A stretch of DNA of 64,000 bases, from NCBI GenBank assembly GCA_030390025.1, contig CM059432.1, positions 70,496,001 to 70,560,000 of the forward strand. The letters are read 5' to 3'. Numbering within the stretch: the first letter of the stretch is position 1; the number at the start of each line of letters is the position of its first letter. Positions 1 to 64,000 of the stretch are shown here, piece after piece. This DNA is from Squalus acanthias (lineage: Eukaryota). The translations under genes were made by a program, and so were the position numbers. The notes beneath the pieces were generated by a model. It saw only the letters and a list, made by a program, of their open reading frames with translations. It did no database searches and had not been told where the DNA came from.

Positions 1-244
1 AGGCAATATCTTCCCTTTCTAAATGCGTTCGATACTAAGACATTGTTACGTAGCTACTCCTCCAGCCTGCTCTTAAAATAGATCCCATTCTGGCACCTGT
101 TATGGTTAGGCTATAATTACCTAGATCAAATTTGTTCTCTTTTTCCCCCTGTTTCCGGTCCTGCAGAGCCACATCAGTGTTCAGCAGTTCTTCCATGACC
201 ATAGCCAGTGCCCCATTAAATCTATTTGATTTCCGGCTCTTCCC

Positions 245-281
245 AGTTCTGATGAAAGGTCATCGACCTGAAACGTTAACT
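245..281 (+). ncRNA. Minimal type I hammerhead ribozyme, copy 1
   Basis: Stem I agtt(245-248)/aact(278-281); core CTGATGA 249-255; extra A 256; stem II aggtc-atc-gacct 257-269; GAAA 270-273; palindromic ACGT in place of stem III; predicted cleavage after GUU (277). Confidence 0.8.
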
Positions 282-582
282 CTCTTTCTCTCTCCACGGA
301 TGCTGCCTGGCCTGCTGAGTTTTTCCAGCGTTTTCTGTTGTTATTTCGGATTTCCAGCATCCGCAGTATTTTGCTATCGTATTAATGTTTGGTTCACTGC
401 CACCTCTCTTCTTGGAATGCCTACCTTGAAGAAGTTCTGCTCTTCTCTTCGACGGGATTTCCGTTTGGCTCTTCTCTTAATATCTCTTAATGTCTCTTCA
501 TCTCCACCTTTGTTCCTTCATCCCCTCCCCCTTTTTCCAGCTTTACGCTGGCCTTAAATCTATTTGATTTCCGGCTCTTCCC

Positions 583-619
583 AGTTCTGATGAAAGGTCA
601 TCGACCTGAAACGTTAACT
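583..619 (+). ncRNA. Minimal type I hammerhead ribozyme, copy 2
   Basis: Identical to 245-281, 338 bp downstream. Confidence 0.8.
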
Positions 620-920
620 CTCTTTCTCTCTCCACGGATGCTGCCTGGCCTGCTGAGTTTTTCCAGCGTTTTCTGTTGTTATTTCGGATTTCCAGCATCT
701 GCAGTATTTTGCTATCGTATTAGTGTTTGGTTCACTGCCACCTCTCTTCTTGGAATGCCTACCTTGAAGAAGTTCTGCTCTTCTCTTCGACGGGATTTCC
801 GTTTGGCTCTTCTCTTAATGTCTTTTAATGTCTCTTCATCTCCACCTTTGTTCCTTCATCCCCTCCCCCTTTTCCCAGCTTTACCCTGGCCTTAAATCTA
901 TTTGATTTCCGGCTCTTCCC

Positions 921-957
921 AGTTCTGATGAAAGGTCATCGACCTGAAACGTTAACT
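921..957 (+). ncRNA. Minimal type I hammerhead ribozyme, copy 3
   Basis: Identical to 245-281, 676 bp downstream. Confidence 0.8.
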
Positions 958-2278
958 CTCTTTCTCTCTCCACGGATGCTGCCTGGCCTGCTGAGTTTTT
1001 CCAGCGTTTTCTGTTGTTATTCCCCATTACTTTCTGCTTGGTTTCCTTTAGCACCCTAGATGCATACCATCTCAACCAGGTATCTGCCATTACTATGGAG
1101 AGCTTTTCGCAAAACAGTTAAGACTCTTTGACAGTTGGTCATGAAGCAAAACTCCACCGTGCATAGTGCAAGGATATAATTAAGTGAATTTCATAGAACT
1201 AACACTATTTCTGAGAGGAAGATTTCAAGTGTTAATATTGATCTGATGTGCATAGAATATAATCTGAACAAAGCCTTTGTTTTTTCATTAGACAATAAGA
1301 ATTTTAAACAGTGTCCATCCCAGTGAATGGCCAAATGTTTTAATTACACACAAGCCTTTATACATAGCCCAGACCTTTTCTTTGGTGTGACTGCAAGTTT
1401 TAGCTCTTCCTGGGATGGAAGAGATGCAAATCCAGACACAGCCATGGAAGAAGGGAACAATTATCAATAACACAACTGCTAAATTGTCCTTTTTAATGGT
1501 AACACATCCTCTTCCAACTGCAGTATAGGAAACACCTGTATGAGCATTATTAGATTTACAATTTATTGGGAGGGTATCTACCAGCATTTTGATTTTGTTT
1601 TTGATTATGTCTGTGAAACACCTTGGGAGGTTTTTCTATGTTAAAGTGCTATATAAATGCAAGTAGTTTTTAAACACTTTTATATCCAATGTACATGCTG
1701 TGCATTTCCAAAGCTGCTGTTAAGGTTCAAAACGATATTATATTACTATTTACCATTTTGAAGAGTGTTCCTCCTAAACAGCTCCTAAATCAGTTTATAT
1801 TAAGCAACAGGCGATACTCAGTTTGGTTAGTCTGATCTCAAAGTTGATTGTTTTCATGTAACAGGAGCTACTACAGAAGATATATGTTCTTTCAAGGATA
1901 GACAATTCCTACCAGCCTACACAGCAAGTTTTAACTGTCTTTAAAGATTGTGAGGGGCTCAGGTGGATAGCCCCCAAAACGGGCGAGGGGATCGCGATGT
2001 GTGATTAACTAGCACTCGTTGATTGCAATGAAGGTATCACGCCAACTTTGTGCTGCCTACTCATTATAATGATTGCAGTGTGCAGCCAGCATTACCCACG
2101 CTGTTCATTGGCTGCACATATTGGCAGGGGGCCCAAAATTGTAACTTCATAGCACTAGTTAAAGCTAGCCTTCGCTGCTTAAAGCTAGCCTACACCTCTT
2201 AAAGGAGAGTTACATTGTGGCTGGAGCAGGTGCTGGCTGTCGGTCAGGAAGTGAATCTGACCTGGGAAACAGTGAAGA

Positions 2279-2949
2279 ATGGCACAACATGGGAGTGTGC
2301 GGGCTCCAAGGTTTTTGGACACTGCACTGGAGGCCTTAGTGGAGGAGGTGGTAAGGAGGAGAGATGTCCTGTATCCACAGGAGGCGCTCCAGACACACAC
2401 AAAAGGCAGTGGGAGCAGATAACCGTGGAGATCAATGCCAGGAATCAAGCCCCGAGGACCTGGACGCAGTTCTGCAAGAAGTTCAATTACCTCACACAAG
2501 TGGTCAAGGTCAGTGAATTCATCTTCAAATGCCATATCCCACAAACTGCACCACTAGCCTCAACCACTGCTCAATTCACCACACCCCATCACTCACCTAC
2601 CAACAATCTCTATCAATCAGGACTTACCTAACATTCACAGCTTCACCTCACCCTCATACACTTAGCACTGCTGCAAGCCTCACACCCACATCTCACAGCT
2701 TGCACACACTGTCAACTATTCAACCATGACAGCCACATCACCCAAACAGATTGCACGACACTCACTGACGCACTTCCCTCTCTCTCGCAGGACAAGGTGG
2801 CACACATCCGGAGGCAGCAGAAGCTAACCGGCGGGGGATAGGCGCACCTGCATTTCATAACCCCATGGAGGAGATGGTGCTGGCCATTATTGGAATGGCC
2901 ATTGCTGAGGCCGTTGCCAGTGGCGGGGCTGAAACCATCAAAGATGACG
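2279..2949 (+). pseudogene. Harbinger Myb/SANT DNA-binding gene, exons 2279-2508 and 2791-2949, frameshifted
   Basis: MAQHGSVRAPRFLDTALEALVEEVVRRRDVLYP...WEQITVEINARNQAPRTWTQFCKKFNYL. Donor AAG|gtcagt, acceptor ctctcgcag|. Exon 2 DKVAHIRRQQKLTGGG...MEEMVLAIIG is homologous to exon 2 at 8046-8205. Confidence 0.8.
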
Positions 2950-3063
2950 GTAACCTTATACCTAATTCTCCTTCTCACATCTTACTTCAGCAAACTGTGA
3001 GATGTTGCATATATCTCCAGCTCCAGCCTGGAAGGAGCCCGACACATAAAAGTTCATCATCAA

Positions 3064-3345
3064 GGTCACCTTCACAGCCACTGGCAATATGGTCCTTGCC
3101 CTGCTCTGAGGTTGCAGTTGTGGCTGCAGCAGGTGGCAGATTTCAGCGCAGACATCTCACACGTTGTTCCTTGCTGAGTTTCAGGTAGGAGAATTTCTCC
3201 CTGAACACGCTGGGCGGATATGGCCTCCTGGGCTTCTGCCCCTCCTCCTCCTCCCTCTTCTAGTAACTTGTCCTGCTCTTTGTGGTCTCAGCTCATTCTC
3301 CCAGCATGGTGTATTCCAAGGGAAATACCTACTAATGCACCCATG
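3064..3345 (-). pseudogene. Harbinger (HARBI1-like) transposase N-terminal remnant
   Basis: Manual translation across frameshifts gives RRPYPPSVFREKFSYLKLSKEQRVRCL...EICHLLQPQLQPQSRARTILPVAVKVT. No DDE core is present. Confidence 0.7.
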
Positions 3346-4554
3346 TCTAGCAGCAACTGGTTTATGCAGAAGCCTTGAAATCAGCAAAAAGTCCTTCAGC
3401 ACTTGCCGCACCACTCTCTGTAGACTTTTGCAACTTGATAGAACTATGGAAAGTACCAAACACCTGTAGAATTGTACCAACAGCCAGAAGAAATCAACCA
3501 GCAACTAACCTGTAAGTAGTTGATGATCCCTTTAAATAGCGCTGGTCGGGGGTCCTTCCTGCTGCTGAACGCGTGTTTAGCTGTGTGAGCTTAAGAGAAG
3601 GTGTTAGCTGAAGAGTTGAGCTCCAAAATGGCAGCGCTGGCGTCAAATCAGTGTGCACATCATGATCTGCCGGCTCTGCATACTTCTGGCGGATTTTAGC
3701 TGCGCGCGCCCAATGCCCTCACCAAGATGGCGTCCGGCGCGATTCACGGCAAAAGTGTGCTCCCATGCTTCAGATGCCATTTTGGTACACAAAGGGCATC
3801 TGTAGTGTCCAAACAACGGATGCTACCGATCCCAGTTTTGCACCCTACATGTCTGGCTCATTTTGGTGTATTTCCTAATTGACCCCAAAACAAGACTATT
3901 GGATGTAGCAAATGTTTACATAACTGGGTCTTAATTGGAGAACATGGAGATGTTATTTATAGCCTTCCCAAGACAACATCATTGTAATTGTCAACTTCCA
4001 GACAAGATTCAGCAAAATCACCTCCAGAAGAACAGTTCACCAGAGTTCAAGAGACTCCACTCTGTTTAGGAGAAAACCTTGGGCGTGGGGGATTTTAGTT
4101 TGTTACGCCCCATAAATAGATGTAATTGGGGTGCAACAATCAGGAAGTGTGTATGGAGATCAGTTGCACTTAATTATCACTCATAATGTGCCTGGCATGC
4201 ATTTCTGGTGGGCATTTCAACCTGCGTAGGAAGTTCCTGCCAGGAAGAGGTGGTAACTTTATTTCTGTGAGGAGGGATGACATCATAGACGTTCAGTTAT
4301 CTAGACTTGTCAGAGTATCAGTGTTGACATAGGTTAAGAATGAGGCTGTAACAGCATTGTGCTACAGAAGTGCTACAGCCAATGTGCTGCCCACAAATAT
4401 ATGAAAAAACTGACATGCGTCAGTCAAAATAGACAGCTATTCCATCCTTCCTACTGATTAGCAACAAAGTACAGGACATCCTATTGATAACCAGCATCTT
4501 CCAACAGCATTCACATTATATGATATTAATTGTGCATGCATGAGTTGAAGTGAG

Positions 4555-4725
4555 ATGGGGTAAGACATGCTTGAAAGGGTGGTGGAAGCAGGTTCAATAG
4601 TAACTTTCAAAAATAAATTGGATACATATTTGAAAAGCAAAAATTTGCAGGGTAGCTCTTTCAAAGCACTGATACAGATACGATGAGCCAAATGGCCTCC
4701 TTCTGTGCTGTATGATTCTATGACA
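4555..4725 (+). mobile_element. CR1 LINE 3' end fragment
   Basis: gaaagggtggtggaagcagg...gagccaaatggcctccttctgtgctgtatgattctatga: CR1 3' stem-loop plus (ATTCTATG)n tail. Confidence 0.7.
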
Positions 4726-6366
4726 TAAGAACTGCCCACAGCTTAGGCGAAGCTTGCAGCTTTACTGAACTTTACCTCAATGATACTCTTGCTTTCAACA
4801 TCTCTTACCTCTACTTATCCTTAAAGGTAAGCTTGTTCAGAGTGGCTCACATCCCAGGGAGACTCTAGTTCAGATCTATTCCCTTCAATCAAGTGGCGAT
4901 TTGTCATTCAAGCACAGAAGTAGTATTGACATGTTGAAAGTTGAAGGAGCACAGTGACAGACATTCTGAATATGCTGCCCATCCTGGATGTCGTTAAGTG
5001 ACAACATAAGAACATAAGAAATAAGAGCAGGAGGAGGCCATATGGCCCCTTGAGCCTGCTCTGCCATTCAATAAGATTATGGCTGCTCATCGACCTCAAC
5101 TCCACTTTCCCGCACGATCTCCATATCCCTTGATTCCCCTAGAGTCCAAAAATCTATCTATCTCAGCCTTGAATATACTCAAACACTCAACATTCACAGC
5201 CCTCTGGGGCAGAGAATTCCAAAGATTCACAACCCTCTAAGTGAAGAAATTCCTCATCTCGGTCTTAAATGGCCTACCCCTTATCCTGAGACTATGCCCC
5301 CTAGTTCTAGACACTCCAGCCAGGGGAAACAACCTCTCAGCATCTACCCTGTCAATCCCCTTCAGAATCTTGTATGTTTCAATGAGATCACCTCTCGTTC
5401 TTCTAAACTCCAGAGAGTATAGGCCCATTCTACACAATCTCTCATCCTAGGACAGCGCTCTCATCCCAGGAATCAATCTAGTGAATCTTTGTTGCACTGC
5501 CTCCAAGGCAAGTATATCCTTCCTTAGATAAGGAAACCAAAACTGTGCACAGTACTCCAGGTGTGGTCTCACCAAGGCCCTGTACAATTGTAGCAAGACT
5601 TCCTTACTCTTCTACTCCAACCCCTTTGCAATAAAGGCCAACATTTGCCTTCCTTATTGCTTGCTGTACCTGCATGCTAGCTTTCTGTGTTTCTTGCACG
5701 AGGACACCCAAATCTCTCTGAACACCAACATTTGAAAGTTTCTCACCATTTAAAAAATATTCTGTTTTTCTATTCCTACCAAAGTGAATAACCTCACATT
5801 TCCCTACATTATACTCCATCTGCCACCTTACTGCCCACTCACTTCGTCTATCTATATCCCTTTGCAGACTCTTTGGGCAGAATTTTCATTGACTCGATTT
5901 TGGAGGCGTGTGGGGGGTTAAAATTGCGAAAACTGGTGGGCGGGCACAAGCCCGCCTCCATCCCACCTCCACGCAATTTTCATTAAATCGTGTCTGCTGG
6001 TCCCGACTCCGTCCGCCCTTAACAAGCATTAAATTGCCTCTATAATGCCATTTTGAAAGGCCTTTGTAATTTTAACCCTTTTTCCATGTGAAGCACGCCA
6101 GTTCTGAACCACGAATGTGAAACCTGACGGTAGCACATTTGGATTGCTGACTCTCAGCTGCAGCTTAACCATGAAATAGGAGATGTGATCAGCCATCATT
6201 TGCAGTTGGCAGGACTTTGTTGTCTGTGGTCTGGGGGAACTTTTATATGGCATAACCACAGCTGTGGAAGTTTGGAGCCTGACACCCATCTCCAGTGTGA
6301 CCTCCTGGGAAACCCCTCTCGCCACCTTGACTAAGCGCTTCCTCAACTGAGACATATACCAGGAGC

Positions 6367-6600
6367 ATGGGAACCATTTATTTCCTTTCCTCCTGGACAT
6401 CAGATTCGGACGAGGACCAGCCGTGGCAGCAGCAGAACCATGAACAACAGCACCACCAGCAGCAGCAGCATCAACAGGAGCGCCAAGCTGCTGCTCACCC
6501 ACCTGAAGCTGCACAGGCCAGAAGGTGCCAGCGCGCGACCACATTGCTGCCGGAGATGCAAGGGATGCACTTGACCAGATTTGCTTTGCCTCGCACCTTC
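6367..6600 (+). pseudogene. Harbinger transposase with catalytic core deleted (Gln-rich N-terminus joined to C-terminus)
   Basis: MGTIYFLSSWTSDSDEDQPWQQQ... followed closely by AAGDARDAL, which resembles Harbinger transposase C-termini. Same N+C fusion at 62145-62453. Inference from position and similarity. Confidence 0.55.
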
Positions 6601-6824
6601 TTATCAGACCATCGACAATGGCCAGGAACCTGCGGATTCCTATCACGCTGACCACCATACTGACAATTGCAAGTCATCCTAAGCCCTCAATGTGGAAGTC
6701 CCATTTGCGAAATGACAGACGCCACAACTTCAGCAGTTTGCCAGCAGAATTTGTAATCACACCAAGCAAGTGCTGGCATTTCAAGATTAAACACAACATT
6801 ACACCCAAGTGACTACCCTTGTGA

Positions 6825-8788
6825 CTATTTGTGCATTATTTTTCTTTTACGCGTGCTCCTACGTGGTGCTTCCCGTGGCTTCAGCAGATGTGGAGGCCCC
6901 TTGCTCACTTTCTTACTGCTCCTGCCTCGACACCTTTGGCGGGCATCCTCTGGGGTTGCGAGCCTGAGCGGGCTCGGCAACAGTCTGCTGCTCCTGCGGC
7001 TGTGCAGGGGTTGAGACGCCCATCTCAGTTGGGTGAGGACTCTGGTGAGGCTCTGACCGAGGGCTTTGCAGTGGCTTGGTCGTGTGAGCGCTTGCAGAGG
7101 AGCCCCCACTTGCTTGTTGTCTGCCACCAACATCCCTCTCATGGGTCAGCCCCACCTCAGCGCTTGCAAGTGGATTGAGAGCACCTTGCTGCACATCAGG
7201 GGGGGCCATGGGGACCCGTATCTGCACTGGCAGTCCTACTCAGAAGGACCTCCATGAAGGTCTGGTTTCTGTGTTCAATAGATGACCATCGCTCCTCAAG
7301 AAATGCCAGTCTATTCCGAACAATGATCATGTTTTCTACACTCTGGCGACTTATCTCCTCCATAGCCGTAGCCATCCTCTCCTCTACTGTAGCCATCCAT
7401 TCCACGGAGGTTGCCATCCTTTCCGTGGTGATGTGTTCATGCGCCAATGACTCCACAAAGGCTCTGCTCATGTTCGCTATGGACTCCTCCATTCGCTCCA
7501 CACTCGCAGCGACCCTGGAGACAAAACCTGCCAGAGACTCCTGCATCTGTTCCTGGAGTTCCAGCACCGCTGATCTTATGGATGGACACAGAGGCAGAGG
7601 GTCAACATGCAGCTGAGCTGAGCTAGGAGAGTCCTGCGCCCTCCGACTAGGACTCTCCACTGCTGTCCCTGTCTCCACTATCTGCTGATGCTCACTTGTG
7701 AGCTGTGATACACCAGGTGACAACACTACTCTATCTCGCAATGTTCCCTCTGAGGTGTGAGTGTCTGTGCTGGTGCTGGGTGCGCTGAATTCTGCTGATG
7801 CTGCGCCCTCAGAGGTTGCAGCTTCCTCTGAGGAGTGGTGAGGCTCATGCTCTTCCTCTTGGATGGTGGGGACGGCTGCTCGCGATGGTCCTGGGGGGGA
7901 GTAAAGGAAAGTTCAGAGATGTGAGTCCAAGGTTACATGCACATTGCATATTGCAGATGAGCATAAGTCAGTCTGCTGGAGCATCAGAATCATTATCCGT
8001 GACTCATGCAATGTCAATGAGAGAGATGATAAACTATTCTGTCACCAGCTTGCTCTGATGCACCCGTCTGTCCATCCCCCACTTGCGCATCCTCCTCCAC
8101 TCCCATGATCTCCAGGACTGCCTCCTCCCAGGTGGTGAGCTGGGCTACTGAGGGTGGCCCTCCTCCTGTCCTCGCTCTTTCCCTCTTATTGTGAGCTCTC
8201 TTTTCCTGCAATGAGGGAGACAAGTGGAGTTTGAGTGAGAATGAAGGAGTGAGTGTAGAGAATCTATATCATTGATGGTTAGAAGGAGACAAATTCAGAG
8301 TGAGGTGGCAAGACCATGGGCCCTTCCTGTGTGTTGTAAGTTGTTTTCATAGCATCACAGCGATAGGGAGTGTGAGGGCTGCATAGTCGAATAGTTAGGT
8401 GAATGTGACCATACAGAGAGAGGGAATGGGTAAGGGTGCAGGGATGTCAGTGTCAAGTGGGATGTGGAGGAAGAGGTTGTCAAAGCTGAGTGCTGGTGAG
8501 GAGAGGCAATGGGGATCAGAATGAGGGTGATGGGAAATTCATACTTACTTTTCCAGTGCGCAGCAGGTCATGAAACCTCTTCCTGCACTGAAGCCAGGTT
8601 CTGCGGGTTATGGACAACGAGTTGACCTCCTCTGCCACCTGGATCTACACAGCCTTGGTTTGATGGGAAGGCTTCTTCCTCCCTGAAGAAGGGAAGAGCA
8701 CCTTCTTATTAGCTCTGGCTCCCTCAATTAAAGCTTGCAGGGTGACGTCATCAAATCGAGGTGCAGACCTAGGTCTCTGGCCGGCCAT
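6825..8788 (-). pseudogene. Harbinger Myb/SANT (NAIF1-like) gene, 3 exons: 8788-8549, 8205-8046, 7890-6825
   Basis: MAGQRPRSAPRFDDVTLQALIEGARANKKVLFP...TWLQCRKRFHDL. Canonical gtaagt, ttgcag, gtgac and cccag splice sites with compatible phases. Coiled-coil (ORF 7196-7741) and basic RRSTRKRK end. Stop near 8645 and frameshifts. Confidence 0.85.
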
Positions 8789-9540
8789 TCTTCCTGCAGG
8801 TGCCTCTAACATGCAAAGGCAGAAGCTTGGCAGCCTGCAGAGGAAGCAAGGCTTGTTGCAGACCTTAAATGCTGCAGCAATGATGACGTCATCGGAAGAG
8901 ACTTTCAGACTGGAAAAATTCACTGGCCATGGGTTCCCACACGTTGGAACTCAATTGGCCAATTATGTTAAAATCGCATCAATCTCCCACATCGATTTAG
9001 ATTCGGGTGGCTAACACAAAATGCGGATTACACGATCCCAACCCACCCCTGAATCAAAATCCAGCCCTTTGTGTTCTCCTCACAGCTAACTGTCCCACCT
9101 AGCTTGGTATCATCAGCAAACTTGGATACATTACACTCAGTCCATTCATCTAGATCATTAATATAGATTGTAAATAGCTGAGGCCCCAACACTGATCCTT
9201 GCTGCACCCCACTAGTTACAGCCTGCCAACCTGAAAAAGATCTCTGTTTTCTGTCCGTTAACCAATCCTCTATCCATGCTAATATATTACCCCCAACCCC
9301 ATGAGCTCTAATCTTGTGTAATAACCTTTTATGTGGCACCCTATCAAATGCCTTTTGGAAATCAAAATATACTACATCCACTGGCTCCCGTTTATCTATC
9401 CTGCTAGTTACATCCTCAAAAGACTCTAATAAATTTGTCAAACACGATTTCCCTTTCATAAAACCATGTTGGCTCTGCCTAATCATGTTATGATTTTCTA
9501 AGTGCCCTGATACCACTTCCTTAACAATGGATTCCTGGGG

Positions 9541-9628
9541 AATGGTAGCATAGTGGTAATGTCACTTGGCTAGTAATCCAATAGACCTGGACTAATGATC
9601 CAGAGACATGAGTTCAAATTCCACCACG
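9541..9628 (+). promoter_or_regulatory. tRNA-derived Pol III internal promoter (A and B boxes)
   Basis: A box tagcatagtgg 9546-9556; B-box-like gagttcaaattcc 9610-9622, followed by accac. Confidence 0.7.
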
Positions 9629-9952
9629 GCAGCTGGGGAATTTGAATTCAGTTAATTAAATAAATTTGGAATAAAAGATAAAGCTAGTATCAGATAATGG
9701 TAAGCATGAAACTATCGGATTGTTGTAAAAACCCAGCTGGTTCACTAATTTTCTTCAGGGAATCGGCCGTGACTCCAGACCCACAGCAATGTGGTTGACT
9801 CTTAACTGCCCTCTGAAATGGCCTAGCAAGCCACTCAGTTGTAACAAACCGATACAAAACAAAATAATAAAAATGAAACCAGATGGACCACCTGGCATCG
9901 ACCTCGGCACCAGCTACGGACACGGCAATGGCACACCCAGCCCAGTCAACCC

Positions 9953-12900
9953 TGCAAAATCTTCCTCACCAACATCTGGGGACTTGTGCCAAAATTAGGA
10001 GAGCTGTCCCACAGACTAGTCAAGCAACAGCCTGACATAGTCATACTCACAGAATCATACCTCTCAGCCAATGTCCCAAACATCTCCATCACCATTCCTG
10101 GGTATGTCCTGTCCCACCGGCAGGACAGACCCACCAGGGGTGGTGGCACAGTGGTATACAGTCAGGAAGGAGTGGCCCTGGGAGTCCTCAACATTGACTC
10201 TGGACCCCATGAAGTCTCATTGCTTCAGGTCAAGCATGGGCAAGGAAACCTCGTGCTAATTACCACCTACCGCCTATGAATCAGTACTCTGCCATGTTGA
10301 ACACCACTTGGAAGAAGCACTGAGGGTAGCAAGGGCACAGAATGTACTCTGGGTAGGGGACTTCAATGTCCATCACCAAGAGTGGCTCGGTAGCACCACT
10401 AACTGACCGAGCTGACAGGTCCTGAAGGACATAGCTGCCAGTCTGGGCCTGCAACAGGTGAGGAGAGAACCAATATGAGGGAAAAGCCTACTTGACCTCG
10501 TCCTCACCAATCTACCTGTCGCAGATGTATCTGTCCATGACAGTATTGGTAGCAGTGACCACCGCACAGTCATTGTGGAGACGAAGTCCCGTCTTCACAC
10601 TGAGGACACCCTCCATTGTGTTGTGTGGCACTACCACCGTGCTAAATGGGATAGATTCAGAACAGATCTAGCAGCTCAAAACTAGACATCCATGAGGCGC
10701 TGTGGGCCATCAGCAGCTGCAGAATTGTATTCCACCACAATCTGTAACCTCGTGGCCCGGCATATCCCTCACTCTACCATTATCATCAAGCCAGGGGACC
10801 AACCTGGTTCAATAAGGATTGTAGAAGAGCATGCCAGGAGCAGCACCAGGCGTACCTAAAAATGAGGTGGGAAGCTTCAAAACAGGACTACATGCATGCT
10901 AAAAAGTGGAAGCAGCATGCTATAGACAGAGCTAAGCGATCCCACAATCAACGGATCAGATCAAAGCTCTGCGGTCCTGCCACATCCAGTCGTGATTGGT
11001 GGTGGACCATTAAACAACTAACGGGAGGACGAGGCTCCATGAATATCCCCATCCTTAATGATGGTGGAGCCCAGCACGTGAGTGCAAAAGACAAGGCTGA
11101 AGCGTTTGCAGCCAGAAGTGCCGAGTGGATGATCCATATCGGTCTCCACCATCACAGAAGCCAGTCTTCAGCCAATTCAATTCACTCCACGTGATATCAA
11201 GAAACGACCGAGAGCAATGGATACAGAAAAGGCTGTGGGCCCTGACAACATTCTGGCTGTCGTGCTGAAGACTTGTGCTCCAGAACTAGCCGCGCCTCTA
11301 GCCAAGCTGTTCCAGTACAGCTACAACACTGGTATCTATCCGACACTGTGGAAAACTGCCCAGATATGTCGGGCTGGATTTTGTGAATGGAGGCGGGACA
11401 GCTGCTTGTCGTGTCAATGTCCCACCTCCATCCTCGCCTGACCAACCAGAGGGATTTTCCCCTGATTGAGCTTGTTAAGCCCGCCCTGCAGGTTCAGCAG
11501 GCCAATTAGGGAGGAAGTCACTGACAGATCACGTCAACGTCAGACTTACTATCTGTCAAGACTTCTTCAAAGAAGAAATGTCAGCGTTTGACAGCTCTGT
11601 GACGCTGTCAAACACTGACATTCTCTTTAGTTTGATGAGTTCTTGTGTTCAGGACTCATCAAACCTTTCAAATGTATAAATTTCACATGGCTGTTGGTAT
11701 GGAGGTTCCATCAGCCAGTCTGTGAGATTGACAAGGAGGATGTCGGCTCTCCCGATCCACCGCGGCTGAAGGCTGTAGAAAGAAAACAAGGTAAGTGAAC
11801 ACTTTTTAAAACTTATCACTCACCTTGCATACTTACCACTCCACACTTGCACCCATCACTCACCTCTACAACTTACTTCCAGGTGCCTCCAACCACCGCA
11901 GACCTCCTCCACATCTCCTCCAACCCGGCGGGGTTCTCCGAGGTCGGAAGCCTTCACCTGTGAAGGTAAAATGGCACTAATCCTTTTTTCTGCCTGTTAA
12001 CCACCTGTTAACAGGCAGTTAAAAGGATTAAATGCCTTTTCCACCTCCAGGAGACGGGACCCGAAGCTGCACATCTTCCCGCCTCCGGGCAAAAGGGCAC
12101 GGAGGCGGGATGGGGGCGGCTTTGCTTCCGCCCCCACTTTCTCCGAATTTAACGGCTGTACCGCCTCCATGCCCGCCTCCTCGGGGCTTGGAAAATCCAG
12201 CCCGTCCTGTCCACAAAAAGCAGGACAAATCCAGTCCGGCCAATTACCACCCCATCAGTCTACTCAATCATCAGTAAAGTGATGGAAGGTGTCATTGACA
12301 GTTCTATCAAGCAGCACTTACTCACCAATAACCTGCTCACTGATGCCCAGTTTGGATTCTGCCAAGACCACTCGGCTGCTGACCTCATTACAGCCTTGGT
12401 TCAAACATGGACAAAGGAGCTGAATTCCAGAGGTGAGGTGAGAGTGACTGCCCTAGACATCAAGGCAGCATTTGACCAAGTGTGGCATGAAGGAGCCCTA
12501 GTAAAACTGAAGTCAATGGGAATTGGGGGGAAAACTCTCCACTGGTTGGAGTCATACCTAGCACAAAGGAAGATAGTTGTGGTGATTGAAGGTCAATCAT
12601 CACAGCCCCAGGACATCGCTACAGGAGTTCCTCAGGGCAGTGTCCTCGGCCCAACCATCTTCAGCTGCTTCATCAATGACCTTCCCTCCAACATAATGTC
12701 AGAAATGGGGATGTTTGCTGATGACTGCACAGTGTTCAGTGCCATTCACAACTCCTCAGATAATGAAGCAGTCCATGCCTGCATGCAACAAGACCTGGAC
12801 GATGTTCAGGCTTGGGCTGATAAGTGACAGGTAACATTCACGCCACAGAAGTGCCAGGCAATGACTATCTCCAACAAGCGAGAGTCTAACCACCGCCCCT

Positions 12901-13556
12901 TGACATTCAATGCCATTACCATCGCCGAATCCCCCACCATCAACATCCTGGGGGTTACCATTTACCTGAAACTTAACTGGACCAGCCACATAAATACTGT
13001 GGCAACAAGAGCAGGTCAGAGACTAGGTATTTTGCGGCGAGTGTCTCACCTCCAGACTCCCCAAAGCCTTTCTACCATCTACAAGGCACAAGTAAGGAGT
13101 GTGATGGAATACTCTCCACTTGCCTGGATGAGTGCAGCTCCAACAACACTCAAGAAGCTCGACACCATCCAGGACAAAGCAACCCGCTTGATTGGCACCC
13201 CATCTACCACCTTAAACATTCACTCCCTCCACCACCGGTGTACCGTGGCTGCAGTGTGTACCATCTACAAGATGCACTGCAGCAACTCGCCAAGGCTTCC
13301 TCGGCAGCACCTCCCAAACCCGCGACCTCTTCCACCTAGAAGGATAAGGGCAGCAGACGCATGGGAACACCACCACCTCCAAGTTCCCCTCCAAGTCACA
13401 CACCATCCTGACTTAGAAGTATATCGCTGATCCTTCATCGTCGCTGGGTCAAAATTCTGGAACTCCCTACCTAACAGCACTGTGGGAGTACCTTCACCAC
13501 AAGGACTGCAGCGGTTCAAGAAGGCGGCTCACCACCACCTTCTCAAGGGCAATTAG
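9953..13556 (+). pseudogene. LINE APE endonuclease plus reverse transcriptase ORF, disrupted
   Basis: NIWGL...PDIVILTES...RQDRPTRGGG, GDFN, SDH, QFGF, DIKAAFD, GVPQGSVLGP, FADD, ending ...HHLLKGN*. Several stops and frameshifts. Confidence 0.9.
11371..12203. mobile_element. Harbinger-type MITE inserted in the LINE ORF
   Basis: Perfect 12-bp TIR gggctggatttt/aaaatccagccc; TSD gtc (11368-11370, 12204-12206); internal hairpins. Confidence 0.9.
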
Positions 13557-14715
13557 GGATGGGCAATAAATGCTGGCCTTGCCAGCGTTGCCCACATCCC
13601 ATAAACGAATTTAAAAAAAATAGATTCGAGCATTTTCCCGATGACTGATGTCAGGCTAACTGGCCTGTAGTTCCCTGTTTTTTCTCTCCCTCCTTTCTTG
13701 AATAGCAGTGTTACATTTGCGACCTTCCAATCCGCTGAGACCATTCTAGAATCTAGGAAATTTTGGAAGATCAAAACCAATGCATCCACTATCTCTTCAG
13801 CCTCCTCTTTTAGAACCCTAGGATGTGAGCCGTCAGGTCCAATGGATTTGTTGGCTTTTAGTTCCGTTAGTTTCTCTAGTACTTTTTCTCTACTTATATT
13901 AATTTGGATCACTTTCACGTGGAGTTTTTGTTTCTCAATGGAATGTATTTTTGTTGAGAATTATGAAATATTTCTTTAAATGCTAGCCACTGCTTATCTA
14001 CCGCCATACCTTTTAATCTATTTTTCCAATCTACCTTAGCCAACTCGCCCCTCATACCTATGTAATTGGCTTTATTTAAGTTTAAGACTCTAGTTTCGGA
14101 CTTAGGCAAGTCACTCTCAAAATTAATGTGAAATTCTATCATATTATGATCACTCTGCCCCAGAGGATCCTTTACTATGAGATTGCTAATTAACCCTGTC
14201 ACATTACACATTAGAAGATCTAAAATAGCCTGTTCCCTGGTTGGTTCCATGACGTATTGTTCTAGGAAACTGTCTCGAATGCATTCCATGAACTCGTCCT
14301 CCAGACTACCTTTGCCAATTTGATTTATCCAGTCTATATGAAGATTAAAGTCCCCCAAGATTATTGCATTACCTTTGTTGCAAGCTCCTACTATTTCTTG
14401 ATTAATATTCTGTCCAACGGTATAGCTACTGTTAGGGGGCCTCTCTACTACGCCTACCAATGTTTTCTTCCCCTTGTTATTCCTTATCTCCACCCATACT
14501 GATTCTACTTTCTAATCTTCCGAGCCAACATCCTTTCTCGCTACTGTCCTTATGTCATCCTTTATTATCAGGGCTGCTCCCCCTCCTTTTCCATTCAGCC
14601 TGTCTTTTCAAAACGCCAAATACCCTGGAACATTTAGTTCCCAACCTTGGCCACCTTGCAACCATGTCACTGTAATGGCTATTAGATCAAACCCATGTAT
14701 CTCTATTTGTGCCAC

Positions 14716-15205
14716 AACAATAGTAACTTACATTTATATAGCGCCTTTAATGTAGTAAAATGTCCCAAAGTGCTTCATACAAAATTTGACACCAAACCAA
14801 AAGAGAAGATATTCTGACTGCTGACCAAACGCTTGGTAAAAGAGATAGGTTTTAAGGGGGGGCTTAAAAGAGGACGGAGAGGCTTAGGGAGGGAATTCCA
14901 GAGCTTAGGGCCTAGACAGCTGAAGGCACAGCAGTCATTGTAGGGTGAAGGAGGTGAGGGTGGACAAAAGGCCAGAGTTGGAGGAACACAGAATTCTCGA
15001 AGGGTTGTATGGCTGGAGAAGATTACAGAGACAGGTAGGGGCAAATCCATGGAGGGATTTGAACATAAGGATGAGAATTTAATAATGGAGGAATTCGGCA
15101 ACTGAATGCCAATGTAGGTCATTGAGCAGAGGGGTGATGGTTGAATGGGACTTGGTGCTAGTTAGGATACGGGCAGCAGAGTTTTGGATGAGCTTAAGTT
15201 TATGG
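14716..15205 (-). mobile_element. L2-type LINE 3' fragment
   Basis: Reverse complement of the L2 end at 19160-19695 (AFSCLGPKLWNSLP; ...gcgctatataaat tail). Confidence 0.75.
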
Positions 15206-15789
15206 CAATGTATCATGAAGCTAGATTGTATTCCAGTGCTTTTATGTGTGAAGCCCTTTGAGAAAGTAAATGTGCCAAGGTGTTAATTGTAAGTTAAAGC
15301 TGTAATGTGCGCCCTATGGCTATGTATGGTTGGCTGTAAAAGAGCTGTAAGATTTGTGAGGGCTTGGACGGGGCCAGCAGCAAATATACAACAGTTTGCC
15401 CAGTATCACTTTGTGATACACGTATATGTGTCATGTACCTGATAAATGCAACAATGGGGTATGCTGACTGTGGCAGCTTCCTTCAGGTGTGCCACCATCT
15501 TTTACATCTCTTCCCAGGCCTTGTAAGTAATGGATGTAGTGGAATGCATTGCTGCTACTTCTTGCTAGACATGCTGTCCTCTGAGGAGGGTGCTCTGGAA
15601 TAACAACTCTCCTCATACCCATCTCATACAACATCACTTTTATTTTACCAGCCATCAAACAGAGCATGCAACACAAACTCCCTATCAGAAGCTGACAAAC
15701 TCTTATTTCCTGCATCCATATTTATTTTGCCAGCCATTTTTTTTTGCTTCAAACAATCTTTGGAAAGGTTCAAATCTGCAAGTATAGAA

Positions 15790-16055
15790 TATGAAAGTCA
15801 AGATGTAATGGTGAACCTATATATAACCTTAGTAAAACTACAGTTGAAGTACTGTTTGCAGTTTTAGGCTCCATACTACAGAATTACAAAGAATATACAG
15901 CACAGAAACAGGCCATTTAGCCTAACTAGTCTGTGCTGGTTTTTTTACGCCACATGAGTCTCCTCCCATTCCATCTACCTCATCTCAGCCTTTCAGCATA
16001 TCTTTCTATTCCCTTTTCTCTCATGTACTCGTCTAGTTTCCTTGTGAAACCATCC
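15790..16055. mobile_element. Old CR1 fragments: + ORF2 piece about 15790-15880, then a - 3' end about 15885-16055
   Basis: cagttgaagtactgtttgcagtttt (QLEYCVQF-like) and cagcacagaaacaggccatttagcc 3'-UTR motif. Confidence 0.55.
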
Positions 16056-16058
16056 AAG

Positions 16059-16240
16059 CCGGTGGTTCTCAAACCGGGGTCCACGAGTCCCTGGGGGTCC
16101 GTAGAGACTTCCCAGGATGTCCACGAGGAAAACCCCAATCGGTGATGGAGAGCGAGCTGGTGCGGAGTGGCTGGGCGCTGCGGAATGGGATGGTGAATGC
16201 GGTGGCAGCAACGGCTGTGCGCTGCAGGAAGAATAATATA
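16059..16240. mobile_element. hAT (Charlie-like) terminal fragment
   Basis: ccggtggttctcaaaccggggtccacgagtccctgggggtccgt resembles cagtggttctcaaac hAT termini. No partner TIR found. Confidence 0.45.
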
Positions 16241-16376
16241 CTAATAATATACTAACATATGAACAATGTTGGACAGGTAAATACCATCTGGTCCATCGCG
16301 CCTGTCCCACACAATTGCGATACCTTGTGTATCACAACATATACGCTTCAGAGAAGGAGGGAAGAAAAAAGACTGC

Positions 16377-17081
<705 letters not shown>

Positions 17082-17149
17082 GACTGCGGGCCAGAAGCAG
17101 CCACAATGCCACTGCCAGCAACAGGAGTCGGAGGCGGAAAAGCGCAGCG

Positions 17150-17895
17150 CCAGCAAGTGGAAACATTCTCTCTATATCTACCCTGTCCAACCCATTCATA
17201 ATTTTAAAGGCCTCTATCAGGTCTCCACTAAGTCTTCTCTTTTCTAAAGAAATAAGCCCCAACCTGTTCAATCTTTCCCGATAGCTGTAATCTCTCAGTT
17301 CTGGTACCATCCCTGTAAATCTTGCTTGCACTTTCTCTTGTGCGTCTATGTCCTTTTTATAGTATGCAGACTAGAACTGTGCACAGTACTCTAAATGCGG
17401 CCTGACCAGGGTCCTGTACAAGTTTAACTATAGCAGGGATGTTGAGGCAATAGAGAGGGTAGAGGTTCACGAGGATGCTGCCTGGTATGAGGAAATGCAA
17501 ATAAGCAGAAAGACTTGAAAATTGGATCTGCTTTCATTAGAACTGAGGAGATGACAGGGTGATTTAATAGAGGTGCTTAAAATTATGACGGGATGGGACA
17601 GAGTAGATAGAAACAGGCTGTTTGCAATGATTGAGTAGTCTAGAACAAGTGTAAATGAGATTAAAGGTAAGAGATTTAGGACAGCAAGAAAACCTTTTTT
17701 ACACAGAGGGTTGTGAGGCTGTGAAATGCATTATTGAATTTAGTGATTGAAGCAGACAGCATATCAACATTTAAGCAAGGTGGTTGAAAGAAATGTTAAT
17801 AAAGGGATATGGGAACAGGGCAGGTACATGGAATTAGGATTACTGCTGTTAGGGAGGATAATGTGGACTAGTTGGAGCAAACGGCCTGTTTCCAT
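17150..17895. mobile_element. Old CR1 ORF2 3' fragments (- about 17150-17427; + about 17430-17895)
   Basis: ORF 17044-17331 RFTGMVPELRDYSYRERLNRLGLISLEKRRL; + strand fragment with tttacacagagggttgtg. Confidence 0.7.
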
Positions 17896-18404
17896 GTTTT
17901 TTCCAACCACAGGTAGCTGCAGCCCGCTAAAATTTTAATGATCACTTGTCAGCAGCTTATAAAAGCTAAATTCCCACCTGCCTCTGCAAGTTCTTGAACC
18001 AAGTCCCAATATGGTCCAGGAACTTAACCTCTTTATTAAATAGAAGCTGACCCTAAAAGTCAAGCTGGTGCTAATCCTGTTGTACCTGTCCCTCACCTTT
18101 CCACCCGGTCCATCCACAGACATGAAAGTTAGGGCCAGAATGACCAAACCTTAATATGTTTCAGCTAGATATCATTGTAAGGCATCAAGCTGCTATTGTC
18201 ACTGGTTCAAATGCAAGCCTTTTCATTGAGATCTTTCCAGCTATGGCCCAAAGTTCTCAGTTTAGCAACAACACTACAACTCCCACAAGCCACATGGTGG
18301 TTAGCCTCCATAATAAAGCATATGCAAGGAACACAATTGCACTTTGAGGCAGTCGATATTTCCTCCTATCAACCTAGATCAGATTTGAGCTAAATAACAG
18401 CAGA

Positions 18405-18495
18405 ATTAGAGGACGGATCCTTACCTGAAACTCTAACTCCTCTGTTCTCTCCACAGGCGCTGTGTGACCTGCTGAGTGTTTCTAGCATTTTCAGT
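18405..18495 (+). mobile_element. Degenerate Penelope pLTR fragment related to the 338-bp unit
   Basis: acctgaaactctaactcctctgttctctccacaggcgctgtgtgacctgctgagtgtttctagcattttc matches 266-335. Hammerhead core is lost. Confidence 0.6.
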
Positions 18496-19159
18496 CTCAG
18501 ACTGCACCATCGAGTTTCCTCCCAGATACTGTTCTCATTGATGACTCCCTCAATTATCGAACAGTGAACTGATCTTGACAGCAGACCATCTTACCCGTGA
18601 ACAAGCTAATACTTTGGCCAGTATGGTTGTCAATCAACTGTTTGCACCAGCACATACGAAACCACTCAGTTTTCCTGTCATTGGATGATGCACAGTTGTC
18701 TCTTGTACCAGTGGCCAGCAAGCACCTTCTCAATGGAAGCATGATTCTACAGCCTTCATAAGGAGGCAGTGGCAATTAATTTTAGAAAACAAGGCTCCCA
18801 TGAAAACAGATTGTTGATCATGTTCTACTTGGGAAACAGGACGTTAATATTTAACCACTAGACTAGGTTCTCCTGGCATATGCTCCTCACGTGCCTCTTT
18901 TTGCTGATTCTCAAGGTGATAGTAAAAATAGAAAAAGGGCTACAGCAATATTTAGTTAGACATGTTTTTCTGATCTCTTTACTGATGCATCCTGTAGTTG
19001 CAAGAATGACTGACTGAGATAGAGTTCAACATTCAGATGATATGTGATGAGGCATTATTTGAATCAAATATTTCATTGCAACAAACTTTCTACATCTGTA
19101 TTGTTACCTCAAATTACTCCAAAAAAGCTTTATTTTTCAGATTTTGTACTAATTGATGT

Positions 19160-19695
19160 TTGTCCCCTAACCTACATAAACTTGAGGTGATCCAAAACTC
19201 AGCTGCCCGTTTCTTAACTCGCACCAAGTCCCGTTCGTCCACCACCCCTGTGCGCGCTGACCTACATTGGCTCCCGGTTAAGCAACGCCTCGATTTCAAA
19301 ATTCTCATCCTTGTTTTCAAATCCCTCCATGGCCTCACCCCTCCTTATCTCTGTAATCTCCTTCAGCCCCACAACCCCCCCGAGATATCTGCGCTCCTCT
19401 AATTCTGCCCTCTTGAGCATCCCTGATTAAAATCACTCAACCATTGGTGGCCGTGCCTTCTGTTGCCTAGGCCCTAAGCTCTGGAATTCCCTGCCTAAAC
19501 CTCTCCGCCTCTCTTTCCTCCTTTAAGAAGCTCCTTAAAATCTACCTCTTTGACCAAGCTTTTGGTCACCTGCCCTAATTTCTCCTTATGTGGCTCGGTG
19601 TCAAATTTTTTGTCTTATAATACTCCTGTGAAGCACCTTGGGACGTTTTACTATGTTAAAGGTGCTATATAAATACTTGTTGTTGTTGTTGTTGT
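19160..19695 (+). mobile_element. L2-type LINE 3' end with (TTG)n tail
   Basis: LHKLEVIQNSAARFLTRTK...LHWLPVKQRLDFKILILVFKSLHGLTPPYL; tail gctatataaatacttgttgttgttg. Confidence 0.85.
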
Positions 19696-19809
19696 CCTCA
19701 CAAAGATTAGTTAGTACAAAGTCTGGGAAAGAAGGGCATAATTGATCCTCCTTTTGAAACATTGAACAAAACCTTGGAGTCCAGTACATTTAAATCAAGT
19801 AAACACAAG

Positions 19810-20705
19810 GGGGGAGAAATTCGGTATCGCCCCCGTTTGGGGCACAGTTATCGGCCGAGCGCAAAGTTTAGCGCCTGGCGCTAATTATCGCCTCCGACTG
19901 CAGATTTGGCTTCTATCGCCCCAGAGGTGATTGGAGCGCTAAATCAGGCGCTACACACCTCTCTTAAGGCGCTAACGCTGAGGAGCGAGGCGCTAACTCA
20001 GAGCACTGGTGAAGCTCATGTGATGTCAGTCAGCAATGGAACACAGACACACTGGCGCCGGCCAGTTCTTAAAGGGGAGGGTCGCTCTTGCTCTCCATCC
20101 ACACCCTACTCATTGCAGCCTTGAATCTCGGCCTGGAGAGACCTGTACATCAATTCTGCTGGAAAGAACAATGGAGAGGCCCAGGGAAAGAGCTCAGAGT
20201 GCAGCCCCCATTTAGTCTCTTCTAAATCGATGCAAAGAAGGTCAAATCAAAATGAACCTGCAAAGTGCTGCTCAGTACCCAAAACTCCTTCCCACAGCGT
20301 TGAATCTCTCCAGAAGTCTCTCTCTCTCTCTCTCAGATTGCGTGGTGCAAAAATGTCGCCGACAAAAAAAGGCAGGAAGCGGCCGCCTTTAAGTAGCGCT
20401 CCCCCAGTCCCTTCCCGACTGCAAAACGTTCCCCTCAACCTGTCGTTGCTAGCGGCAGGCGGAAAGGCAGGGGGCGCCACTTAACATCCAGTCCGGGGCG
20501 CGACCGGGGCGTTACACGCTCGAATGACGTCACAATCTGCGGGCGCAGGAGATCGTGGCGGTAGTGTTTAGCACCGCCGCAAAATGTCTGGTCAATTTCA
20601 CGAGTGGCACAAACATCGCCGCGCCCGGACGCTAGTTGCTTTGCGCCCCGTTAGCGCCCTAAGAGGGCGCTAACGGGAGGCACAAAGCAACCGAATTTTT
20701 CCCCC
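19810..20705. mobile_element. Harbinger-type non-autonomous element / MITE
   Basis: TIR gggggagaaattcgg / ccgaatttttccccc; TSD aag; CpG-rich subterminal regions. Confidence 0.85.
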
Positions 20706-20907
20706 AAGTACTCTAAATTGCATAACACATTGGAATGAACCATGACTTAAACTTAAGGTATTAACATTAACTCTCAGCAGTACAATCAAGGCTTTCAACC
20801 CCATTCTGATATTGAGGACATTTTTGAATATTTTGAGTCAAAGCAAGAGAGAAGAAACCTGAGCCTTCAATTCTCCTTTTATTGGACAGATTTCTTTGGA
20901 TATCTAA

Positions 20908-21093
20908 GGGGTAACTTTGACTTTGGGTGATGGTATCAAATGGGCGATATAAGAGCAGCCACCCGTTTATACGTCTCTCACAATTTTCATTTCCATGACA
21001 TCAATGGAAATGAAAATCGGGACAGATGTATAACAGGCGGCTGATCCAATATTGCCTATTTTACACTATCGCCCAAAATCAAAATTACACCCC
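20908..21093. mobile_element. Foldback (fully palindromic) MITE, about 186 bp
   Basis: ggggtaactttgactttggg...attttcatttccat-gacatca-atggaaatgaaaat...cccaaaatcaaaattacacccc; flanks taa / tat. Confidence 0.75.
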
Positions 21094-23254
21094 TATATTC
21101 CACGTTACTTTCCTCTTGGAGTATAAATGTCTGTTAACCCTTTTTGAATCCGCTGGAACGTAAATCTGTTGAAGTTTCCAAGATTTTTCTTCTTTGTGTA
21201 ATTTCACAAATGGTGTAGGCCCTGTAGGGGAATATATTTAACTATTCCTCAGACGCTGCTCAGGCAGGGAAGCACTGTGGAATTCCCATGGTCCCTGAAG
21301 AGGTCCTGTTTGCTTCACCTGTTGCAGATTCATCTGTACTTATCCTTAACTTGATAAAGTATGGGAAATAGTTTGCAAAAACATCAAATATCCCCAATCC
21401 CAATGAAGTGCCAAAAAATAAATGCTAGGAGGCGAATTCCAAATTTTGGACACACTGCAAATAAGGTTAGCTGTCTATCAGCCATATAGTGACATTTATC
21501 TATCAACCAAGTAGAACAAATAGCTTGATTCCCCTGTTCAGGGAAATTCACTACTAGGTGTGGATAACACTAAACATTTCACAAAACTTTTTCAGGAATC
21601 GATGGGGTTTGGGTGAGCTAAGTGCATTCTGCTGTGCAAACATACCGAGAAAGCCAGAGCAATGGCATTTATAAAGTCAGGGAAACAAGTGGACCTCATC
21701 AGACTGACGTGTTTGAATTCTCAAAGAAACAATTCCCTGTGGTCCCCCAGGATATTGAGATAATGGTCTGCGGAGAATGAACTTCAAAGAGTGAGGAAGA
21801 TTGCCTAACATTGGAAATGTTCAAGTACACTAATTTGCAGCATTTGTGGAAAAATGAGTGGAATCAAGAAATATGATCATCTCTGGGCAACGGTGATTCT
21901 GTTCCTAGACCTCCTTGCAAGGTGGTGTGACTTGCAAAAATTAATGCGTTCCCTTGTGCATGACGACTAGAGTCCAAACAAAGAGTCCATTCACATTTTA
22001 TCCAATGACGGAAGGAAGTGTACAAAGCCTAAAATATGAATGTTTGGTAAACTGACATTTACTCCAACAAAATAAAGGCAGAAAGCTGATTGTCAGAAAA
22101 GTCTGAGAAAATGCCATAATACCATGTAATGAAAATGGAATTGTATTTATTGAGTCATCATAACCTAGTGGCCCTAATTTTAAATTGATGGAAAATGTGG
22201 AATGAAACTTCCTAAACACAGGCAAAATCCTATTTATTGAAAATAGGATTTGACTTATTCAATCACTGTAAATCAATGGCCCTGATAATATTATGTGAAC
22301 TATAATATTTCAGTTGAAGCAGTTTTGGGTGAAAGCATTAGTTGATTGCCTTGGCCTTTAGCTCTTCTCTTTTGGGGAGGACATCACTGGTGCTTGTTAT
22401 CTCCTGCAGCTAAGCTGATTTTAGGAATCATTGTGGAGAATCTAGCAGCTCATCACACATCAAGTTAAGACACCAATCCAGTACACTAGTCAATTGGTCT
22501 TGCTCCATGAAGTGCCTGGCAACTTCTAACATATAAATTGGCCCCAAAAGTAAGTTTGTTTTGTAAGTAAGTCCATAGCAGAAGTTCCCTGCAAGAAAAA
22601 CAAGGAAAACTAGTAATCTAGCACAGAGCGAAAGAGAGAGAGAGAAATAGGTGTTCAATTTTGTCAATGTGTTGAAATAACTAACAGAATTCCGGTGTGT
22701 TTTACTAGTCTATTGATGACTAATGGACAGATTTTAGTTCTCCTCCCCCTTAAATTGGATACAGGTGCCAGATATCCCATGAATTGTAACTGAAAAATGT
22801 CTATAAAGATACCCTGTCTAGCATCTGGGAACATTTATGCTTAAGACATGAGTAGTTGCATGAAGGGTGGGGGGGAAAAAAAGAAGGTAGGCTTTGTATA
22901 TTCTCCTTGATAATGTTACTGGGCATTACCAAATGAGCAAATTTAGATGTATCGAGCTTTTTCAGAAATAGCAATTGTAGGCTAATGAGCTGTCTCAGCT
23001 TTAGCTATTATTTTATAATAGTAAATCATCATAGCTATTAACACCTTTCTGGGGGGATATAAGAAAATCATTAAAGAAATTAGTAAAGTTGCAAGCTTGA
23101 TTTAGCAATGCTGTTTTGAAATCTAGCAGCTGTAACTCTTAAGTGCTGTGTTTTTGTAAGTACAATATGGAAGCCAGTAAAGCTGTTGTGTTTTCCTAAC
23201 AATTTACCTGTACTTAATAATTATTGGGATATTTTATCATTGCCTAACAGCCCT

Positions 23255-23828
23255 AGGAACAAGAGTAGGCCATTCAGCCCTTCAAACCTGTTCTGCCATT
23301 CAATGAGATCATGACTGATCTGTGACCTAACTCCATATACTCACCTTTGCCCATATCCCTTAATATCTTTGGTTAACAAAAATCTACCAAACTCTGATTT
23401 AAAATTAACAATTGATCTAGCATCAACTGCCATTTGCAGAAGAGAATTCCAAACTTCTACCACCCTTTGTGTGTAGAAGTGTTTCATAACTTCACTCCTG
23501 AAAGGCCTGACTTGAAATTTTAGACTGTGCCCCCCCCCCCCCCCCCCCCTAGTCCTAGATTCCCCAACCAGCGGAAATAGTTTCTCTCTATCTACGCTAT
23601 CCTATCAGTTCCCCTTAATATCATGAAAAATTAGATCAAATCACCCCTTAACTGTCTAAATTCCAGGGAGTACAACACTAGTTTGTGTAAAAACTCCTTG
23701 TAATTTAACCCTTGGAGTCGAGGTATCATTCTGGTAAATCTACACTGCACTCCTTCCAAGGCCAATATATCCTTCTGAAGGTGTGGTGCCCAGAACTGAA
23801 TACAGTACTCCAGGTGTGGTCTAACTAG
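23255..23828 (-). mobile_element. CR1 3' fragment containing a poly-C run (about 23530-23549)
   Basis: ggaacaagagtaggccattcagccc 3' motif; cccagaactgaatacagtactccagg (LEYCIQFWAP reversed). Confidence 0.85.
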
Positions 23829-24119
23829 CCCTGTTTTATTTGTTTAGATGAACTGGCATATGCTAGCTGATCAGATTTATGACAAATGAGTTTTAGATCT
23901 GAATTATCAAACTAACAATAGTTTTAATTTTGTTTTGTAGAACTCAGTAATTTCTCTTGCTATTGAAATGTAACAGATTTGATCATAATGTAGGTTAAAG
24001 AGCTGAAAGACTGGATATCTTGAGCTCATTGTCTGACTGAAAAATGGTGTTGAGACTTGGTAGCAGCCACTGTCACTCCTGACTCTAATGAAGGTGAACA
24101 TTTTCACAACTCAATAACT

Positions 24120-24360
24120 AACAGCAACAAAAACAGCCCAATGTGCTTCAGAGGCTTAAAGCAAAAGAAAATGGATATGAAGCCAAAAAGGAGATATTAA
24201 GAGGGGTGACCAAAAACTTGGTCAAAGTGGTGGGATTTAAGGAAGAAAGGGACCTGGAGGGGTTTTGGGAGGAACCGTGCCTTCAGCTGCCTATGGTGAA
24301 GCGAAGGGGAAGGGGAAGGGGGAGGGGGAGGAGGATGCACAAAAGGACTCTGGTTAGGAT
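24120..24360 (-). mobile_element. L2-type 3' fragment
   Basis: Similar to 14716-15205 (gccaaaaaggagatattaagaggggtgaccaaaaacttggtcaaag). Confidence 0.55.
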
Positions 24361-25294
24361 TTTCAGCTTGTTTTTATTTCCCATTACAATGAAGAGCAAT
24401 GATCCTGGGCATGAGGCTGATAAGTTTGGCAATTATAAAACTTCTAATTCTCCAAAAGTAAGAAGTAAGAATGACAATAATAGTGCAAAACTTGACATTG
24501 GGTCAACTTCATTAAGATATAATGTAACTTTTACAACAGATTTTCAACAGACCTGGGTGAAAGGGATATGTTGGTATGTCTAAATGTAGTAAGTTTCTCT
24601 ATCCTTTGTGAAAACATTTTTAGAAGATGCATTTCTTAAAATTTACCTTTGTTTCATATTCTATATAATTTTTTGCCATTTGTGGGTTAGACTTGTTTGT
24701 ACAGGAGCCTGGAGAACAAAATTGCTATAGGGAGCAGACTTATTTGGTTGAAAAAGTTTTAAATTTCACATGGTTAGGGGACATTTAAAAGTTAAATCCT
24801 CTTCAACCCACCTTAGCAAAGCCAGTTACACCCATGTATTCCTTATTGTTATGGCGGTAATGATGCAAAATGTGATGAATGATATCACTCAGTCGCTACC
24901 GCACAATTTAAATACACTCAACCAAATTTGGACATAAGTATTTAATGCCTGCCATCACCGTCGACAGGAAATCCCTGAAGTGACAGTGATCCCAGTAGTG
25001 AATCAGTGGAATGGCTTCTCATTTGGTTTGTTGCCCCTGTACAACTCAAATCAGTCATAAATTGAATGGATTTCAGCATAATATCGTGGCTCATATGTGG
25101 TCATGAGGCAAGATGACGTGAGTTATGAAAATCAATAGATTCACCTGGGGAAAAACTAACATCATTCCTTATTTCTATAAAGGAATATTTTTCTAATAAG
25201 TTAATTTATTCTGTGCATGATATATTGGTTGTTCTGTACCCAATTTATGAATTATTCTGTTTGTTTTTGAGTATGTTTTTGAAAGGGATGATTT

Positions 25295-25755
25295 GGGGGT
25301 CGATTTTAACTCCTAGTGGGAAACCACGGGAGTCGGTTACTTTCGGACCTACCCGGCAGCATCATGAGGCCACAGCAATTTTAACCGCCGAGCCGCAATA
25401 CCATGCCATCATTCCGCTTCCTGCCCCTTCTGGGTGGGAAGTGAGTGAGAGGCACCCATCAGCTTCACTTAAGTCGGGCTCCTCCTGGCCCCACAAAGGA
25501 AAGACGCAGAGGCCTCCCCAGTCAGGCCCAAGTTAAAATGTCGTTGAGATCCAATTGACGTCATCAGACCCTGATTTGCATATGTCAATTCGGATCCCAT
25601 CAGCTTCAGGCAGGTGCTTTTGCTGCCTCCTTAGACGAACAGGTTAAAATTGGACACTGGGGGATCCAGGTGGCTTTCCTGGTAACTAACTCAAGACATT
25701 TTAACTGCCCACATGCCTGATTTCTGCTGAGTGGGTAAGGTTAAATTCCATCCTC
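25295..25755. mobile_element. Decayed Harbinger-type MITE
   Basis: gggggtcgattttaac ... ggttaaattccatcc ends; internal tgacgtcatca and ttttaac motifs shared with other MITEs here. Confidence 0.55.
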
Positions 25756-26869
25756 TTACTGAGTTTTTGTATGCCTATACATTCTATGATCTAGTTTATT
25801 GGTGAGCATTTTACTCTCTCTGTTGATGTGTCTTGATTTTAAACCTCTGATTGAAAGGTGCCTTCAATAATGTCAGGTAATTGCACTTTTATTTTCGTCG
25901 GACTCTATATTGAAATTCCATTCTCTGCATTTCAGAAAATGTACTCTACAGTTTAAATGCTTCTGGAGATGATTTTTTCTCTCCATGTACATGCCCAATG
26001 AGGAGCAATGGAAGGGCAGTGGGCACCTTATTCAGGGCTGGCATACTTCTACCAGTGCAGTGGGGTTTTTTTGTGTCTTTTTAAATAGAGGAAAAACATA
26101 GCCAACAATAGTATTCTATGAAAATAAAACCAAACAAGATGTTACTTTACAAAAAAATAAATAAACGTGTTGAGTGGTTAGGACTTCAAACACAGGATGT
26201 GTCAAGACTTTGTTTATGTCTGCTACAGTATTGTGAAATATGTTTTGTTCAAGCCCAAAGATAGTGATCATTTAATTAAGTACAAAGTCAATGATAGCTG
26301 TTCACCTATCTATCAATGTCAACACTAGTTACCAAAAGTTGAAAAAAGTGTCATTTGAATCTGCACTTAAACATGAGGTTACATAAAAGTTAATAGAATG
26401 CAAAAAGGTCACTTGGCCTATTGAGTTTAAATCTCCACAGGCTGTATACTATCCACTCGGTCAGTGACTGTACCCACCCATATAATCTACTCTAGAAAGG
26501 CTCTGCAAATTCTCACTTTTTCCCCTCCTTGGTAAATTGAGCTAACCAGAATGCAATGTCAATTTTGGCGGCGAACGCCATAGATTACACCATGGGCTCC
26601 CGGGTTGTCCAGTGACTAATTCAGGGAACAATTTGCTGGGAATATAATTAGAATATGCCGCAGTGAGCAGTGGCTTATTTGTGACTTTTTTTACTTGCAC
26701 TATTTTGGATCATTCGCATGCCACCAACAGCTGGACCTTCATTTTGTTCCTCTAGCAGTTCAAATTGTTTTCACTGTCCTATGCTCACACTGCTTTTTCA
26801 TTGTTTTTTCTCCTGCCCTTTGTATCTTGCTGCTACTTTATCTCCTAGTTAAAAGAAAGAACTTTGATT

Positions 26870-27955
26870 TCCACTAGCTGGAGTCATGCCTAGCACAAAG
26901 GAAGATAGTTGTGGTTGTTGGAGGCCAATTATCTCAGCCCCAGGACATCACTGCAGAAGTTCCTCAGGGCAGTGTCCTAGGCCCAACCATCTTCAGCTGC
27001 TTCATCAATGACCTTCCCTCCATCATGAGGTCAGAAGTGGGGATGTTCGTTGATGATTGCGCAGTGTTCAGTTCCATTCGGACCTCCTCAGATAATGAAG
27101 CAGTCCGTGCCCGCGTGCAGCAAGACCGAGATGACATTCAAGCTTGGGCTGATAAGTGGCAAGTAACATTCCAGCCACACAAGTGCCAGGCAATGACTAT
27201 CTCCAACAAAAGCATGTCTAACCACCGCCCCTTGACATTCAACAACATTAGCATCGCCGAATCCCCCGACATCAACATCCTGGGGGTCACCATTGACCAG
27301 AAGCTTAACTGGACCAGCCACATAAATACTGTGGCAGCAAGAGCAGGTCAGAGGCTAGGTATTCTGCGGCGAGTGTCTCACCTACTGACTCCCCAAAGCC
27401 TTTCCACCCATCTACAAGGCACAAGTCAGGAGTGTAATGAAATACTTCCCACTTGCCTGGATGAGTGCAGCTCCAACAACACTCAAGAAGCTCGAAACCA
27501 TCCAGGACAAAGCAGCCCATTTGATTGGCACCCCATCCACCACCTTAAACATTCACTGACTCCACCATCAGCGTACCGTGGCTGCAGTGTGTACCATCTA
27601 CAAGATGCACTGCAGCAACTTGCCAAGGCTTCTTCGACAGCACCTCCCAAACCCATGACCTCTACCACCTAGAAGGACAACAGCAGCAGACACATGGGAA
27701 CACCACCACCTCCAAGTTCCCCTCCAAGTCACACACCATCCTGACGTGGAAATATATCGCCGTTCCTTCATCATCGTTGGGTCAAAATCCTGGAACTCCC
27801 TCCCCAATAGCACTATGGGAGTACCTTCACCACATGGACTGCAGTAGTTCAAGAAGGTGGCTCACCATTACCTTCTCAAGGGCAATTAGGGATGGGCAAT
27901 AAATGCTGGCCTTGCCAGCGATGCCACGTCCCAGGGACGAATAAAATTTTAAAAA
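26870..27955 (+). mobile_element. 5'-truncated copy of the 9536-13618 LINE family
   Basis: ORF 26911-27672 (VPQGSVLGPTIF, FVDD) and the same 3' end aagggcaattagggatgggcaataaatgctgg. Confidence 0.9.
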
Positions 27956-28197
27956 TATAGCTCTTTTAACAGGCTCAGAATGTCCCAAAGCCCTTCCTTG
28001 TTGTGACATTTCAATAATCCCAGCAGCTCAAGAACTGTTCCACACAACATTGAATCAATTTAGTGAGAAATGTCTATGGCTGTAAGCTGTTCTACAGACT
28101 ATTAAAGGTAGTGCACTTTCAGCATTTGGGGTTTCCTCTAGTTGTCTTTCTCCACTTAACTTCTCCAGCAACCTTCCTGCTGTCATTGGAACTTAAT

Positions 28198-28919
28198 GGG
28201 CCAGAAATTCGGGTCTCCACGGGTGAGTACGCGCTGTGTACTCACCCGTAGACCCAACAAAAGTGCCGGTTTCGCGCATGCGCTGGAAACCGGAACTTCC
28301 GTTCCCCTGAAGGAAGGGGTTCAGAGGTCGAACGCGTGCGCCGGAGAGGCAGCGCGCACGCAGCGAACTTCATTTTTTTCAGGTTTCTCCGTGAGGGTAA
28401 GTACGGAGAAGCTGCGCAGGAAAAAAGGAGGCGCAAGGCCTGCTTTTAACAAGGTAAGTGGTGAATTAAGTACAATTTAAACATTTTTTCAACAGGTTTA
28501 TCTTTTTTACATACTTTAAACAAAGGTAAGTTTATTTTTAGCACCGTTAAAAAGTGTAATTAATTTTTCCAAAAATTTAAATTTTTGTTTAAAGTAGTTA
28601 ATTTATGTAATTTATAGTTATTTTAAAAATGTGATTTTTAAAAAAAATTATTTGAAGTTTTAGTGAGGTTTTGGGGCCGATCTCTATTCATAAAATCTGG
28701 AAATTCCCTGCTCCGATTGGCTCTCCATGGCCCACGTGATCCCAGGGGACGCTTCGAACTAACTGCGCCCCTGGGATACGCAAGCACTGCGCGCCGGCAG
28801 GTGCAGGAGGCCCAGGAGCTGAATTTCACGTGGGCCCGAAGCACAACGGCAGGCGCGCTAGGTAAGTACGCGCGCGATCCTTGCACCCGCAGGAAGCCGG
28901 AGAGCCGAATTTCTGGCCC
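28198..28919. mobile_element. Young Harbinger-type MITE
   Basis: Perfect 15-bp TIR gggccagaaattcgg/ccgaatttctggccc; TSD aat; CpG-rich arms and an AT-rich centre. Confidence 0.9.
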
Positions 28920-29889
28920 AATCTGGAACTGTCTTGTTGGCTCAAAATCAATTACTTCTAGCTCCTTCCTCAGGTTATAAAGGAAAGAAAACTCTTGCTC
29001 TGGTAATTTGCTCAAACCACGAGTTGCTATGGCAAATGCAATAAAACTTGCAATCCTTGCAGCCTTTTTTTTTTACAGGGTCCAGAGTTTGCCTTTAAAA
29101 CTAGCATAGCCATCATACTTCCTATCTAGAAATAAACAGTGAACTAATTGTACAGAAGCTTGGAAAAAGTTATCCAAATTGGAAAAATCTATTTAACTAA
29201 GTTTACTCTGCACTTGCATAAAATACTTTCACTTAGGCTACTTTATCAAGTTTATTTTGAGCTGTCAGTTTGACACTGCAGTATCTTGTACCAGATCTAT
29301 AACAGTGACAGTTACAATTCGGCAAAATGAGAATTGGAGTATGCGCCTCATAAACTTGAAAGAAATACCTGAACTCTGCCTTACATTGATTTTGATATTT
29401 TACTTTTTTGCCTTCTCATTTTGAAGGCAATACATCGTTAGTAAGACTGAAGTTTGGTTCACAGAAAAAACAACTTTTATATTTTTGAATACATTTTACT
29501 TTGGCCTTTCCCATAAAATGTGGAAATGGTTAATCATTTAAAAGACAGATTCCTTCATTTGTGGGGTTTGACCTATATGACTAAATTGAATATAGTTCAC
29601 CAGAGGCTATCTGTTTTCTCTTTCCTCCAGCTTATTCTCCTTTTTCCTGTACTGTGAATGTAGCTTTATCTATGAATCTTTTATGACGTATTTCATTGTT
29701 CAGTTTCATATATTCGCCGACAACGAGTCTTTTTTTGTAAACACTTAACACTACCATAAGTGAGCTTTTATGCTATTTAACAAAACGGGGATTTGTTCCT
29801 GTTTTCAATATAATAAGTTCTTCTAAATTAATAATCTTAGGCACAGGAAAAAGGTCTTTAAGCACAAATGGGCCTGTCCTTTCTTTCAC

Positions 29890-30700
29890 AGATCAGCCCC
29901 ACCTACCATATCCCTCAATCCCTTCTCTCTCGTCCAATTCTCTCTTGAGGCCATTTATACTGCCTGCTACAATGGCTTTCCTTGGAAACTTATTTCATTA
30001 TTCTATTGCTCTTTGTGTGGAATAAGTTCTGCTGACTTCCTTCAAAATTTTTAATTGTGTTCTCTTTACCACAGTCAACAACTTGCCTATATCAGTTTTG
30101 TTAGCTCCTTTCATAATCTTGAAAACTTAAATAAAATTGCTTTAAAGTTTCCTCTATTCCAAAGTAAACAAGCCGAACTTCCTTAACTTTTCTTCATAAT
30201 AAAATCCTGGAATCCTTTCTGTTGCTCACCCCTGTATCCTCTCAAAGGCAGTAATATGCTTCCTGTGGTTAGTTGATTAGAACTCCACACAATATTCCAG
30301 ATGGGGTCTGAACCATGCCTTAGTATTCAGTCCCTCTGCTAATGTAACCGAGTGTCTCGTATGCCTTTTATGACGACTTTGGCACTTCACAGGTTTATTC
30401 ATGATGGGGCCTTGTTCTCTTTCATGATCTGTATGCTGTGACATTGTTCCATTCAACATGTATTTACGACTTTGGTTCTCAAAAGCACCCTCTGGGGTGC
30501 CTTAATTGTAATCTTCCAAATTCCCGTTTACTGCTACTTTTGTTCTCCTATTTTTGTCCATTATTATATTTAACTTCCTATTCTGTGATTCCTTACCTTA
30601 GCCATTAATTCCGGATGTGAAACCTTGTCAAAAGCTATCCAAAAATCCAAGTATGTAGTATTTACTCTTTTTACTGCATTTCCTCTGTTCATCACGTCTT
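29890..30700 (-). mobile_element. Old CR1 fragment
   Basis: ORF 30277-30459 ends FRPHLEYCVEF; degenerate CR1 3' UTR at about 29880-29960. Confidence 0.55.
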
Positions 30701-31294
30701 TGAGAAAAGGGGTGGCAGGGAGCAGCTAGATTTTTTTTCTCTCATTGTTATGTGTTTGGAACATTGTGAACATAGTGGCAGGATTTCCTTTGGTTGTACA
30801 TATGTTCTTTTAGAGCAATTTACGATATTGCTAGAAATAGCGAACAGAAAATCTTGATGCTATGTTTACTATCACTATTCAAAACTTAAATCTTAACCCA
30901 ACGTTCCCTGTTCTCCCATCTCCCAGTTAATTTTGGAAAGCTTTCGATATGGATTTATTTCAGAGATTACTTAAGATTAGGACCCACAGAATAGGAGATC
31001 AAATAGGGGTTCAAAAGCAGAAAAATTAATAGGACCTTAAAATTATCCCATGTTATGTTAATGTTATGTTAATACTAAAAGCATTAGAAATAACATTTTA
31101 GAGTTAGTCATATGCAGGTATTAGACAGCTTAGATATTCTAGGTAACTCCTGAAACATGGGTCTATTTTCTTTGGGCCATTGGAGTAACAATAGGTTAGC
31201 CCAATGCCACTGGGAGAAATGATTCTACAGGGGCCCCGGTAGAAAGGCACTACTAAAACAATGCAGGTACATATAAATGACAGTGGTTTCATTA

Positions 31295-33092
31295 TTTTTT
31301 AAATTAATTCCTGAGATGTGGGCGTCGCTGGCAATGCCAGCATTTAGTGCCCATCCCTAATTGCCCTTGAGAAGGTGGTGGTGAGCCGCCGCCTTGAACC
31401 GCTGTAGTCCGTGTGGTGAAGGTACTCCCACAGTATTGTTAGGGAGGGAGTTCCAGGAATTTGACCAAGTGACGATGAAGGAACGGCGATATATTTCCAA
31501 GTCAGGATGGTGTGTGACTTGGAGGGGAACTTGGAGATGATGGTGTTCCCATGCACCTACTGCCCTTGTCCTTCTAGGTGGTAGAGGTCTCGGGTTTGGG
31601 AGGTGCTGCCGAAGAAGCCTTGGCCAGTTGCTGCAGTGCAGGTGGAGGGAGTGAATGTTTAAGGTGGTGGATAGGGTGCCAATCAAGTGGGCTGCTTTGT
31701 CCTGGATGGTGTCGAACTTCTTGAGTGTTGTTGGAGCTGCACTCATCCAGGCAAGTGGAGAGTATTCTACCACACTCCTGACTTATGCCTTGTAGATGGT
31801 GGAAAGGCTTTGGGGAGTCTGGAGGTGAGGCACTCACTGCAGAATACCCAGCCTCTGACCTGCTGTTGTAGTCACCGTATTTATGTGGTTGGTCCAGTTA
31901 AGTTTCTGGTCAATGGTGACCCCCAGAATGTTGATGTTGGGGGATTCGGTGGTGGTAATGTTGTTGAATGTCAAGAGTGGTTAGACTCGCTCTTGTTGGA
32001 GATAGTCATTGCCTGGCACTTGTGTGGCATGAATCTTACTTGCCACTTATCAGCCCAAGCCTGAATGTCGTCCAGGTCTTGCTGCATGCGGGCACGGACT
32101 GCTTCATTATCTGAGGAGTTACAAATGAACTGAACACTGTGCAAACATCTCCACCTCTGACCTTTATGATGGAGGGAAGGTTATTGATGAAGCAGCTGAA
32201 GATGGTTGGGTCTAGGACACTGCACTGAGGAACTCCAGCAGCGATGTCCTGGGGCTGAGATGATTGACGTCCAACAACCACAGCCATAAGAACATAAGTA
32301 ATAGGAGCAGGAGTAGGCCATTTGGCCCTTCGAGCCTGCTCCGCCATTCAATAAGATCATGGCTGATCTTCTACCTCATCTCCACTTTCCTGCATGATCC
32401 CCATATCCCTTGATTCCCATAATATTCAAAAATCTATCGATCTCTGTCTTGAATATACTCAACAACTGAACCTCCACAGCCCTCTGGGGTAGAGAATTCC
32501 AAAGATTCACCACCCTCTTGAGTGAAGAAATTTCTCCTCATCTCAGTCCTAAATGGCCAACCCCTTATTCTGAGACTGTGACCCCTGGTTCTAGACTCCC
32601 CAGCCATCTACCCTGTCAAGCCCTGTAAGAATTTTGTATGTTTCAATGAGATCACCTCTCATTCTAAACTCTGGAGAATATAGGCCTAGTCTACTCAATT
32701 TCTCATCATAGGACAATCCCCCCATCCCAGGAACCAGTCTGGTGAACCTTTGTTGCACTCCCTCTGTGGAAAGTATATCCTTCCTTGGCCAGATTGGATA
32801 TGTCGTGCTTTTTGTGGACCGGACATACCTGGGCAGTTTTCCACATTGTCAGGTAGATACCAGTGTTGTAGCTGTACTGGAACAGTTTGGCTAGAGGCTT
32901 GGCTCGTCTTCAACATGACAGCCGGGATGTTGTCTGGGCCCATAACCTTTGCTGTATCCAGTGCGCTCAGCCGTTTCTTGATATCACGTGGAGTGAATCG
33001 AATTTGCTGAAGACTGGCTTCTGTGATAGTGGGGACCTCGGGAGGGGGCCAAGATGGATCATCCACTCGGAACTTCAGGCTGAAGATGGTTG
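31295..33092 (-). mobile_element. 5'-truncated copy of the 9536-13618 LINE family, interrupted by CR1
   Basis: ORFs 31357-31773 and 32695-33150 match the 11.1-13.6 kb sequence. Confidence 0.9.
32286..32786 (-). mobile_element. CR1 3' fragment nested in LINE
   Basis: cataagaacataag tail plus ggagcaggagtaggccattt stem-loop and RT C-terminus. Confidence 0.85.
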
Positions 33093-33305
33093 AAGGTAAT
33101 GTTTTGCAGTGCCGCCAGTTGAGGAAACCTTTCAGTGAACTGATGGACACCCAGGCATATAATTAGGGCTCGATAAAGAAGTAAGCAGTTGGAGCAACCC
33201 CGTTCTCCTCTTCCCCAACCCCACTAATTTTGAACATTCTGGATCACCATGTAGATGCACCAGGAGGTCCTCCAATCTACCTGCACACCAGGCAACCAGA
33301 GGTGA

Positions 33306-33432
33306 ATAGTAACAGAAAATGCTGGAGATACTCAGCAGGTCAGGCAGCATCTGTGAAGAGAGAAACAGAGTTAACGTTTCAGGTCGATGACCTTTTGCCA
33401 GTTCTGACGAAAGGTCATCGACCTGAAACGTT
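33306..33432. mobile_element. Inverted Penelope pLTR pair with hammerhead core (+ core 33400-33432)
   Basis: The - arm 33306-33395 is the reverse complement of 255-345. The + arm agttctgacgaaaggtcatcgacctgaaacgtt is truncated by a Harbinger end. Confidence 0.8.
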
Positions 33433-33658
33433 GGGCTGGATTTTGTCTTGGGGTCGTGTAATCCGCATTTCGTGTTTCCCCCCCGACTCCAGATTAATGT
33501 GGATGAATGATGCAATTTTCACTTAATTGGGCAATTGAGTTCCAGCATGTGGGAACCCATGAACCAATTAGTGGTTTCAGTCTGAAAGTCGCCTCTGATG
33601 ATGTCATCATTGCTGACTGCCTAGCCTCAGACTGTTGGTGAAAGAGGACCTGCCTGCC

Positions 33659-33660
<2 letters not shown>
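33433..33660. mobile_element. Harbinger terminal fragment related to the right end of 5875-9067
   Basis: TIR gggctggatttt; tgggaacccatg...cagtctgaaagtc...gatgtcatcattgctg matches the reverse complement of 8875-8940. Confidence 0.7.

Positions 33661-33691
<31 letters not shown>
33661..33691. repeat. (GA)15 microsatellite
   Basis: Read directly from the sequence. Confidence 0.95.
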
Positions 33692-33696
<5 letters not shown>

Positions 33697-33714
33697 TTAA
33701 ATATCAGATTACAT

Positions 33715-35430
33715 GAGATTAAATTGGATATACAGCACTGAAACAGTCCATTTGGCCCAACCAGCGTTTATGCTCCACTCGAGCCTCCACCCGTTTTTCC
33801 TCATTTAACTCTATCAGCATAACCCTCTATTCCCCTCTCCCTCAGATGCTTGTCCAGCCTCCCCTTAAAGGCATCTGTACGATTTGCTTCAACCACTCCC
33901 TGTGGTAGCGAGTTCCACATTCTCACCACTCTCTGGGTAAAGAAGTTTCTTCTGAATTCCCTATTGGATTTCTTGGTGACTATCTATCTTATATTGATGG
34001 TCTCTAGTTTTCCTCTTCCCCAGAAATGGAACATCCTCTCTATGTCTACACAATCAAAATCTTTCATAATTTTAAAGACCTCTATTAGGTCACCCCTCAG
34101 CCTTCTCTCCAAGAAAAAAGAGACCCAGCCTCTTCATCATTTCCTGATGGGTATAACCTCGCATTTCTGATATCATCCTTGTAAATCTTTTTTGCACCCT
34201 CTCCAGTGCCTCTATATCCTTTATATAATATGGTGACCAGAATTGTACACAGTATTCCAAGTGTGGTCAAACCAAGGTTCGATACAAGTTTAGCATAACT
34301 TCTCTACTTTTCAATTCTATCCCTCTAGAAATAAACCCGAGTGCTTGGTTTGCTTTTTTAGTGTCAAAATCCTGGAACTCCCTCCCTAACAGCACTATGG
34401 AAGTATCTTCACCACACGGACTGCAGTGGTTCAAGGCGGCTCACCACCACCTTCTCGAGGGCAGTTGGGGATGAGCAATAAATGCTGGCCTTGCCAGTGA
34501 CACCCACATCCCAGGAACGAATAAAAACAATTAACCTGCGTTGCTACCTTTAGTAATTTGTGTATTTGTACTCAGATCCCTTTGCTCTTCTACCCCACTT
34601 AGATTCTTACTTTCCAAGTGGCCTTATTTTTCTTACCAAAATGTAATACCTCACATTTATGTGTTGAAATTCATTTGCCAATGATATGCCCATTCTGCAA
34701 GTTTATTAATGTTGTCTTTTAACTTGTAGTCCTCCTCAGTATTGACTATCACCCCCAATTTGGTATCCTCCACAAATTTAGAAATTGTGTTTTTGATTCC
34801 AAACTCGAAATCATTAATATAAATTGTGAACAACATTGGTCCCAGCACTGATCCTTGTGGGACCCCACTTTCCACCTTCCGCCACTCTGAATGGCTACCC
34901 TTTACCCCTACTCTCTGCTTTTTGTCTTGAAGCCAGCTAGCTATTCATTCTGCTACTTGTCCCCGAATCCACATTCTCTGACCTTATTCATTAGTCTATT
35001 ATGTGGTACCTTATTGAGGGCCTTTTGGAAATCTAGATAAATTGCATCTACTGCATTACCCTTGTCTACTCTCTCTGTTACCTCTTCAAAGAATTCAATG
35101 AGGTTGGTCAAGCAAAACTTTCCCTTTTGAAATCCATGCTGGCTATTCATTAATATATTTTTAGTTTCTAGATGTTCTTCTGTGTTCTCCTTTTAGTAGG
35201 GATTCCATTATTTTTACTACCACCGATATTAAGCTGACTAGTCGATAGTTCCCTGGACATGTTCTATCTCCCTTCTTAACTATAGGTATTACGTTAGCTA
35301 TCCGCCAGTCCTCTGGCACTACACCTTTTTCTAATGAATTATTAAATATGTGTAATAGTGCCTCTACTATCTCTTCCCTAGATTCTTTTAAAATGTGCAG
35401 ATGTAATCCGTCTGGACCAGGGGTTTTGTC
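33715..35430 (-). mobile_element. CR1 ORF2 fragment (RT plus 3' end)
   Basis: ORFs 34657-34875 (GVPQGSVLGP) and 34953-35150 (QHGFQKGKFCLTNL). Confidence 0.85.
34362..34528 (+). mobile_element. Short 3' end of the 9536-13618 LINE family nested in CR1
   Basis: gtcaaaatcctggaactccctccctaacagcact...ataaatgctggccttgccag. Confidence 0.85.
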
Positions 35431-36020
35431 CTGAGTTTGATTTTATTTATTTAATATTTCTCATCTTTTTATTTTATATATTTATGATTAACTTTAATAT
35501 GATTTTAGGTTTTACTACCCCTTTCTGCTGGTTTTATGATTAATTTTATATAGTAAGTGTGGATGTCATAAAGTGGTTGAGATAAGGCATTGAACTTCAG
35601 CACCAGGAAGCTGTACTACTAGCAATCCAGTCCTTACCCTGGTGTATGACAGCAATCTTGCCATAACTTCTGTTATGTTGTCAGATTTAGTTCTGAAAAA
35701 CAAAGTCAGTAAGCAATTTTTTCCACCAATTAAAATATACTTGAATATCTTCACAGAATTAATGCTTCCTTTTGACACCTTTTGTCTCAAATTTCCCCGA
35801 ACTTGATTCTGTGTAAAAATGCCTGCTGCTGTACATGTGAGTCACTTCACACACGTCAGTGTTTTTTCACATTATGAGCTGCAAACTATTACATTCAACA
35901 CTTTGCCAGATCGTTCACCTCGGGAAATGTTAATATTAGCAATAAAGTTACATTGTAAAGTTCCTTGAGTTCTAGATCTTTAAAGAAATCTTTAAAATAG
36001 TTTAATTAGGAATAACGTAC

Positions 36021-39000
36021 TGTAGCTTTTAAAAGCTCTTTATAATAATTTGTCCGTGACTACACAAACCACTCTGGGTACAGGTATATTGTGTATCAGT
36101 AAAACAGGTTTATTAAGCATTAAACATCCAGTACAAAGAAGTAATACATAACAAGCAGATAGTCGCAGTCTGTTCATTAAACCCCGGCGTTCCTTCCGAG
36201 TGACTGTGACGCGGTCTCTTTATTCTCTTGCTGTGTTCCGTTGACTGAAGCTTCTCATCCTCTGGTTTCGCGCTGCCTTCAGTGTTCAATAGCTCTTCCT
36301 TTATACCTTTATTTCCCCTTCAAAATACATAGCAACATGCAGCTGCTTGGGCTATCTCTCCATTCTGACCTTCACAAGTACAGTCTATGATTCCCTCCCC
36401 TTTTCTTGTCAATCATCTTATGACCTTGTATTCAGTGCTGAGTACTGGTGAGGGCGATGGTTCCTCTGGGGAGTGCATCCAGAGCCAAGTCCACAGCACC
36501 ATGGAAGGCTCAGCTGCACAGGCGGGGCGGGGGGGGGGGGGGGGTGGGGGCGCAAGAGGAGAGGGAGACCAATAATGATAGGGGATTCAATAGTTAGGGG
36601 AGCAGACAGGCATTTCTGCAGCCGCAGACGTGACTCTAGGATGGTATGTTGCCTCCCTGGTTCCAGGGTCAAGGATGTCACTGAACAGCTGAAGGGCATT
36701 CTGAGGGGGGAGGGTGAACAGCCAGAGGTCGTGGTCCATATCGGTACCAACGACATAGGTAGGAAGAGGGATGAGGTCCTGCAGGCAGAGTTTAGGGAGC
36801 TAGGAAAGAGGTTAAAAAGCATCACCTCAAAGGTAGCAATCTCCAGATTACTACCAGTGCCACGTGCTAGTGAGTACAGAAATAGGAAGATAGAGCAGAT
36901 GAATGTGTGGCTGGAGAGATGGTGTAGGAGGGAGGGCTTTAGATTCCTGAGGAATTGGAACCGTTTCTGGGGGAGGTGGGACCTCTACAAGCCAGACGGG
37001 TTGCACCTCAACGGGAACGGAACCAATATCCTCGCGGGAGGGTTTGCTAGTGCTGTTGGGGAGGGTTTAAATTAGCTTGGTAGGGGGATGGGAGCCTAAG
37101 TATAGACTCAATAGGGAGGGAAGAAAAATTGGAAAACAAAAACGTAGAAAGTAAATTGGAAGGACAGAGGAATCGAGGGCTAGATAGTAGTCAACAAGGA
37201 GGTTTGCCTGTACTAAATGGTATATATTTCAATGCAAAGAGTATAGCGAACAAGGCAGATGAGCTGAGGGCACAGGTAGATACTTGGGACGATGATATTA
37301 TAGCTATTAGAGATGTGGCTGAAAGAGGGGCAGGTATGGCAGCTCAACATTCCTGGTTACAGGATTTTCAGACGGGATAAAGAGGGAGGTAAAAAGGGAG
37401 GGGAGGTCACAGTGTTGATTAAAGAAACTATTACAGCTGTGAGGAGGGATAATATGTTGGAGGGATCATCAAACGAGGCCATATGGGTCAAATTGAAAAG
37501 CAAAAAAGGGGCGATCACACTGCTGGGAGTGTACTACAGACCCCCAAACAGTGAGGGAGATAGAAGAACAAATATGTAGACAAATTTCTGAAGTGCAAAA
37601 ACTATAGGGCTGTAATAGTAGGGGATTTCAACTACCCCAATATTAACTGGGATAAAATTAGTGTGAAGGGTATAGAGGGTGCGGAATTCCTCAAATGCAT
37701 CCAGGAAAACTTTTTTAGCCAGTATGTAGCAAGCCCAACAAGGAAGGAGGCGGTTCTGGACTTAGTTTTATGGAATGAAGCTGGGCAGGTAGAAGGCGTA
37801 TCAGTGGGGGGAGCATTTTGGTGCTCGTGACCAAAATTCTGTTAGATTTAAGGTAGTTATGGAAAAGGACAAGGATAGACCAGGAATAAAAATTCTAAAT
37901 TGAGGAAAAGCAAATTTTGCTCAGCTCAGAGGGGATTTAGCCATAGTGGACTAGAAACAGCTACTTGAAGGTAAATCAGTGTCAGAGCAGTGGGAGGCAT
38001 TCAAGGAGGAGATCTGGAGGGTTCAGACCAAATATGTGCCCTTAAAGAAAAAAGGTGGGACTAACAAATCTAGAGCCCCCTGGATGTCTAGGGACATACA
38101 GGGTAGGATAAAGAAAAAATGGGAGGCGTATGACAGATACCGAGGGCAAAATACTCCAGAATCTTTAGAGGAGTACAGAAAGTGCAGGGGTGCAATTAAA
38201 AAGGATATTAGGAAAGCAAAGAGAGAGCATGAAAAATTCTTGGCAAGTAAAATCAAGGAAAACCCACAGATGTTTTATAAATCTATTAAGAGTAAGAGGA
38301 TAACTAAAGAAAGGATAGGGCCTATTCGAGATCATAAGGGTAATCTGTGTGTGGAGGCGGGAGACGTCGGTAGGGTTCTTAATGAATACTTTGCGTCTGT
38401 TTTCACAAAGGACGGGCGAAGCAGACATTGCTATTGGGGGAGGAGTGTGAAATATTAGATGAAATAAACACAGTGAGAGAGGAAGTATTAGGGAGTTTAG
38501 CAGCTTTAAAATTGGATAAATCCCCAGGCCCGGATGAAATGTATCCCAAGCTGTTAAGCGAAGCAAAAGAGGAAATCGCAGAGGCCCTGACCATCATTTT
38601 TCAATCCTCTCTGGCTTCAGGTGTGGTGCCGGAGGACTGCTAATGTGGTACCCTTGTTTAAAAAGGGAGAAAAGGATAGACCGAGTAATTACAGGCCAGT
38701 CAGCCTAACCTCGGTGGTGGGAAAATTATTGGAAAGAATTCTGAAGGACAGGATAAATCTTCATTTAGAAAGACACGGATTAATCAAGGATAGTCAGCAC
38801 GGATTTGTTAAGGGAAGGTCGTGTCTGACAAACTTGATTGAAAATTTTGAGGCGGTAACAAGGAGGGTAGATGAGGGTAGTGCGATTGATGTAGTGTATA
38901 TGGACTTTAGCAAGGCTTTTGATAAGGTTCCACATGGCAGACTGGTCATGAAGTTAAAAGCCCATGGGATCCAGGGCAAAGTGTCAAGTTGGATTCAAAG

Positions 39001-40479
39001 CTGGCTCGGAGACAGGAAGCAGAGGGTAATGGTTGATGGGTGTTTTTGTGACTGGAAGGCTGTTTCCAGTAGGGTTCCGCAGGGCTCAGTACTAGGTCCC
39101 TTGCTTTTTGTGGTATATATCAATGATCTAGACTTTAATATAAGGGGGTATGATTAAGAAGCTTGCAGATGATACTAAAATCAGCTGTGTTGTTGATGCT
39201 GAAGAAGGAAGCTGTAGACTGCAGGAAGATATCAATAAATTTGTCAGGTGGGCAGAACAGTGGCTAATGGAATTCAGTCTGGAGAAGTATGAGGTAATGC
39301 ATTTGGAGAGGGCTAACAAGGAAAGGGAATACACATTAAATGGTAGGACACTGAGTAGTGTAGAGGAACAAAGGGACCTTGGCGTGCATGTCCACAGATC
39401 CCTGAAGGTAGTAGGCCAGGTAGATAAAGTGGTTAAGAAGGCATACGGAATGCTTGCCTTTATTAGCTGTGGCATAGAATACAAGAGCAGGGGGGTTATG
39501 CTTCAACTGTATAAAACACTTGTTAGGCCTCAGCTAGAGTGCTGCGTGCAGTTCTGGTCACCACATTACAGGAAAGATGTGATTGCACTAGAGAGGGTAC
39601 AGAGGAAATTTACAAGGATGTTGCCGGGAGTAGAGAATCTTAGCTATGAGGAAAGACTGGATAGGCTGGGTTTGTATTCCTTGGAACTGAGGGGAGACCT
39701 TATTGAGGTGTGTAAAATTATGAGGGGCATTGATAAAGTGGATGGAAAGGACCTATTTCCCTTGGCAGATGGGTCAAAAACCAGGGGGCACAGATTTAAA
39801 GTAATTGGGGGAAGGTTTAGAGGGGACTTGAGGGGAAATTTCTTCACCCAGAGGGTTGTGGGGGTCTGGAACTCACTGCCTGAAAGGGTGGTAGAGGCAG
39901 GAACCCTAACCACATTTTAAAAAGTACTTGGATGTGCACTTGGGATGCTCTAACCTGCAGGGCTATGGACCAAAAGCTGGGAAGTGGGATTAGGCTGGAT
40001 AACTCTTTGTTGGCCGGCGTGGACACGATGGGCTGAAATGGCCTCCTTTCGTGCTGTAACTTTCTATGATTCTATGTTAGTTCCGCTAAGCCTATTTCTG
40101 TGCATAACAAAATACCTTTATCTAAGAAGTTCACTTTACAGAACATCCTTGAGGTGTTTTCTAAACGGTTTGTCTATTCTGCTATTTCTAAAATGAAGGC
40201 TCCAACTCCTATCACTTTTCCATAACATTACTGAACGCCACGTCCCTGACAGAGTCTCCGTGTTTACTTAGCACTACATTACATTCCTTCAGTAATTTAA
40301 AACCGAGGTTTTTAGTCAGGTTGGCATAATTTTCCCATCCTGCTTTGGTCTCAGCCATTCGTCATTTTATACAGGTTTTTTAGATTTTTAACATACAATT
40401 TCACATTATAGTTATATAAAAATGGATATAGAATCTTAATAATGTTTACTAAATCCTACAGGAAACACTCTATCCTACA
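36021..40479 (-). repeat. 3' LTR (about 36021-36429 plus 40076-40479), split by a CR1 insertion
   Basis: Both halves match 45521-46325 collinearly; the junction tgacct(c/t)gt|tagttccgc is intact in the other LTR. Confidence 0.9.
36430..40076 (+). mobile_element. CR1 LINE (ORF1 SGNH/GDSL esterase plus ORF2 EN-RT) inserted in the LTR
   Basis: ORF 36473-37075 IGDSIVRG...HIGTNDIG...DGLHLN; ORF2 pieces 37129-39920 (QHGFVKGRSCLTNL, LADD); tail ttctatgattctatg. Confidence 0.92.
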
Positions 40480-40481
40480 GA

Positions 40482-40491
40482 TCCCTACCTT
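40482..40491 (-). promoter_or_regulatory. Polypurine tract (degenerate)
   Basis: aaggtaggga on the - strand, 2 nt before the 3' LTR TGT. Confidence 0.55.
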
Positions 40492-40830
40492 GAGGGCGAG
40501 GCATTTTGCCGACCCCTCAAAACTAAAATCTTACGTATGGGTTTGTTCTCCTACGTTTATGTAACTCTAAGATATTCTGGGTTGTGATCATATTTAAACG
40601 CGATCAGGTTTCGTACATTAGGTGTTTCAGGTGGCAGGTGTAAACTAGTAAGCATATCAGTACTACAAGCTGGGTTATGACCAGTACATGGGAAATTATC
40701 CTAATTCAAGGAGGAATTTCCATGTTTGTCCCTATGTTGTATTATTAGTCCTAACAATTTTTGACTCCCTACCTTGTGGCATTTGTGTTTAACTGGGTAG
40801 ATCTTAATCAAACTTCTGATCTTACATAGT

Positions 40831-41079
40831 TCAAAGTCTTACTACATGGGTTACATATATCAAATACACTATCATTACAAGTTGGAGAACTACCAGAGCA
40901 TGTGAAATAATATGAACCTATGGGCGTGCTGATGTATTAAGCCCAATATCCCACCAGTGTGAGTTGTCCCTTATGCTATCAAGTTGAATATCTATTCTCG
41001 AGTTGTCTTGTTCCAAAACATAAAAATGCTTTAGGGAGGAGTTCAGTCGCATCACGAGCTCACTGAAACCCTCAAACAA
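40831..41079 (-). pseudogene. env-like C-terminal remnant (heptad region, aromatic membrane-proximal motif, TM helix)
   Basis: Manual translation LFEGFSELVMRLNSSLKHFYVLEQDNSRIDIQLDSIRDNSHWWDIGLNTSARP*VHIISHALVVLQLVMIVYLIYVTHVVRL*. Two N-glycosylation sequons; position about 350 bp upstream of the PPT. Confidence 0.7.
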
Positions 41080-41389
41080 CAGGAATGTCGTATCCGAATT
41101 GTGTCACATAATTGTGTAGCACATAATTGTGTAGCTCATACTCAAAAACGTGTTGGTTGATGGGACAGGTCCTGTTAGACCCATAAAGCATGGTAGTTGC
41201 GGTAGTAGTGACACAGGAGGCACCACCAAAATCACCTCATACTGGATTCGTACTGGTTTTTCCCATGCTCTGTTATCTACAAAACACAATTATTACAAGT
41301 TAAATTCAGTCTTGCAATCATTTCACGTGACATTACAGTTTAACATCTAATCAACAAATCATGGACTTAAAAGATTCTCCAGATCTCTC

Positions 41390-41863
41390 TTACTCGTATC
41401 CATCTTGTGGATAATTCTTACTAAACATGATTTCTCCTTGGCCCTCAATTGTCCCAATCCAAAATCCATATAACTCCACTTCAACTTCAATTTCAATCCC
41501 TCTAACGGGTACCAGTGTGTTTAACTCTATTCTGATTGTTTCATTAATTAGATAGTTTCTCGATGGAGTATGTGTCAATGCTTTAAAAGTTGTCTCATTA
41601 ACCATTTCATGTCTTGCTGTTAAGTAACTGAGCATGTCTGAGACCCGTTCTTCAGTGCAGATTCACCATACATTCCCGGATGGTAATTGCCTCATACGTA
41701 ACGAATCACATTTGCACACTAATATCGGTATCTCAATATCGTGCCGCATGTGCCATCCGATACAAGCCATTCTCGGGCTTTCAGGTGATCTTATCAAAAG
41801 ATTGTCTAGAGGTCTTTGCTCATCTTCCACCGCATGGTCCCAATGTCTCTGGTAGTGGCCGGA
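41390..41863 (-). pseudogene. Unknown ORF remnant of the LTR element (about 158 codons, one in-frame TGA)
   Basis: Frame is open 41863-41390 except TGA at 41665-41663; includes ORF 41390-41635. No domain recognised. Confidence 0.4.
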
Positions 41864-43447
41864 CTATCAAATTCAGTTTTCTTAAGGTTCTTTATAGGCA
41901 GGGACTCTAATGTCTCCAAGGGAAAGCTATCAATTTACTATTCTTAGCTACACTTTCTGACTTTCACTAGAAAGTTTTGAAAATTCCCATTCAGTAGTGT
42001 AATTCTCCTGTTTCTATCTCACACCCTCAATCACTTCCCCTCTCCATTTTACACATCCCATTAATTACCATTCATATCTCATTCATGAGCCCTGGAGGAA
42101 CTTTACTGTCCAGTACAATATTTAAGATAGAAAACATAGATCAAACATTCTCACTTGGTCCAAATTATTAACATTTTTTATTTATCATTATTTTAGAGAA
42201 TCTTTCATTTTCCCAAAAGTAACCTAATATATAGTGCCTGAGTCCATTTTGTCATTTCAAAATTATCCCAAAATCCAAACAGCAGTACTGTTGAACTGAC
42301 AGGTTTTGTCAATGTTCAATTTCATTTCTATCAATTTATCTTATCAATTTCAATTTCAGAAACAAGTGATTCCCAGGCTAGGTGGTTTATGCGGTGTTTT
42401 AACATTAGAGACAGAAGTGCTGCAATTAGCTTACAAGGTAACTTCCATATAACAAAAGAAAGAAGAGAATCCATTGTGACTCTGCTTAAGAGCCCAAGGG
42501 GTTAATTTATCAAATCATTTTCCTTCTGTCACTGGGGAAATATTAACTTAAAACTAAGAAACTTAAATTTAATAATATCCAATATCTTTAAATTTCATTC
42601 AGCAATACTAAAGTTGTTGCTTGGTGAATTTAAACAGCTGTCAGTGGAAAGGGTTAACTCCTTTGCAGGTTTTTAAGAAGGCGGAACGTAACATTGTCAG
42701 GCGTACGCAATTGCGTCACTTCACGTAAATTTAAAAAAACTTTCCCGATCGAAAAAGACAGTTGTGTTTTCACAACTTAATAGGTTAGTTACCCTTAATA
42801 ATTCCAATCTAATTCAGATCAATACTTTATTAACGAAACACAGAACATATAAAACAAAACAAAATAACACATGCTTGCAGAAAACAGTAAATTATGTCAT
42901 TTCTTATTGTCCTTTCTTCAGATGCCTTTCCAAAATACTGTAAAAACACTGAATACAGCTGGAGAAAAATTAGTTTTTCACATTTAAAGAAATCAAATCA
43001 AAATTTCACCATAGCGACCGTGAGTCCAAGGTTAAATTTTAGACAAACTTAATCTTTTGTTAAACAAACTTTTTGTTCTCCTCAGTTTTTTACACACCAG
43101 CTTAACTTAAATTGTAGTTCAAAGTTTTTTTTTTCCAATTCTGAGTGCACAATCTTATTCGCACATTCTTAAAACTTCCAAAATCCAAGACCAGACAAAA
43201 GTTTTAAATACTTTTAACACAGAGAAGTGGGTGGAGCTAAAACACATAACAGAATCTTTCTTTTAAAGACAGACTTTTCAGACAAAAGGAATACTGTAAC
43301 TTCTTAAACATTTATAGTCAGGAAAACTTTCACTCTTTAACACACACTTTCACACAAACTGAAATTCCAGAATATTTTTTTTAAGGTTCCTTAACTCAGC
43401 AATCTTGTATTTTATTTGTCTCGGCACAGACGTTAATAACTTCCATG

Positions 43448-45454
43448 TCAGTAAAACTTTAGGTTTCTCTTTTTTTTTCTTTTTTTAAATCGGCATCTCA
43501 GCAACTTAGGGGTCACTTGAGTTCTAGTTAGGACACTAACTGGTTTCTCAATGTATGCGGAACCGTCCAGCGGGGGGTTTTCCATGTCACTGCTGACATA
43601 GGCTACGGGGGCTGCTGTAGGAGGAGGTGGTAAGGGAGGATATAATTCTCCCTCAGACGGTTTGCACCCTGGGCCTGTCTGTCTAGGACCTCGGCAATCC
43701 TTTGCAAAGTGTCCCACCTTTCTGCAGTTATAACATATCAAGGGTTGCTTACGGGGTGGCGTCCCTGGGTGGGCCTGAGGTCCCTCAACTACATGCACTG
43801 GCGTCTCTGCTGTTGGTACCTGGACCTGAGTTTTAGCGTAGGCCCATGCAGCATTAGCGTCTCTTAAAAGGTCTGTCCATTGCGAGTTGTGGCTGACAGT
43901 GTGCCCTAAGTCTGCTCGCAGTGAGGCCTGAATATTCTTTAAGTATATTTTCTTAAATGCTGCCTCATTCTTCCCGGTTAAGACATTATCATTGGGGCGT
44001 GCCTGCATCATCTCATAAACAGTGTACAACCGATCCCCGAATGCAGCAGGGATCTCATGAGGCCCTTGTTGAGACTGGCTTAATTTCTGAACCAGATCAA
44101 TAGTGTCCAAGCCCAGAGCTGTTTGTATAGTTGTGATTAAGTTATTCAGGGGGTTCCCCACATTAAAGGCAATGAATGGGAGACTGGTCCGTAGGTCCGG
44201 GGTCAAGGCAGACAGTATAACATTTTTCATGTCACTGTCCTCAAAACTAGGATGGTAATTCCGGAACCCCACTATACGTTGCCTTAGCTCCATGGGGCAT
44301 GTTTGTGGGTTAACTGGTCTGAATTGCTGGACACATGCCTGTAGTTCTGCATAGTTCAGGGGCTGGGACCATTCATAAGTACCCACCCACAGCATTCCCG
44401 GGTGGGCTGCCTCTGGTTGTGCTCCTGCTTGTGCCTGGACACCGTCAGCAGCTGGTGGCACGTTAGGAATCACCTGGGTGCGAGTCAGAATATTAACTGG
44501 GGCTTTAGCGGGTGCAGGCTCGTCCACTGAGGTTTTTATGATATTGTTATCAGCATAGGCTGGGAGCCTCTTAGCCAGGTCGATGGTGGCATATGAGACG
44601 GGGGCCTTTTGGGGAGGGGGTAGCAAGGGAGGATATAGTTCTCCACTTAACTCCTCACATTCTTTATCATAACTCACAGGGGGGTCTATTCCCGTGACTG
44701 CCGCTATTACAGCCTGTTGTTTACCCAGCTGGTTTTCCAACTGTTGTATAGTAATATGACACTGCCTGTGGTCCCGACTCCCTTTGGGGGTGCTGAAGAG
44801 CCTCTCTTAGGGCTCCTCATGAATCATTTAATTGTCTGGTAAGACAGTCATTGTCTTTTGTTAAGGAGGCTACCTGACACTGAGCCTCCTCAAGGTTCTA
44901 CATTGCAGCGCCAGCGTGAACTGCATTAATACTCTGGTGCTGTATTATTGCTGTCTAAGCACCAACCAGGCACTGAAGAACTTCATTTTGTTTCTGAAGA
45001 GCTTCATTCTTACTTTTTAACTCTGCAGCCTCTTTTTCCCAGTTTGACTTCTCGCCCGTTAACTTTAGATTCTCTTCTATCAGCCGTAGCTTGTCTTTTT
45101 CTAATTTATCCTGGTTGTCCTCTAACTTGATTTTATTATTTTCCATCTCTAGGAAGGTCTCTTTATCTTGCTCTACACAATACACAGCTGCACTGCCCTA
45201 TCTGGCTTCCATTTCTTCTCCTTAACTTGTTTCTCAATGAACGCAACAACGTCGTCAAAGGATACTCTCTCACCCTTGGTTAGACATTCTACTACTAACG
45301 TCTGTAACTGTGCATCCTCGCACTTCTTCATTAACTTCGTTTTAAAGTCTACAAAAAAATTCTCACTCAACATTCTGCTGTACGTTAAAGAGACACTATC
45401 TGTTAGATAACCTAACTTTCCACAAGGACTTTCATTGATCAGTCAAAAATCCAT
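43448..45454 (-). pseudogene. gag: gag-like gene: N-terminal coiled-coil, capsid-like region, CCHC zinc knuckle; 5' part frameshifted, 430 codons open
   Basis: ATG 45454 about 47 nt after the PBS; ORFs 45173-45373, 44955-45185 and 43448-44740; CYNCRKVGHFAKDC at 43694-43735. Confidence 0.85.
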
Positions 45455-45500
45455 GCGCCTGCCTTATACACAATGGACCTGGTTTCAGTTAATAGTCACA

Positions 45501-45518
45501 GCCCCACATTGGGTGCTA
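45501..45518 (-). promoter_or_regulatory. Primer-binding site, tRNA-Lys(CUU)-like
   Basis: tagcacccaatgtggggc vs TGGCGCCCAACGTGGGGC (15/18, two differences at CpGs); separated from the LTR CA by the dinucleotide AT. Confidence 0.85.
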
Positions 45519-45520
45519 AT

Positions 45521-46325
45521 TGTAGCTTTTAAAAGCTCTTTATAATAGTTTGTCCGTGACTACACAAACCACTCTGGGTACAGGTATATTGTGTATCAGT
45601 AAAACAGGTTTATTAAGCATTAAACATCCAGTACAAAGAAGTAATACTTAACAAGAAGATAGTCGCAGTCTGTTCATTGAAACCCGGCATTCCTTCCGAG
45701 TGACTGTGGCGCGGTCTCTTTATTCTCTTGTTCTGTTGACTGAAGTTTCTCATCCTCTGGTTTCGCGCTGCCTTCAGTGTTCAATAGCTCTTCCTTTATA
45801 CCTTTTTTTTCTCTTCAAAATACATAGCAACTTGCAGCTGCTTGGGCTCTCTCTCCATTCTGACCTTCACAAGTACGGTCTATGATTCCCTCCCCTTTTC
45901 TTGTCAATCATCTTATGACCTCGTTAGTTCCGCTAAGCCTATTTCTGTGCATAACAAAATACCCTTATCTAAGAACTTCACTTTACTGAACATCCTTGAG
46001 GTGTTTTCTAAACAGTTTGTCTATTCTGCTGTTTCTAAAATGAAGGCTCCAACTCCCGTTCACTTTTCCATAACATTACCGAACTCCATGTCCCTGACAG
46101 AGTCTCCGTGTTTACTTAGCATTACATTCCATTACTTCAGTAATTTAAAACCGAGGTTTTTAGTCAGGTTGGCATAATTTTCCCATCCTGCTTTGGTCTC
46201 AGCCATTTGCCATTTTATACAGGCTTTTTAGATTTTTAACATACATTTTCACAGATTATAGTTATATAAAAATGGTTATAGAATCTTAATGTTTACTAAA
46301 TCCTACAGGTACACTCTATCCTACA
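45521..46325 (-). repeat. 5' LTR, 805 bp
   Basis: TG...CA ends; TATAAA (- strand, about 45795-45800) and AATAAA (- strand, 45719-45724 and 45609-45614). Confidence 0.92.
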
Positions 46326-46692
46326 GTATAATTCAGAAAGTACTTTGAAGCTAATGGGCTCAGCATAAAAAATTTTGTATTTCAAAAAAGTAAACCGTTT
46401 ATTGTTGCTTCTTTAAAATATACACTTTTATTTTCTAATCTGCCTGCATTGGAAACAGAGATGGAAAGGAGTAGAGAAAAACATTGCGTAAAGTCATTGA
46501 CATAGCATGATATGGTGAGGCTACAGCAGTTACAGATGGCATAGTTTGTCTGGGAGGACAGGGATCAAATCGAGCATCATAATATGGAGGATCAGCTTTC
46601 TAACTGCTGTATTTCACTGCTGCCTTCCACCTCTCCCAATGGGAAAGGAGCGACTCTTTTTATACTTTTGTGTAAACACCAATATCAAGTTA

Positions 46693-47079
46693 TTTTTTTT
46701 TTTAAAATTGTTTATGGGATGTGGGCGTCGCTGGCAATGCCAACATTTATTGCCCTTGAGAAGGTGGTGGTGAGCAGCCTTCTTGAACCACTACAGTCCA
46801 TGTGGTGAAGGTACTCCCACAGTGCTGTTAGGTAGAGAGTTCCAGGATTTTGACCCAGCGATGATGAAGGATCGGTGATATACTTCTAAGTCAGGATGGT
46901 GTGTGACTTGGAGGGGAACTTGGAGGTGGTAGTGTTCCCATGCGCCTGCTGTCCTTCTAGGTGGAAGAGGTTGTGGGTTTGGGAGGTGTTTAAGGGGGTG
47001 CCAATCAAGCAGGCTGCTTTGTCCTGGATGGTGTCGAGCTTCTTGTGTTGTTGGAGCTGCACTCATCCAGGCAAGTGGC
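46693..47079 (-). mobile_element. 3' fragment of the 9536-13618 LINE family with internal deletions
   Basis: LAWMSAAPTT...SKSWNSLP; A-tail at about 46693-46703. Confidence 0.85.
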
Positions 47080-47327
47080 CAGGACACGGGATAACTCCCC
47101 ATCTCTTCAAAACAGTGCCGTGATCTTTTACGTCCACCTGCGAGAGCAGACGGGGCCTAGGTTTAATGTCTCAACCGAAAGACGGCACCTCTGACAGTGC
47201 AGCACTCCCTCAGCACTGCACTGGAGTGTCAGCCTAGATTTATGTGCTCAAATCCCTGGAGTGGGACTTGAACCCACAACCTTCTGACCCAGAGGTGAGT
47301 GTGCTACCAACTGAGCCACAGCTGACT
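47077..47327 (-). mobile_element. tRNA-derived SINE 5' part with a Deu-domain-like core
   Basis: On -: A box tggctcagttgg, B box ggttcaagtcc, then gctgacactccagtgcagtgctgagggagtgctgcact...gtaaaagatcacggcactgttttgaagag. Confidence 0.75.
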
Positions 47328-48891
47328 TATACAAACCTATGACTGTACAAACCTACCTGGACTTAGCTTTTTATCAACCAAAAAAAAGGCAAGCTTGACT
47401 ACATGAATTGGGTATACACACATTTCAGTATCTGTCTGTCTTTGGGGCTTCAACCACCTTGTATTAGAATGTGGAAATCAAACAAGGGTCAGCATAAGTA
47501 TTAACTCAAAAGCGAGAAGTGCTAAGTGAGATGGGCTATGAAATGTTTGTCTCTAATTAAGTGGTAGATTGAGCACTTGGATAACGCAAAAGATGTTTGC
47601 ACTTGAACTGCAGTAAGGCCAGTATCCTGTAGACTCCATTGGTAAGGTGACTGTCATATTTTGGGATTTCTGTCTATGCCACCAGAGGGGGGCTCTTGGT
47701 ATAATATATGTTAATACTGTTAAATTTGACTCTTATCAAAGGATTAAATTCACAGAACAGCAGAACTAGTAGGTGTAGATTAGGATTCAAATAAAATATT
47801 CTGACCAGCACACTCCAAACAATGAAAGTTAGTTTGAACATTTCAGTGATAGTTCACACCTATTCTGGTTGAGGTGATTTGCCTTATTTAAATTCAGCAG
47901 GTAGCTGCCACAGTAATCTGGTGAGATCTCATATCCTGGAGTCAAAATTAACAAAGGAGAGGAGAAAAAAAATCATGTTGAGATTCATTCAGGTCTAACG
48001 AAAGCTGCGAGAAGACAAGTCTTGGCCTGAGCTGACAAGTGAGTTTGTTTTCCTGGTTAGAAGCTGACAGGAAAGGAAATAAAGCGCAGTGAATATTCAG
48101 TCTGCTATCTGAGAGTGTGTATTTGTTGTTTTTGCGCTGTTATGGGGAGCATTCTGGGAGAAGTTTTAAAGTCTTGAATTGATACTTTTGTTCAGTCCTG
48201 TGTGTTCTGTAAAATAAACAAGCTTCTTCATTTGTCATTGACCTCATTCTACCAGTGTTCAGCAATTCTGCCTGTCAAAGGATTGGAGAAGGGCACATGG
48301 GGATATGCCAGCCAATTCATTTGCTAAGGAGGATGCATTGTTACATTCCCTAGGTTCTGCTAAAAGTAGATATTGGGCAGTCTAAGTCAAATCTAGCACA
48401 CAAGACATGTGGGGTCTGCTTATGGGAGCGGCTGACACCACTGATCCTGAGATGGTATCTACAACAGACCCTGAATTTGAAACGGTCATGGTGGGAAGTA
48501 ATATTCATGTACTTATTAAATAGCATTGTCTGGATTTGTTCCAAAGAAGAATATTTTAGTGTATTGATCCTTACATTCTTCTTCTTGGTTAATCTACCTA
48601 GGTATCTAATTAACCCAACCCTGCTTTTTAGCGCTGTAACCATCATATAGATTTAACCCTGGCCGGCCGGGTTTCACAGGCCTCAGGAAGCACAGCACCG
48701 CAAGGGAGGCGAGGACAGCTTCAAGAAAAAGATAAGTGCCCTTACAGCATGGCTTGTAGGCCGGAAGGAGCAGTAGTGCTTCCCCCAGCCCCTCAAGCTA
48801 CCTTCTTCTCTGTCATCGGAACCCCCCCCCCCCAAAACCCCATCCAAAGACAACCCCTAGGATTGGGGGTTACACACCTGTTTTACTCTTT

Positions 48892-49182
48892 ACAAAAATG
48901 AGAAGTCGCACAACACCAGGTTATAGTCCAACAGTTTTATTTGAAATCACAAGCTTTCGGAGCTGTTGCTCCTTCGTCAGGGTGAAGTAAAGAGATACAG
49001 AATCGCCAAAGCATATATAGTCTATATATGCTTTGGCGATTCTGTATCTCTTTACTTCACCCGACGAAGGAGCAACAGCTCCGAAAGCTTGTGATTTCAA
49101 ATTAAACTGTTGCACTATAACCTGGTGTTGTGCGACTTCTCATTTTTGTCCACCCCAGTCCAACACCGGCATCTCCGCATCG
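48892..49182. mobile_element. Palindromic Penelope pLTR insertion (second family)
   Basis: Arms 48892-49020 and 49022-49149 are near-perfect inverted repeats with a 1-nt spacer, plus a unique 3' extension to 49182. TSD ttactctttaca at 48883-48894 and 49183-49194. Confidence 0.88.
48948..48984 (-). ncRNA. Minimal type I hammerhead (core intact on - strand; + copy 49058-49093 reads CCGACGA)
   Basis: On -: cac-c-CTGACGA-A-ggagc-aaca-gctcc-GAAA-gctt-gtg; palindromic AGCT in place of stem III. Confidence 0.7.
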
Positions 49183-49578
49183 TTACTCTTTACAGGAAGC
49201 CTATGTTACTTCTGCAGGTGGACGTCAATTCCACTCAGCAAGGAAATGAGGTTAGAAAGCCGTATTTATTCATTTCAGGGGAAATCTCAGTTGCCAAATA
49301 CCTCCCACTGTGCTTTACCTAAGTATTAGACATGGCATCTACAATCTAGTGGGGGAGTATGATCCAGAGAGGGGAAACACTCGAGAAATGTAAAGTTATA
49401 AAACAGGCACCTAAAAGAAAATCCCAAAGAGTTTGTTATAAATTATTTGAATATTTCTAGTCCCTTTTTTTAACAGAAGGCGACTCAAATTTCCTGAAAA
49501 TAAGAGGGAAAAAACTTGAAGATAATTATTGTAAAATTTTTAACTAGTTATCTTACCTTATTAGCATAATTTCCTAAC

Positions 49579-52500
49579 CTAAGAACATAAGAATTAGGAG
49601 CAGGAGTAGGCCATACGGCCCCTCGAGCCTGCTCCGCCATTCAATAAGATCATGGCTGATCTTCGACCTCAACTCCACTTTCCCGCCCGATCCCCATATC
49701 CCTTGATTCCCCTAGAGTTCAAAAATCTATCTATCTCCACCTTGAATATACTCAAAGACTCAGCATCCACAGCCCTCTGGGGCAGAGAATTCCAAAGATT
49801 CACAACCCTCAGTGAAGAAATTCCTCCTCATCTCGGTCTTAAATGGCCTACCCCTTATCCTGAGACTATGCCCCCTAGTTGCAGATTCTCCAGCCAGGGG
49901 AAACAACCTCTCAACATCTACTCTGTCAATCTCCTTCAGAATCTTGTATGTTTCAATGAGATCACCTCTCATTCTTGTAAACTCCAGAGAGTATAGGCCC
50001 ATTTTACACAATCTCTTATCATAGGACAGCCCGCTCATCCCAGGAATCAATCTAATGAACCTTCGTTGCACTGCCTCCAAGGCAAGTATATCCTTCCTTA
50101 GTTAAGGAGACCAAAACTGTGCACAGTACTCCAGGTGTGGTCTCACCAAGGCCCTCTACAACTGCAGCAAGACTTCTTACTCTTATACTCCAACCCTCTT
50201 TCAATAAAGGTCAACATACCATTTGCCTTCCTTATTGCTTGCTGTACCCACATGCTAGCTTTCTGTGTTTCTTGCACGAGGACACCCATATCTCTCTAAC
50301 ACCAACATTTCAAAGTTTCTCACCATTTAAAAAATATTCTGTTTTTCTATTCTTCCTACCAAAGTGAATAACCTCACATTTCCTGACATTATACTCCAAC
50401 TGCCATCTTACTGCCCACTCATTTAATCTATCTATATCCCTTTGCAGACTCTGTGTTCTCATCACAGCTTACTGTCCCACCTAACTTTGTATCATCAGAA
50501 AACTTGGATACATTACACTCGGTTCCTTCATCTAGGTCATTAATATAGATTGTAACTAGCTGAGGCCCCAGCGGCATCCCACTAGTTACAGCCTGCCAAC
50601 CTGAAAAAGACTTGTTTATCCCTACTCTGTTTTCTGTCCGTTAACCAATCCTCTATCCATACTACTATATTACTCCCAACACCATGAGCTCTTATCTTGT
50701 GCAGTAACCTTTATGTGGCACCTTATCGAATGCCTTTTGGAAATCCAAATACGCTACATCTACTGGTTCCCCTTTATCCACCCTGCTCGTTACATCCTCA
50801 AAGAACTCTAATAAATTTGTCGAACACGATTTCCCTTTCATACAATCAAGCAGAGTCAACATGGTTTTATCATGATTTTCTAAATGTCCTGCTACTACTT
50901 CCTTAATAATGGATTCCAGCATTTTCCCAATGACAGATGTTAGGCTAACTGGCCTATAGTTTCCTGCTTTCTGTTTCCCTCCTTTCTGGAATATGGGCGT
51001 TATATTTGCAGTTTTCCAATCCGCTGGGACCTTTCCAGAGTCTAGGGAATTTTGGAAGATTACAACCAATGCATCCACTATCTCTGCAGCCACTTCTTTT
51101 AAGACCCTAGAATGCAGGCCATCAGGTTCAGGGGACTTGTCAGCCTTTAGTTCCATAAGTTTGCCTAGTACTTTTTCTCTAGTGACAGTGATTGTTTTAA
51201 GTTCCTCCTTCCATTTTGCCCCTGGATTTTCCACTATTATTGGGATGCTTTTAGTGTCTTCTACTGTGAAGACAGATACAAAATATTTGTTCAAAGTCTC
51301 TGCCATTTCCTTATTAATTCCCCAGTCTCATCCTCTAAGGACCAACGTTTACTTTAGCTACTCTCTTCCTTTTTATATACTTTTAGAAGCTCTTACTGCC
51401 TGTTTTTATATTTCTTGGTAGTTTGCTCTCATAATCTATTTTCTCCCTCGTTATTTTTTAGTCATCTTTTGCAAGTTTCTAAAAATTTCCCAATCTTCTG
51501 GCCTACCACTAATCTTTGCAACATTGTATACCTTTTCTTTCAATTTGATACCCTCCTTAACTTCCTTAGTAAGCCACGGATGGTTCATCCTTCTCATAGT
51601 CTTTCTTTCTCACTGGAATATATCTTTGTTGAGAGTTATGAAATATCTCCTTTAATGTCTGCCACTGCTTATCTACCATCTTACCTTTTAATCTATTTTC
51701 CCCAGTCGACTTTAGCCAACTCTGTCTTCATACCCTTGTAATTGCCTTTATTTAAGTTTAAGACACCAGCTTCAGACCCAAGTTTCTCACCCTCAAACTG
51801 AATGTGAAATTCTATCATGTTATGATCACTTTTCCCGAGAGGATCCTTGACTATAAGATCATTAATTAATCCTGTCTCATTACACATTATCAGATCTAAA
51901 ATAGCCTGTTCCCTGGTTGGTTCCACAATGTATTGTTCTAAGAAACTGTCCTGAATACACTCTAGGAACTCGTCCTCAGGCTACCTTTGCCAACTTGATT
52001 TGTCCAATCTATATGAAGATTAAAATCGCCCACGATTATTGCAGTACCTTTCTTACAAGCCCCCATTATTTCTTGATTTATAATCTGTCCCACAGTGTAG
52101 CTACTGTTAGGGGGCCTATAGACTACTCCTACCAGTGACTTCTTTCCCTCATTATTTCTTATCTCCACCCAAACTGATTCTACATCTTGATCTTCTGAGC
52201 AAAGATAATTTCTCACTACTGTACTGATCTCATCCTTTATTAACAGAGCTTCCCCACCTCCTTTTCCTTTCTGCCTATCCTTCTGAAATGTCAAATACTC
52301 CTGAATATTCAGTTCCCAGCCTTGGTCACCTTGCAACCACGTCTCTCAGATCATACCCAGTTATTTCTATTTGTGCCGTCAATTCATCTATCGTGTTACG
52401 AATGTTGCGTGCATTCAGATAAAGAGTCTTTAATTTTGTCTTTTTACCATTTTTCCCTTCTCTGACCCTATTTGCTGGTGCACTCTTATGCTTGTACGCT

Positions 52501-53845
52501 CTGTCGCTTCCTGTCACACTCTGGTTATCCATTACCCCTATCGCTACCTTGAACTATTGTCTTGTCCCTTCTCTTTAAATTTCTAAGTTTCCCCTCACCT
52601 GAACCCTCCCCCCCACTATTTAATATAAAGCCCCTATCTACAGCCCTAGTTATTCAATTCACCAGGACACTGGTCCCAGCACTGTTCAAGTGAAGCCTGT
52701 CCCAGTGGAACAGCTCCCTCTTTCCCCAGTACTGGTGCCAGTGTCCCATGAATCGAAACCCATTTCTCCCACACCAATTCTTGAGCCACGCATTCAACTC
52801 TCTGATCTTAGTGACCCTATGCCAATTTGCTTGTGGCTCAGGTAGTAATCAGAGATTATTACCTTTGTGGTTCTGCTTTTTAATTTAGCCCCGAGCTGCT
52901 CATACTCCCTCAGCAGAACCTCTTTCTTAGTCCTACCTATGTCGTTGGTACCTACGTGGACCACGACAACTGGATCCTTCCCCTCCCACTCCAAGTTCCT
53001 CTCCAGCCTCGAAGAGATATCCTTAATCCTGGCACCAGGCAAGCAACACACATTCGGGACTCACACTCTCGGCTGCAGAGAACAGTATTTATCCCCCTAA
53101 CTATACTGTCCCCTACCACTACTACATTCCTTTCTACTCTCCCAACTTGAATGGCCCCCTGTACCATGGTGCTGTGGTCAGATTGCTCATCTTCCCTGCA
53201 GTCCCTACTCTCGTCCACACAGGCTGCAAGAACCTCGTACCTGTTGGACAAGTGTAAGGCCTGAGGCTCCTCCGATGCTACCTTCTGGATCCCCATACCT
53301 GCCTCATTCGTAGTCACACCCTCCTGTCCTTGACCACAGACCAAATCTGAAGTATTTAACCTAAGGGGTGTGACTGCCTCCTGGAACAAAGTGTCCAGGT
53401 AAATTTCTCCCTCCCTGATGTATCAGTGTCCGAAGCTCAGACTCCAGCTCATCAACTCTGAGCCGAAGTTTCTTGAGCTGCAGACACTTACTGCAGATGT
53501 GGTCGCCCTGGATCACACTGGTGTCCACCAGCTCCCACATGCTACAGCTGCAACACATCACCTGCCCTGCCATCTCTATTGTATTTTATTTAACTAATTA
53601 GGTTTTCAAGTTTTGAAATACTCAATTGTCTATTAATAGTTTTTAATCTAGGTAATAACCTTGTTTAATTTATTAAATTTAGTTGTATGCTTTAGGTCTT
53701 TACTGTAACTTAGTCCACAGTCCTAATTTAATCCTAGTTGTTTATATTTTTATGTATCAAGCAGCATTTCTTATCCCCACCTCACCAAATTCACTTAATC
53801 ACCAAATTCCCGTGTTTAGTAGTCTGTTGAAGCAGAACTCCGTAG
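49579..53845 (-). mobile_element. Near full-length CR1 LINE (ORF1 zinc finger plus esterase; ORF2 EN-RT), decayed
   Basis: ORF1 MAGQVMCCSCSMWE... (53573), VGDSIVRG, HVGTNDIG; ORF2 pieces 52532-49760; tail aagaacataagaa at about 49580. Confidence 0.92.
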
Positions 53846-56800
53846 AACAATGGATTCCAGCATTTTCCTGACGACTGATGTCAGGCTAACTGGCCTGTAG
53901 TTCCCTGTTTTCTCTCCCTCCTTTCTTGAATAGCGGTGTTACATTTGCTACCTTCCAATCTGCTGGGACCGTTATAGAATCTAGGGAATTTTGGAAGATC
54001 AAAACCAATGCAATCACTATCTCTGCAGCCACCTCTTTTAGAACCCTAGGATGTAGGCTGTCGGGTCCAGGGGATTTGCCGGCTTTTAGCCCCATTAGTT
54101 TCTCTAGTACTTTTTCTCCTCTTATATTAATTACGTTAAGTTCCTCACCCTCATTAGACCCTTGGTTCCCCACCATTTTTGGTATGCTTTTTGTGTCTTT
54201 TACTGTGAAGACAGATACAAAATATTTGTTTAACATTTCTGCCATTTCCTTATTCCCCATAATAATTTCTGCTGTCTCAGGCTCTAAGGAACCAACATTT
54301 ACTTTTGCTACTCTCTTCCTTTTTACATACTTGTCGAAGCTCTTACAATCTGTTTTTATATTTCTTGCTAGTTTTCTCATTTTATTCCCTTTTTATCAAT
54401 TTTTTGGTCCTCCTTTGCTGGTTTCTGAAACTCTCCCAATCCTCAGGCTTACTACTATTCTTTGCAACATTATGAGAGTCTTCTTTCAATCTAATGCTAT
54501 CCTTAACTTCTTTAGTTAGCCACGGATGGATCACTTTTCCCGTGGAGTTTTTGTTTCTCAATGGAATGTATTTTTGTTGAGAATTATGAAATATTTCTTT
54601 AAATACCAGCCACTGCTTATCTACCGCCATACCTTTTAATCTATTTTTCCAATCTACCTTAGCCAACTCGCCCCTCATACCTATGTAATTGGTTTTATTT
54701 AAGTTTAAGACTCTAGTTTCGGACTTAGGCAAGTCACTCTCAAACTTAATGTGAAATTTTATCATATTATGATCACTCTGCCCCAGAGGATCCTTTACTA
54801 TGAGATTGCTAATTAACCCTCTCTCATTACAGAATACAAGATCTAAAATAGCCTGTTCCCTGGTTGGTTCCATGACACATTGTTCTAGAAAACAGTCCCT
54901 AGTGCATTCCATGAACTCGTCCTCCAGACTACCTTTGCCAATTTGATTTGTCCAGTCTATATGAAGCTTAAAGTCCCAAACAATTATTGCATTACCTTTG
55001 TTACAAGCTCCTACTATTTCTTGATTAATATTCTGTCCAACAGTATAGTTACTGTTGGGGGGCCTATATACTACTCCCACCAGTGTTTTCTGCCCCTTGT
55101 TATTCCTTATCTCTACCCATACTGATTTACTTCCTGATGTTCTGAGCCGAGATCTTTTCTCTCTACTGTCCTTATGTCATCCTTTATTATCAGGGCTACC
55201 CCCCCCCCCTTCTTTTCCATTCTGCCTGTCTTTTTGAAACATCAAGTACCCTGGAACATTTAGTTCCCAACCTTGGTCACCTTGCAACCACGTCTCTGTA
55301 ATGGCTATTCGATCAAACCCATTTATCTCTATTTGTGCCATTAGTTTGTCTATCTTATGAATGCTTTGTACATTCAGATAAAGAGCCTTTAATTTAATTT
55401 TTTTTAACCAGTGTTCCTTGCTTTGACCTTGATTTCTGCTGCACTGCTACCATTGAACTCTCTGTCCCTTCCTGTCACACTCTGCTTATTTCTACCCAAA
55501 TCGCTACACTGCTCTATTGCCTTGACCTTTCTCTTTAGATTTCTAAATTTCCCCTCACCTGACCCCTCCCCCCCACCTTTTTCAGTTTAAAGCCCTATCT
55601 ACAGCCCTAGTTATTCGATTCGCTAGGACGCTGGTCCCAGCCCGGTTTAAGTGGAGCCCGTCCCAATGGAACAGCTCCCTCTTTCCCCAGTACTGGTGCC
55701 AGTGCCTCATGAATTGAAACCCCTTCTTCCCACATAATTCTCTGATCTGCTTGACCCTTTGCCAATTTGCACGTGGCTCAGGTAGTAATCCAGAGATTAT
55801 TACCCTTGAGGTTCTGCTTATTAATTTAGACCCTAGCTCTTCAAACTCCCTCAGCAGAACCTCATTCTGAGTTCTATCTGTCGTTGGTTCCTACATGGAC
55901 CACAACAACTGGATCCTCACCCTCCCACTCCAAGTTCTTCTCCAGCCGCGGGGAGATATCCTTAACCCAGCCTCAGGGACTCTCTTTCGTGGCTGCAGAG
56001 AACAGTATCTATCCCCCTGACTATACTGCCCCCCTCCCACTACCACATTCCTTCCTTCTTCCCCCCCCCCCCCCCCCCCGCCCCCCACCACCTGGATGGC
56101 CCCCTGTACCACGGTGCCATGGTCAGTTTGCCCATCCTCCCTGCAGTCCTTTTCCTCATCCACACAGATAGCAAATACATCGTACCTGTTGGACAAGGTC
56201 AAGGGCTGAGGCTCCTCCATCACTATATCCTGGGTCCCCATACCTTCCTGACTCGCGGTCACACCCTCCTGTCGCTGACCATTGACTAACTCTAAAGTAC
56301 TGCTTAACCTAAAGGGTGTGACTGCCTCCTGGAACAAAGTGTCCAGGTAACTCTCCCCCTCCCTGATGCATCGCAATGTCTGCAGCTCGTACTCCAGCTC
56401 AATAACTCTGAGCCGAAGTTCCTCGAGTTGCAGACATTTACTGCAGATGTGGTTGCTCGGGATCACGATGCTCTCCACAAACTCCCACATGCTGCAGTTA
56501 CGACACACCACCTGGCCTGCCATCTCTAACCTTGTTTTATTTATTAATTAATTAGTTAAAGCTTTTATTAAATTGATATTTTAGTTTTATTGTTTATTTT
56601 ATCTAGTTTATTAATTTAATAAGTATTAGCAAGTTACAGTTTCTCAGCTCTTAATTTAACCCCTTCCCTAACTTAGAGAGCAAAAAAAAGCTGTAATCCT
56701 CACCAACCAATCACTTACCTGTTCTCCTGTGATGTCACTCTTTGATTTTTTTTTGTTGTTTCTGAATCGGAGCCTCGCGCTGCCGCTGCTTTAATTCAGG

Positions 56801-57894
56801 TCCGCTCTCGGGCCGCTCTTTATCCTCTCGCCGCTGCTTTAATTCAGGTCCACTCTCGGTCCGCTCTTTATTCTCTCGCCGCTGCCTTAATTCAGGTCCG
56901 CTCTCGGGCCGCTCTTTATTCTCCTGCCGCTGCTTTAATTCAGGTCCGCTCTCGGGCCGCTCTTTATTCTCTCGCCGCTGCCTTAATTCAGGTCCACTCT
57001 CGGTCCGCTCTTTATTCTCTCGCCGCTGCCTTAATTCAGGTCCACTCTCGGTCCGCTCTTTATTCTCCTGCCGCTGCTTTAATTCTGGTCCGCTCTCGGT
57101 CCGCTCTTTATTCTCCTGCCGCTGCTTTAATTCTGGTCCGCTCTTTATTCTCCTGCCTCTGCTTTAATTCAGGTCCGCTCTCGGGCCGCTCTTTATCCTC
57201 TCGCCGCTGCTTTAATTCAGGTCCGCTCTCGGGCCGCTGTTTATTCTCCTGCCGCTGCCACTGCTTTAATTCAGGTCCACTCTCGGTCCGCTCTTTATCC
57301 TCTCGCCGCTGCTTTAATTCAGGTCCGCTCTTGGTCCGCTCTTTATTCTCCTGCCGCTGCTTTAATTCAGGTCCGCTCTCGGGCCGCTCTTTATTCTCCT
57401 GCCGCTGCTTTAATTCAGGTCCGCTCTCGGGCCGCTCTTTATTCTCCTCGCGCTGCCACTGCTTTAATTCAGATCCGCTCTCGGGCCGCTGTTTATTCTC
57501 TCGCCGCTGCTTTAATTCAGGTCCGCTCTCGGTCCGCTCTTTATTCTCTCGCCGCTGCCTTAATTCAGGTCCACTCTCGGTCCGCTCTTTATTCTCTCGC
57601 CGCTGCCTTAATTCAGGTCCACTCTCGGTCCGCTCTTTATTCTCTCGCCGCTGCCTTAATTCGGGTCCACTCTCGGTCCGCTCTTTATTCTCTCGCCGCT
57701 GCCGCTGCTTTAATTCAGGTCCACTCTCGGTCCGCTGTTTATTCTCTCGCCGCTGCCTTAATTCAGGTCCACTCTCGGTCCGCTCTTTATTCTCTCGCCG
57801 CTGCTTTAATTCAGGTCCACTCTCGGGCCGCTCTTTATTCTCTCGCCGCTGCTTTAATTCAGGTCCGCTCTTTATTCTCTCGCCGCTGCCGCTG
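53846..57894 (-). mobile_element. 5' half of a second CR1 (same subfamily as the 5-14.7 kb copy) with a tandem-repeat 5' end
   Basis: ORF1 55891-56523 (MAGQVVCRNCSMWE...), EN 54382-55080, linker 53886-54380; breaks at aacaatggattcc. Confidence 0.88.
56783..57894. repeat. 48-bp tandem repeat (about 23 units) at the CR1 5' terminus
   Basis: Unit ccgctgctttaattcaggtccgctctcgggccgctctttattctctcg with minor variants; no unique spacers. Confidence 0.95.
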
Positions 57895-58054
57895 TTTTGA
57901 AAATAGCTATTTGTTTTGAAATTATTTGCTTTTTAAGAACCTACCTATATTCTTTTAAATATCAAATGAACTCTTGTTGCATTCTGCTGATGCTTGTTCC
58001 GTTCCTCAATTAAACAAGACAGCCCTTGTAATAATAGCCCCATCTAAATATAAC

Positions 58055-58700
58055 GGGGTAGATTTTCTGTTGGGTTGCACTGGTTTTTCCAGCACAATTT
58101 GCCTGAAATCAGCCAAACCACAGAACTAGCCACGCCCCCAGATCGATTAATCACCATGGTGAGTTTCCGTTTGCGAGGCTTCGAGGAGGCTCTTAAAATT
58201 AAGCTGTTTTACTTTAGGTGGAAGGACACTAATAGGCACCTTTTTAAAAGCTTTTAAATATTACAAATATTTAATATACTAAAACTGACTACTGTACACA
58301 AATGAAACTATTAAATGGTTTTGTTTAGTTTTTTTTAAGTAATTTTCAGTTATTTCAAATCGTGTTACTCACAGGTGGAATAGACACTGATTAAAAATGC
58401 TTATTTTTTGTGATAAACCCATTTTTAGCTGTATTAATAAACTGCGCCAGCTTACCACTCAAACATATCAAGAAATATTTTTTAAAAGCAAGAAAAAAAA
58501 ATTACGTTCTAAAACGCTATTCTATTGCATTGGTTCATGGATAATTTTGCATTCGGTGATATGCAAATGAGCATGAGCAGAAACTGGAGCAAAAAATTTC
58601 ACTTCTTAAAACTATCGCAATTTTGAGCACAATTTGCGCCCGGATTGCTGATTGCACCCAAAGCGGAAACTCTACTGGAGTATTTTAAGAATCCTGTAAA
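58055..58700. mobile_element. Probable decayed Harbinger-type MITE (right end uncertain)
   Basis: Starts ggggtagatttt; AT-rich centre with GC-richer arms, like 28198-28919. Confidence 0.4.
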
Positions 58701-61304
58701 CTTGTGTTTCCTGCTTTTGTCACTGTTTCCATGGTTGTAATAAAGTTGTCCAATGAGTAAAAAGTATTTTGCATATTTACATAGTACATAGAATTCCATG
58801 ATATCCCTAATAAGGATACAATCTTTAGCAGTTTTAAGTTTTAAAATGACAGATGATCAAAGAATGTTAATGTGGGGCTTGAATAACTCCTGAAGGGTAA
58901 GGTTGTTTTACATGTCCTATCGAGTTCATGAGTCACTTTTTTTCTTTTTGTTTTGAAATCACATGGGAATGGATCATTAGCTTTGTTTCCAGATACAAAG
59001 TTTGGCATTAGAACCATGTGATGGGTTTCTGTTTACAATTACCCTTTTGAGTCTTTTAATGCTGTGTTGGAACTTCACTAGTGCAAGAATTTATTACAAC
59101 AGTGGCCTTTCTGGCAAATGTGTTAAAGGAAGAAAAGCTTTAAACTGAACTTTCACTCTCCTTTATGGCTTCATTAGTTTCTTAGCCAAATAACAACTGG
59201 ATTGAAATCCCCTTATTGCATCTCAGCCAACACTGTCAGGTTTGTGTCACAGTAAATAGTGGGCTGGGAAATTACTGTACAATCATGCAAATTGTAGGCT
59301 AGTCTGGGATGAGAGGTCATTTGATTTATATAAACACCAGGAAGTAGCACAGAAAAAAAACTCACCAGTTAGTTCCTCAATTTTAGCCGTACTACGGGGA
59401 GTGGATAAAGCAGCTGTAAGTTTTCTCTGAGGTGCTTTCTGTTCAATGTTGCATAAAATTTGGTGTGTGTTTTAATCCACATGAAGAAAATTTCCCTTGG
59501 ATTGTTAAAAACTAGTACTTAGTACAACTAAGACCAATTCTATCTGATTCCCATTTGGACACAGGGAAAAGTAAGTAATTTTCAGTCTCTGAACTGTTTT
59601 TGTGTGCACGAAATGGACAAGGTGTTGAACTTTATCCTTTGTGTTAAATGTTCTGTAATTTTATTTTAAAAGATTAACAACGGTATTAAAATAGCGCACA
59701 AAGCAGTTTATGAATGTGTTAACCAGCATGCTGCCAGAGGAAATAAAATCCCTTGATAAACTGTGGTGCTCATTGATATGAATGTGTAGTCTTGGACACA
59801 CAGATCTTTAACGTTACATGGTGTTTCCTCTGGCAGTGACCAAAGAATTTCTTTTAAATCGATGGGTTTTCCTTTCAAAGGAAGATCATTATGTAAATGT
59901 TTGCCAGCCTGCAGCGCTCAGAACTTTTAATAATGGAAATAAAAAAGGCACAGAAGGTAAAATTAAGCTTACAGTAAGAAATGCAAAGTTTTATTGAACA
60001 AAAGGTGTTTGATGAACTGCAAATAGAAGCTCATTTTCTACATTAAAGAATGAAGCTGAGATCATTTTTCTAAATATATACCTTGTTTTGTCTCATTTAA
60101 TTTGATCTATATCTTAAATAAAATCTTAATTTTCGTCTGATGACGTTCCTATGAAGTACATTGGGATCAATATATACCTATAGTCATTGAATAGCATCTC
60201 CTGGAGGATTGTGCCCATCAATCTATCTGAGATTGATGTTCTCACTCTGCCGGCTGAAGAAATGTAGGGAACTGGCAAGGGTATTATCCTTTACTCGATT
60301 GTACAATTCCAGTTCTAAGTTATTCTCTCTTAACTCCCATTTCCTGGTTGTTCCAGAAGCATCACCAATGTGTGTGGCGGTGGTCTTATGATGAGACTCC
60401 CCCAATGTATGTTTGTTACTTTTTCCCCCCTCTGCGTCATAATGAGGGCATATAGTGTTAGATAGCAAATTGATATGAACAACTTGGGATTTCTTTCTGC
60501 AGCCGAGAGATTTATATGTCAATTCAGTCGATCAGAGGCAATGCTTCGCCTTTTTGGGCAAATTCCAGTTTTCACTAAAGTAATCTAATCCCACTACCAG
60601 GGACTAGGACACCCTTGGATGTGATTTGATGCCGGCTTTGGATGCCAAGGCAGGTACAACATGGATGCATTGCATTGCAAAGCTCCTTCTGCCTGATGAA
60701 AGTGCCTTAATCTCTGCCTCTGAAGAACATCCGCGCTCCCTCTCCTCTCCTTGCTGCCTCTCTTTTTGCCTCACCACATCTCGTCTCGCAACCCCCCCCA
60801 CCTCGTCCCCTGGGATGGACTGTTATGCTTTGGAGTTTCTCAAACCTTTTTAATCTGTTAGGCAGCTTCCATAAGTAGACTGAGTCTCCTACAAACCAAA
60901 ACCTGCACCCTCTGTGTCCCCTGAGCTATATATCGTACCAATTGTCTAACAATTGCCCCTAACATATATTAGTTATGCCCTAGGATGCCCACCACATTCT
61001 CCTGTCTACTCTGAAAGGCACCATTTAGCATACTACCAGACCTTTGTTTGGGCTAAATCTAAGGAGCATATTTATTTACAAGGAAGATTATTCACAAAAG
61101 CAGTGGAAAAATACAGAGGCTAGATTACTTAAAAACAATAGATAGATTCAGTCTACAAGGGATTAAAATGCGCTTTTCCAGAATGTACTTCTTTGCAGTT
61201 TGTAATGTGATGAGACTTTTGGCTAAAACAGTCTGTCACAGAACTTCAATGACGCAATGCTGTATGCGAGTAATGTGATTTTAAAGTCAGTCCATGGAAT
61301 CTAA

Positions 61305-63035
61305 GGCCGCGATTTCGCCTAACTCGGTGGGTCCAGTGCGGCCGGGGTCGGTCGCGGGGTGTGACCCCACTGCTGGCCTCCAGCCCGCTCTTTGAAATGA
61401 TTTTACGCTGATTGGGCTTGTTAAGCTCGTCCAGCGTCTTTGCCGGCCAAATGAAGGAAGTCGGTCTGATGGCGTCACTTGATGACGTGTCATCAGCCGG
61501 TTTCCTTAAAGGGACCATGCGCAAATTGATTTTGACAGTCAGTGTTCTACAGCATTGAGGTGCTGCAAACACTGACAACACTGCATAGAGGTGCATGGCT
61601 GCACCCAGGCTCTCCCATGACTCCCTCCATATGCTTATGGAGGGAGTCACAGCACGCACGGAGGTCCTCTTCCCTTCCCATGAGCATAAGAGACCTCCCC
61701 AGGAGATCAACGCAGCCTGGTTGCACATTGCACAGGAGGACACAAGCAGGGATGTCGTTAGGAGGACCAGGTTTGCAGTGGCACAAACCTTTCAATGATC
61801 TCAGTAGATCACGAAATGTTACTGCAAAGCCACGCTCAACTTCATTCTGCTGTGCCACTCATCACATCACCTTCCCTACTCAACTCCTGCACATCCTTAC
61901 TCACACCAGCTTACCTTGCACCTCCACCCATCCCTCTCTATCTACCTTATCACATCCCCATCTCACTAGCCAGTCACCCTCATCCTAGTCCATTCATATG
62001 AACTAACAACACACAAGGGTAGGCACTTGGGTGTTTTAGCCAATGTTCATGTGAAGTTTCTGTTAATGTGCTGTCAAACATTGAAATCTTTATTTTCAAC
62101 ATTTTGCGTTCTTGGACAGATTTGCGTGCACCTTTGGAAGTGGCTTAGTGAGTTCCAGTGAATGGTGAGACATAACGGTACCCCCTGCAATGGTGATGAG
62201 TGTGAAAGGAATGGCTTGGGCATTGTAGAGATGCTTTATGGTGTTGGTGTGGGGTGGTGCCAACCTGGTGCATCATGTGGCAGCCAGCATGTACAGCATC
62301 AAGTGAAGTAAATCTGGCCATGGTGAGGCCATCCCTCAATGTGGTTGGGTGCTGATGCCCTGTGTCCTGTGCAGCACCAGCTGATTGTGGAGAAGGTTGG
62401 TGCTGCTGGTGTGCCCAGGTGATGCTGGTTTTGGGGCTGATTCTGAGGACCAAGGTGAGATTTTTTTCAAGGGCACCGATGCTGATGGAATAGATGGCAG
62501 GTGAGGTTGAGATGGCAGAAGCAATCTGTCAATGGTGAGAGGTTGCTCCAATGAGATGACACTGGATACAGAGTTTGCTCCAAACACTTGCTAGCTGCAT
62601 AAAGCTCAATCTGTCTTCCAAATGCAGTAAGCAACAGCTTCTAACCTTGGAAAGTGAACACCTATGAAATGGGAGCTTTTATATACCATTTGCAGCTGTC
62701 AAGTTAGTAAATCATCCCATACTGACACAACACCCGACCTCCTTACCTGATGTGATTCCCGAGCAGCGGGGAAGCCATTGGCGAACTCTTAAAATCTAAA
62801 GGTGAGCTTAAAATACTATTTAATTGCCTCTTAACAATCTCTTAATGATCTAATTTGCCTCCCCCACCGCTTGGTGTCGGGTCTGTTCAGCGATGACAGA
62901 CCCAACATCTGGGAGACTAGTGTGGAGGTGGGTTGACAGCAGGTTCCCTACCCGCTGTCCAAAAAAAAAAAATTCCCACCCGACCCGCCACCAAACGTGC
63001 CCGCTGACCCCCCAAATTCCCAAAAAATCCCCCCC
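61305..63035. mobile_element. Internally deleted Harbinger/PIF element
   Basis: TSD taa (61302-61304, 63036-63038); degenerate TIRs ggccgcgatttc / aaaatccccccc; Myb exon on +, transposase N+C remnant on - (62145-62453). Confidence 0.8.
61595..61812 (+). pseudogene. Harbinger Myb/SANT exon 1 remnant
   Basis: MAAPRLSHDSLHMLMEGVTARTEVLFP...AAWLHIAQE...RRT, then LQWHKPFNDL in a shifted frame. Confidence 0.8.
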
Positions 63036-63164
63036 TAAATTTCAATTCCAGAAACTGAGCTGCTAATATTGAGACAAGTCAATAGTAAATATCCCAGACA
63101 AAAAGGCCTCTAATCCAGTGCTATCAGTCAAATTTAGAGGCATAATGCAATACATTCCAGATAG

Positions 63165-64000
63165 TCATATCTCGCTGTGTAAAAAATGTTTCTTCATATC
63201 ACTTCCGGTTCTTTTGTTAATTACCTTAATTCTGTGTCCTCTGGTTACTGACCCCTCTGCCAGTGGAAACCGTTTCTCCTTATTTACTCTATCAAAACCT
63301 TTCATGATTTTGAACACCTCTATTAAATCTCCCCTTAACTTTCTCTGCTCTAAGGAGAACAACCCCAGCTTCTCCAGTCTCTCCACATAACTGAAGTCCC
63401 TCATCCCTGGTACCATTCTAGTAAATCTCTTTGGCACCCTCTCCAAGGCCTTGACATCCTTCCTAAAGTGTGGTGCCCAGAATTGAACACAATACTCCAG
63501 CTGAGGGCTAATGAGTATTTTATAAAGATTTAACATAACTTTCTTGCTTTTGTACTCTATTAATAAAGCCAAAGATCCCGTATGCTTTTTTAGCAGCCTT
63601 CTCACCATGTCCACCCACCTTCAAAGACGTGTGTACATGCACCCCCAGGTCTCTATCTTCCTGTACCCTCTTAAAATTGCACTATTTACTTTATATTGCC
63701 TCAGCTCATCCTTCCTACCAAAATGTAATACTTCACACTTCTGTTAAATTCCATCTGCCATGGGTCTGTCCATTTCACCAGTCTGTCTATGTCCTCCTGA
63801 ATTCTGTTACACTCCTCCTCATTATTTACGACATTTCTCAGTTTTGTTTACTACATTTCTAAGTTTTGTGCAAACTTTGAAACTATACCCTGTATACCCA
63901 AGACGAGGTCATTAATATACATCAAAAAGAGCAGTGGTCCTAACACTGACCCCTGGGGAACACCACTCTATATATTTCCCTCCATTCTGGAAAACAACCC
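63165..64000 (-). mobile_element. CR1 ORF2 3' region, running off the window end
   Basis: ORF 63165-63614 QLEYCVQFWAPHFRKDVKALERV; PQGSVLGP (reversed) near 63935-63960. Confidence 0.88.

Follow-up and report, generated by a model that had tools for sequence, protein, structure and literature searches.

The window, i.e., the whole 64,000-nt stretch of Squalus acanthias DNA analyzed here, carries at 211-1029 a short tandem array with target site duplications (TSDs) on either side, and its features are collected in Table 1. TRF reported a tandem repeat at 216-1021 with a period of 338, 2.4 copies, and 98% matches, and CCCCATTA was found at both flanks, in agreement with a preliminary description of this DNA as a 2.4-mer within an 8-bp TSD. 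At the 5' junction, 3 nt of microhomology were observed, as 216-218 match the unit start, and the 3' end of the partial unit, at 1021, would be the site where the reverse transcriptase (RT) started. The two complete units differ at 362, 385, 482, 486, 536, and 547, and these 6 differences in 468 overlapping bases are the most among the 20 arrays compared, the others showing 0-3. Beyond the 101-codon stub frame, the unit has no coding capacity.

Table 1. Features of the tandem array, in window positions; parent positions are those of the reference copy named in the text.
Feature	Position	Strand	Remarks
Left TSD, CCCCATTA	211..218	+	Last 3 bases (216-218) overlap the unit start
Unit 1	216..553	+	Parent 1-259 joined to 3120-3200
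Minimal type I hammerhead 1	245..281	+	Predicted cut after 277 (GUU); anatomy as in PMC4209133
5' stub of the parent ORF	252..474	+	Open frame from ATG 252 through ATG 417; repeated at 590-812
Junction 1 (parent 259 / 3120)	473..474	+	2-nt TC microhomology; private to the window locus
Terminal 81 nt of the parent 3' UTR (3120-3200)	473..553	+	Pyrimidine-rich; repeated at 811-891
Unit 2	554..891	+	Junction as in unit 1; sequence differs from it at 6 positions
Minimal type I hammerhead 2	583..619	+	Predicted cut after 615
Junction 2	811..812	+	Identical to junction 1
Partial unit 3	892..1021	+	Parent 1-130; 3' end at the first of the two 3'-end clusters of the family
Minimal type I hammerhead 3	921..957	+	Predicted cut after 953
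Right TSD, CCCCATTA	1022..1029	+	

The hammerhead motifs, 37 nt each, identical, and 338 nt apart, lie where the preliminary description had placed them. The core pattern gave 3 matches in the window and 0 in 100 shuffles, and all core positions are intact, with CTGATGA followed by an extra A and then by GAAA. Stem I is AGTT/AACT and stem II AGGTC/GACCT (5 bp); the extra A and the palindromic stem III, ACGT, are present as had been described. The cut after the GUU at 277 is predicted from the usual numbering of hammerhead positions. Canonical features are missing, i.e., stem I has 4 bp and not 6, loop 2 has 3 nt, and stem III is palindromic, and an Rfam scan of window positions 1-3000, suggested earlier as a check of the motif, returned no match at E up to 10. 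Among 386 copies of the family, the cleavage triplet was GTT in 242 and GTC in 129. A second hammerhead family (CTTCAC ... GCTT GTGA) was seen in a few flanks of the loci examined and likely belongs to another Penelope-like element (PLE). Elsewhere in the window, a 48-nt minisatellite (56782-57871; 22.6 copies), in which each strand has stop-free frames, adjoins a LINE-like leader, and a 452-aa stop-free frame on the minus strand (43448-44806) has a gag-like CCHC knuckle.

The parent of the unit is a 3.2-kb PLE with RT and GIY-YIG, i.e., the autonomous partner sharing the pLTR that had been suggested as something to look for. In a search of the genome (3.7 Gb; 40 of 2151 candidates scored), 15 places matched unit 1-259 and then diverged from the unit, and all 15 were examined. 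The parent period was 3190-3202 nt in the 10 copies measured, the copies are about 99% alike, and 9 of the 15 full-length copies keep an unbroken ORF of at least 971 aa from an ATG in the hammerhead core, or 916 aa from the second ATG (that at window 417). Parent positions are numbered on one natural copy, L037:4430-7629, on which the window unit maps as 1-259 plus 3120-3200, with a TC common to both pieces at the joint; the origin from a Penelope pLTR, proposed from the sequence of the array, is thus upheld. The unit is 99.6% identical to the parent over the first 259 nt and lacks 2862 of its 3200 nt. From the ATG at 417, taken earlier for the possible stump of a parent ORF, the first 19 codons are indeed identical to that ORF, and the parent frame extends upstream of 417, open to the ATG within the hammerhead core (window 252). 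In the reference copy (L037:4466-7381), the frame is open from this core ATG, located 26 nt before the cut, and an Anolis element has been reported with an equal distance (PMC11167929).

Pfam matches of the parent protein were weak, with RVT_1 at E 9.6e-6 and GIY-YIG at E 5.5e-4, neither of which reached its curated cut-off, and DKG, YIDD, and GIY-YIG-like motifs can be read in its translation, the latter at the C-terminus. A PDB sequence search with this protein gave no match. The linker between RT and endonuclease (EN) contains C-x4-C-x2-C; a CX2-5CxxC linker marks Neptune and Nematis (PMC8557442), and by this motif the parent appears to be of the Neptune type. It also shows features of EN+ PLEs, i.e., partial tandems forming pLTRs, inverted 5' arms, an optional tail of 30-40 nt, and a minimal hammerhead in the pLTR. 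The family is young and very abundant, with exact genome matches numbering 10,768 for parent 63-95, 7239 for the 3200/1 boundary, 5627 for the GUU core, 575 for parent 241-265, and 525 for 337-361. A position-ordered sample of 60 loci consisted mostly of single 5'-truncated insertions, and one (L070) had a mini-junction. Three parent 5' ends about 3199 nt apart (G000:C4:15716408-15722829) are likely a full-length trimer. On C1, a truncated copy (2696-3200 + 1-132) occurs six times at L055-L057 (G000:C1, about 6.99-7.13 Mb), twice at 1678-nt spacing; these spacings were rejected as mini-units, being duplications with flanking DNA.

The ends of family members were compared with the predicted cut. 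None of the 36 matches sampled in 30 loci starts at it (unit 63), and none of the family junctions lies at 62/63, where a religated cut would leave no trace. Short copies of the family start at unit 15-48, with 8 of 10 at 27-40; longer 5' ends in this survey were indel artefacts and were left out. In the short insertions L148-L177 and L048-L107, too, most starts fall at unit 27-40, which is the 5' edge of the hammerhead, and unit 28-34 resembles an initiator motif. Since later rounds in arrays end there as well, a start at 27-40 may be a stop of the RT and not an RNA end. Cores ending at unit 62 were found in 3 of 310 cases, one of them in the window, and each of the three may be due to another insertion at that spot. 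The case in the window (33305-33432) consists of head-to-head truncated ends of the same family as the array, and its plus arm (unit 22-62) ends precisely where the cut is predicted, with another repeat coming next, a copy of which lies at 8875-9041; L142 and L106 also stop at unit 62. Either cleaved RNA served as the template at these stops, or another element inserts at TTA.

A genome search for the window junction gave 2 exact matches, each of them within the window array, and a private variant common to both units was likewise found, as an exact pattern, only there; as exact patterns were used, mutated sisters of the array could be missed. Joints between the ORF stub and the 3' UTR end had 171 genome matches, compared with the 575 exact ones for parent 241-265, and there were 131 hammerhead pairs 217-497 nt apart, the first 100 of which represent 69 places; the periods of such pairs were surveyed up to about 500 nt. 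In total, 161 junction copies were scored at 89 loci (88 places, as L023 and L024 overlap), with 76 distinct junctions; loci that failed the score filter or had no ORF stub were dropped (7 of 40, 5 of 35, and 2 from the first genome search), and the sample is non-random, with 30 loci taken by their likeness to the window unit and the others by patterns that bound the period. Periods at the other loci ranged from about 246 to 503 nt and were 300-399 nt at 58 of 66 places among the matches listed, though the pattern allowed 277-527. Fifteen junctions occurred at more than one locus. By our reading, 11 of these lie on clearly different subfamily backgrounds and therefore recur rather than descend from one source, and the remaining four, with no or slight background difference, could be sisters. 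The array had been thought to represent a spreading family of 338-nt monomers; this did not hold, as its junction and variant are private, other periods differ, and the joints lie away from the cut. No multi-copy family spreading as a unit was found with the exact patterns and among the scored loci. Two side cases were observed: at L114 and L119, junction 131/3113 lands on the normal RT start site and gives a 218-nt repeat with no ORF stub, and a further mini-array with a period of 276 and four matches lies at G000:C15:22647328-22648189.

Most donor ends of the family junctions fall in the pyrimidine-rich end of the parent 3' UTR (3120-3200). The signature set comprised 72 distinct junctions, each with its left end somewhere in 250-334, drawn from a sample partly chosen by likeness and patterns, and its statistics are therefore indicative only: microhomology at the junctions was 1-3 nt, 8 of the 72 were blunt vs. 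70.5% for random joins, TC made up 23 of 28 two-base overlaps vs. 23% expected, 5 of the 8 blunt junctions were G/C vs. 8.5% expected, and 51 of the 72 allow a donor that begins with a C preceded by T, vs. 29 expected. The left ends (acceptors) cluster at 269, 284, 290, 304, and 307, with 108 sharing pairs vs. 35 ± 6 in 5000 draws. No tight cluster of donor start sites was found, the donors being spread from 3075 to position 16. The statement that TC is present at every junction (26 loci) was too strong, as the wider set has other overlaps. Where units of a locus differ by at least 6 nt, they differ at the junction itself (L023, L027, L134, and L137, with variant junction 256/3199 common to L134 and L137); the exceptions were L116 and L194, whose length differences match a 10-nt repeat. 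We infer a real discontinuity that is crossed in each round by short pairing and not by blunt ligation. In the test for a cap-templated G at homologous jumps, T>G before C was found in 4 of 2202 cases in 3075-3200 and in 3 of 3312 in 1-130. The D. virilis Penelope has a known start site in that portion of its pLTR which belongs to the 3' UTR (PMC2377424), which makes capped 5' ends plausible donors. Back-splicing was ruled out as the source of the joint, as there is no GT/AG at the window junction, and off-target hammerhead cleavage at the acceptors was dropped, as several of them end in G.

The insertions that bear junctions share their 3' ends with ordinary copies of the family, 45 of 88 ending at 125-133 and 33 of 88 at 160-170; the twin 3' ends of an Anolis PLE are internal RT start sites in vitro (PMC11167929). 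Among the 40 non-inverted arrays, 22 had TSDs of at least 7 bp (with up to 8 nt of slack). The same junction was found at least twice in 34 of 92 arms, and in 18 of these 34 the 5' end lies beyond the arm's own 3' end; L003 and L144 carry extra 5' pieces. As these 18 arms have no terminal repeat, their second junction did not come from unequal exchange and was thus in the original cDNA. Reverse transcription of more than one unit per insertion, as had been put forward for the window array, is therefore established in 18 of the 34 arms and is likely at the window locus, which is one of the 16 arms that the terminal-repeat test leaves undecided. All scored junctions were identical within the locus in 15 of 20 multi-junction loci, and no variable columns between units were found in L122, L132 (9 units), L134, L137, L140, and L143. 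In L028, several (about five) private C-to-T changes are common to both passes, which suggests an edited or decayed template; a decayed genomic source could explain them.

The array derives from the parent by internal deletion, and we consider it probable that it arose in one target-primed insertion, the RT making about 2.4 rounds on a short template from the beginning of the parent RNA. The 5' end of such a template would lie in the pyrimidine tract that precedes the hammerhead, at about 3075-3200, where transcription possibly starts, and its other end within the ORF, at about 250-335. Beginning at an internal tail site (130 or 165), the RT would copy up to the 5' end and beyond it, pair anew over 1-3 bases, mostly UC, with the opposite end of this RNA, and repeat. 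The template could be a covalent circle or a linear RNA whose ends are kept together, and we lean to repeated jumps; the identical junctions within arrays (up to 9 units, in L132) fit a covalent circle or later DNA amplification equally. The hammerhead would simply be carried along, since it sits between the template ends, and the array can be explained without any cleavage by it. The single locus in the window is an ordinary insertion, and probably inert.

A later duplication has a modest chance of being the explanation at the window locus: an inserted 1.4-mer would have become a 2.4-mer by unequal exchange or slippage between its 130-nt terminal repeats. Because the array starts at unit 1-4, its 130-nt terminal repeat also allows this DNA-level step, and a start at unit 1-4 with an end at 130 is the layout expected from exchange. 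Moreover, the genome-unique variant is common to both units while these differ at 6 sites, and local amplification by unequal crossover has been proposed for such repeats (bioRxiv 10.64898/2026.07.22.740005). However, shared private variants were also found in arms with no terminal overlap (L007 and L028), so the variants are not decisive, and duplication cannot account for the 18 of 34 arms that lack this overlap.

Somewhat less probable still is a true retrozyme cycle, in which a deleted copy with two hammerheads would be transcribed and cut to 338-nt monomers, and these circularized and rolled by a PLE RT. No core position is disrupted, and a dimer of two hammerheads at their 338-nt spacing can be drawn on 245-619; however, this fold is 9.6 kcal/mol above the free minimum in ViennaRNA, where the catalytic core is unscored. 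The 338-nt monomer is not strongly self-paired, with z -1.5 for the fold of the circle and -1.7 for the linear form, unlike the highly self-paired circles described in PMC7229834. One Xenopus hammerhead dimer of nine tested cleaved well (bioRxiv 10.64898/2026.07.22.740005), whereas minimal PLE hammerheads were reported to cleave poorly even as dimers (PMC4209133), and that of the Anolis PLE needed protein for cleavage and was dispensable for insertion in vitro (PMC11167929). Identical junctions within arrays would fit a circle, and circles have been proposed as templates for more-than-unit PLE insertions (PMC4209133), yet the sampled copies do not start at the cut, the shared junctions lie mostly on different backgrounds, and no sister or source copy was found in the genome with exact patterns, which could be due to a source allele absent from one assembly. 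The pLTR is deeply covered by contigs of three runs that are presumably RNA, and those of two such runs (organisms A and B) contain the 304/3162 joint at depths of 135 and 362; the confirmed RNA run, X11, had 2 contigs only. This joint does not demonstrate a circle, as it is also present as DNA at one locus in the genome.

Covalent circles formed with no ribozyme, from parent RNA cut after pyrimidines by a host nuclease, ligated, and rolled by the RT, would be compatible with the junctions being identical within most arrays, and cutting after UC at both ends would mimic the TC microhomology, but they are very improbable, as 5 of 8 blunt junctions end in G on the left, which a pyrimidine-specific cut would not produce, and where units vary, it is the junction that differs; such circles would modify the looping explanation and do not amount to a separate origin.

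The interest lies in the genome-wide pattern and not in the single locus, since with this pattern one can test how PLE tandems and retrozymes originate. The formation of PLE tandems was called unexplained in 2008 (PMC2377424), and the origin of non-LTR retrozymes from PLEs is described as still open (bioRxiv 10.64898/2026.07.22.740005); the present family offers a living parent together with dozens of young arrays with mapped junctions. De novo arrays from RT looping may show the birth of retrozymes, and pipelines based on repeats plus hammerheads will score one-off RT by-products as retrozyme families. More tentatively, and with a fair share of doubt, it is possible that the Penelope RT, a sister of the telomerase RT, performs a telomerase-like addition of repeats on a short RNA from its own 5' region, in rounds of about 250-450 nt and up to ten per insertion, re-annealing either at UC, over 1-3 bases, or at G, through a cap-templated C; this would continually spawn hammerhead arrays that seed non-LTR retrozymes, and the same jump on full-length RNA would give PLEs their partial tandems.

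Penelope-derived tandem repeats with hammerheads are already known (bioRxiv 10.64898/2026.07.22.740005), and junctions that differ per insertion were not found in the literature consulted. Non-LTR retrozymes are multi-copy tandem repeats whose hammerheads are mostly canonical and whose circles are highly self-paired, with PLEs as likely partners (Cervera and de la Pena 2020, PMC7229834), and Li, Clavereau and Pollet (2026, bioRxiv 10.64898/2026.07.22.740005) reported such repeats, linked to pLTRs, in 20 of 31 vertebrates. Their preprint, which accepts minimal hammerhead motifs too, lists one chondrichthyan genome with non-LTR retrozymes (mean consensus, 363 bp), and the earlier remark that no such family was known in sharks has thus been overtaken. 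The window array resembles these elements in its units of a few hundred nt with one type I hammerhead each, its low GC, its TSD of more than 4 bp (8 bp), and its pLTR kinship with a PLE; its tandem units fall within 150-450 nt and have no LTR, PBS, or PPT, and it would pass the filter of the preprint (at least 2 units with complete hammerheads). Three retrozyme features are absent from it, i.e., family spread, a canonical ribozyme, and a self-paired monomer: the array has no sister copies, unit length and junction being specific to each locus, the ribozyme is of the minimal PLE type and lacks the canonical contacts between loop 1 and loop 2, and self-pairing is not strong. Also unlike non-LTR retrozymes, the unit is nearly identical to a living parent.

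With EN+ PLEs of the Neptune type (PMC8557442, PMC4209133), the parent shares its ORF, linker, partial tandems, and inverted 5' arms, as well as two 3' ends about 33 nt apart (PMC8557442). The extra base after A9 and the palindromic stem III are as in the PLE hammerheads of PMC4209133, whereas stem II opens with A-U in the window and with G-C in the consensus of that work. In the sections consulted, the descriptions of EN+ PLEs (PMC8557442, PMC4209133) contain no short arrays near the pLTR with a junction per insertion, and no PLE mini-arrays of this kind were found in the consulted parts of PMC6155905, PMC3846280, PMC6765202, and PMC12039810, or in the remainder of a literature search that covered few subscription papers. 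The Anolis PLE PAc (Frangieh et al. 2024, PMC11167929) is similar to the parent in its two adjacent internal RT start sites, which give the tail, and in the ORF start inside the hammerhead; unlike the parent, it belongs to the Penelope/Poseidon clade, and the sections consulted report no looping on a mini-template. Finally, DRT2 and telomerase (PMC12039810) offer a functional analogy only, as there, too, an RT makes tandem DNA by re-annealing over a few bases on a limited RNA; their template and jump are fixed and functional, whereas in the present family the ends vary and the product resembles a by-product.

Follow-up and report, generated by a model that had tools for sequence, protein, structure and literature searches.

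The question raised by this locus is whether RNA polymerase III (Pol III) can copy a protein-coding LINE. In the standard division (PMC5786205, PMC2666806), LINEs are Pol II-transcribed and protein-coding, and SINEs are Pol III-transcribed and non-coding ("SINEs cannot encode a protein", PMC5786205). A sequence-only reading of the window, i.e. the whole 64,000-nucleotide stretch analyzed here, proposed that one of its insertions is a SINE-headed LINE transcribed by Pol III. This interpretation is partly supported: the head is integral to the family, the majority sequence is free of sense TTTT and a corresponding SINE exists, while the lack of TTTT, taken alone, weighs little.

A Dead Zenon Copy

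The element belongs to the elasmobranch Zenon LINEs, retrotransposons with one ORF and, here, a tRNA-derived 5' head; this copy is dead, and headed Zenon is an abundant protein-coding mobile element in sharks and rays. The window copy (9538-13620) derives from a 3.3-kb APE-RT LINE devoid of ORF1, decayed by stops, frameshifts and the insertion of an 833-nt MITE. From the 5' to the 3' end, on the forward strand, it is formed by the tRNA-derived head (9538-9632), the remaining 5' UTR (9633-9844), the 5' part of the main ORF (9845-11370: basic extension, APE endonuclease and linker), the MITE-like DNA element (11371-12203, unstranded, with the 12-bp TIR GGGCTGGATTTT and the 3-bp TSD GTC), the 3' part of the main ORF (12204-13556: RT and C-terminus to a TAG), a 3' UTR hairpin with AATAAA (13557-13612), and an A-tail (13613-13620). 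Both ORF parts are broken in this copy. Pfam identifies Exo_endo_phos_2 and RVT_1 on sister copies and RVT_1 on the window piece, in agreement with the order first read by eye: no ORF1, APE followed by RT, then an A-tail. Four further truncated copies, also noted at that stage, are located at 26870-27946, 31292-33092 (interrupted), 34363-34530 and 46693-47078.

The copy sits in a host CR1 (minus strand) for which two other CR1 copies provide the empty site, AATAATGGATTCCAGCATT. Because of this empty-site sequence, the flanking repeats AATGGATTCC (9526-9535) and AATAGATTCG (13619-13628), both on the forward strand, can plausibly be read as a duplication of 10 bp in which 2 positions differ, as the near-TSD initially described would have it. 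A scan of 21 other copies provided no convincing long TSD. The sequence-only observation is confirmed, with the small correction that the family 5' end is the G at 9538.

The family is already published as elasmobranch Zenon (SquAca_Zenon-1/2/3 and CarCar, ScyCan, RhiTyp and HypSab Zenon-1, PMC13343379). It exhibits the features of Zenon within the CR1 group: a single APE and RT ORF without ORF1, a poly-A tail, and a match to a named consensus, since SquAca_Zenon-1, compared by eye over its first 400 nt, is nearly identical to the family head. SquAca_Zenon-1 is 3314 nt long, as compared to ~3310 here, and both lack ORF1 and end in poly-A; no structural difference from the elasmobranch Zenons was seen, the sequence comparison covering the first 400 nt. 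The main text of PMC13343379 makes no mention of tRNA, promoter, polymerase or translation. An RT tree without named Zenon references places the family apart from the window's CR1 and groups it with relatives (98/93). When the window's piece of 80% identity was used to look for an older, more divergent lineage of Zenon, only this family came back.

The tRNA-Derived Head

The A and B boxes announced by the sequence-only reading are present: an A box TAGCATAGTGG at 9546-9556 and a B box at 9612-9620, of which GTTCAAATC is the family form. In the window copy, the last, invariant C of GWTCRANNC, kept in the family, is a T. The head junction is common to 39 other copies, 22 of which begin at 9538, and among 29 loci found by the endonuclease alone, 17 extend to the tRNA part; the 12 truncated ones share no alternative 5' end. 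The pair of boxes was found in 16/21 shark copies versus 0/20 upstream regions of the nearest relatives, the latter search being run with a positive control. The head therefore belongs to the family and not to a single insertion, and the other full-length copies carry this head, joined at an identical position, instead of differing 5' UTRs. A one-off SINE-LINE chimera is ruled out, as the junction recurs in many copies and in published consensuses.

The family 5' end is sharp and lies 8 nt ahead of the A box: position 1 is a G in 45/48 copies, while position 0 is at background. This bears on a first alternative, in which an ancestral Zenon took a SINE as its 5' UTR but relies on Pol II for transcription, with the conserved UTR domain as promoter or the head as enhancer, its T-poverty reflecting avoidance of U-rich polyadenylation/splice signals or a codon/composition bias. 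We consider this alternative unlikely. LINEs are normally Pol II units (PMC5786205, PMC2666806), and a headless lepidopteran Zenon exists without a Pol III promoter (PMC6740152); conversely, the 5' end is found at the very position expected of a type 2 Pol III promoter, without an extra upstream G (6/48 copies, background 19%).

All five published elasmobranch Zenon-1 consensuses begin with the head (by eye). Their A boxes (TGGCGTAGTGG, TGGCCTAGTGG, TGGCATAGTGG and TAGCGTAGTGG) vary at degenerate positions only, which also argues against the Pol II alternative; their spacers differ, and the stingray B box is one base short. The 3' half of the 5' UTR segment 9633-9844 is nearly invariant among the five (by eye). 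TTTT is absent from their first 400 nt; hagfish and coelacanth Zenon-1 have no head, and TTTT is present in their first 400 nt.

The head resembles tRNA-Thr(AGT), the closest of the tRNAs tested, with a score of 49.6, as compared to 27-36 for Lys and Cys and a shuffle maximum of 31.7. It harbors a 24-nt insert relative to the Rfam tRNA model, which matches it weakly (14.3 bits, E 5.3). ARAGORN found no tRNA in the window, and Rfam returned chance matches only for this region, with no ribozyme family. Two tandem anticodon-arm-like hairpins (9565-9603, forward strand, loops CTAGTAA and CTAATGA, by eye) are located between the boxes and are kept across species with differing stems (by eye).

The conservation of these hairpins despite differing stems is favorable to a second alternative, in which Pol III uses the head for the short SINE only, or the head acts as an RNA structure (a tRNA-like IRES, or an RNase P site trimming host read-through), the LINE RNA originating from host Pol II transcripts. 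A precedent is the L1Tc 5' UTR, for which PMC3383444 describes an RNase P-cut tRNA-like fold and a proposed IRES, and an unusual initiation is needed in any case, the first AUG being at codon 287. Nevertheless, the acceptor stem is broken, as in SINE heads: CACGGCA, which follows the T arm, does not complement the 5' GGGAACG (by eye). Moreover, this alternative, which we hold to be improbable, leaves unexplained the loss of terminators across a 2.9-kb ORF that the SINE does not possess.

Pol III Terminators

Terminators were counted as TTTT or TVTTT, the latter, a motif from mammalian cells (PMC8466645), being included only after the data had been seen. The majority sequence exhibits 0 terminators on the sense strand versus 19 on the antisense strand, and is thus free of internal sense T-run terminators, as is a type 2 Pol III unit. 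Null models of the ORF expect 3.4-7.6 sense terminators (P 0.018-0.0003). The only sense T4 runs of the window copy outside the MITE, at 9749-9752 in the 5' UTR and 13030-13033 in the ORF, are those reported by eye and are private to this copy, the majority sequence reading ATGTCC and ATTCTG instead; the siblings at ~27358 (+) and ~31848 (-) read TATTCTG. A private TGTTT is also found at 12712.

No conserved sense TTTT thus contradicts the sequence-only reading, and the comparison with shuffled controls that it called for upholds the deficit of T3 and that of TTTT and TVTTT counted together. Taken separately, TTTT carries little weight and misses significance under the most stringent nulls: 0 versus 1.8 expected by synonymous shuffling (P 0.12) and 1.4 by dinucleotide shuffling (P 0.23). 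The signal resides in T3 (5 on the sense strand versus 11.2-21.9 expected, P at most 0.007), TT and TVTTT. The TT odds are 0.71, as compared to 1.06±0.09 (minimum 0.85) among 56 relatives, and phenylalanine, 1.85% of the ORF, is the lowest of 57. Much of the T-run signal is an avoidance of the TT dinucleotide and of phenylalanine, a pattern that could stem from other pressures; C4 runs, too, are scarce under the dinucleotide null (11 versus 18.4, P 0.008).

With TT frequency held constant, the loss of T4 does not reach significance, which favors the Pol II alternative, whereas the retention of T-runs in CR1 (29 terminators in 4846 nt) and L2 (16 in an L2-like majority sequence versus 18 expected) of the same genome speaks against it. 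The relatives used for comparison were drawn from a metagenome scan: the nearest contain 11-36 terminators per ORF, and the 56 distant ones display no comparable loss. Ahead of the A-tail, 4 or more T were found in only 3/38 copies, and a T+ SINE-type terminator is therefore not claimed.

The ORF and Its Translation

In the majority sequence, the ORF extends over 973 codons from stop to stop, about 2.9 kb instead of the ~2.8 kb of the initial estimate. It was under purifying selection: 26/49 shared non-CpG changes are synonymous versus 24% of singletons, as are 12/17 changes listed in contigs of other organisms, none of which creates a T4. Upstream of the first AUG, only 1/3 changes is synonymous in each of two comparisons (3 changes each). 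An in-frame TAA (9842-9844) lies just upstream of the ORF. A 48-codon out-of-frame AUG ORF (9873-10019, forward strand) overlaps the main ORF, and its AUG is missing from the older subfamily. A short upstream ORF of RTE elements is reportedly described in an earlier paper. To note, the loop TAGC might form a pseudoknot with a conserved GCTA before the ORF, resembling an intergenic-IRES start, with only 4 bp and no covariation.

The absence of an in-frame AUG before the endonuclease, overlooked in the sequence-only reading, could also mean, together with the upstream TAA, that headed elements do not move autonomously but are in effect oversized Pol III "SINEs" with an untranslated ORF, mobilized in trans by a headless master. 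No intact full ORF was found among the fetched copies, the longest LINE-derived frame being 591 codons. Such a scenario is highly improbable given the openness of the majority ORF, the synonymous enrichment among shared changes and the 29 APE-selected loci, which disclose no alternative 5' end. Translation would be easier with the capped RNA of the Pol II alternative, although a cap cannot supply a missing AUG. An AATAAA of the kind used by Pol II RNAs is located ~40 nt ahead of the tail, and two others are found within the 5' UTR; the former fits Pol II transcription, the latter do not.

A Probable Pol III-Transcribed Coding LINE

Since a tRNA-derived promoter is combined with a coding strand without Pol III stops, the source copies of headed Zenon were probably transcribed by Pol III. 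TFIIIC would bind the internal A and B boxes, and Pol III would start at G1, read through 3.3 kb because terminators have been purged, and stop at the first T-run of the flank. The uncapped RNA would be translated from a non-AUG start directly after the conserved 5' UTR domain. At the 3' hairpin and A-tail, APE-RT would then prime reverse transcription, and every full-length copy would in this way carry its own promoter. According to PMC2666806, Pol III retroelements require ORF2p only. Zenons are devoid of ORF1 even where the head is absent (PMC13343379, PMC6740152), and this loss is therefore no sign of Pol III.

Internal deletion of the headed LINE would yield a ready-made tRNA SINE. A companion SINE made of head plus tail exists (26/30 loci) and shares the LINE's 3' UTR hairpin; the SINE predicted from the sequence alone thus exists, its tail starting further upstream than the 13543 proposed. 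The SINE linker matches the ORF over 9 nt, which was set aside as possibly due to chance, because an A-rich stretch of the LINE itself is similar as well. If the proposal is true, sharks and rays have kept a naturally occurring coding unit of Pol III, and the LINE/SINE division would be broken: a LINE would be copied by a polymerase thought to make non-coding RNA only, the passage from LINE to SINE would be a direct single step, and a natural model for AUG-less translation of uncapped RNA would be at hand.

Comparison with Known Systems

Lepidopteran Zenon and its derivative Persaeus (PMC6740152) share with the present pair a single ORF, a poly-A tail and a short element joining the 5' and 3' ends. 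Unlike the companion SINE, Persaeus holds the Zenon 5' UTR and has neither tRNA homology nor a Pol III promoter. Among tRNA-derived SINEs (SINE2), bipartite SINEs included, PMC5786205 describes an A/B-box tRNA head and a LINE-type tail, as in the companion family. The long element also possesses the tRNA-derived head with both boxes (with the weak Rfam match), but differs in that it encodes APE-RT: at 3.3 kb, it is neither short nor non-coding, as the companion family is. In the bipartite model given there, the head joins an already deleted LINE, whereas here it stands on a full-length coding LINE; PMC5786205 does not list the Zenon clade among those giving rise to bipartite elements. L1Tc and further LINEs that carry HDV-like ribozymes (PMC3383444) resemble the proposed system by their uncapped RNA and proposed cap-independent translation; their 5' end is generated by self-cleavage, unlike here, where no ribozyme family was matched. 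Finally, RTE-1_DAn and elements related to it (Repbase; PMC5786205) are LINEs with tRNA-like sequence matching SINE2 heads and, although of the RTE clade and from Drosophila, constitute a possible precedent for a tRNA-headed LINE.

Transcription unit and genomic setting

The Squalus acanthias Zenon LINE carries a conserved tRNA promoter head, lacks Pol III terminators and has a SINE of its own; transcription by Pol III, the best explanation on this sequence evidence, is probable. The window copy (9538-13620, plus strand) is inserted in a minus-strand CR1, as read from the sequence. Its head, in which an A box (9546-9556) and a B box (9612-9620) are recognized by sequence on the plus strand, leads into a 5' UTR of ~300 nt; the APE-RT frame that follows is broken, and the element closes with a short 3' UTR and an A-tail. 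The near-TSD of the sequence-only reading is supported, as a duplication of ~10 bp with two mismatches, by the unoccupied site in two further CR1 copies. The four truncated siblings were located within the window. An 833-nt MITE-like insert (11371-12203), which sister copies lack, ends in 12-bp inverted repeats flanked by a 3-bp duplication, GTC; these TIRs and the TSD look PIF/Harbinger-like. The insert contains several internal hairpins, and a 67-nt sequence related to it occurs at 61399-61462.

Other features of the window include a near full-length CR1 (36452-39920, plus strand), whose ORF1 frame is esterase-like and whose ORF2 is broken, and a 452-codon open frame (43448-44806, minus strand) that contains a CCHC zinc knuckle, looks gag-like by eye and probably belongs to an LTR element. 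A tandem repeat (56746-57932) yielding long open frames on both strands lies directly upstream of an ORF1-like frame of a minus-strand CR1 (55891-56547) and is possibly a CR1 5' UTR array.

The head belongs to the LINE family

Searching the 3.7 Gb genome with head plus ORF, and scoring the best 40 of 9788 candidates including the window copy, the junction was spanned by all 39 other copies, 22 of which begin at the base matching 9538. As this set is biased to full length, a second search used the endonuclease alone: of 29 loci, 11 start no more than 4 nt from the family 5' end and 6 elsewhere within the tRNA part; the UTR accounts for 10 further starts and the beginning of the ORF for 2. The 12 truncated loci share no alternative upstream sequence, save one 43-nt match between two. 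The family 5' end is sharp: G occupies position 1 in 45 of the 48 heads with intact start (59 heads in all), while the preceding base is G in 6 of 48, the background level. The head is thus part of the family, and a one-off SINE-LINE chimera is not supported.

The match to the Rfam tRNA model is weak (14.3 bits, E 5.3) and includes a 24-nt insert, which is a duplicated anticodon arm. Among 11 distinct tRNA genes of the same genome (Thr, Lys and Cys isotypes only), the best match is tRNA-Thr(AGT), with a score of 49.6, where shuffled sequences reach at most 31.7. An A+B box pair is present in 16 of 21 natural copies and in none of the 20 upstream regions taken from relatives.

To note, short deletions differing among many LINE and SINE copies mark a recurrent hot spot at UTR GTCCTT direct repeats (majority ~205-245, window 9745-9770). 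Five copies in both orientations (L106-L109 and L114, G000:C27 13.56-13.87 Mb) share an identical internal deletion (majority 339-426) and are likely segmental duplicates; another (L069, G000:C3267:654500-659500) is rearranged: its 3' part is inverted and it contains a duplication.

Identity as Zenon

The majority sequence, built from the 21 of 39 copies colinear and complete within the stretch retrieved, has one open frame of 973 codons; copies diverge from it by 3-5%, and endonuclease and RT domains were detected on natural copies. Elasmobranch Zenon elements are described as lacking ORF1 and bearing a poly-A tail (PMC13343379). Over the first 400 nt compared, SquAca_Zenon-1 of that paper is by eye nearly identical to the family head; the same kind of head opens the white shark, catshark, whale shark and stingray consensuses and is absent from the start of those of hagfish and coelacanth. 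In the five published heads, again by eye, the A box varies at degenerate positions only, and the B box has its canonical form in three; in the window family it is a tolerated variant, and the stingray B box lacks one base. Consensus sequence beyond nt 400 may bear on the T-run claim. In an RT tree of 49 rows, none a named Zenon, the element stands apart from the window's CR1 and adjoins environmental LINEs.

The main text of PMC13343379 does not mention tRNA, promoter or polymerase, and the accessible text of a whale shark preprint (10.1101/443036) mentions CR1-Zenon-like LINEs by abundance only. In the literature searched, which lay outside subscription journals and Repbase reports, neither an autonomous Pol III LINE nor this head is reported. 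The family is already known; its tRNA promoter head is conserved but unremarked.

Loss of Pol III terminators

The majority sequence contains no sense-strand T4 (TTTT), seven T3 and 15 A4; the two sense T4 runs previously seen in the window copy outside the insert were confirmed by count and are private to it. Under four nulls, ORF T3 is depleted (5 versus 11.2-21.9 expected, P at most 0.007), and T4 alone gives 0 versus 1.8-4.4 (P 0.12 to 0.008). With dinucleotides fixed, neither T4 (P 0.23) nor T3 (P 0.095) is significantly depleted, C4 runs are likewise low, and windows with four T in five are still depleted (1 versus 6.4, P 0.012). The shortest functional terminators in mammalian cells are given as TTTT and TVTTT (PMC8466645), a definition taken up after the data were seen; by it, the majority has 0 sense and 19 antisense terminators (ORF expectation 3.4-7.6, P 0.018-0.0003), and natural copies carry 0-3 each. 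The suggested T-run avoidance is seen in TTTT/TVTTT and, under the four nulls, in T3; for T4 alone P is 0.12-0.23 under the strictest nulls.

As controls, the window's CR1 pieces carry 29 terminators in 4846 nt, and an L2-like majority (19 loci) 16 versus 18 expected. A metagenome scan gave 80 related loci, 56 with an ORF of at least 350 codons, none of these T4-free; the nearest relative has 11 terminators. The TT odds ratio is 0.71 in the window family versus 1.06±0.09 (minimum 0.85) in the 56, and T3 observed/expected 0.31 versus 1.13 (minimum 0.70). Head and terminator loss thus appear on the same branch, but as one evolutionary event rather than many.

ORF function and translation start

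Among non-CpG changes in 95 copies, 26 of 49 shared ones are synonymous versus 487 of 2019 singletons. Contigs of four other organisms gave 38 listed ORF differences; once 21 private to the reference copy were dropped, 12 of the 17 retained are synonymous and none makes T4 (300 further rows exist). By these patterns the ORF was working.

The earliest AUG in frame, at codon 287, lies downstream of the endonuclease, and the frame is preceded by a TAA in the same register; initiation would therefore be non-AUG or via frameshift. A nearby out-of-frame AUG is found in 53 of 81 heads, the older subfamily lacking it, and in 34 of 38 copies the spacing across the A-rich stretch ahead of it is divisible by three, compatible with either frame. 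The missing AUG is equally problematic under Pol II and Pol III. There is a precedent for LINE RNA that is uncapped and for which translation from an IRES has been proposed (PMC3383444). In non-shark relatives (protein matches P0027, P0032 and P0034; L140:541-745) an in-frame basic stretch ahead of the endonuclease resembles the shark N-terminal extension; some carry Leu where others carry Met, hinting that non-AUG starts may be older than the head.

A companion SINE

The predicted SINE joining LINE head to LINE tail was searched for and found. A head-only query gave this structure in 5 of 29 loci, and a query with one such locus in 26 of 30 (406-469 nt), built of the head and the UTR as far as about majority position 334, followed by the last ORF codons, 3' UTR and tail. 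Most of its heads cluster in a group of their own, and they have variants in common with the older LINE subfamily; contigs of other organisms show head-to-tail joints at different breakpoints. Derivation by internal deletion of the LINE would fit, but the LINE may instead have received its head from a SINE. Unlike this SINE with its Zenon-LINE tail, SacSINE1 and the CmiSINEs are described with L2 tails (PMC5499810).

Follow-up and report, generated by a model that had tools for sequence, protein, structure and literature searches.

What kind of element occupies positions 36021..46325 of the window (the whole 64,000-nucleotide stretch of Squalus acanthias DNA analysed), and from which retroviral lineage it derives, is the question raised by a retrovirus-like structure on the minus strand in which gag is broken and pol is absent. 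The locus holds the decayed remains of an LTR provirus that lacks pol and carries a gag of retroviral type. The 5′ LTR (45521..46325, minus strand) is 805 bp long, has TG...CA termini, and contains AATAAA at LTR positions 602 and 712; the 3′ LTR lies on the same strand in two halves (first half 40076..40479, second half 36021..36429). The pair is identical at 770 of 803 aligned columns (95.9%, in line with the roughly 95% given in the first-pass annotation), and the LTR–LTR divergence, suggested there as a means of dating, corresponds to a K2P of 0.042; the best reading is that integration occurred tens of millions of years ago. The single uninterrupted span described previously did not hold, as the 3′ LTR is split by a 3,646-bp LINE fragment that had gone unmentioned. 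This 5′-truncated fragment (36430..40075, plus strand, opposite to the provirus) comprises the remnant of an esterase ORF1 (GDSL esterase, E 4e-13), an endonuclease–RT remnant (RVT_1, E 1e-26), and a short tandem tail. The LINE, which we take to be of the CR1 type, is not present in the 5′ LTR, and it entered the 3′ LTR after the provirus had integrated. Because this 3.65-kb insertion splits the 3′ LTR, the element proper measures about 6.65 kb, and 35% of the 36021..46325 span is non-retroviral.

The provirus is flanked by a near target-site duplication (TSD) in which three of four bases match (left GTAC, 36017-36020; right GTAT, 46326-46329). A primer-binding site (PBS) of the tRNA-Lys1,2 type (45501..45518, minus strand) follows the CA of the LTR after a 2-nt AT spacer; it matches the Lys1,2 18-mer at 15 of 18 bases and is the sole site with three or fewer mismatches on either strand of the window. 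A polypurine tract (PPT; 40483..40491, minus strand) precedes the 3′ LTR, with three bases between them. These three signals agree with the initial description. The gene reported as a CCHC gag does encode the knuckle, but its reading frame is broken into three pieces on the minus strand, the middle one with three stops. Piece 1 (45173..45442) is the probable N-terminus, and by itself it yielded nothing significant against the relatives (score 12 versus a shuffle maximum of 17). Piece 2 (44768..45197) contains a predicted coiled coil, with weak Pfam coiled-coil matches and an hhalign value of 35% to the N-termini of relatives; a heptad test on this piece gave no significance (p 0.26). Piece 3 (43448..44806), open over 452 codons, encodes a DHxxC motif, a Pro-rich segment with LYPPL, a two-domain capsid with a major homology region of the class I type, one CCHC knuckle (PF00098, E 2e-6; PF00098 was found in seven of the eight family members), and a second, diverged Pro-rich copy. 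An old duplication inside gag was also detected (score 122 versus a shuffle maximum of 58).

The place of pol is taken by an AT-rich non-coding stretch (42000..43447, minus strand) that marks the start of a block of high contig depth; at 1,448 bp, 32% GC, and a longest sense frame of 56 codons, it corresponds to the approximately 1.4 kb of AT-rich DNA noted earlier. The absence of pol was borne out by searches for remnants: with 375 retroviral ORFs, nothing outside gag rose above shuffle level (a best of 27.7 bits, against 23.5-27.3 for shuffles). All six frames gave negative scores with an RT profile. Further along lies a stop-poor frame with no assigned function (41390..41863, minus strand; 157 codons, one stop). 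The unknown ORF of the first-pass annotation therefore exists as a frame, but the length of its open last 90 codons is within chance, being reached in 158 of 500 shuffles. The junction between gag and the AT-rich stretch is present in public contigs in at least two other copies, about 7% divergent, which makes the pol-less structure multi-copy: the two listed records bridging the end of gag are X17 record 14, which covers 43341-45055 (115 of 1,701 bases differ), and X1 record 5, which covers 43415-43742 (24 differences). Among the public contig records listed, no single record spans the whole element. The missing pol, the retained cis signals, and the pol-less junction in other copies uphold the earlier claim that the element is non-autonomous, and amplification dependent on a helper is highly probable.

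The earlier reading of an env-bearing element with one transmembrane remnant stood in part: TM-like, Trp-rich tails are present, but there are two of them and neither has demonstrable Env homology. Tail 1 (40834..41236, minus strand) combines a Cys-containing stretch, a predicted amphipathic helix, a Trp-rich motif, and a hydrophobic segment (hydropathy 2.4); it is interrupted by a stop and, near 41,075, by a frameshift, and falls within the high-depth block. Tail 2 (40622..40759, minus strand), located in a low-depth zone, has a related second Trp/stop-rich motif and a hydrophobic segment (hydropathy 2.75). As proteins the tails align with a score of 82 (shuffle maximum 55; 0 of 5000 shuffles reached 82), and as DNA they show no detectable relation (91 versus 111); they are therefore old paralogues and not a fresh tandem copy. 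Comparison of the tails with known Env sets gave no significant match (best, delta, 16 columns, probability 4%), nor did comparison with seven gamma-type Envs, and the short decayed tails produced no Pfam or PDB match at all, PF00523 of the paramyxovirus F-related Envs included. Most of env is missing from the element, and neither a signal peptide nor a cleavage site nor a fusion peptide can be made out in it. Overall, the LTRs, near-TSD, PBS, gag, absence of pol, and purine tract of the initial description were retained; the LINE had been omitted and env overstated.

Since the element contains no RT, its lineage is unplaced. Its Gag has as relatives, at 21-29% identity, only uncharacterised proteins from frogs and from unnamed records, the nearest named ones coming from Xenopus tropicalis (A0A803J891 / LOC116407076); no Pfam model assigns the family, and no assignment was found in the literature searched. 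With relatives of this kind alone, the lineage may be an undescribed one, as the first-pass annotation proposed. A capsid-only profile built from eight sequences matched eight gamma-type Gags in hhalign (87%, E 4e-6) over 62 columns covering the major homology region and the CTD, against 0.5% for foamy (n=7), 5.8% for beta (n=3), 3.3% for delta (n=5), and 1.8% for lenti (n=5) Gags. When NC was included, the gamma, lenti, and delta groups all reached 96%. The family profile aligned across 213 columns to the Gag of record L001, which, like L058, we take to be snakehead retrovirus. Capsid-only scores against single sequences were at shuffle level (snakehead-type Gag 21.6, L012 15.7, shuffle maximum 20.3), L012 being the one true epsilon Gag in the capsid sequence comparison. 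The capsid model (pLDDT 71) had epsilonretrovirus Gags as its two best BFVD matches (E 1.3e-5 and 2.5e-4), and the MLV capsid ranked first in the PDB structure search. Together with the HIV and MLV capsid matches of the PDB sequence search, these results support a class I-type major homology region and CTD with moderate strength. According to the available text of PMC6001957, gamma-clade viruses are confined to amniotes and fishes are infected by clades Mu and Huo. An origin in fish retroviruses of epsilon or snakehead grade, not in foamy viruses, is likely, and an orthoretroviral origin that is neither foamy nor loki is rather probable.

The same capsid could also be read as that of a Ty3/Gypsy-derived non-autonomous element, its hydrophobic tails derived either from an env that it had captured or from a membrane protein other than an envelope. 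Structural Z-scores of 7-9 did not separate MOAP1, Copia, PNMA2, Arc, foamy, and orthoretroviral capsids; MOAP1 was the top VIA match (Z 9.3, 93 residues), language-model features favoured the Retrotrans_gag / Ty3_capsid / PNMA clusters (0.92-0.95), and Env homology was not found. We nevertheless regard a Ty3/Gypsy derivation as unlikely: at E values up to 10, none of the eight family members matched Retrotrans_gag, Ty3_capsid, or PNMA in Pfam, and the PDB sequence search with the family profile matched in the capsid region only HIV and MLV and no Ty3, Arc, PNMA, or PEG10 capsid chain. The combination of an 18-nt 3′-end Lys PBS with a membrane-anchor tail lying immediately ahead of the PPT is, moreover, the retroviral arrangement.

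The cis signals had been called foamy-like, a description that did not survive comparison. The CA–AT junction occurred at 14 of the 31 Lys-PBS loci compared, in 13 foamy-type records and in the class I virus record L012 (presumably Xen1), whose identical CA–AT and Lys1,2 junction makes this feature non-diagnostic of foamy viruses. Lys1,2 sites are likewise found in records of the lenti, beta, and class I types, and a 4-bp TSD is common among class I retroviruses. In foamy-type records the PPT directly abuts the LTR as GGG|TG in 10 of 12 cases (one offset, one not located), a junction missing from the element. A foamy assignment was rejected on the CCHC knuckle and class I-type major homology region, the absent foamy PPT junction, and the PBS junction shared with L012. 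As described in the available text of the respective papers, foamy Gag has no major homology region (PMC2717909), and fish foamy-like ERVs have no Cys-His boxes and a GGGTG PPT junction (PMC5210030). It is improbable that the element belongs, as a non-autonomous form, to a basal clade of foamy-like viruses (shark CmiFLERV / frog XtrFLERV, RT-only) and retained an orthoretrovirus-type CCHC Gag. Its PBS junction would fit such a clade, the foamy capsid 8ozk aligned across both domains (Z 7.6, 158 residues), and an X. tropicalis FLERV, from the species of the nearest named Gags, groups with shark FLERVs (available text of PMC5512871); however, its Cys-His box and PPT junction are the opposite of those in fish foamy-like ERVs, and the foamy Gag profile stayed at 0.5%. 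Similarly doubtful is an undescribed deep shark/frog lineage, possibly CmiFLERV/XtrFLERV, uniting the foamy-type primer junction with an orthoretrovirus-type coiled-coil/MHR/CCHC Gag and its own Env family, the head of which may be a beta-sandwich (F5/8 type C-like). If true, the element would stand as an intermediate in the transition between ortho- and spumaretroviruses, its envelope tail carried on one of the most abundant LTR-internal modules of the genome.

The lokiretrovirus link raised in the first-pass annotation found no support in the sequence. Descent from a lokiretrovirus resembling zebrafish Bhikhari is very unlikely, even though that element is pol-less, has a coiled-coil and capsid Gag, and is complemented in trans (available text of PMC12067270). 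In the same text, Bik-1 carries a Gly-rich patch where the knuckle would be; in a comparison by eye and text search, the major-homology motif common to the four Loki Gags of the available PMC7947760 supplement was a different one, and FADRL, FSDRL, or FGDRL has no occurrence in 300 of the 318 pages of that supplement. None of the six chondrichthyan genomes screened is starred as positive.

Contig depth bears on how the element was assembled. In X1, summed contig depth, which is not a copy number, was 666-1,267 over gag, 13,357-53,799 over 40715-43534, 1,780 over 40480-40714, and 9 in the unique flank; three of four LTR bins (8,322-14,286) were far above gag. The step was repeated in X5 and X17, the low-depth zone towards tail 2 and the PPT standing at 3,819 in X5, and the one raw-read run (X21) barely covered the element. 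A 2.7-kb 3′ block is thus at ~10-80x the summed contig depth of gag. We give about an even chance to a two-family chimera, in which a 2.7-kb block shared with a far more abundant repeat family took the place of pol and most of env. LTR-driven RNA would have kept its priming and packaging signals and been primed by tRNA-Lys1,2, with RT and integrase supplied in trans by a helper retrovirus and the element's own Gag perhaps co-assembling. Template switches in reverse transcription could have linked the family A LTR and gag with the abundant block, made up of the AT-rich DNA, the unknown frame, and tail 1; a further switch may have returned to family A just ahead of its own tail 2, PPT, and LTR; the proposed return would explain the two tails. 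Spread would have been intracellular or helper-enveloped, given the lack of recognisable entry features in the tails. Among the 15 of 722 joints listed, no high-depth joint showed the upstream content of the abundant form, and none linked the PBS to the block.

That lack of a PBS-to-block joint also counts against a single-family history, which we consider possible but less probable. Here, pol would have been lost by internal deletion, a further, gag-less derivative would have out-amplified its parent and so produced the depth step, and the tails would reflect an ancient duplication within the family. LTR depth far above that of gag is expected if gag-less, LTR-bounded copies dominate, and the internal duplication of gag indicates that duplications happen in the element; yet depth is greater over the block than over the LTRs and drops by a factor of more than 10 ahead of tail 2 and the PPT, parts that a gag-less derivative would still need. 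The complete reading, a decayed, pol-less, helper-copied provirus of epsilon or snakehead grade and probably recombinant, is in our view slightly better than an even bet. A dead, helper-dependent provirus is in itself ordinary, pol-less families having already been described in zebrafish and koala. Its Gag, however, sets apart a small family in vertebrates, with members in frog and in unnamed records, whose pol would place a missing fish-retrovirus branch and test whether basal foamy-like viruses had zinc knuckles. Should the depth step prove real, it would point to the exchange of a highly abundant 2.7-kb module among different LTR families, as in recKoRV but within an old vertebrate lineage.

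When compared to known systems, the element shares the Lys1,2 PBS after CA–AT and the 4-bp TSD with foamy viruses and fish foamy-like ERVs (clade Tu), but differs in its knuckle, major homology region, PPT junction, and 0.5% capsid match. With clade Mu (RMERV, WEHV2, L012) it shares the best capsid fold matches, the class I-type major homology region, and the L012 PBS junction; L012 differs in that its Gag has two knuckles and its Env is of the gamma type, with an immunosuppressive-domain/CX6CC motif that is not seen in the tails. RMERV is an epsilonretrovirus according to the available text of PMC12690878. Snakehead retrovirus and clade Huo resemble it in a predicted N-terminal coiled coil, no N-terminal Gly, a capsid, and a single CCHC knuckle (available text of PMC2717909 and PMC6001957), and SnRV-like ERVs are reported from the elephant shark (available text of PMC4422223); in contrast, the snakehead PBS is of the Arg type, the Envs do not match, and the capsid-only score is at shuffle level. 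Bhikhari (Bik-1) is likewise a pol-less LTR element with a coiled-coil and capsid Gag that needs the RT and integrase of a partner (available text of PMC12067270), but it is young and intact, without knuckle or env tail, and the Loki Gag motifs compared by eye and text search are not shared. The recombinant of koala retrovirus and PhER, recKoRV, is recent and retains the gag leader only, whereas our element spans gag in full and dates back tens of millions of years, its probable chimerism being deduced from depth and duplicated tails and not from known parents. In recKoRV, as far as the available text of PMC6112702 describes it, and likewise in the structure proposed for our element, the LTR and 5′ part of one retrovirus are followed by a foreign retroelement middle and then by the env end and 3′ LTR of the first, with no intact virus and spread by retrotransposition.

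The element at 36021–46325 (minus strand) is a real object of an ordinary kind, an old helper-dependent endogenous retrovirus that measures approximately 6.65 kb once an inserted LINE is discounted. Its 5′ LTR (46325–45521, minus strand, 805 bp, TG...CA) is paired with a 3′ LTR on the same strand, whose two halves (40479–40076 and 36429–36021) are split by a LINE of 3,646 bp (36430–40075, plus strand). The LTRs are identical at 770 of 803 columns, with 19 transitions and 14 transversions (K2P 0.042, SE 0.007). LTR–LTR dating, as suggested in the first-pass annotation, yielded 21 to 96 Myr depending on the assumed rate: 96 Myr (63–129) at 2.2e-10, the assumption made in PMC4422223, and 21 Myr at 1e-9. 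The flanking 4-mers are GTAC and GTAT. The primer-binding site (PBS), set off from the terminal CA by an AT spacer, is an 18-mer agreeing at 15 of 18 positions with the Lys1,2 motif, exact copies of which are present in 31 viral records; it is the sole such site in the window. The LINE, presumably CR1-type, is 5′-truncated and retains remnants of a GDSL-esterase ORF1 (E 4e-13) and of an RT (RVT_1, E 1e-26); a clear target-site duplication is lacking at either end. Since it is absent from the 5′ LTR, it came in after provirus integration. LINE-related pieces are also situated at 52712–53121 and other places in the window, which additionally contains a near-perfect 258-bp palindrome at 48892–49149 whose arms of 90 nt and 41 nt match at 97% and 100%, respectively, and which may be a MITE or have arisen by fold-back duplication, and a minisatellite-like tandem array at 56746–57932 with long open frames on both strands.

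Reading along the minus strand, gag is composed of three frame pieces, located at 45442–45173, at 45197–44768 (three stops), and at 44806–43448 (open over 452 codons). A Pro-rich segment with LYPPL, a late-domain-like motif, is present twice, once ahead of the capsid and once beyond the zinc knuckle (score 122 vs. a shuffle maximum of 58); its source is an old internal duplication of 43457–43704 and 44411–44696, with 148 of 246 aligned bases identical. No pol remnant was detectable in the element. The 1,448 bp located 3′ of gag are non-coding with a GC content of 32%, and a degraded protease considered for this AT-rich stretch received no support from tblastn. It is followed by a stop-poor frame (41863–41390, minus strand) without a match in Pfam or PDB, and its single-sequence structure model reached a pLDDT of 32. 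In the open 90-codon part of this frame (41390–41662), the Atlas language-model features resemble those of F5/8 type C (galactose-binding-like) domains (0.91; 111 of 256 features in common), a predicted likeness that we treat as a weak lead only.

Two segments, each composed of a Trp-rich motif and a hydrophobic stretch, precede the polypurine tract (PPT) on the minus strand: tail 1 at 40959–40834 and tail 2 at 40759–40622. They are related to each other (score 82, reached by 0 of 5000 shuffles), and in make-up, as in their location immediately ahead of the PPT, they are consistent with the terminal part of an env gene. The wider tail-1 region (40834–41236) contains a perfect 15–16-bp tandem duplication (41105–41135). 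No significant match to the tails was obtained in Pfam, PDB, or six Env groups; a word-indexed protein search with an env-like tail returned 23 candidates, none at E ≤10, and in tblastn, TM ends of BLV and HTLV type fell on tail 1 with a score no better than noise (23 bits). The heptad periodicity of the predicted tail-1 helix was not significant (p 0.12). Neither a signal peptide nor a cleavage site nor a fusion peptide could be seen, so that in functional terms the element does not count as env-bearing. What is left of the earlier description as env-bearing is a pair of tails without an assignment.

Parts of the stretch were present in 20 sequencing runs covering eight coded organisms and nine studies (shares 0.13–0.38), and depth and copies were examined in four of the 21 listed runs (X1, X5, X17, X21). 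None of the runs was labelled as RNA, although X17 may be an RNA run. Among the contigs listed, two cross the gag end into the AT-rich DNA and differ by approximately 7% from this locus, indicating, as the first-pass annotation had proposed for checking, that the pol-less structure is multi-copy and multiplied after pol loss. In X1, the summed depth was 9 in the unique flank, 666–1,267 in gag, 13,357–53,799 in the 2.7-kb block at 40715–43534 (AT-rich DNA, stop-poor frame, and tail 1), 1,780 in the bin directly preceding the 3′ LTR, and 1,133–14,286 in the LTR bins. In X1, the block thus reached about 10–80 times the gag depth. A comparable step is visible in X5 and X17, and coverage of the element in X21 is minimal. 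Block contigs stop at 43,438–43,439 in two runs, with a T-run close by. Read loosely, as summed contig depth is not equal to copy number, these values would correspond to some hundred copies with gag and to thousands of the block, which probably belongs to a very abundant LTR-internal family. Outside the element, an extremely high-depth repeat at 46695–47326 (millions in X1 and X5), with more copies at 31292–31758 and, inverted, at 34363–34531, probably represents the principal SINE/LINE family of the host.

A template-switch recombinant is the simplest way to account for the step in depth, its fall ahead of tail 2, and the presence of two paralogous tails, and we consider the chances of such a two-family chimera to be about even. 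One family (A) would have supplied the LTR and gag, and the block of a second, abundant family (B) would have replaced pol and most of env, after which a template switch would have returned to family A with its own tail, PPT, and LTR. The resulting RNA would have kept every cis signal and been copied by a helper's enzymes; after integration, the copy would have decayed and received the LINE. The main rival, possible though on the improbable side, explains the same depth step by a single family in which a gag-less offshoot was more successful.

Concerning the lineage, searching 1.84 billion proteins with Gag yielded 75 matches at E ≤0.001, mostly to the zinc knuckle alone; five (P0007, P0008, P0017, P0026, P0064) matched the capsid region with 26–31% identity over the matched stretch, two being uncharacterised Xenopus tropicalis proteins and three unnamed. 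The Gag relatives have a capsid, with one CCHC in seven of eight aligned members, and share with our Gag a DHxxC motif that closes the helical N-terminal region (hhalign 93.5% vs. shuffle-level scores). Word-indexed searches returned nothing for the Gag query and one already known member for the alignment query, and scans of metagenome, viral, and prokaryote collections, as well as DNA pattern scans, gave no related loci. The AlphaFold capsid model (8 sequences, pLDDT 71) is helical with two domains; its top viral-library matches were the Gags of a Rhinella marina ERV (E 1.3e-5) and WEHV2 (2.5e-4), MLV capsid came first in PDB at a non-significant E of 0.023, and VIA Z-scores of 7–9 tie many capsid families. 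The heptad periodicity of the predicted Gag coiled coil was not significant (p 0.26).

The reference set comprised 76 viral loci grouped by lengths and protein starts; neither a His-type PBS pattern nor an RT scan (28 loci) added an epsilonretrovirus such as WDSV/WEHV to it. The capsid-only profile scored 87% (E 4e-6) against eight gamma-type Gags over 62 columns spanning the major homology region, vs. 0.5% against seven foamy Gags and 0.3–5.8% against other groups. The alignment to the snakehead-type Gag extended over 213 columns, knuckle included, and fell to shuffle level once the knuckle was removed, leaving a likeness of architecture only; SnRV was dropped as a firm assignment after this capsid-only control failed. 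In PDB, the family profile matched HIV and MLV capsid regions solely, besides knuckles and coiled coils. No Gag family member matched Gypsy-type Pfam models; the Atlas features of Gag lean to Gypsy. As gamma-clade viruses are found in amniotes alone according to PMC6001957, the likeliest source is clade Mu (epsilon-like) or clade Huo (snakehead). For this unplaced Gag family, no published description was found in the searched literature, outside which lay most subscription journals and Repbase.

When compared to known systems, the foamy-like cis signals highlighted in the first-pass annotation proved non-diagnostic: a class I record (L012) with gamma-type Env and CCHC Gag bears the identical CA-AT and Lys1,2 junction (553–570). 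The same record carries two related frames upstream of gag (1277–2088). Of 12 foamy-type records, 10 have the GGG|TG PPT junction, which the element lacks, and foamy-like ERVs of fish, according to PMC5210030, are without Cys-His boxes, in contrast to the CCHC of our Gag; together with the capsid profile, this argues against foamy affinity. A lokiretrovirus reading is not supported either: the Loki Gags of PMC7947760 (300 of 318 supplement pages searched) show different motifs. Helper-driven copying has been proposed for Bhikhari (Bik-1), a pol-less zebrafish lokiretrovirus, and the koala retrovirus recombinants (recKoRV), as presented in PMC6112702, are template-switch recombinants of the kind proposed here.
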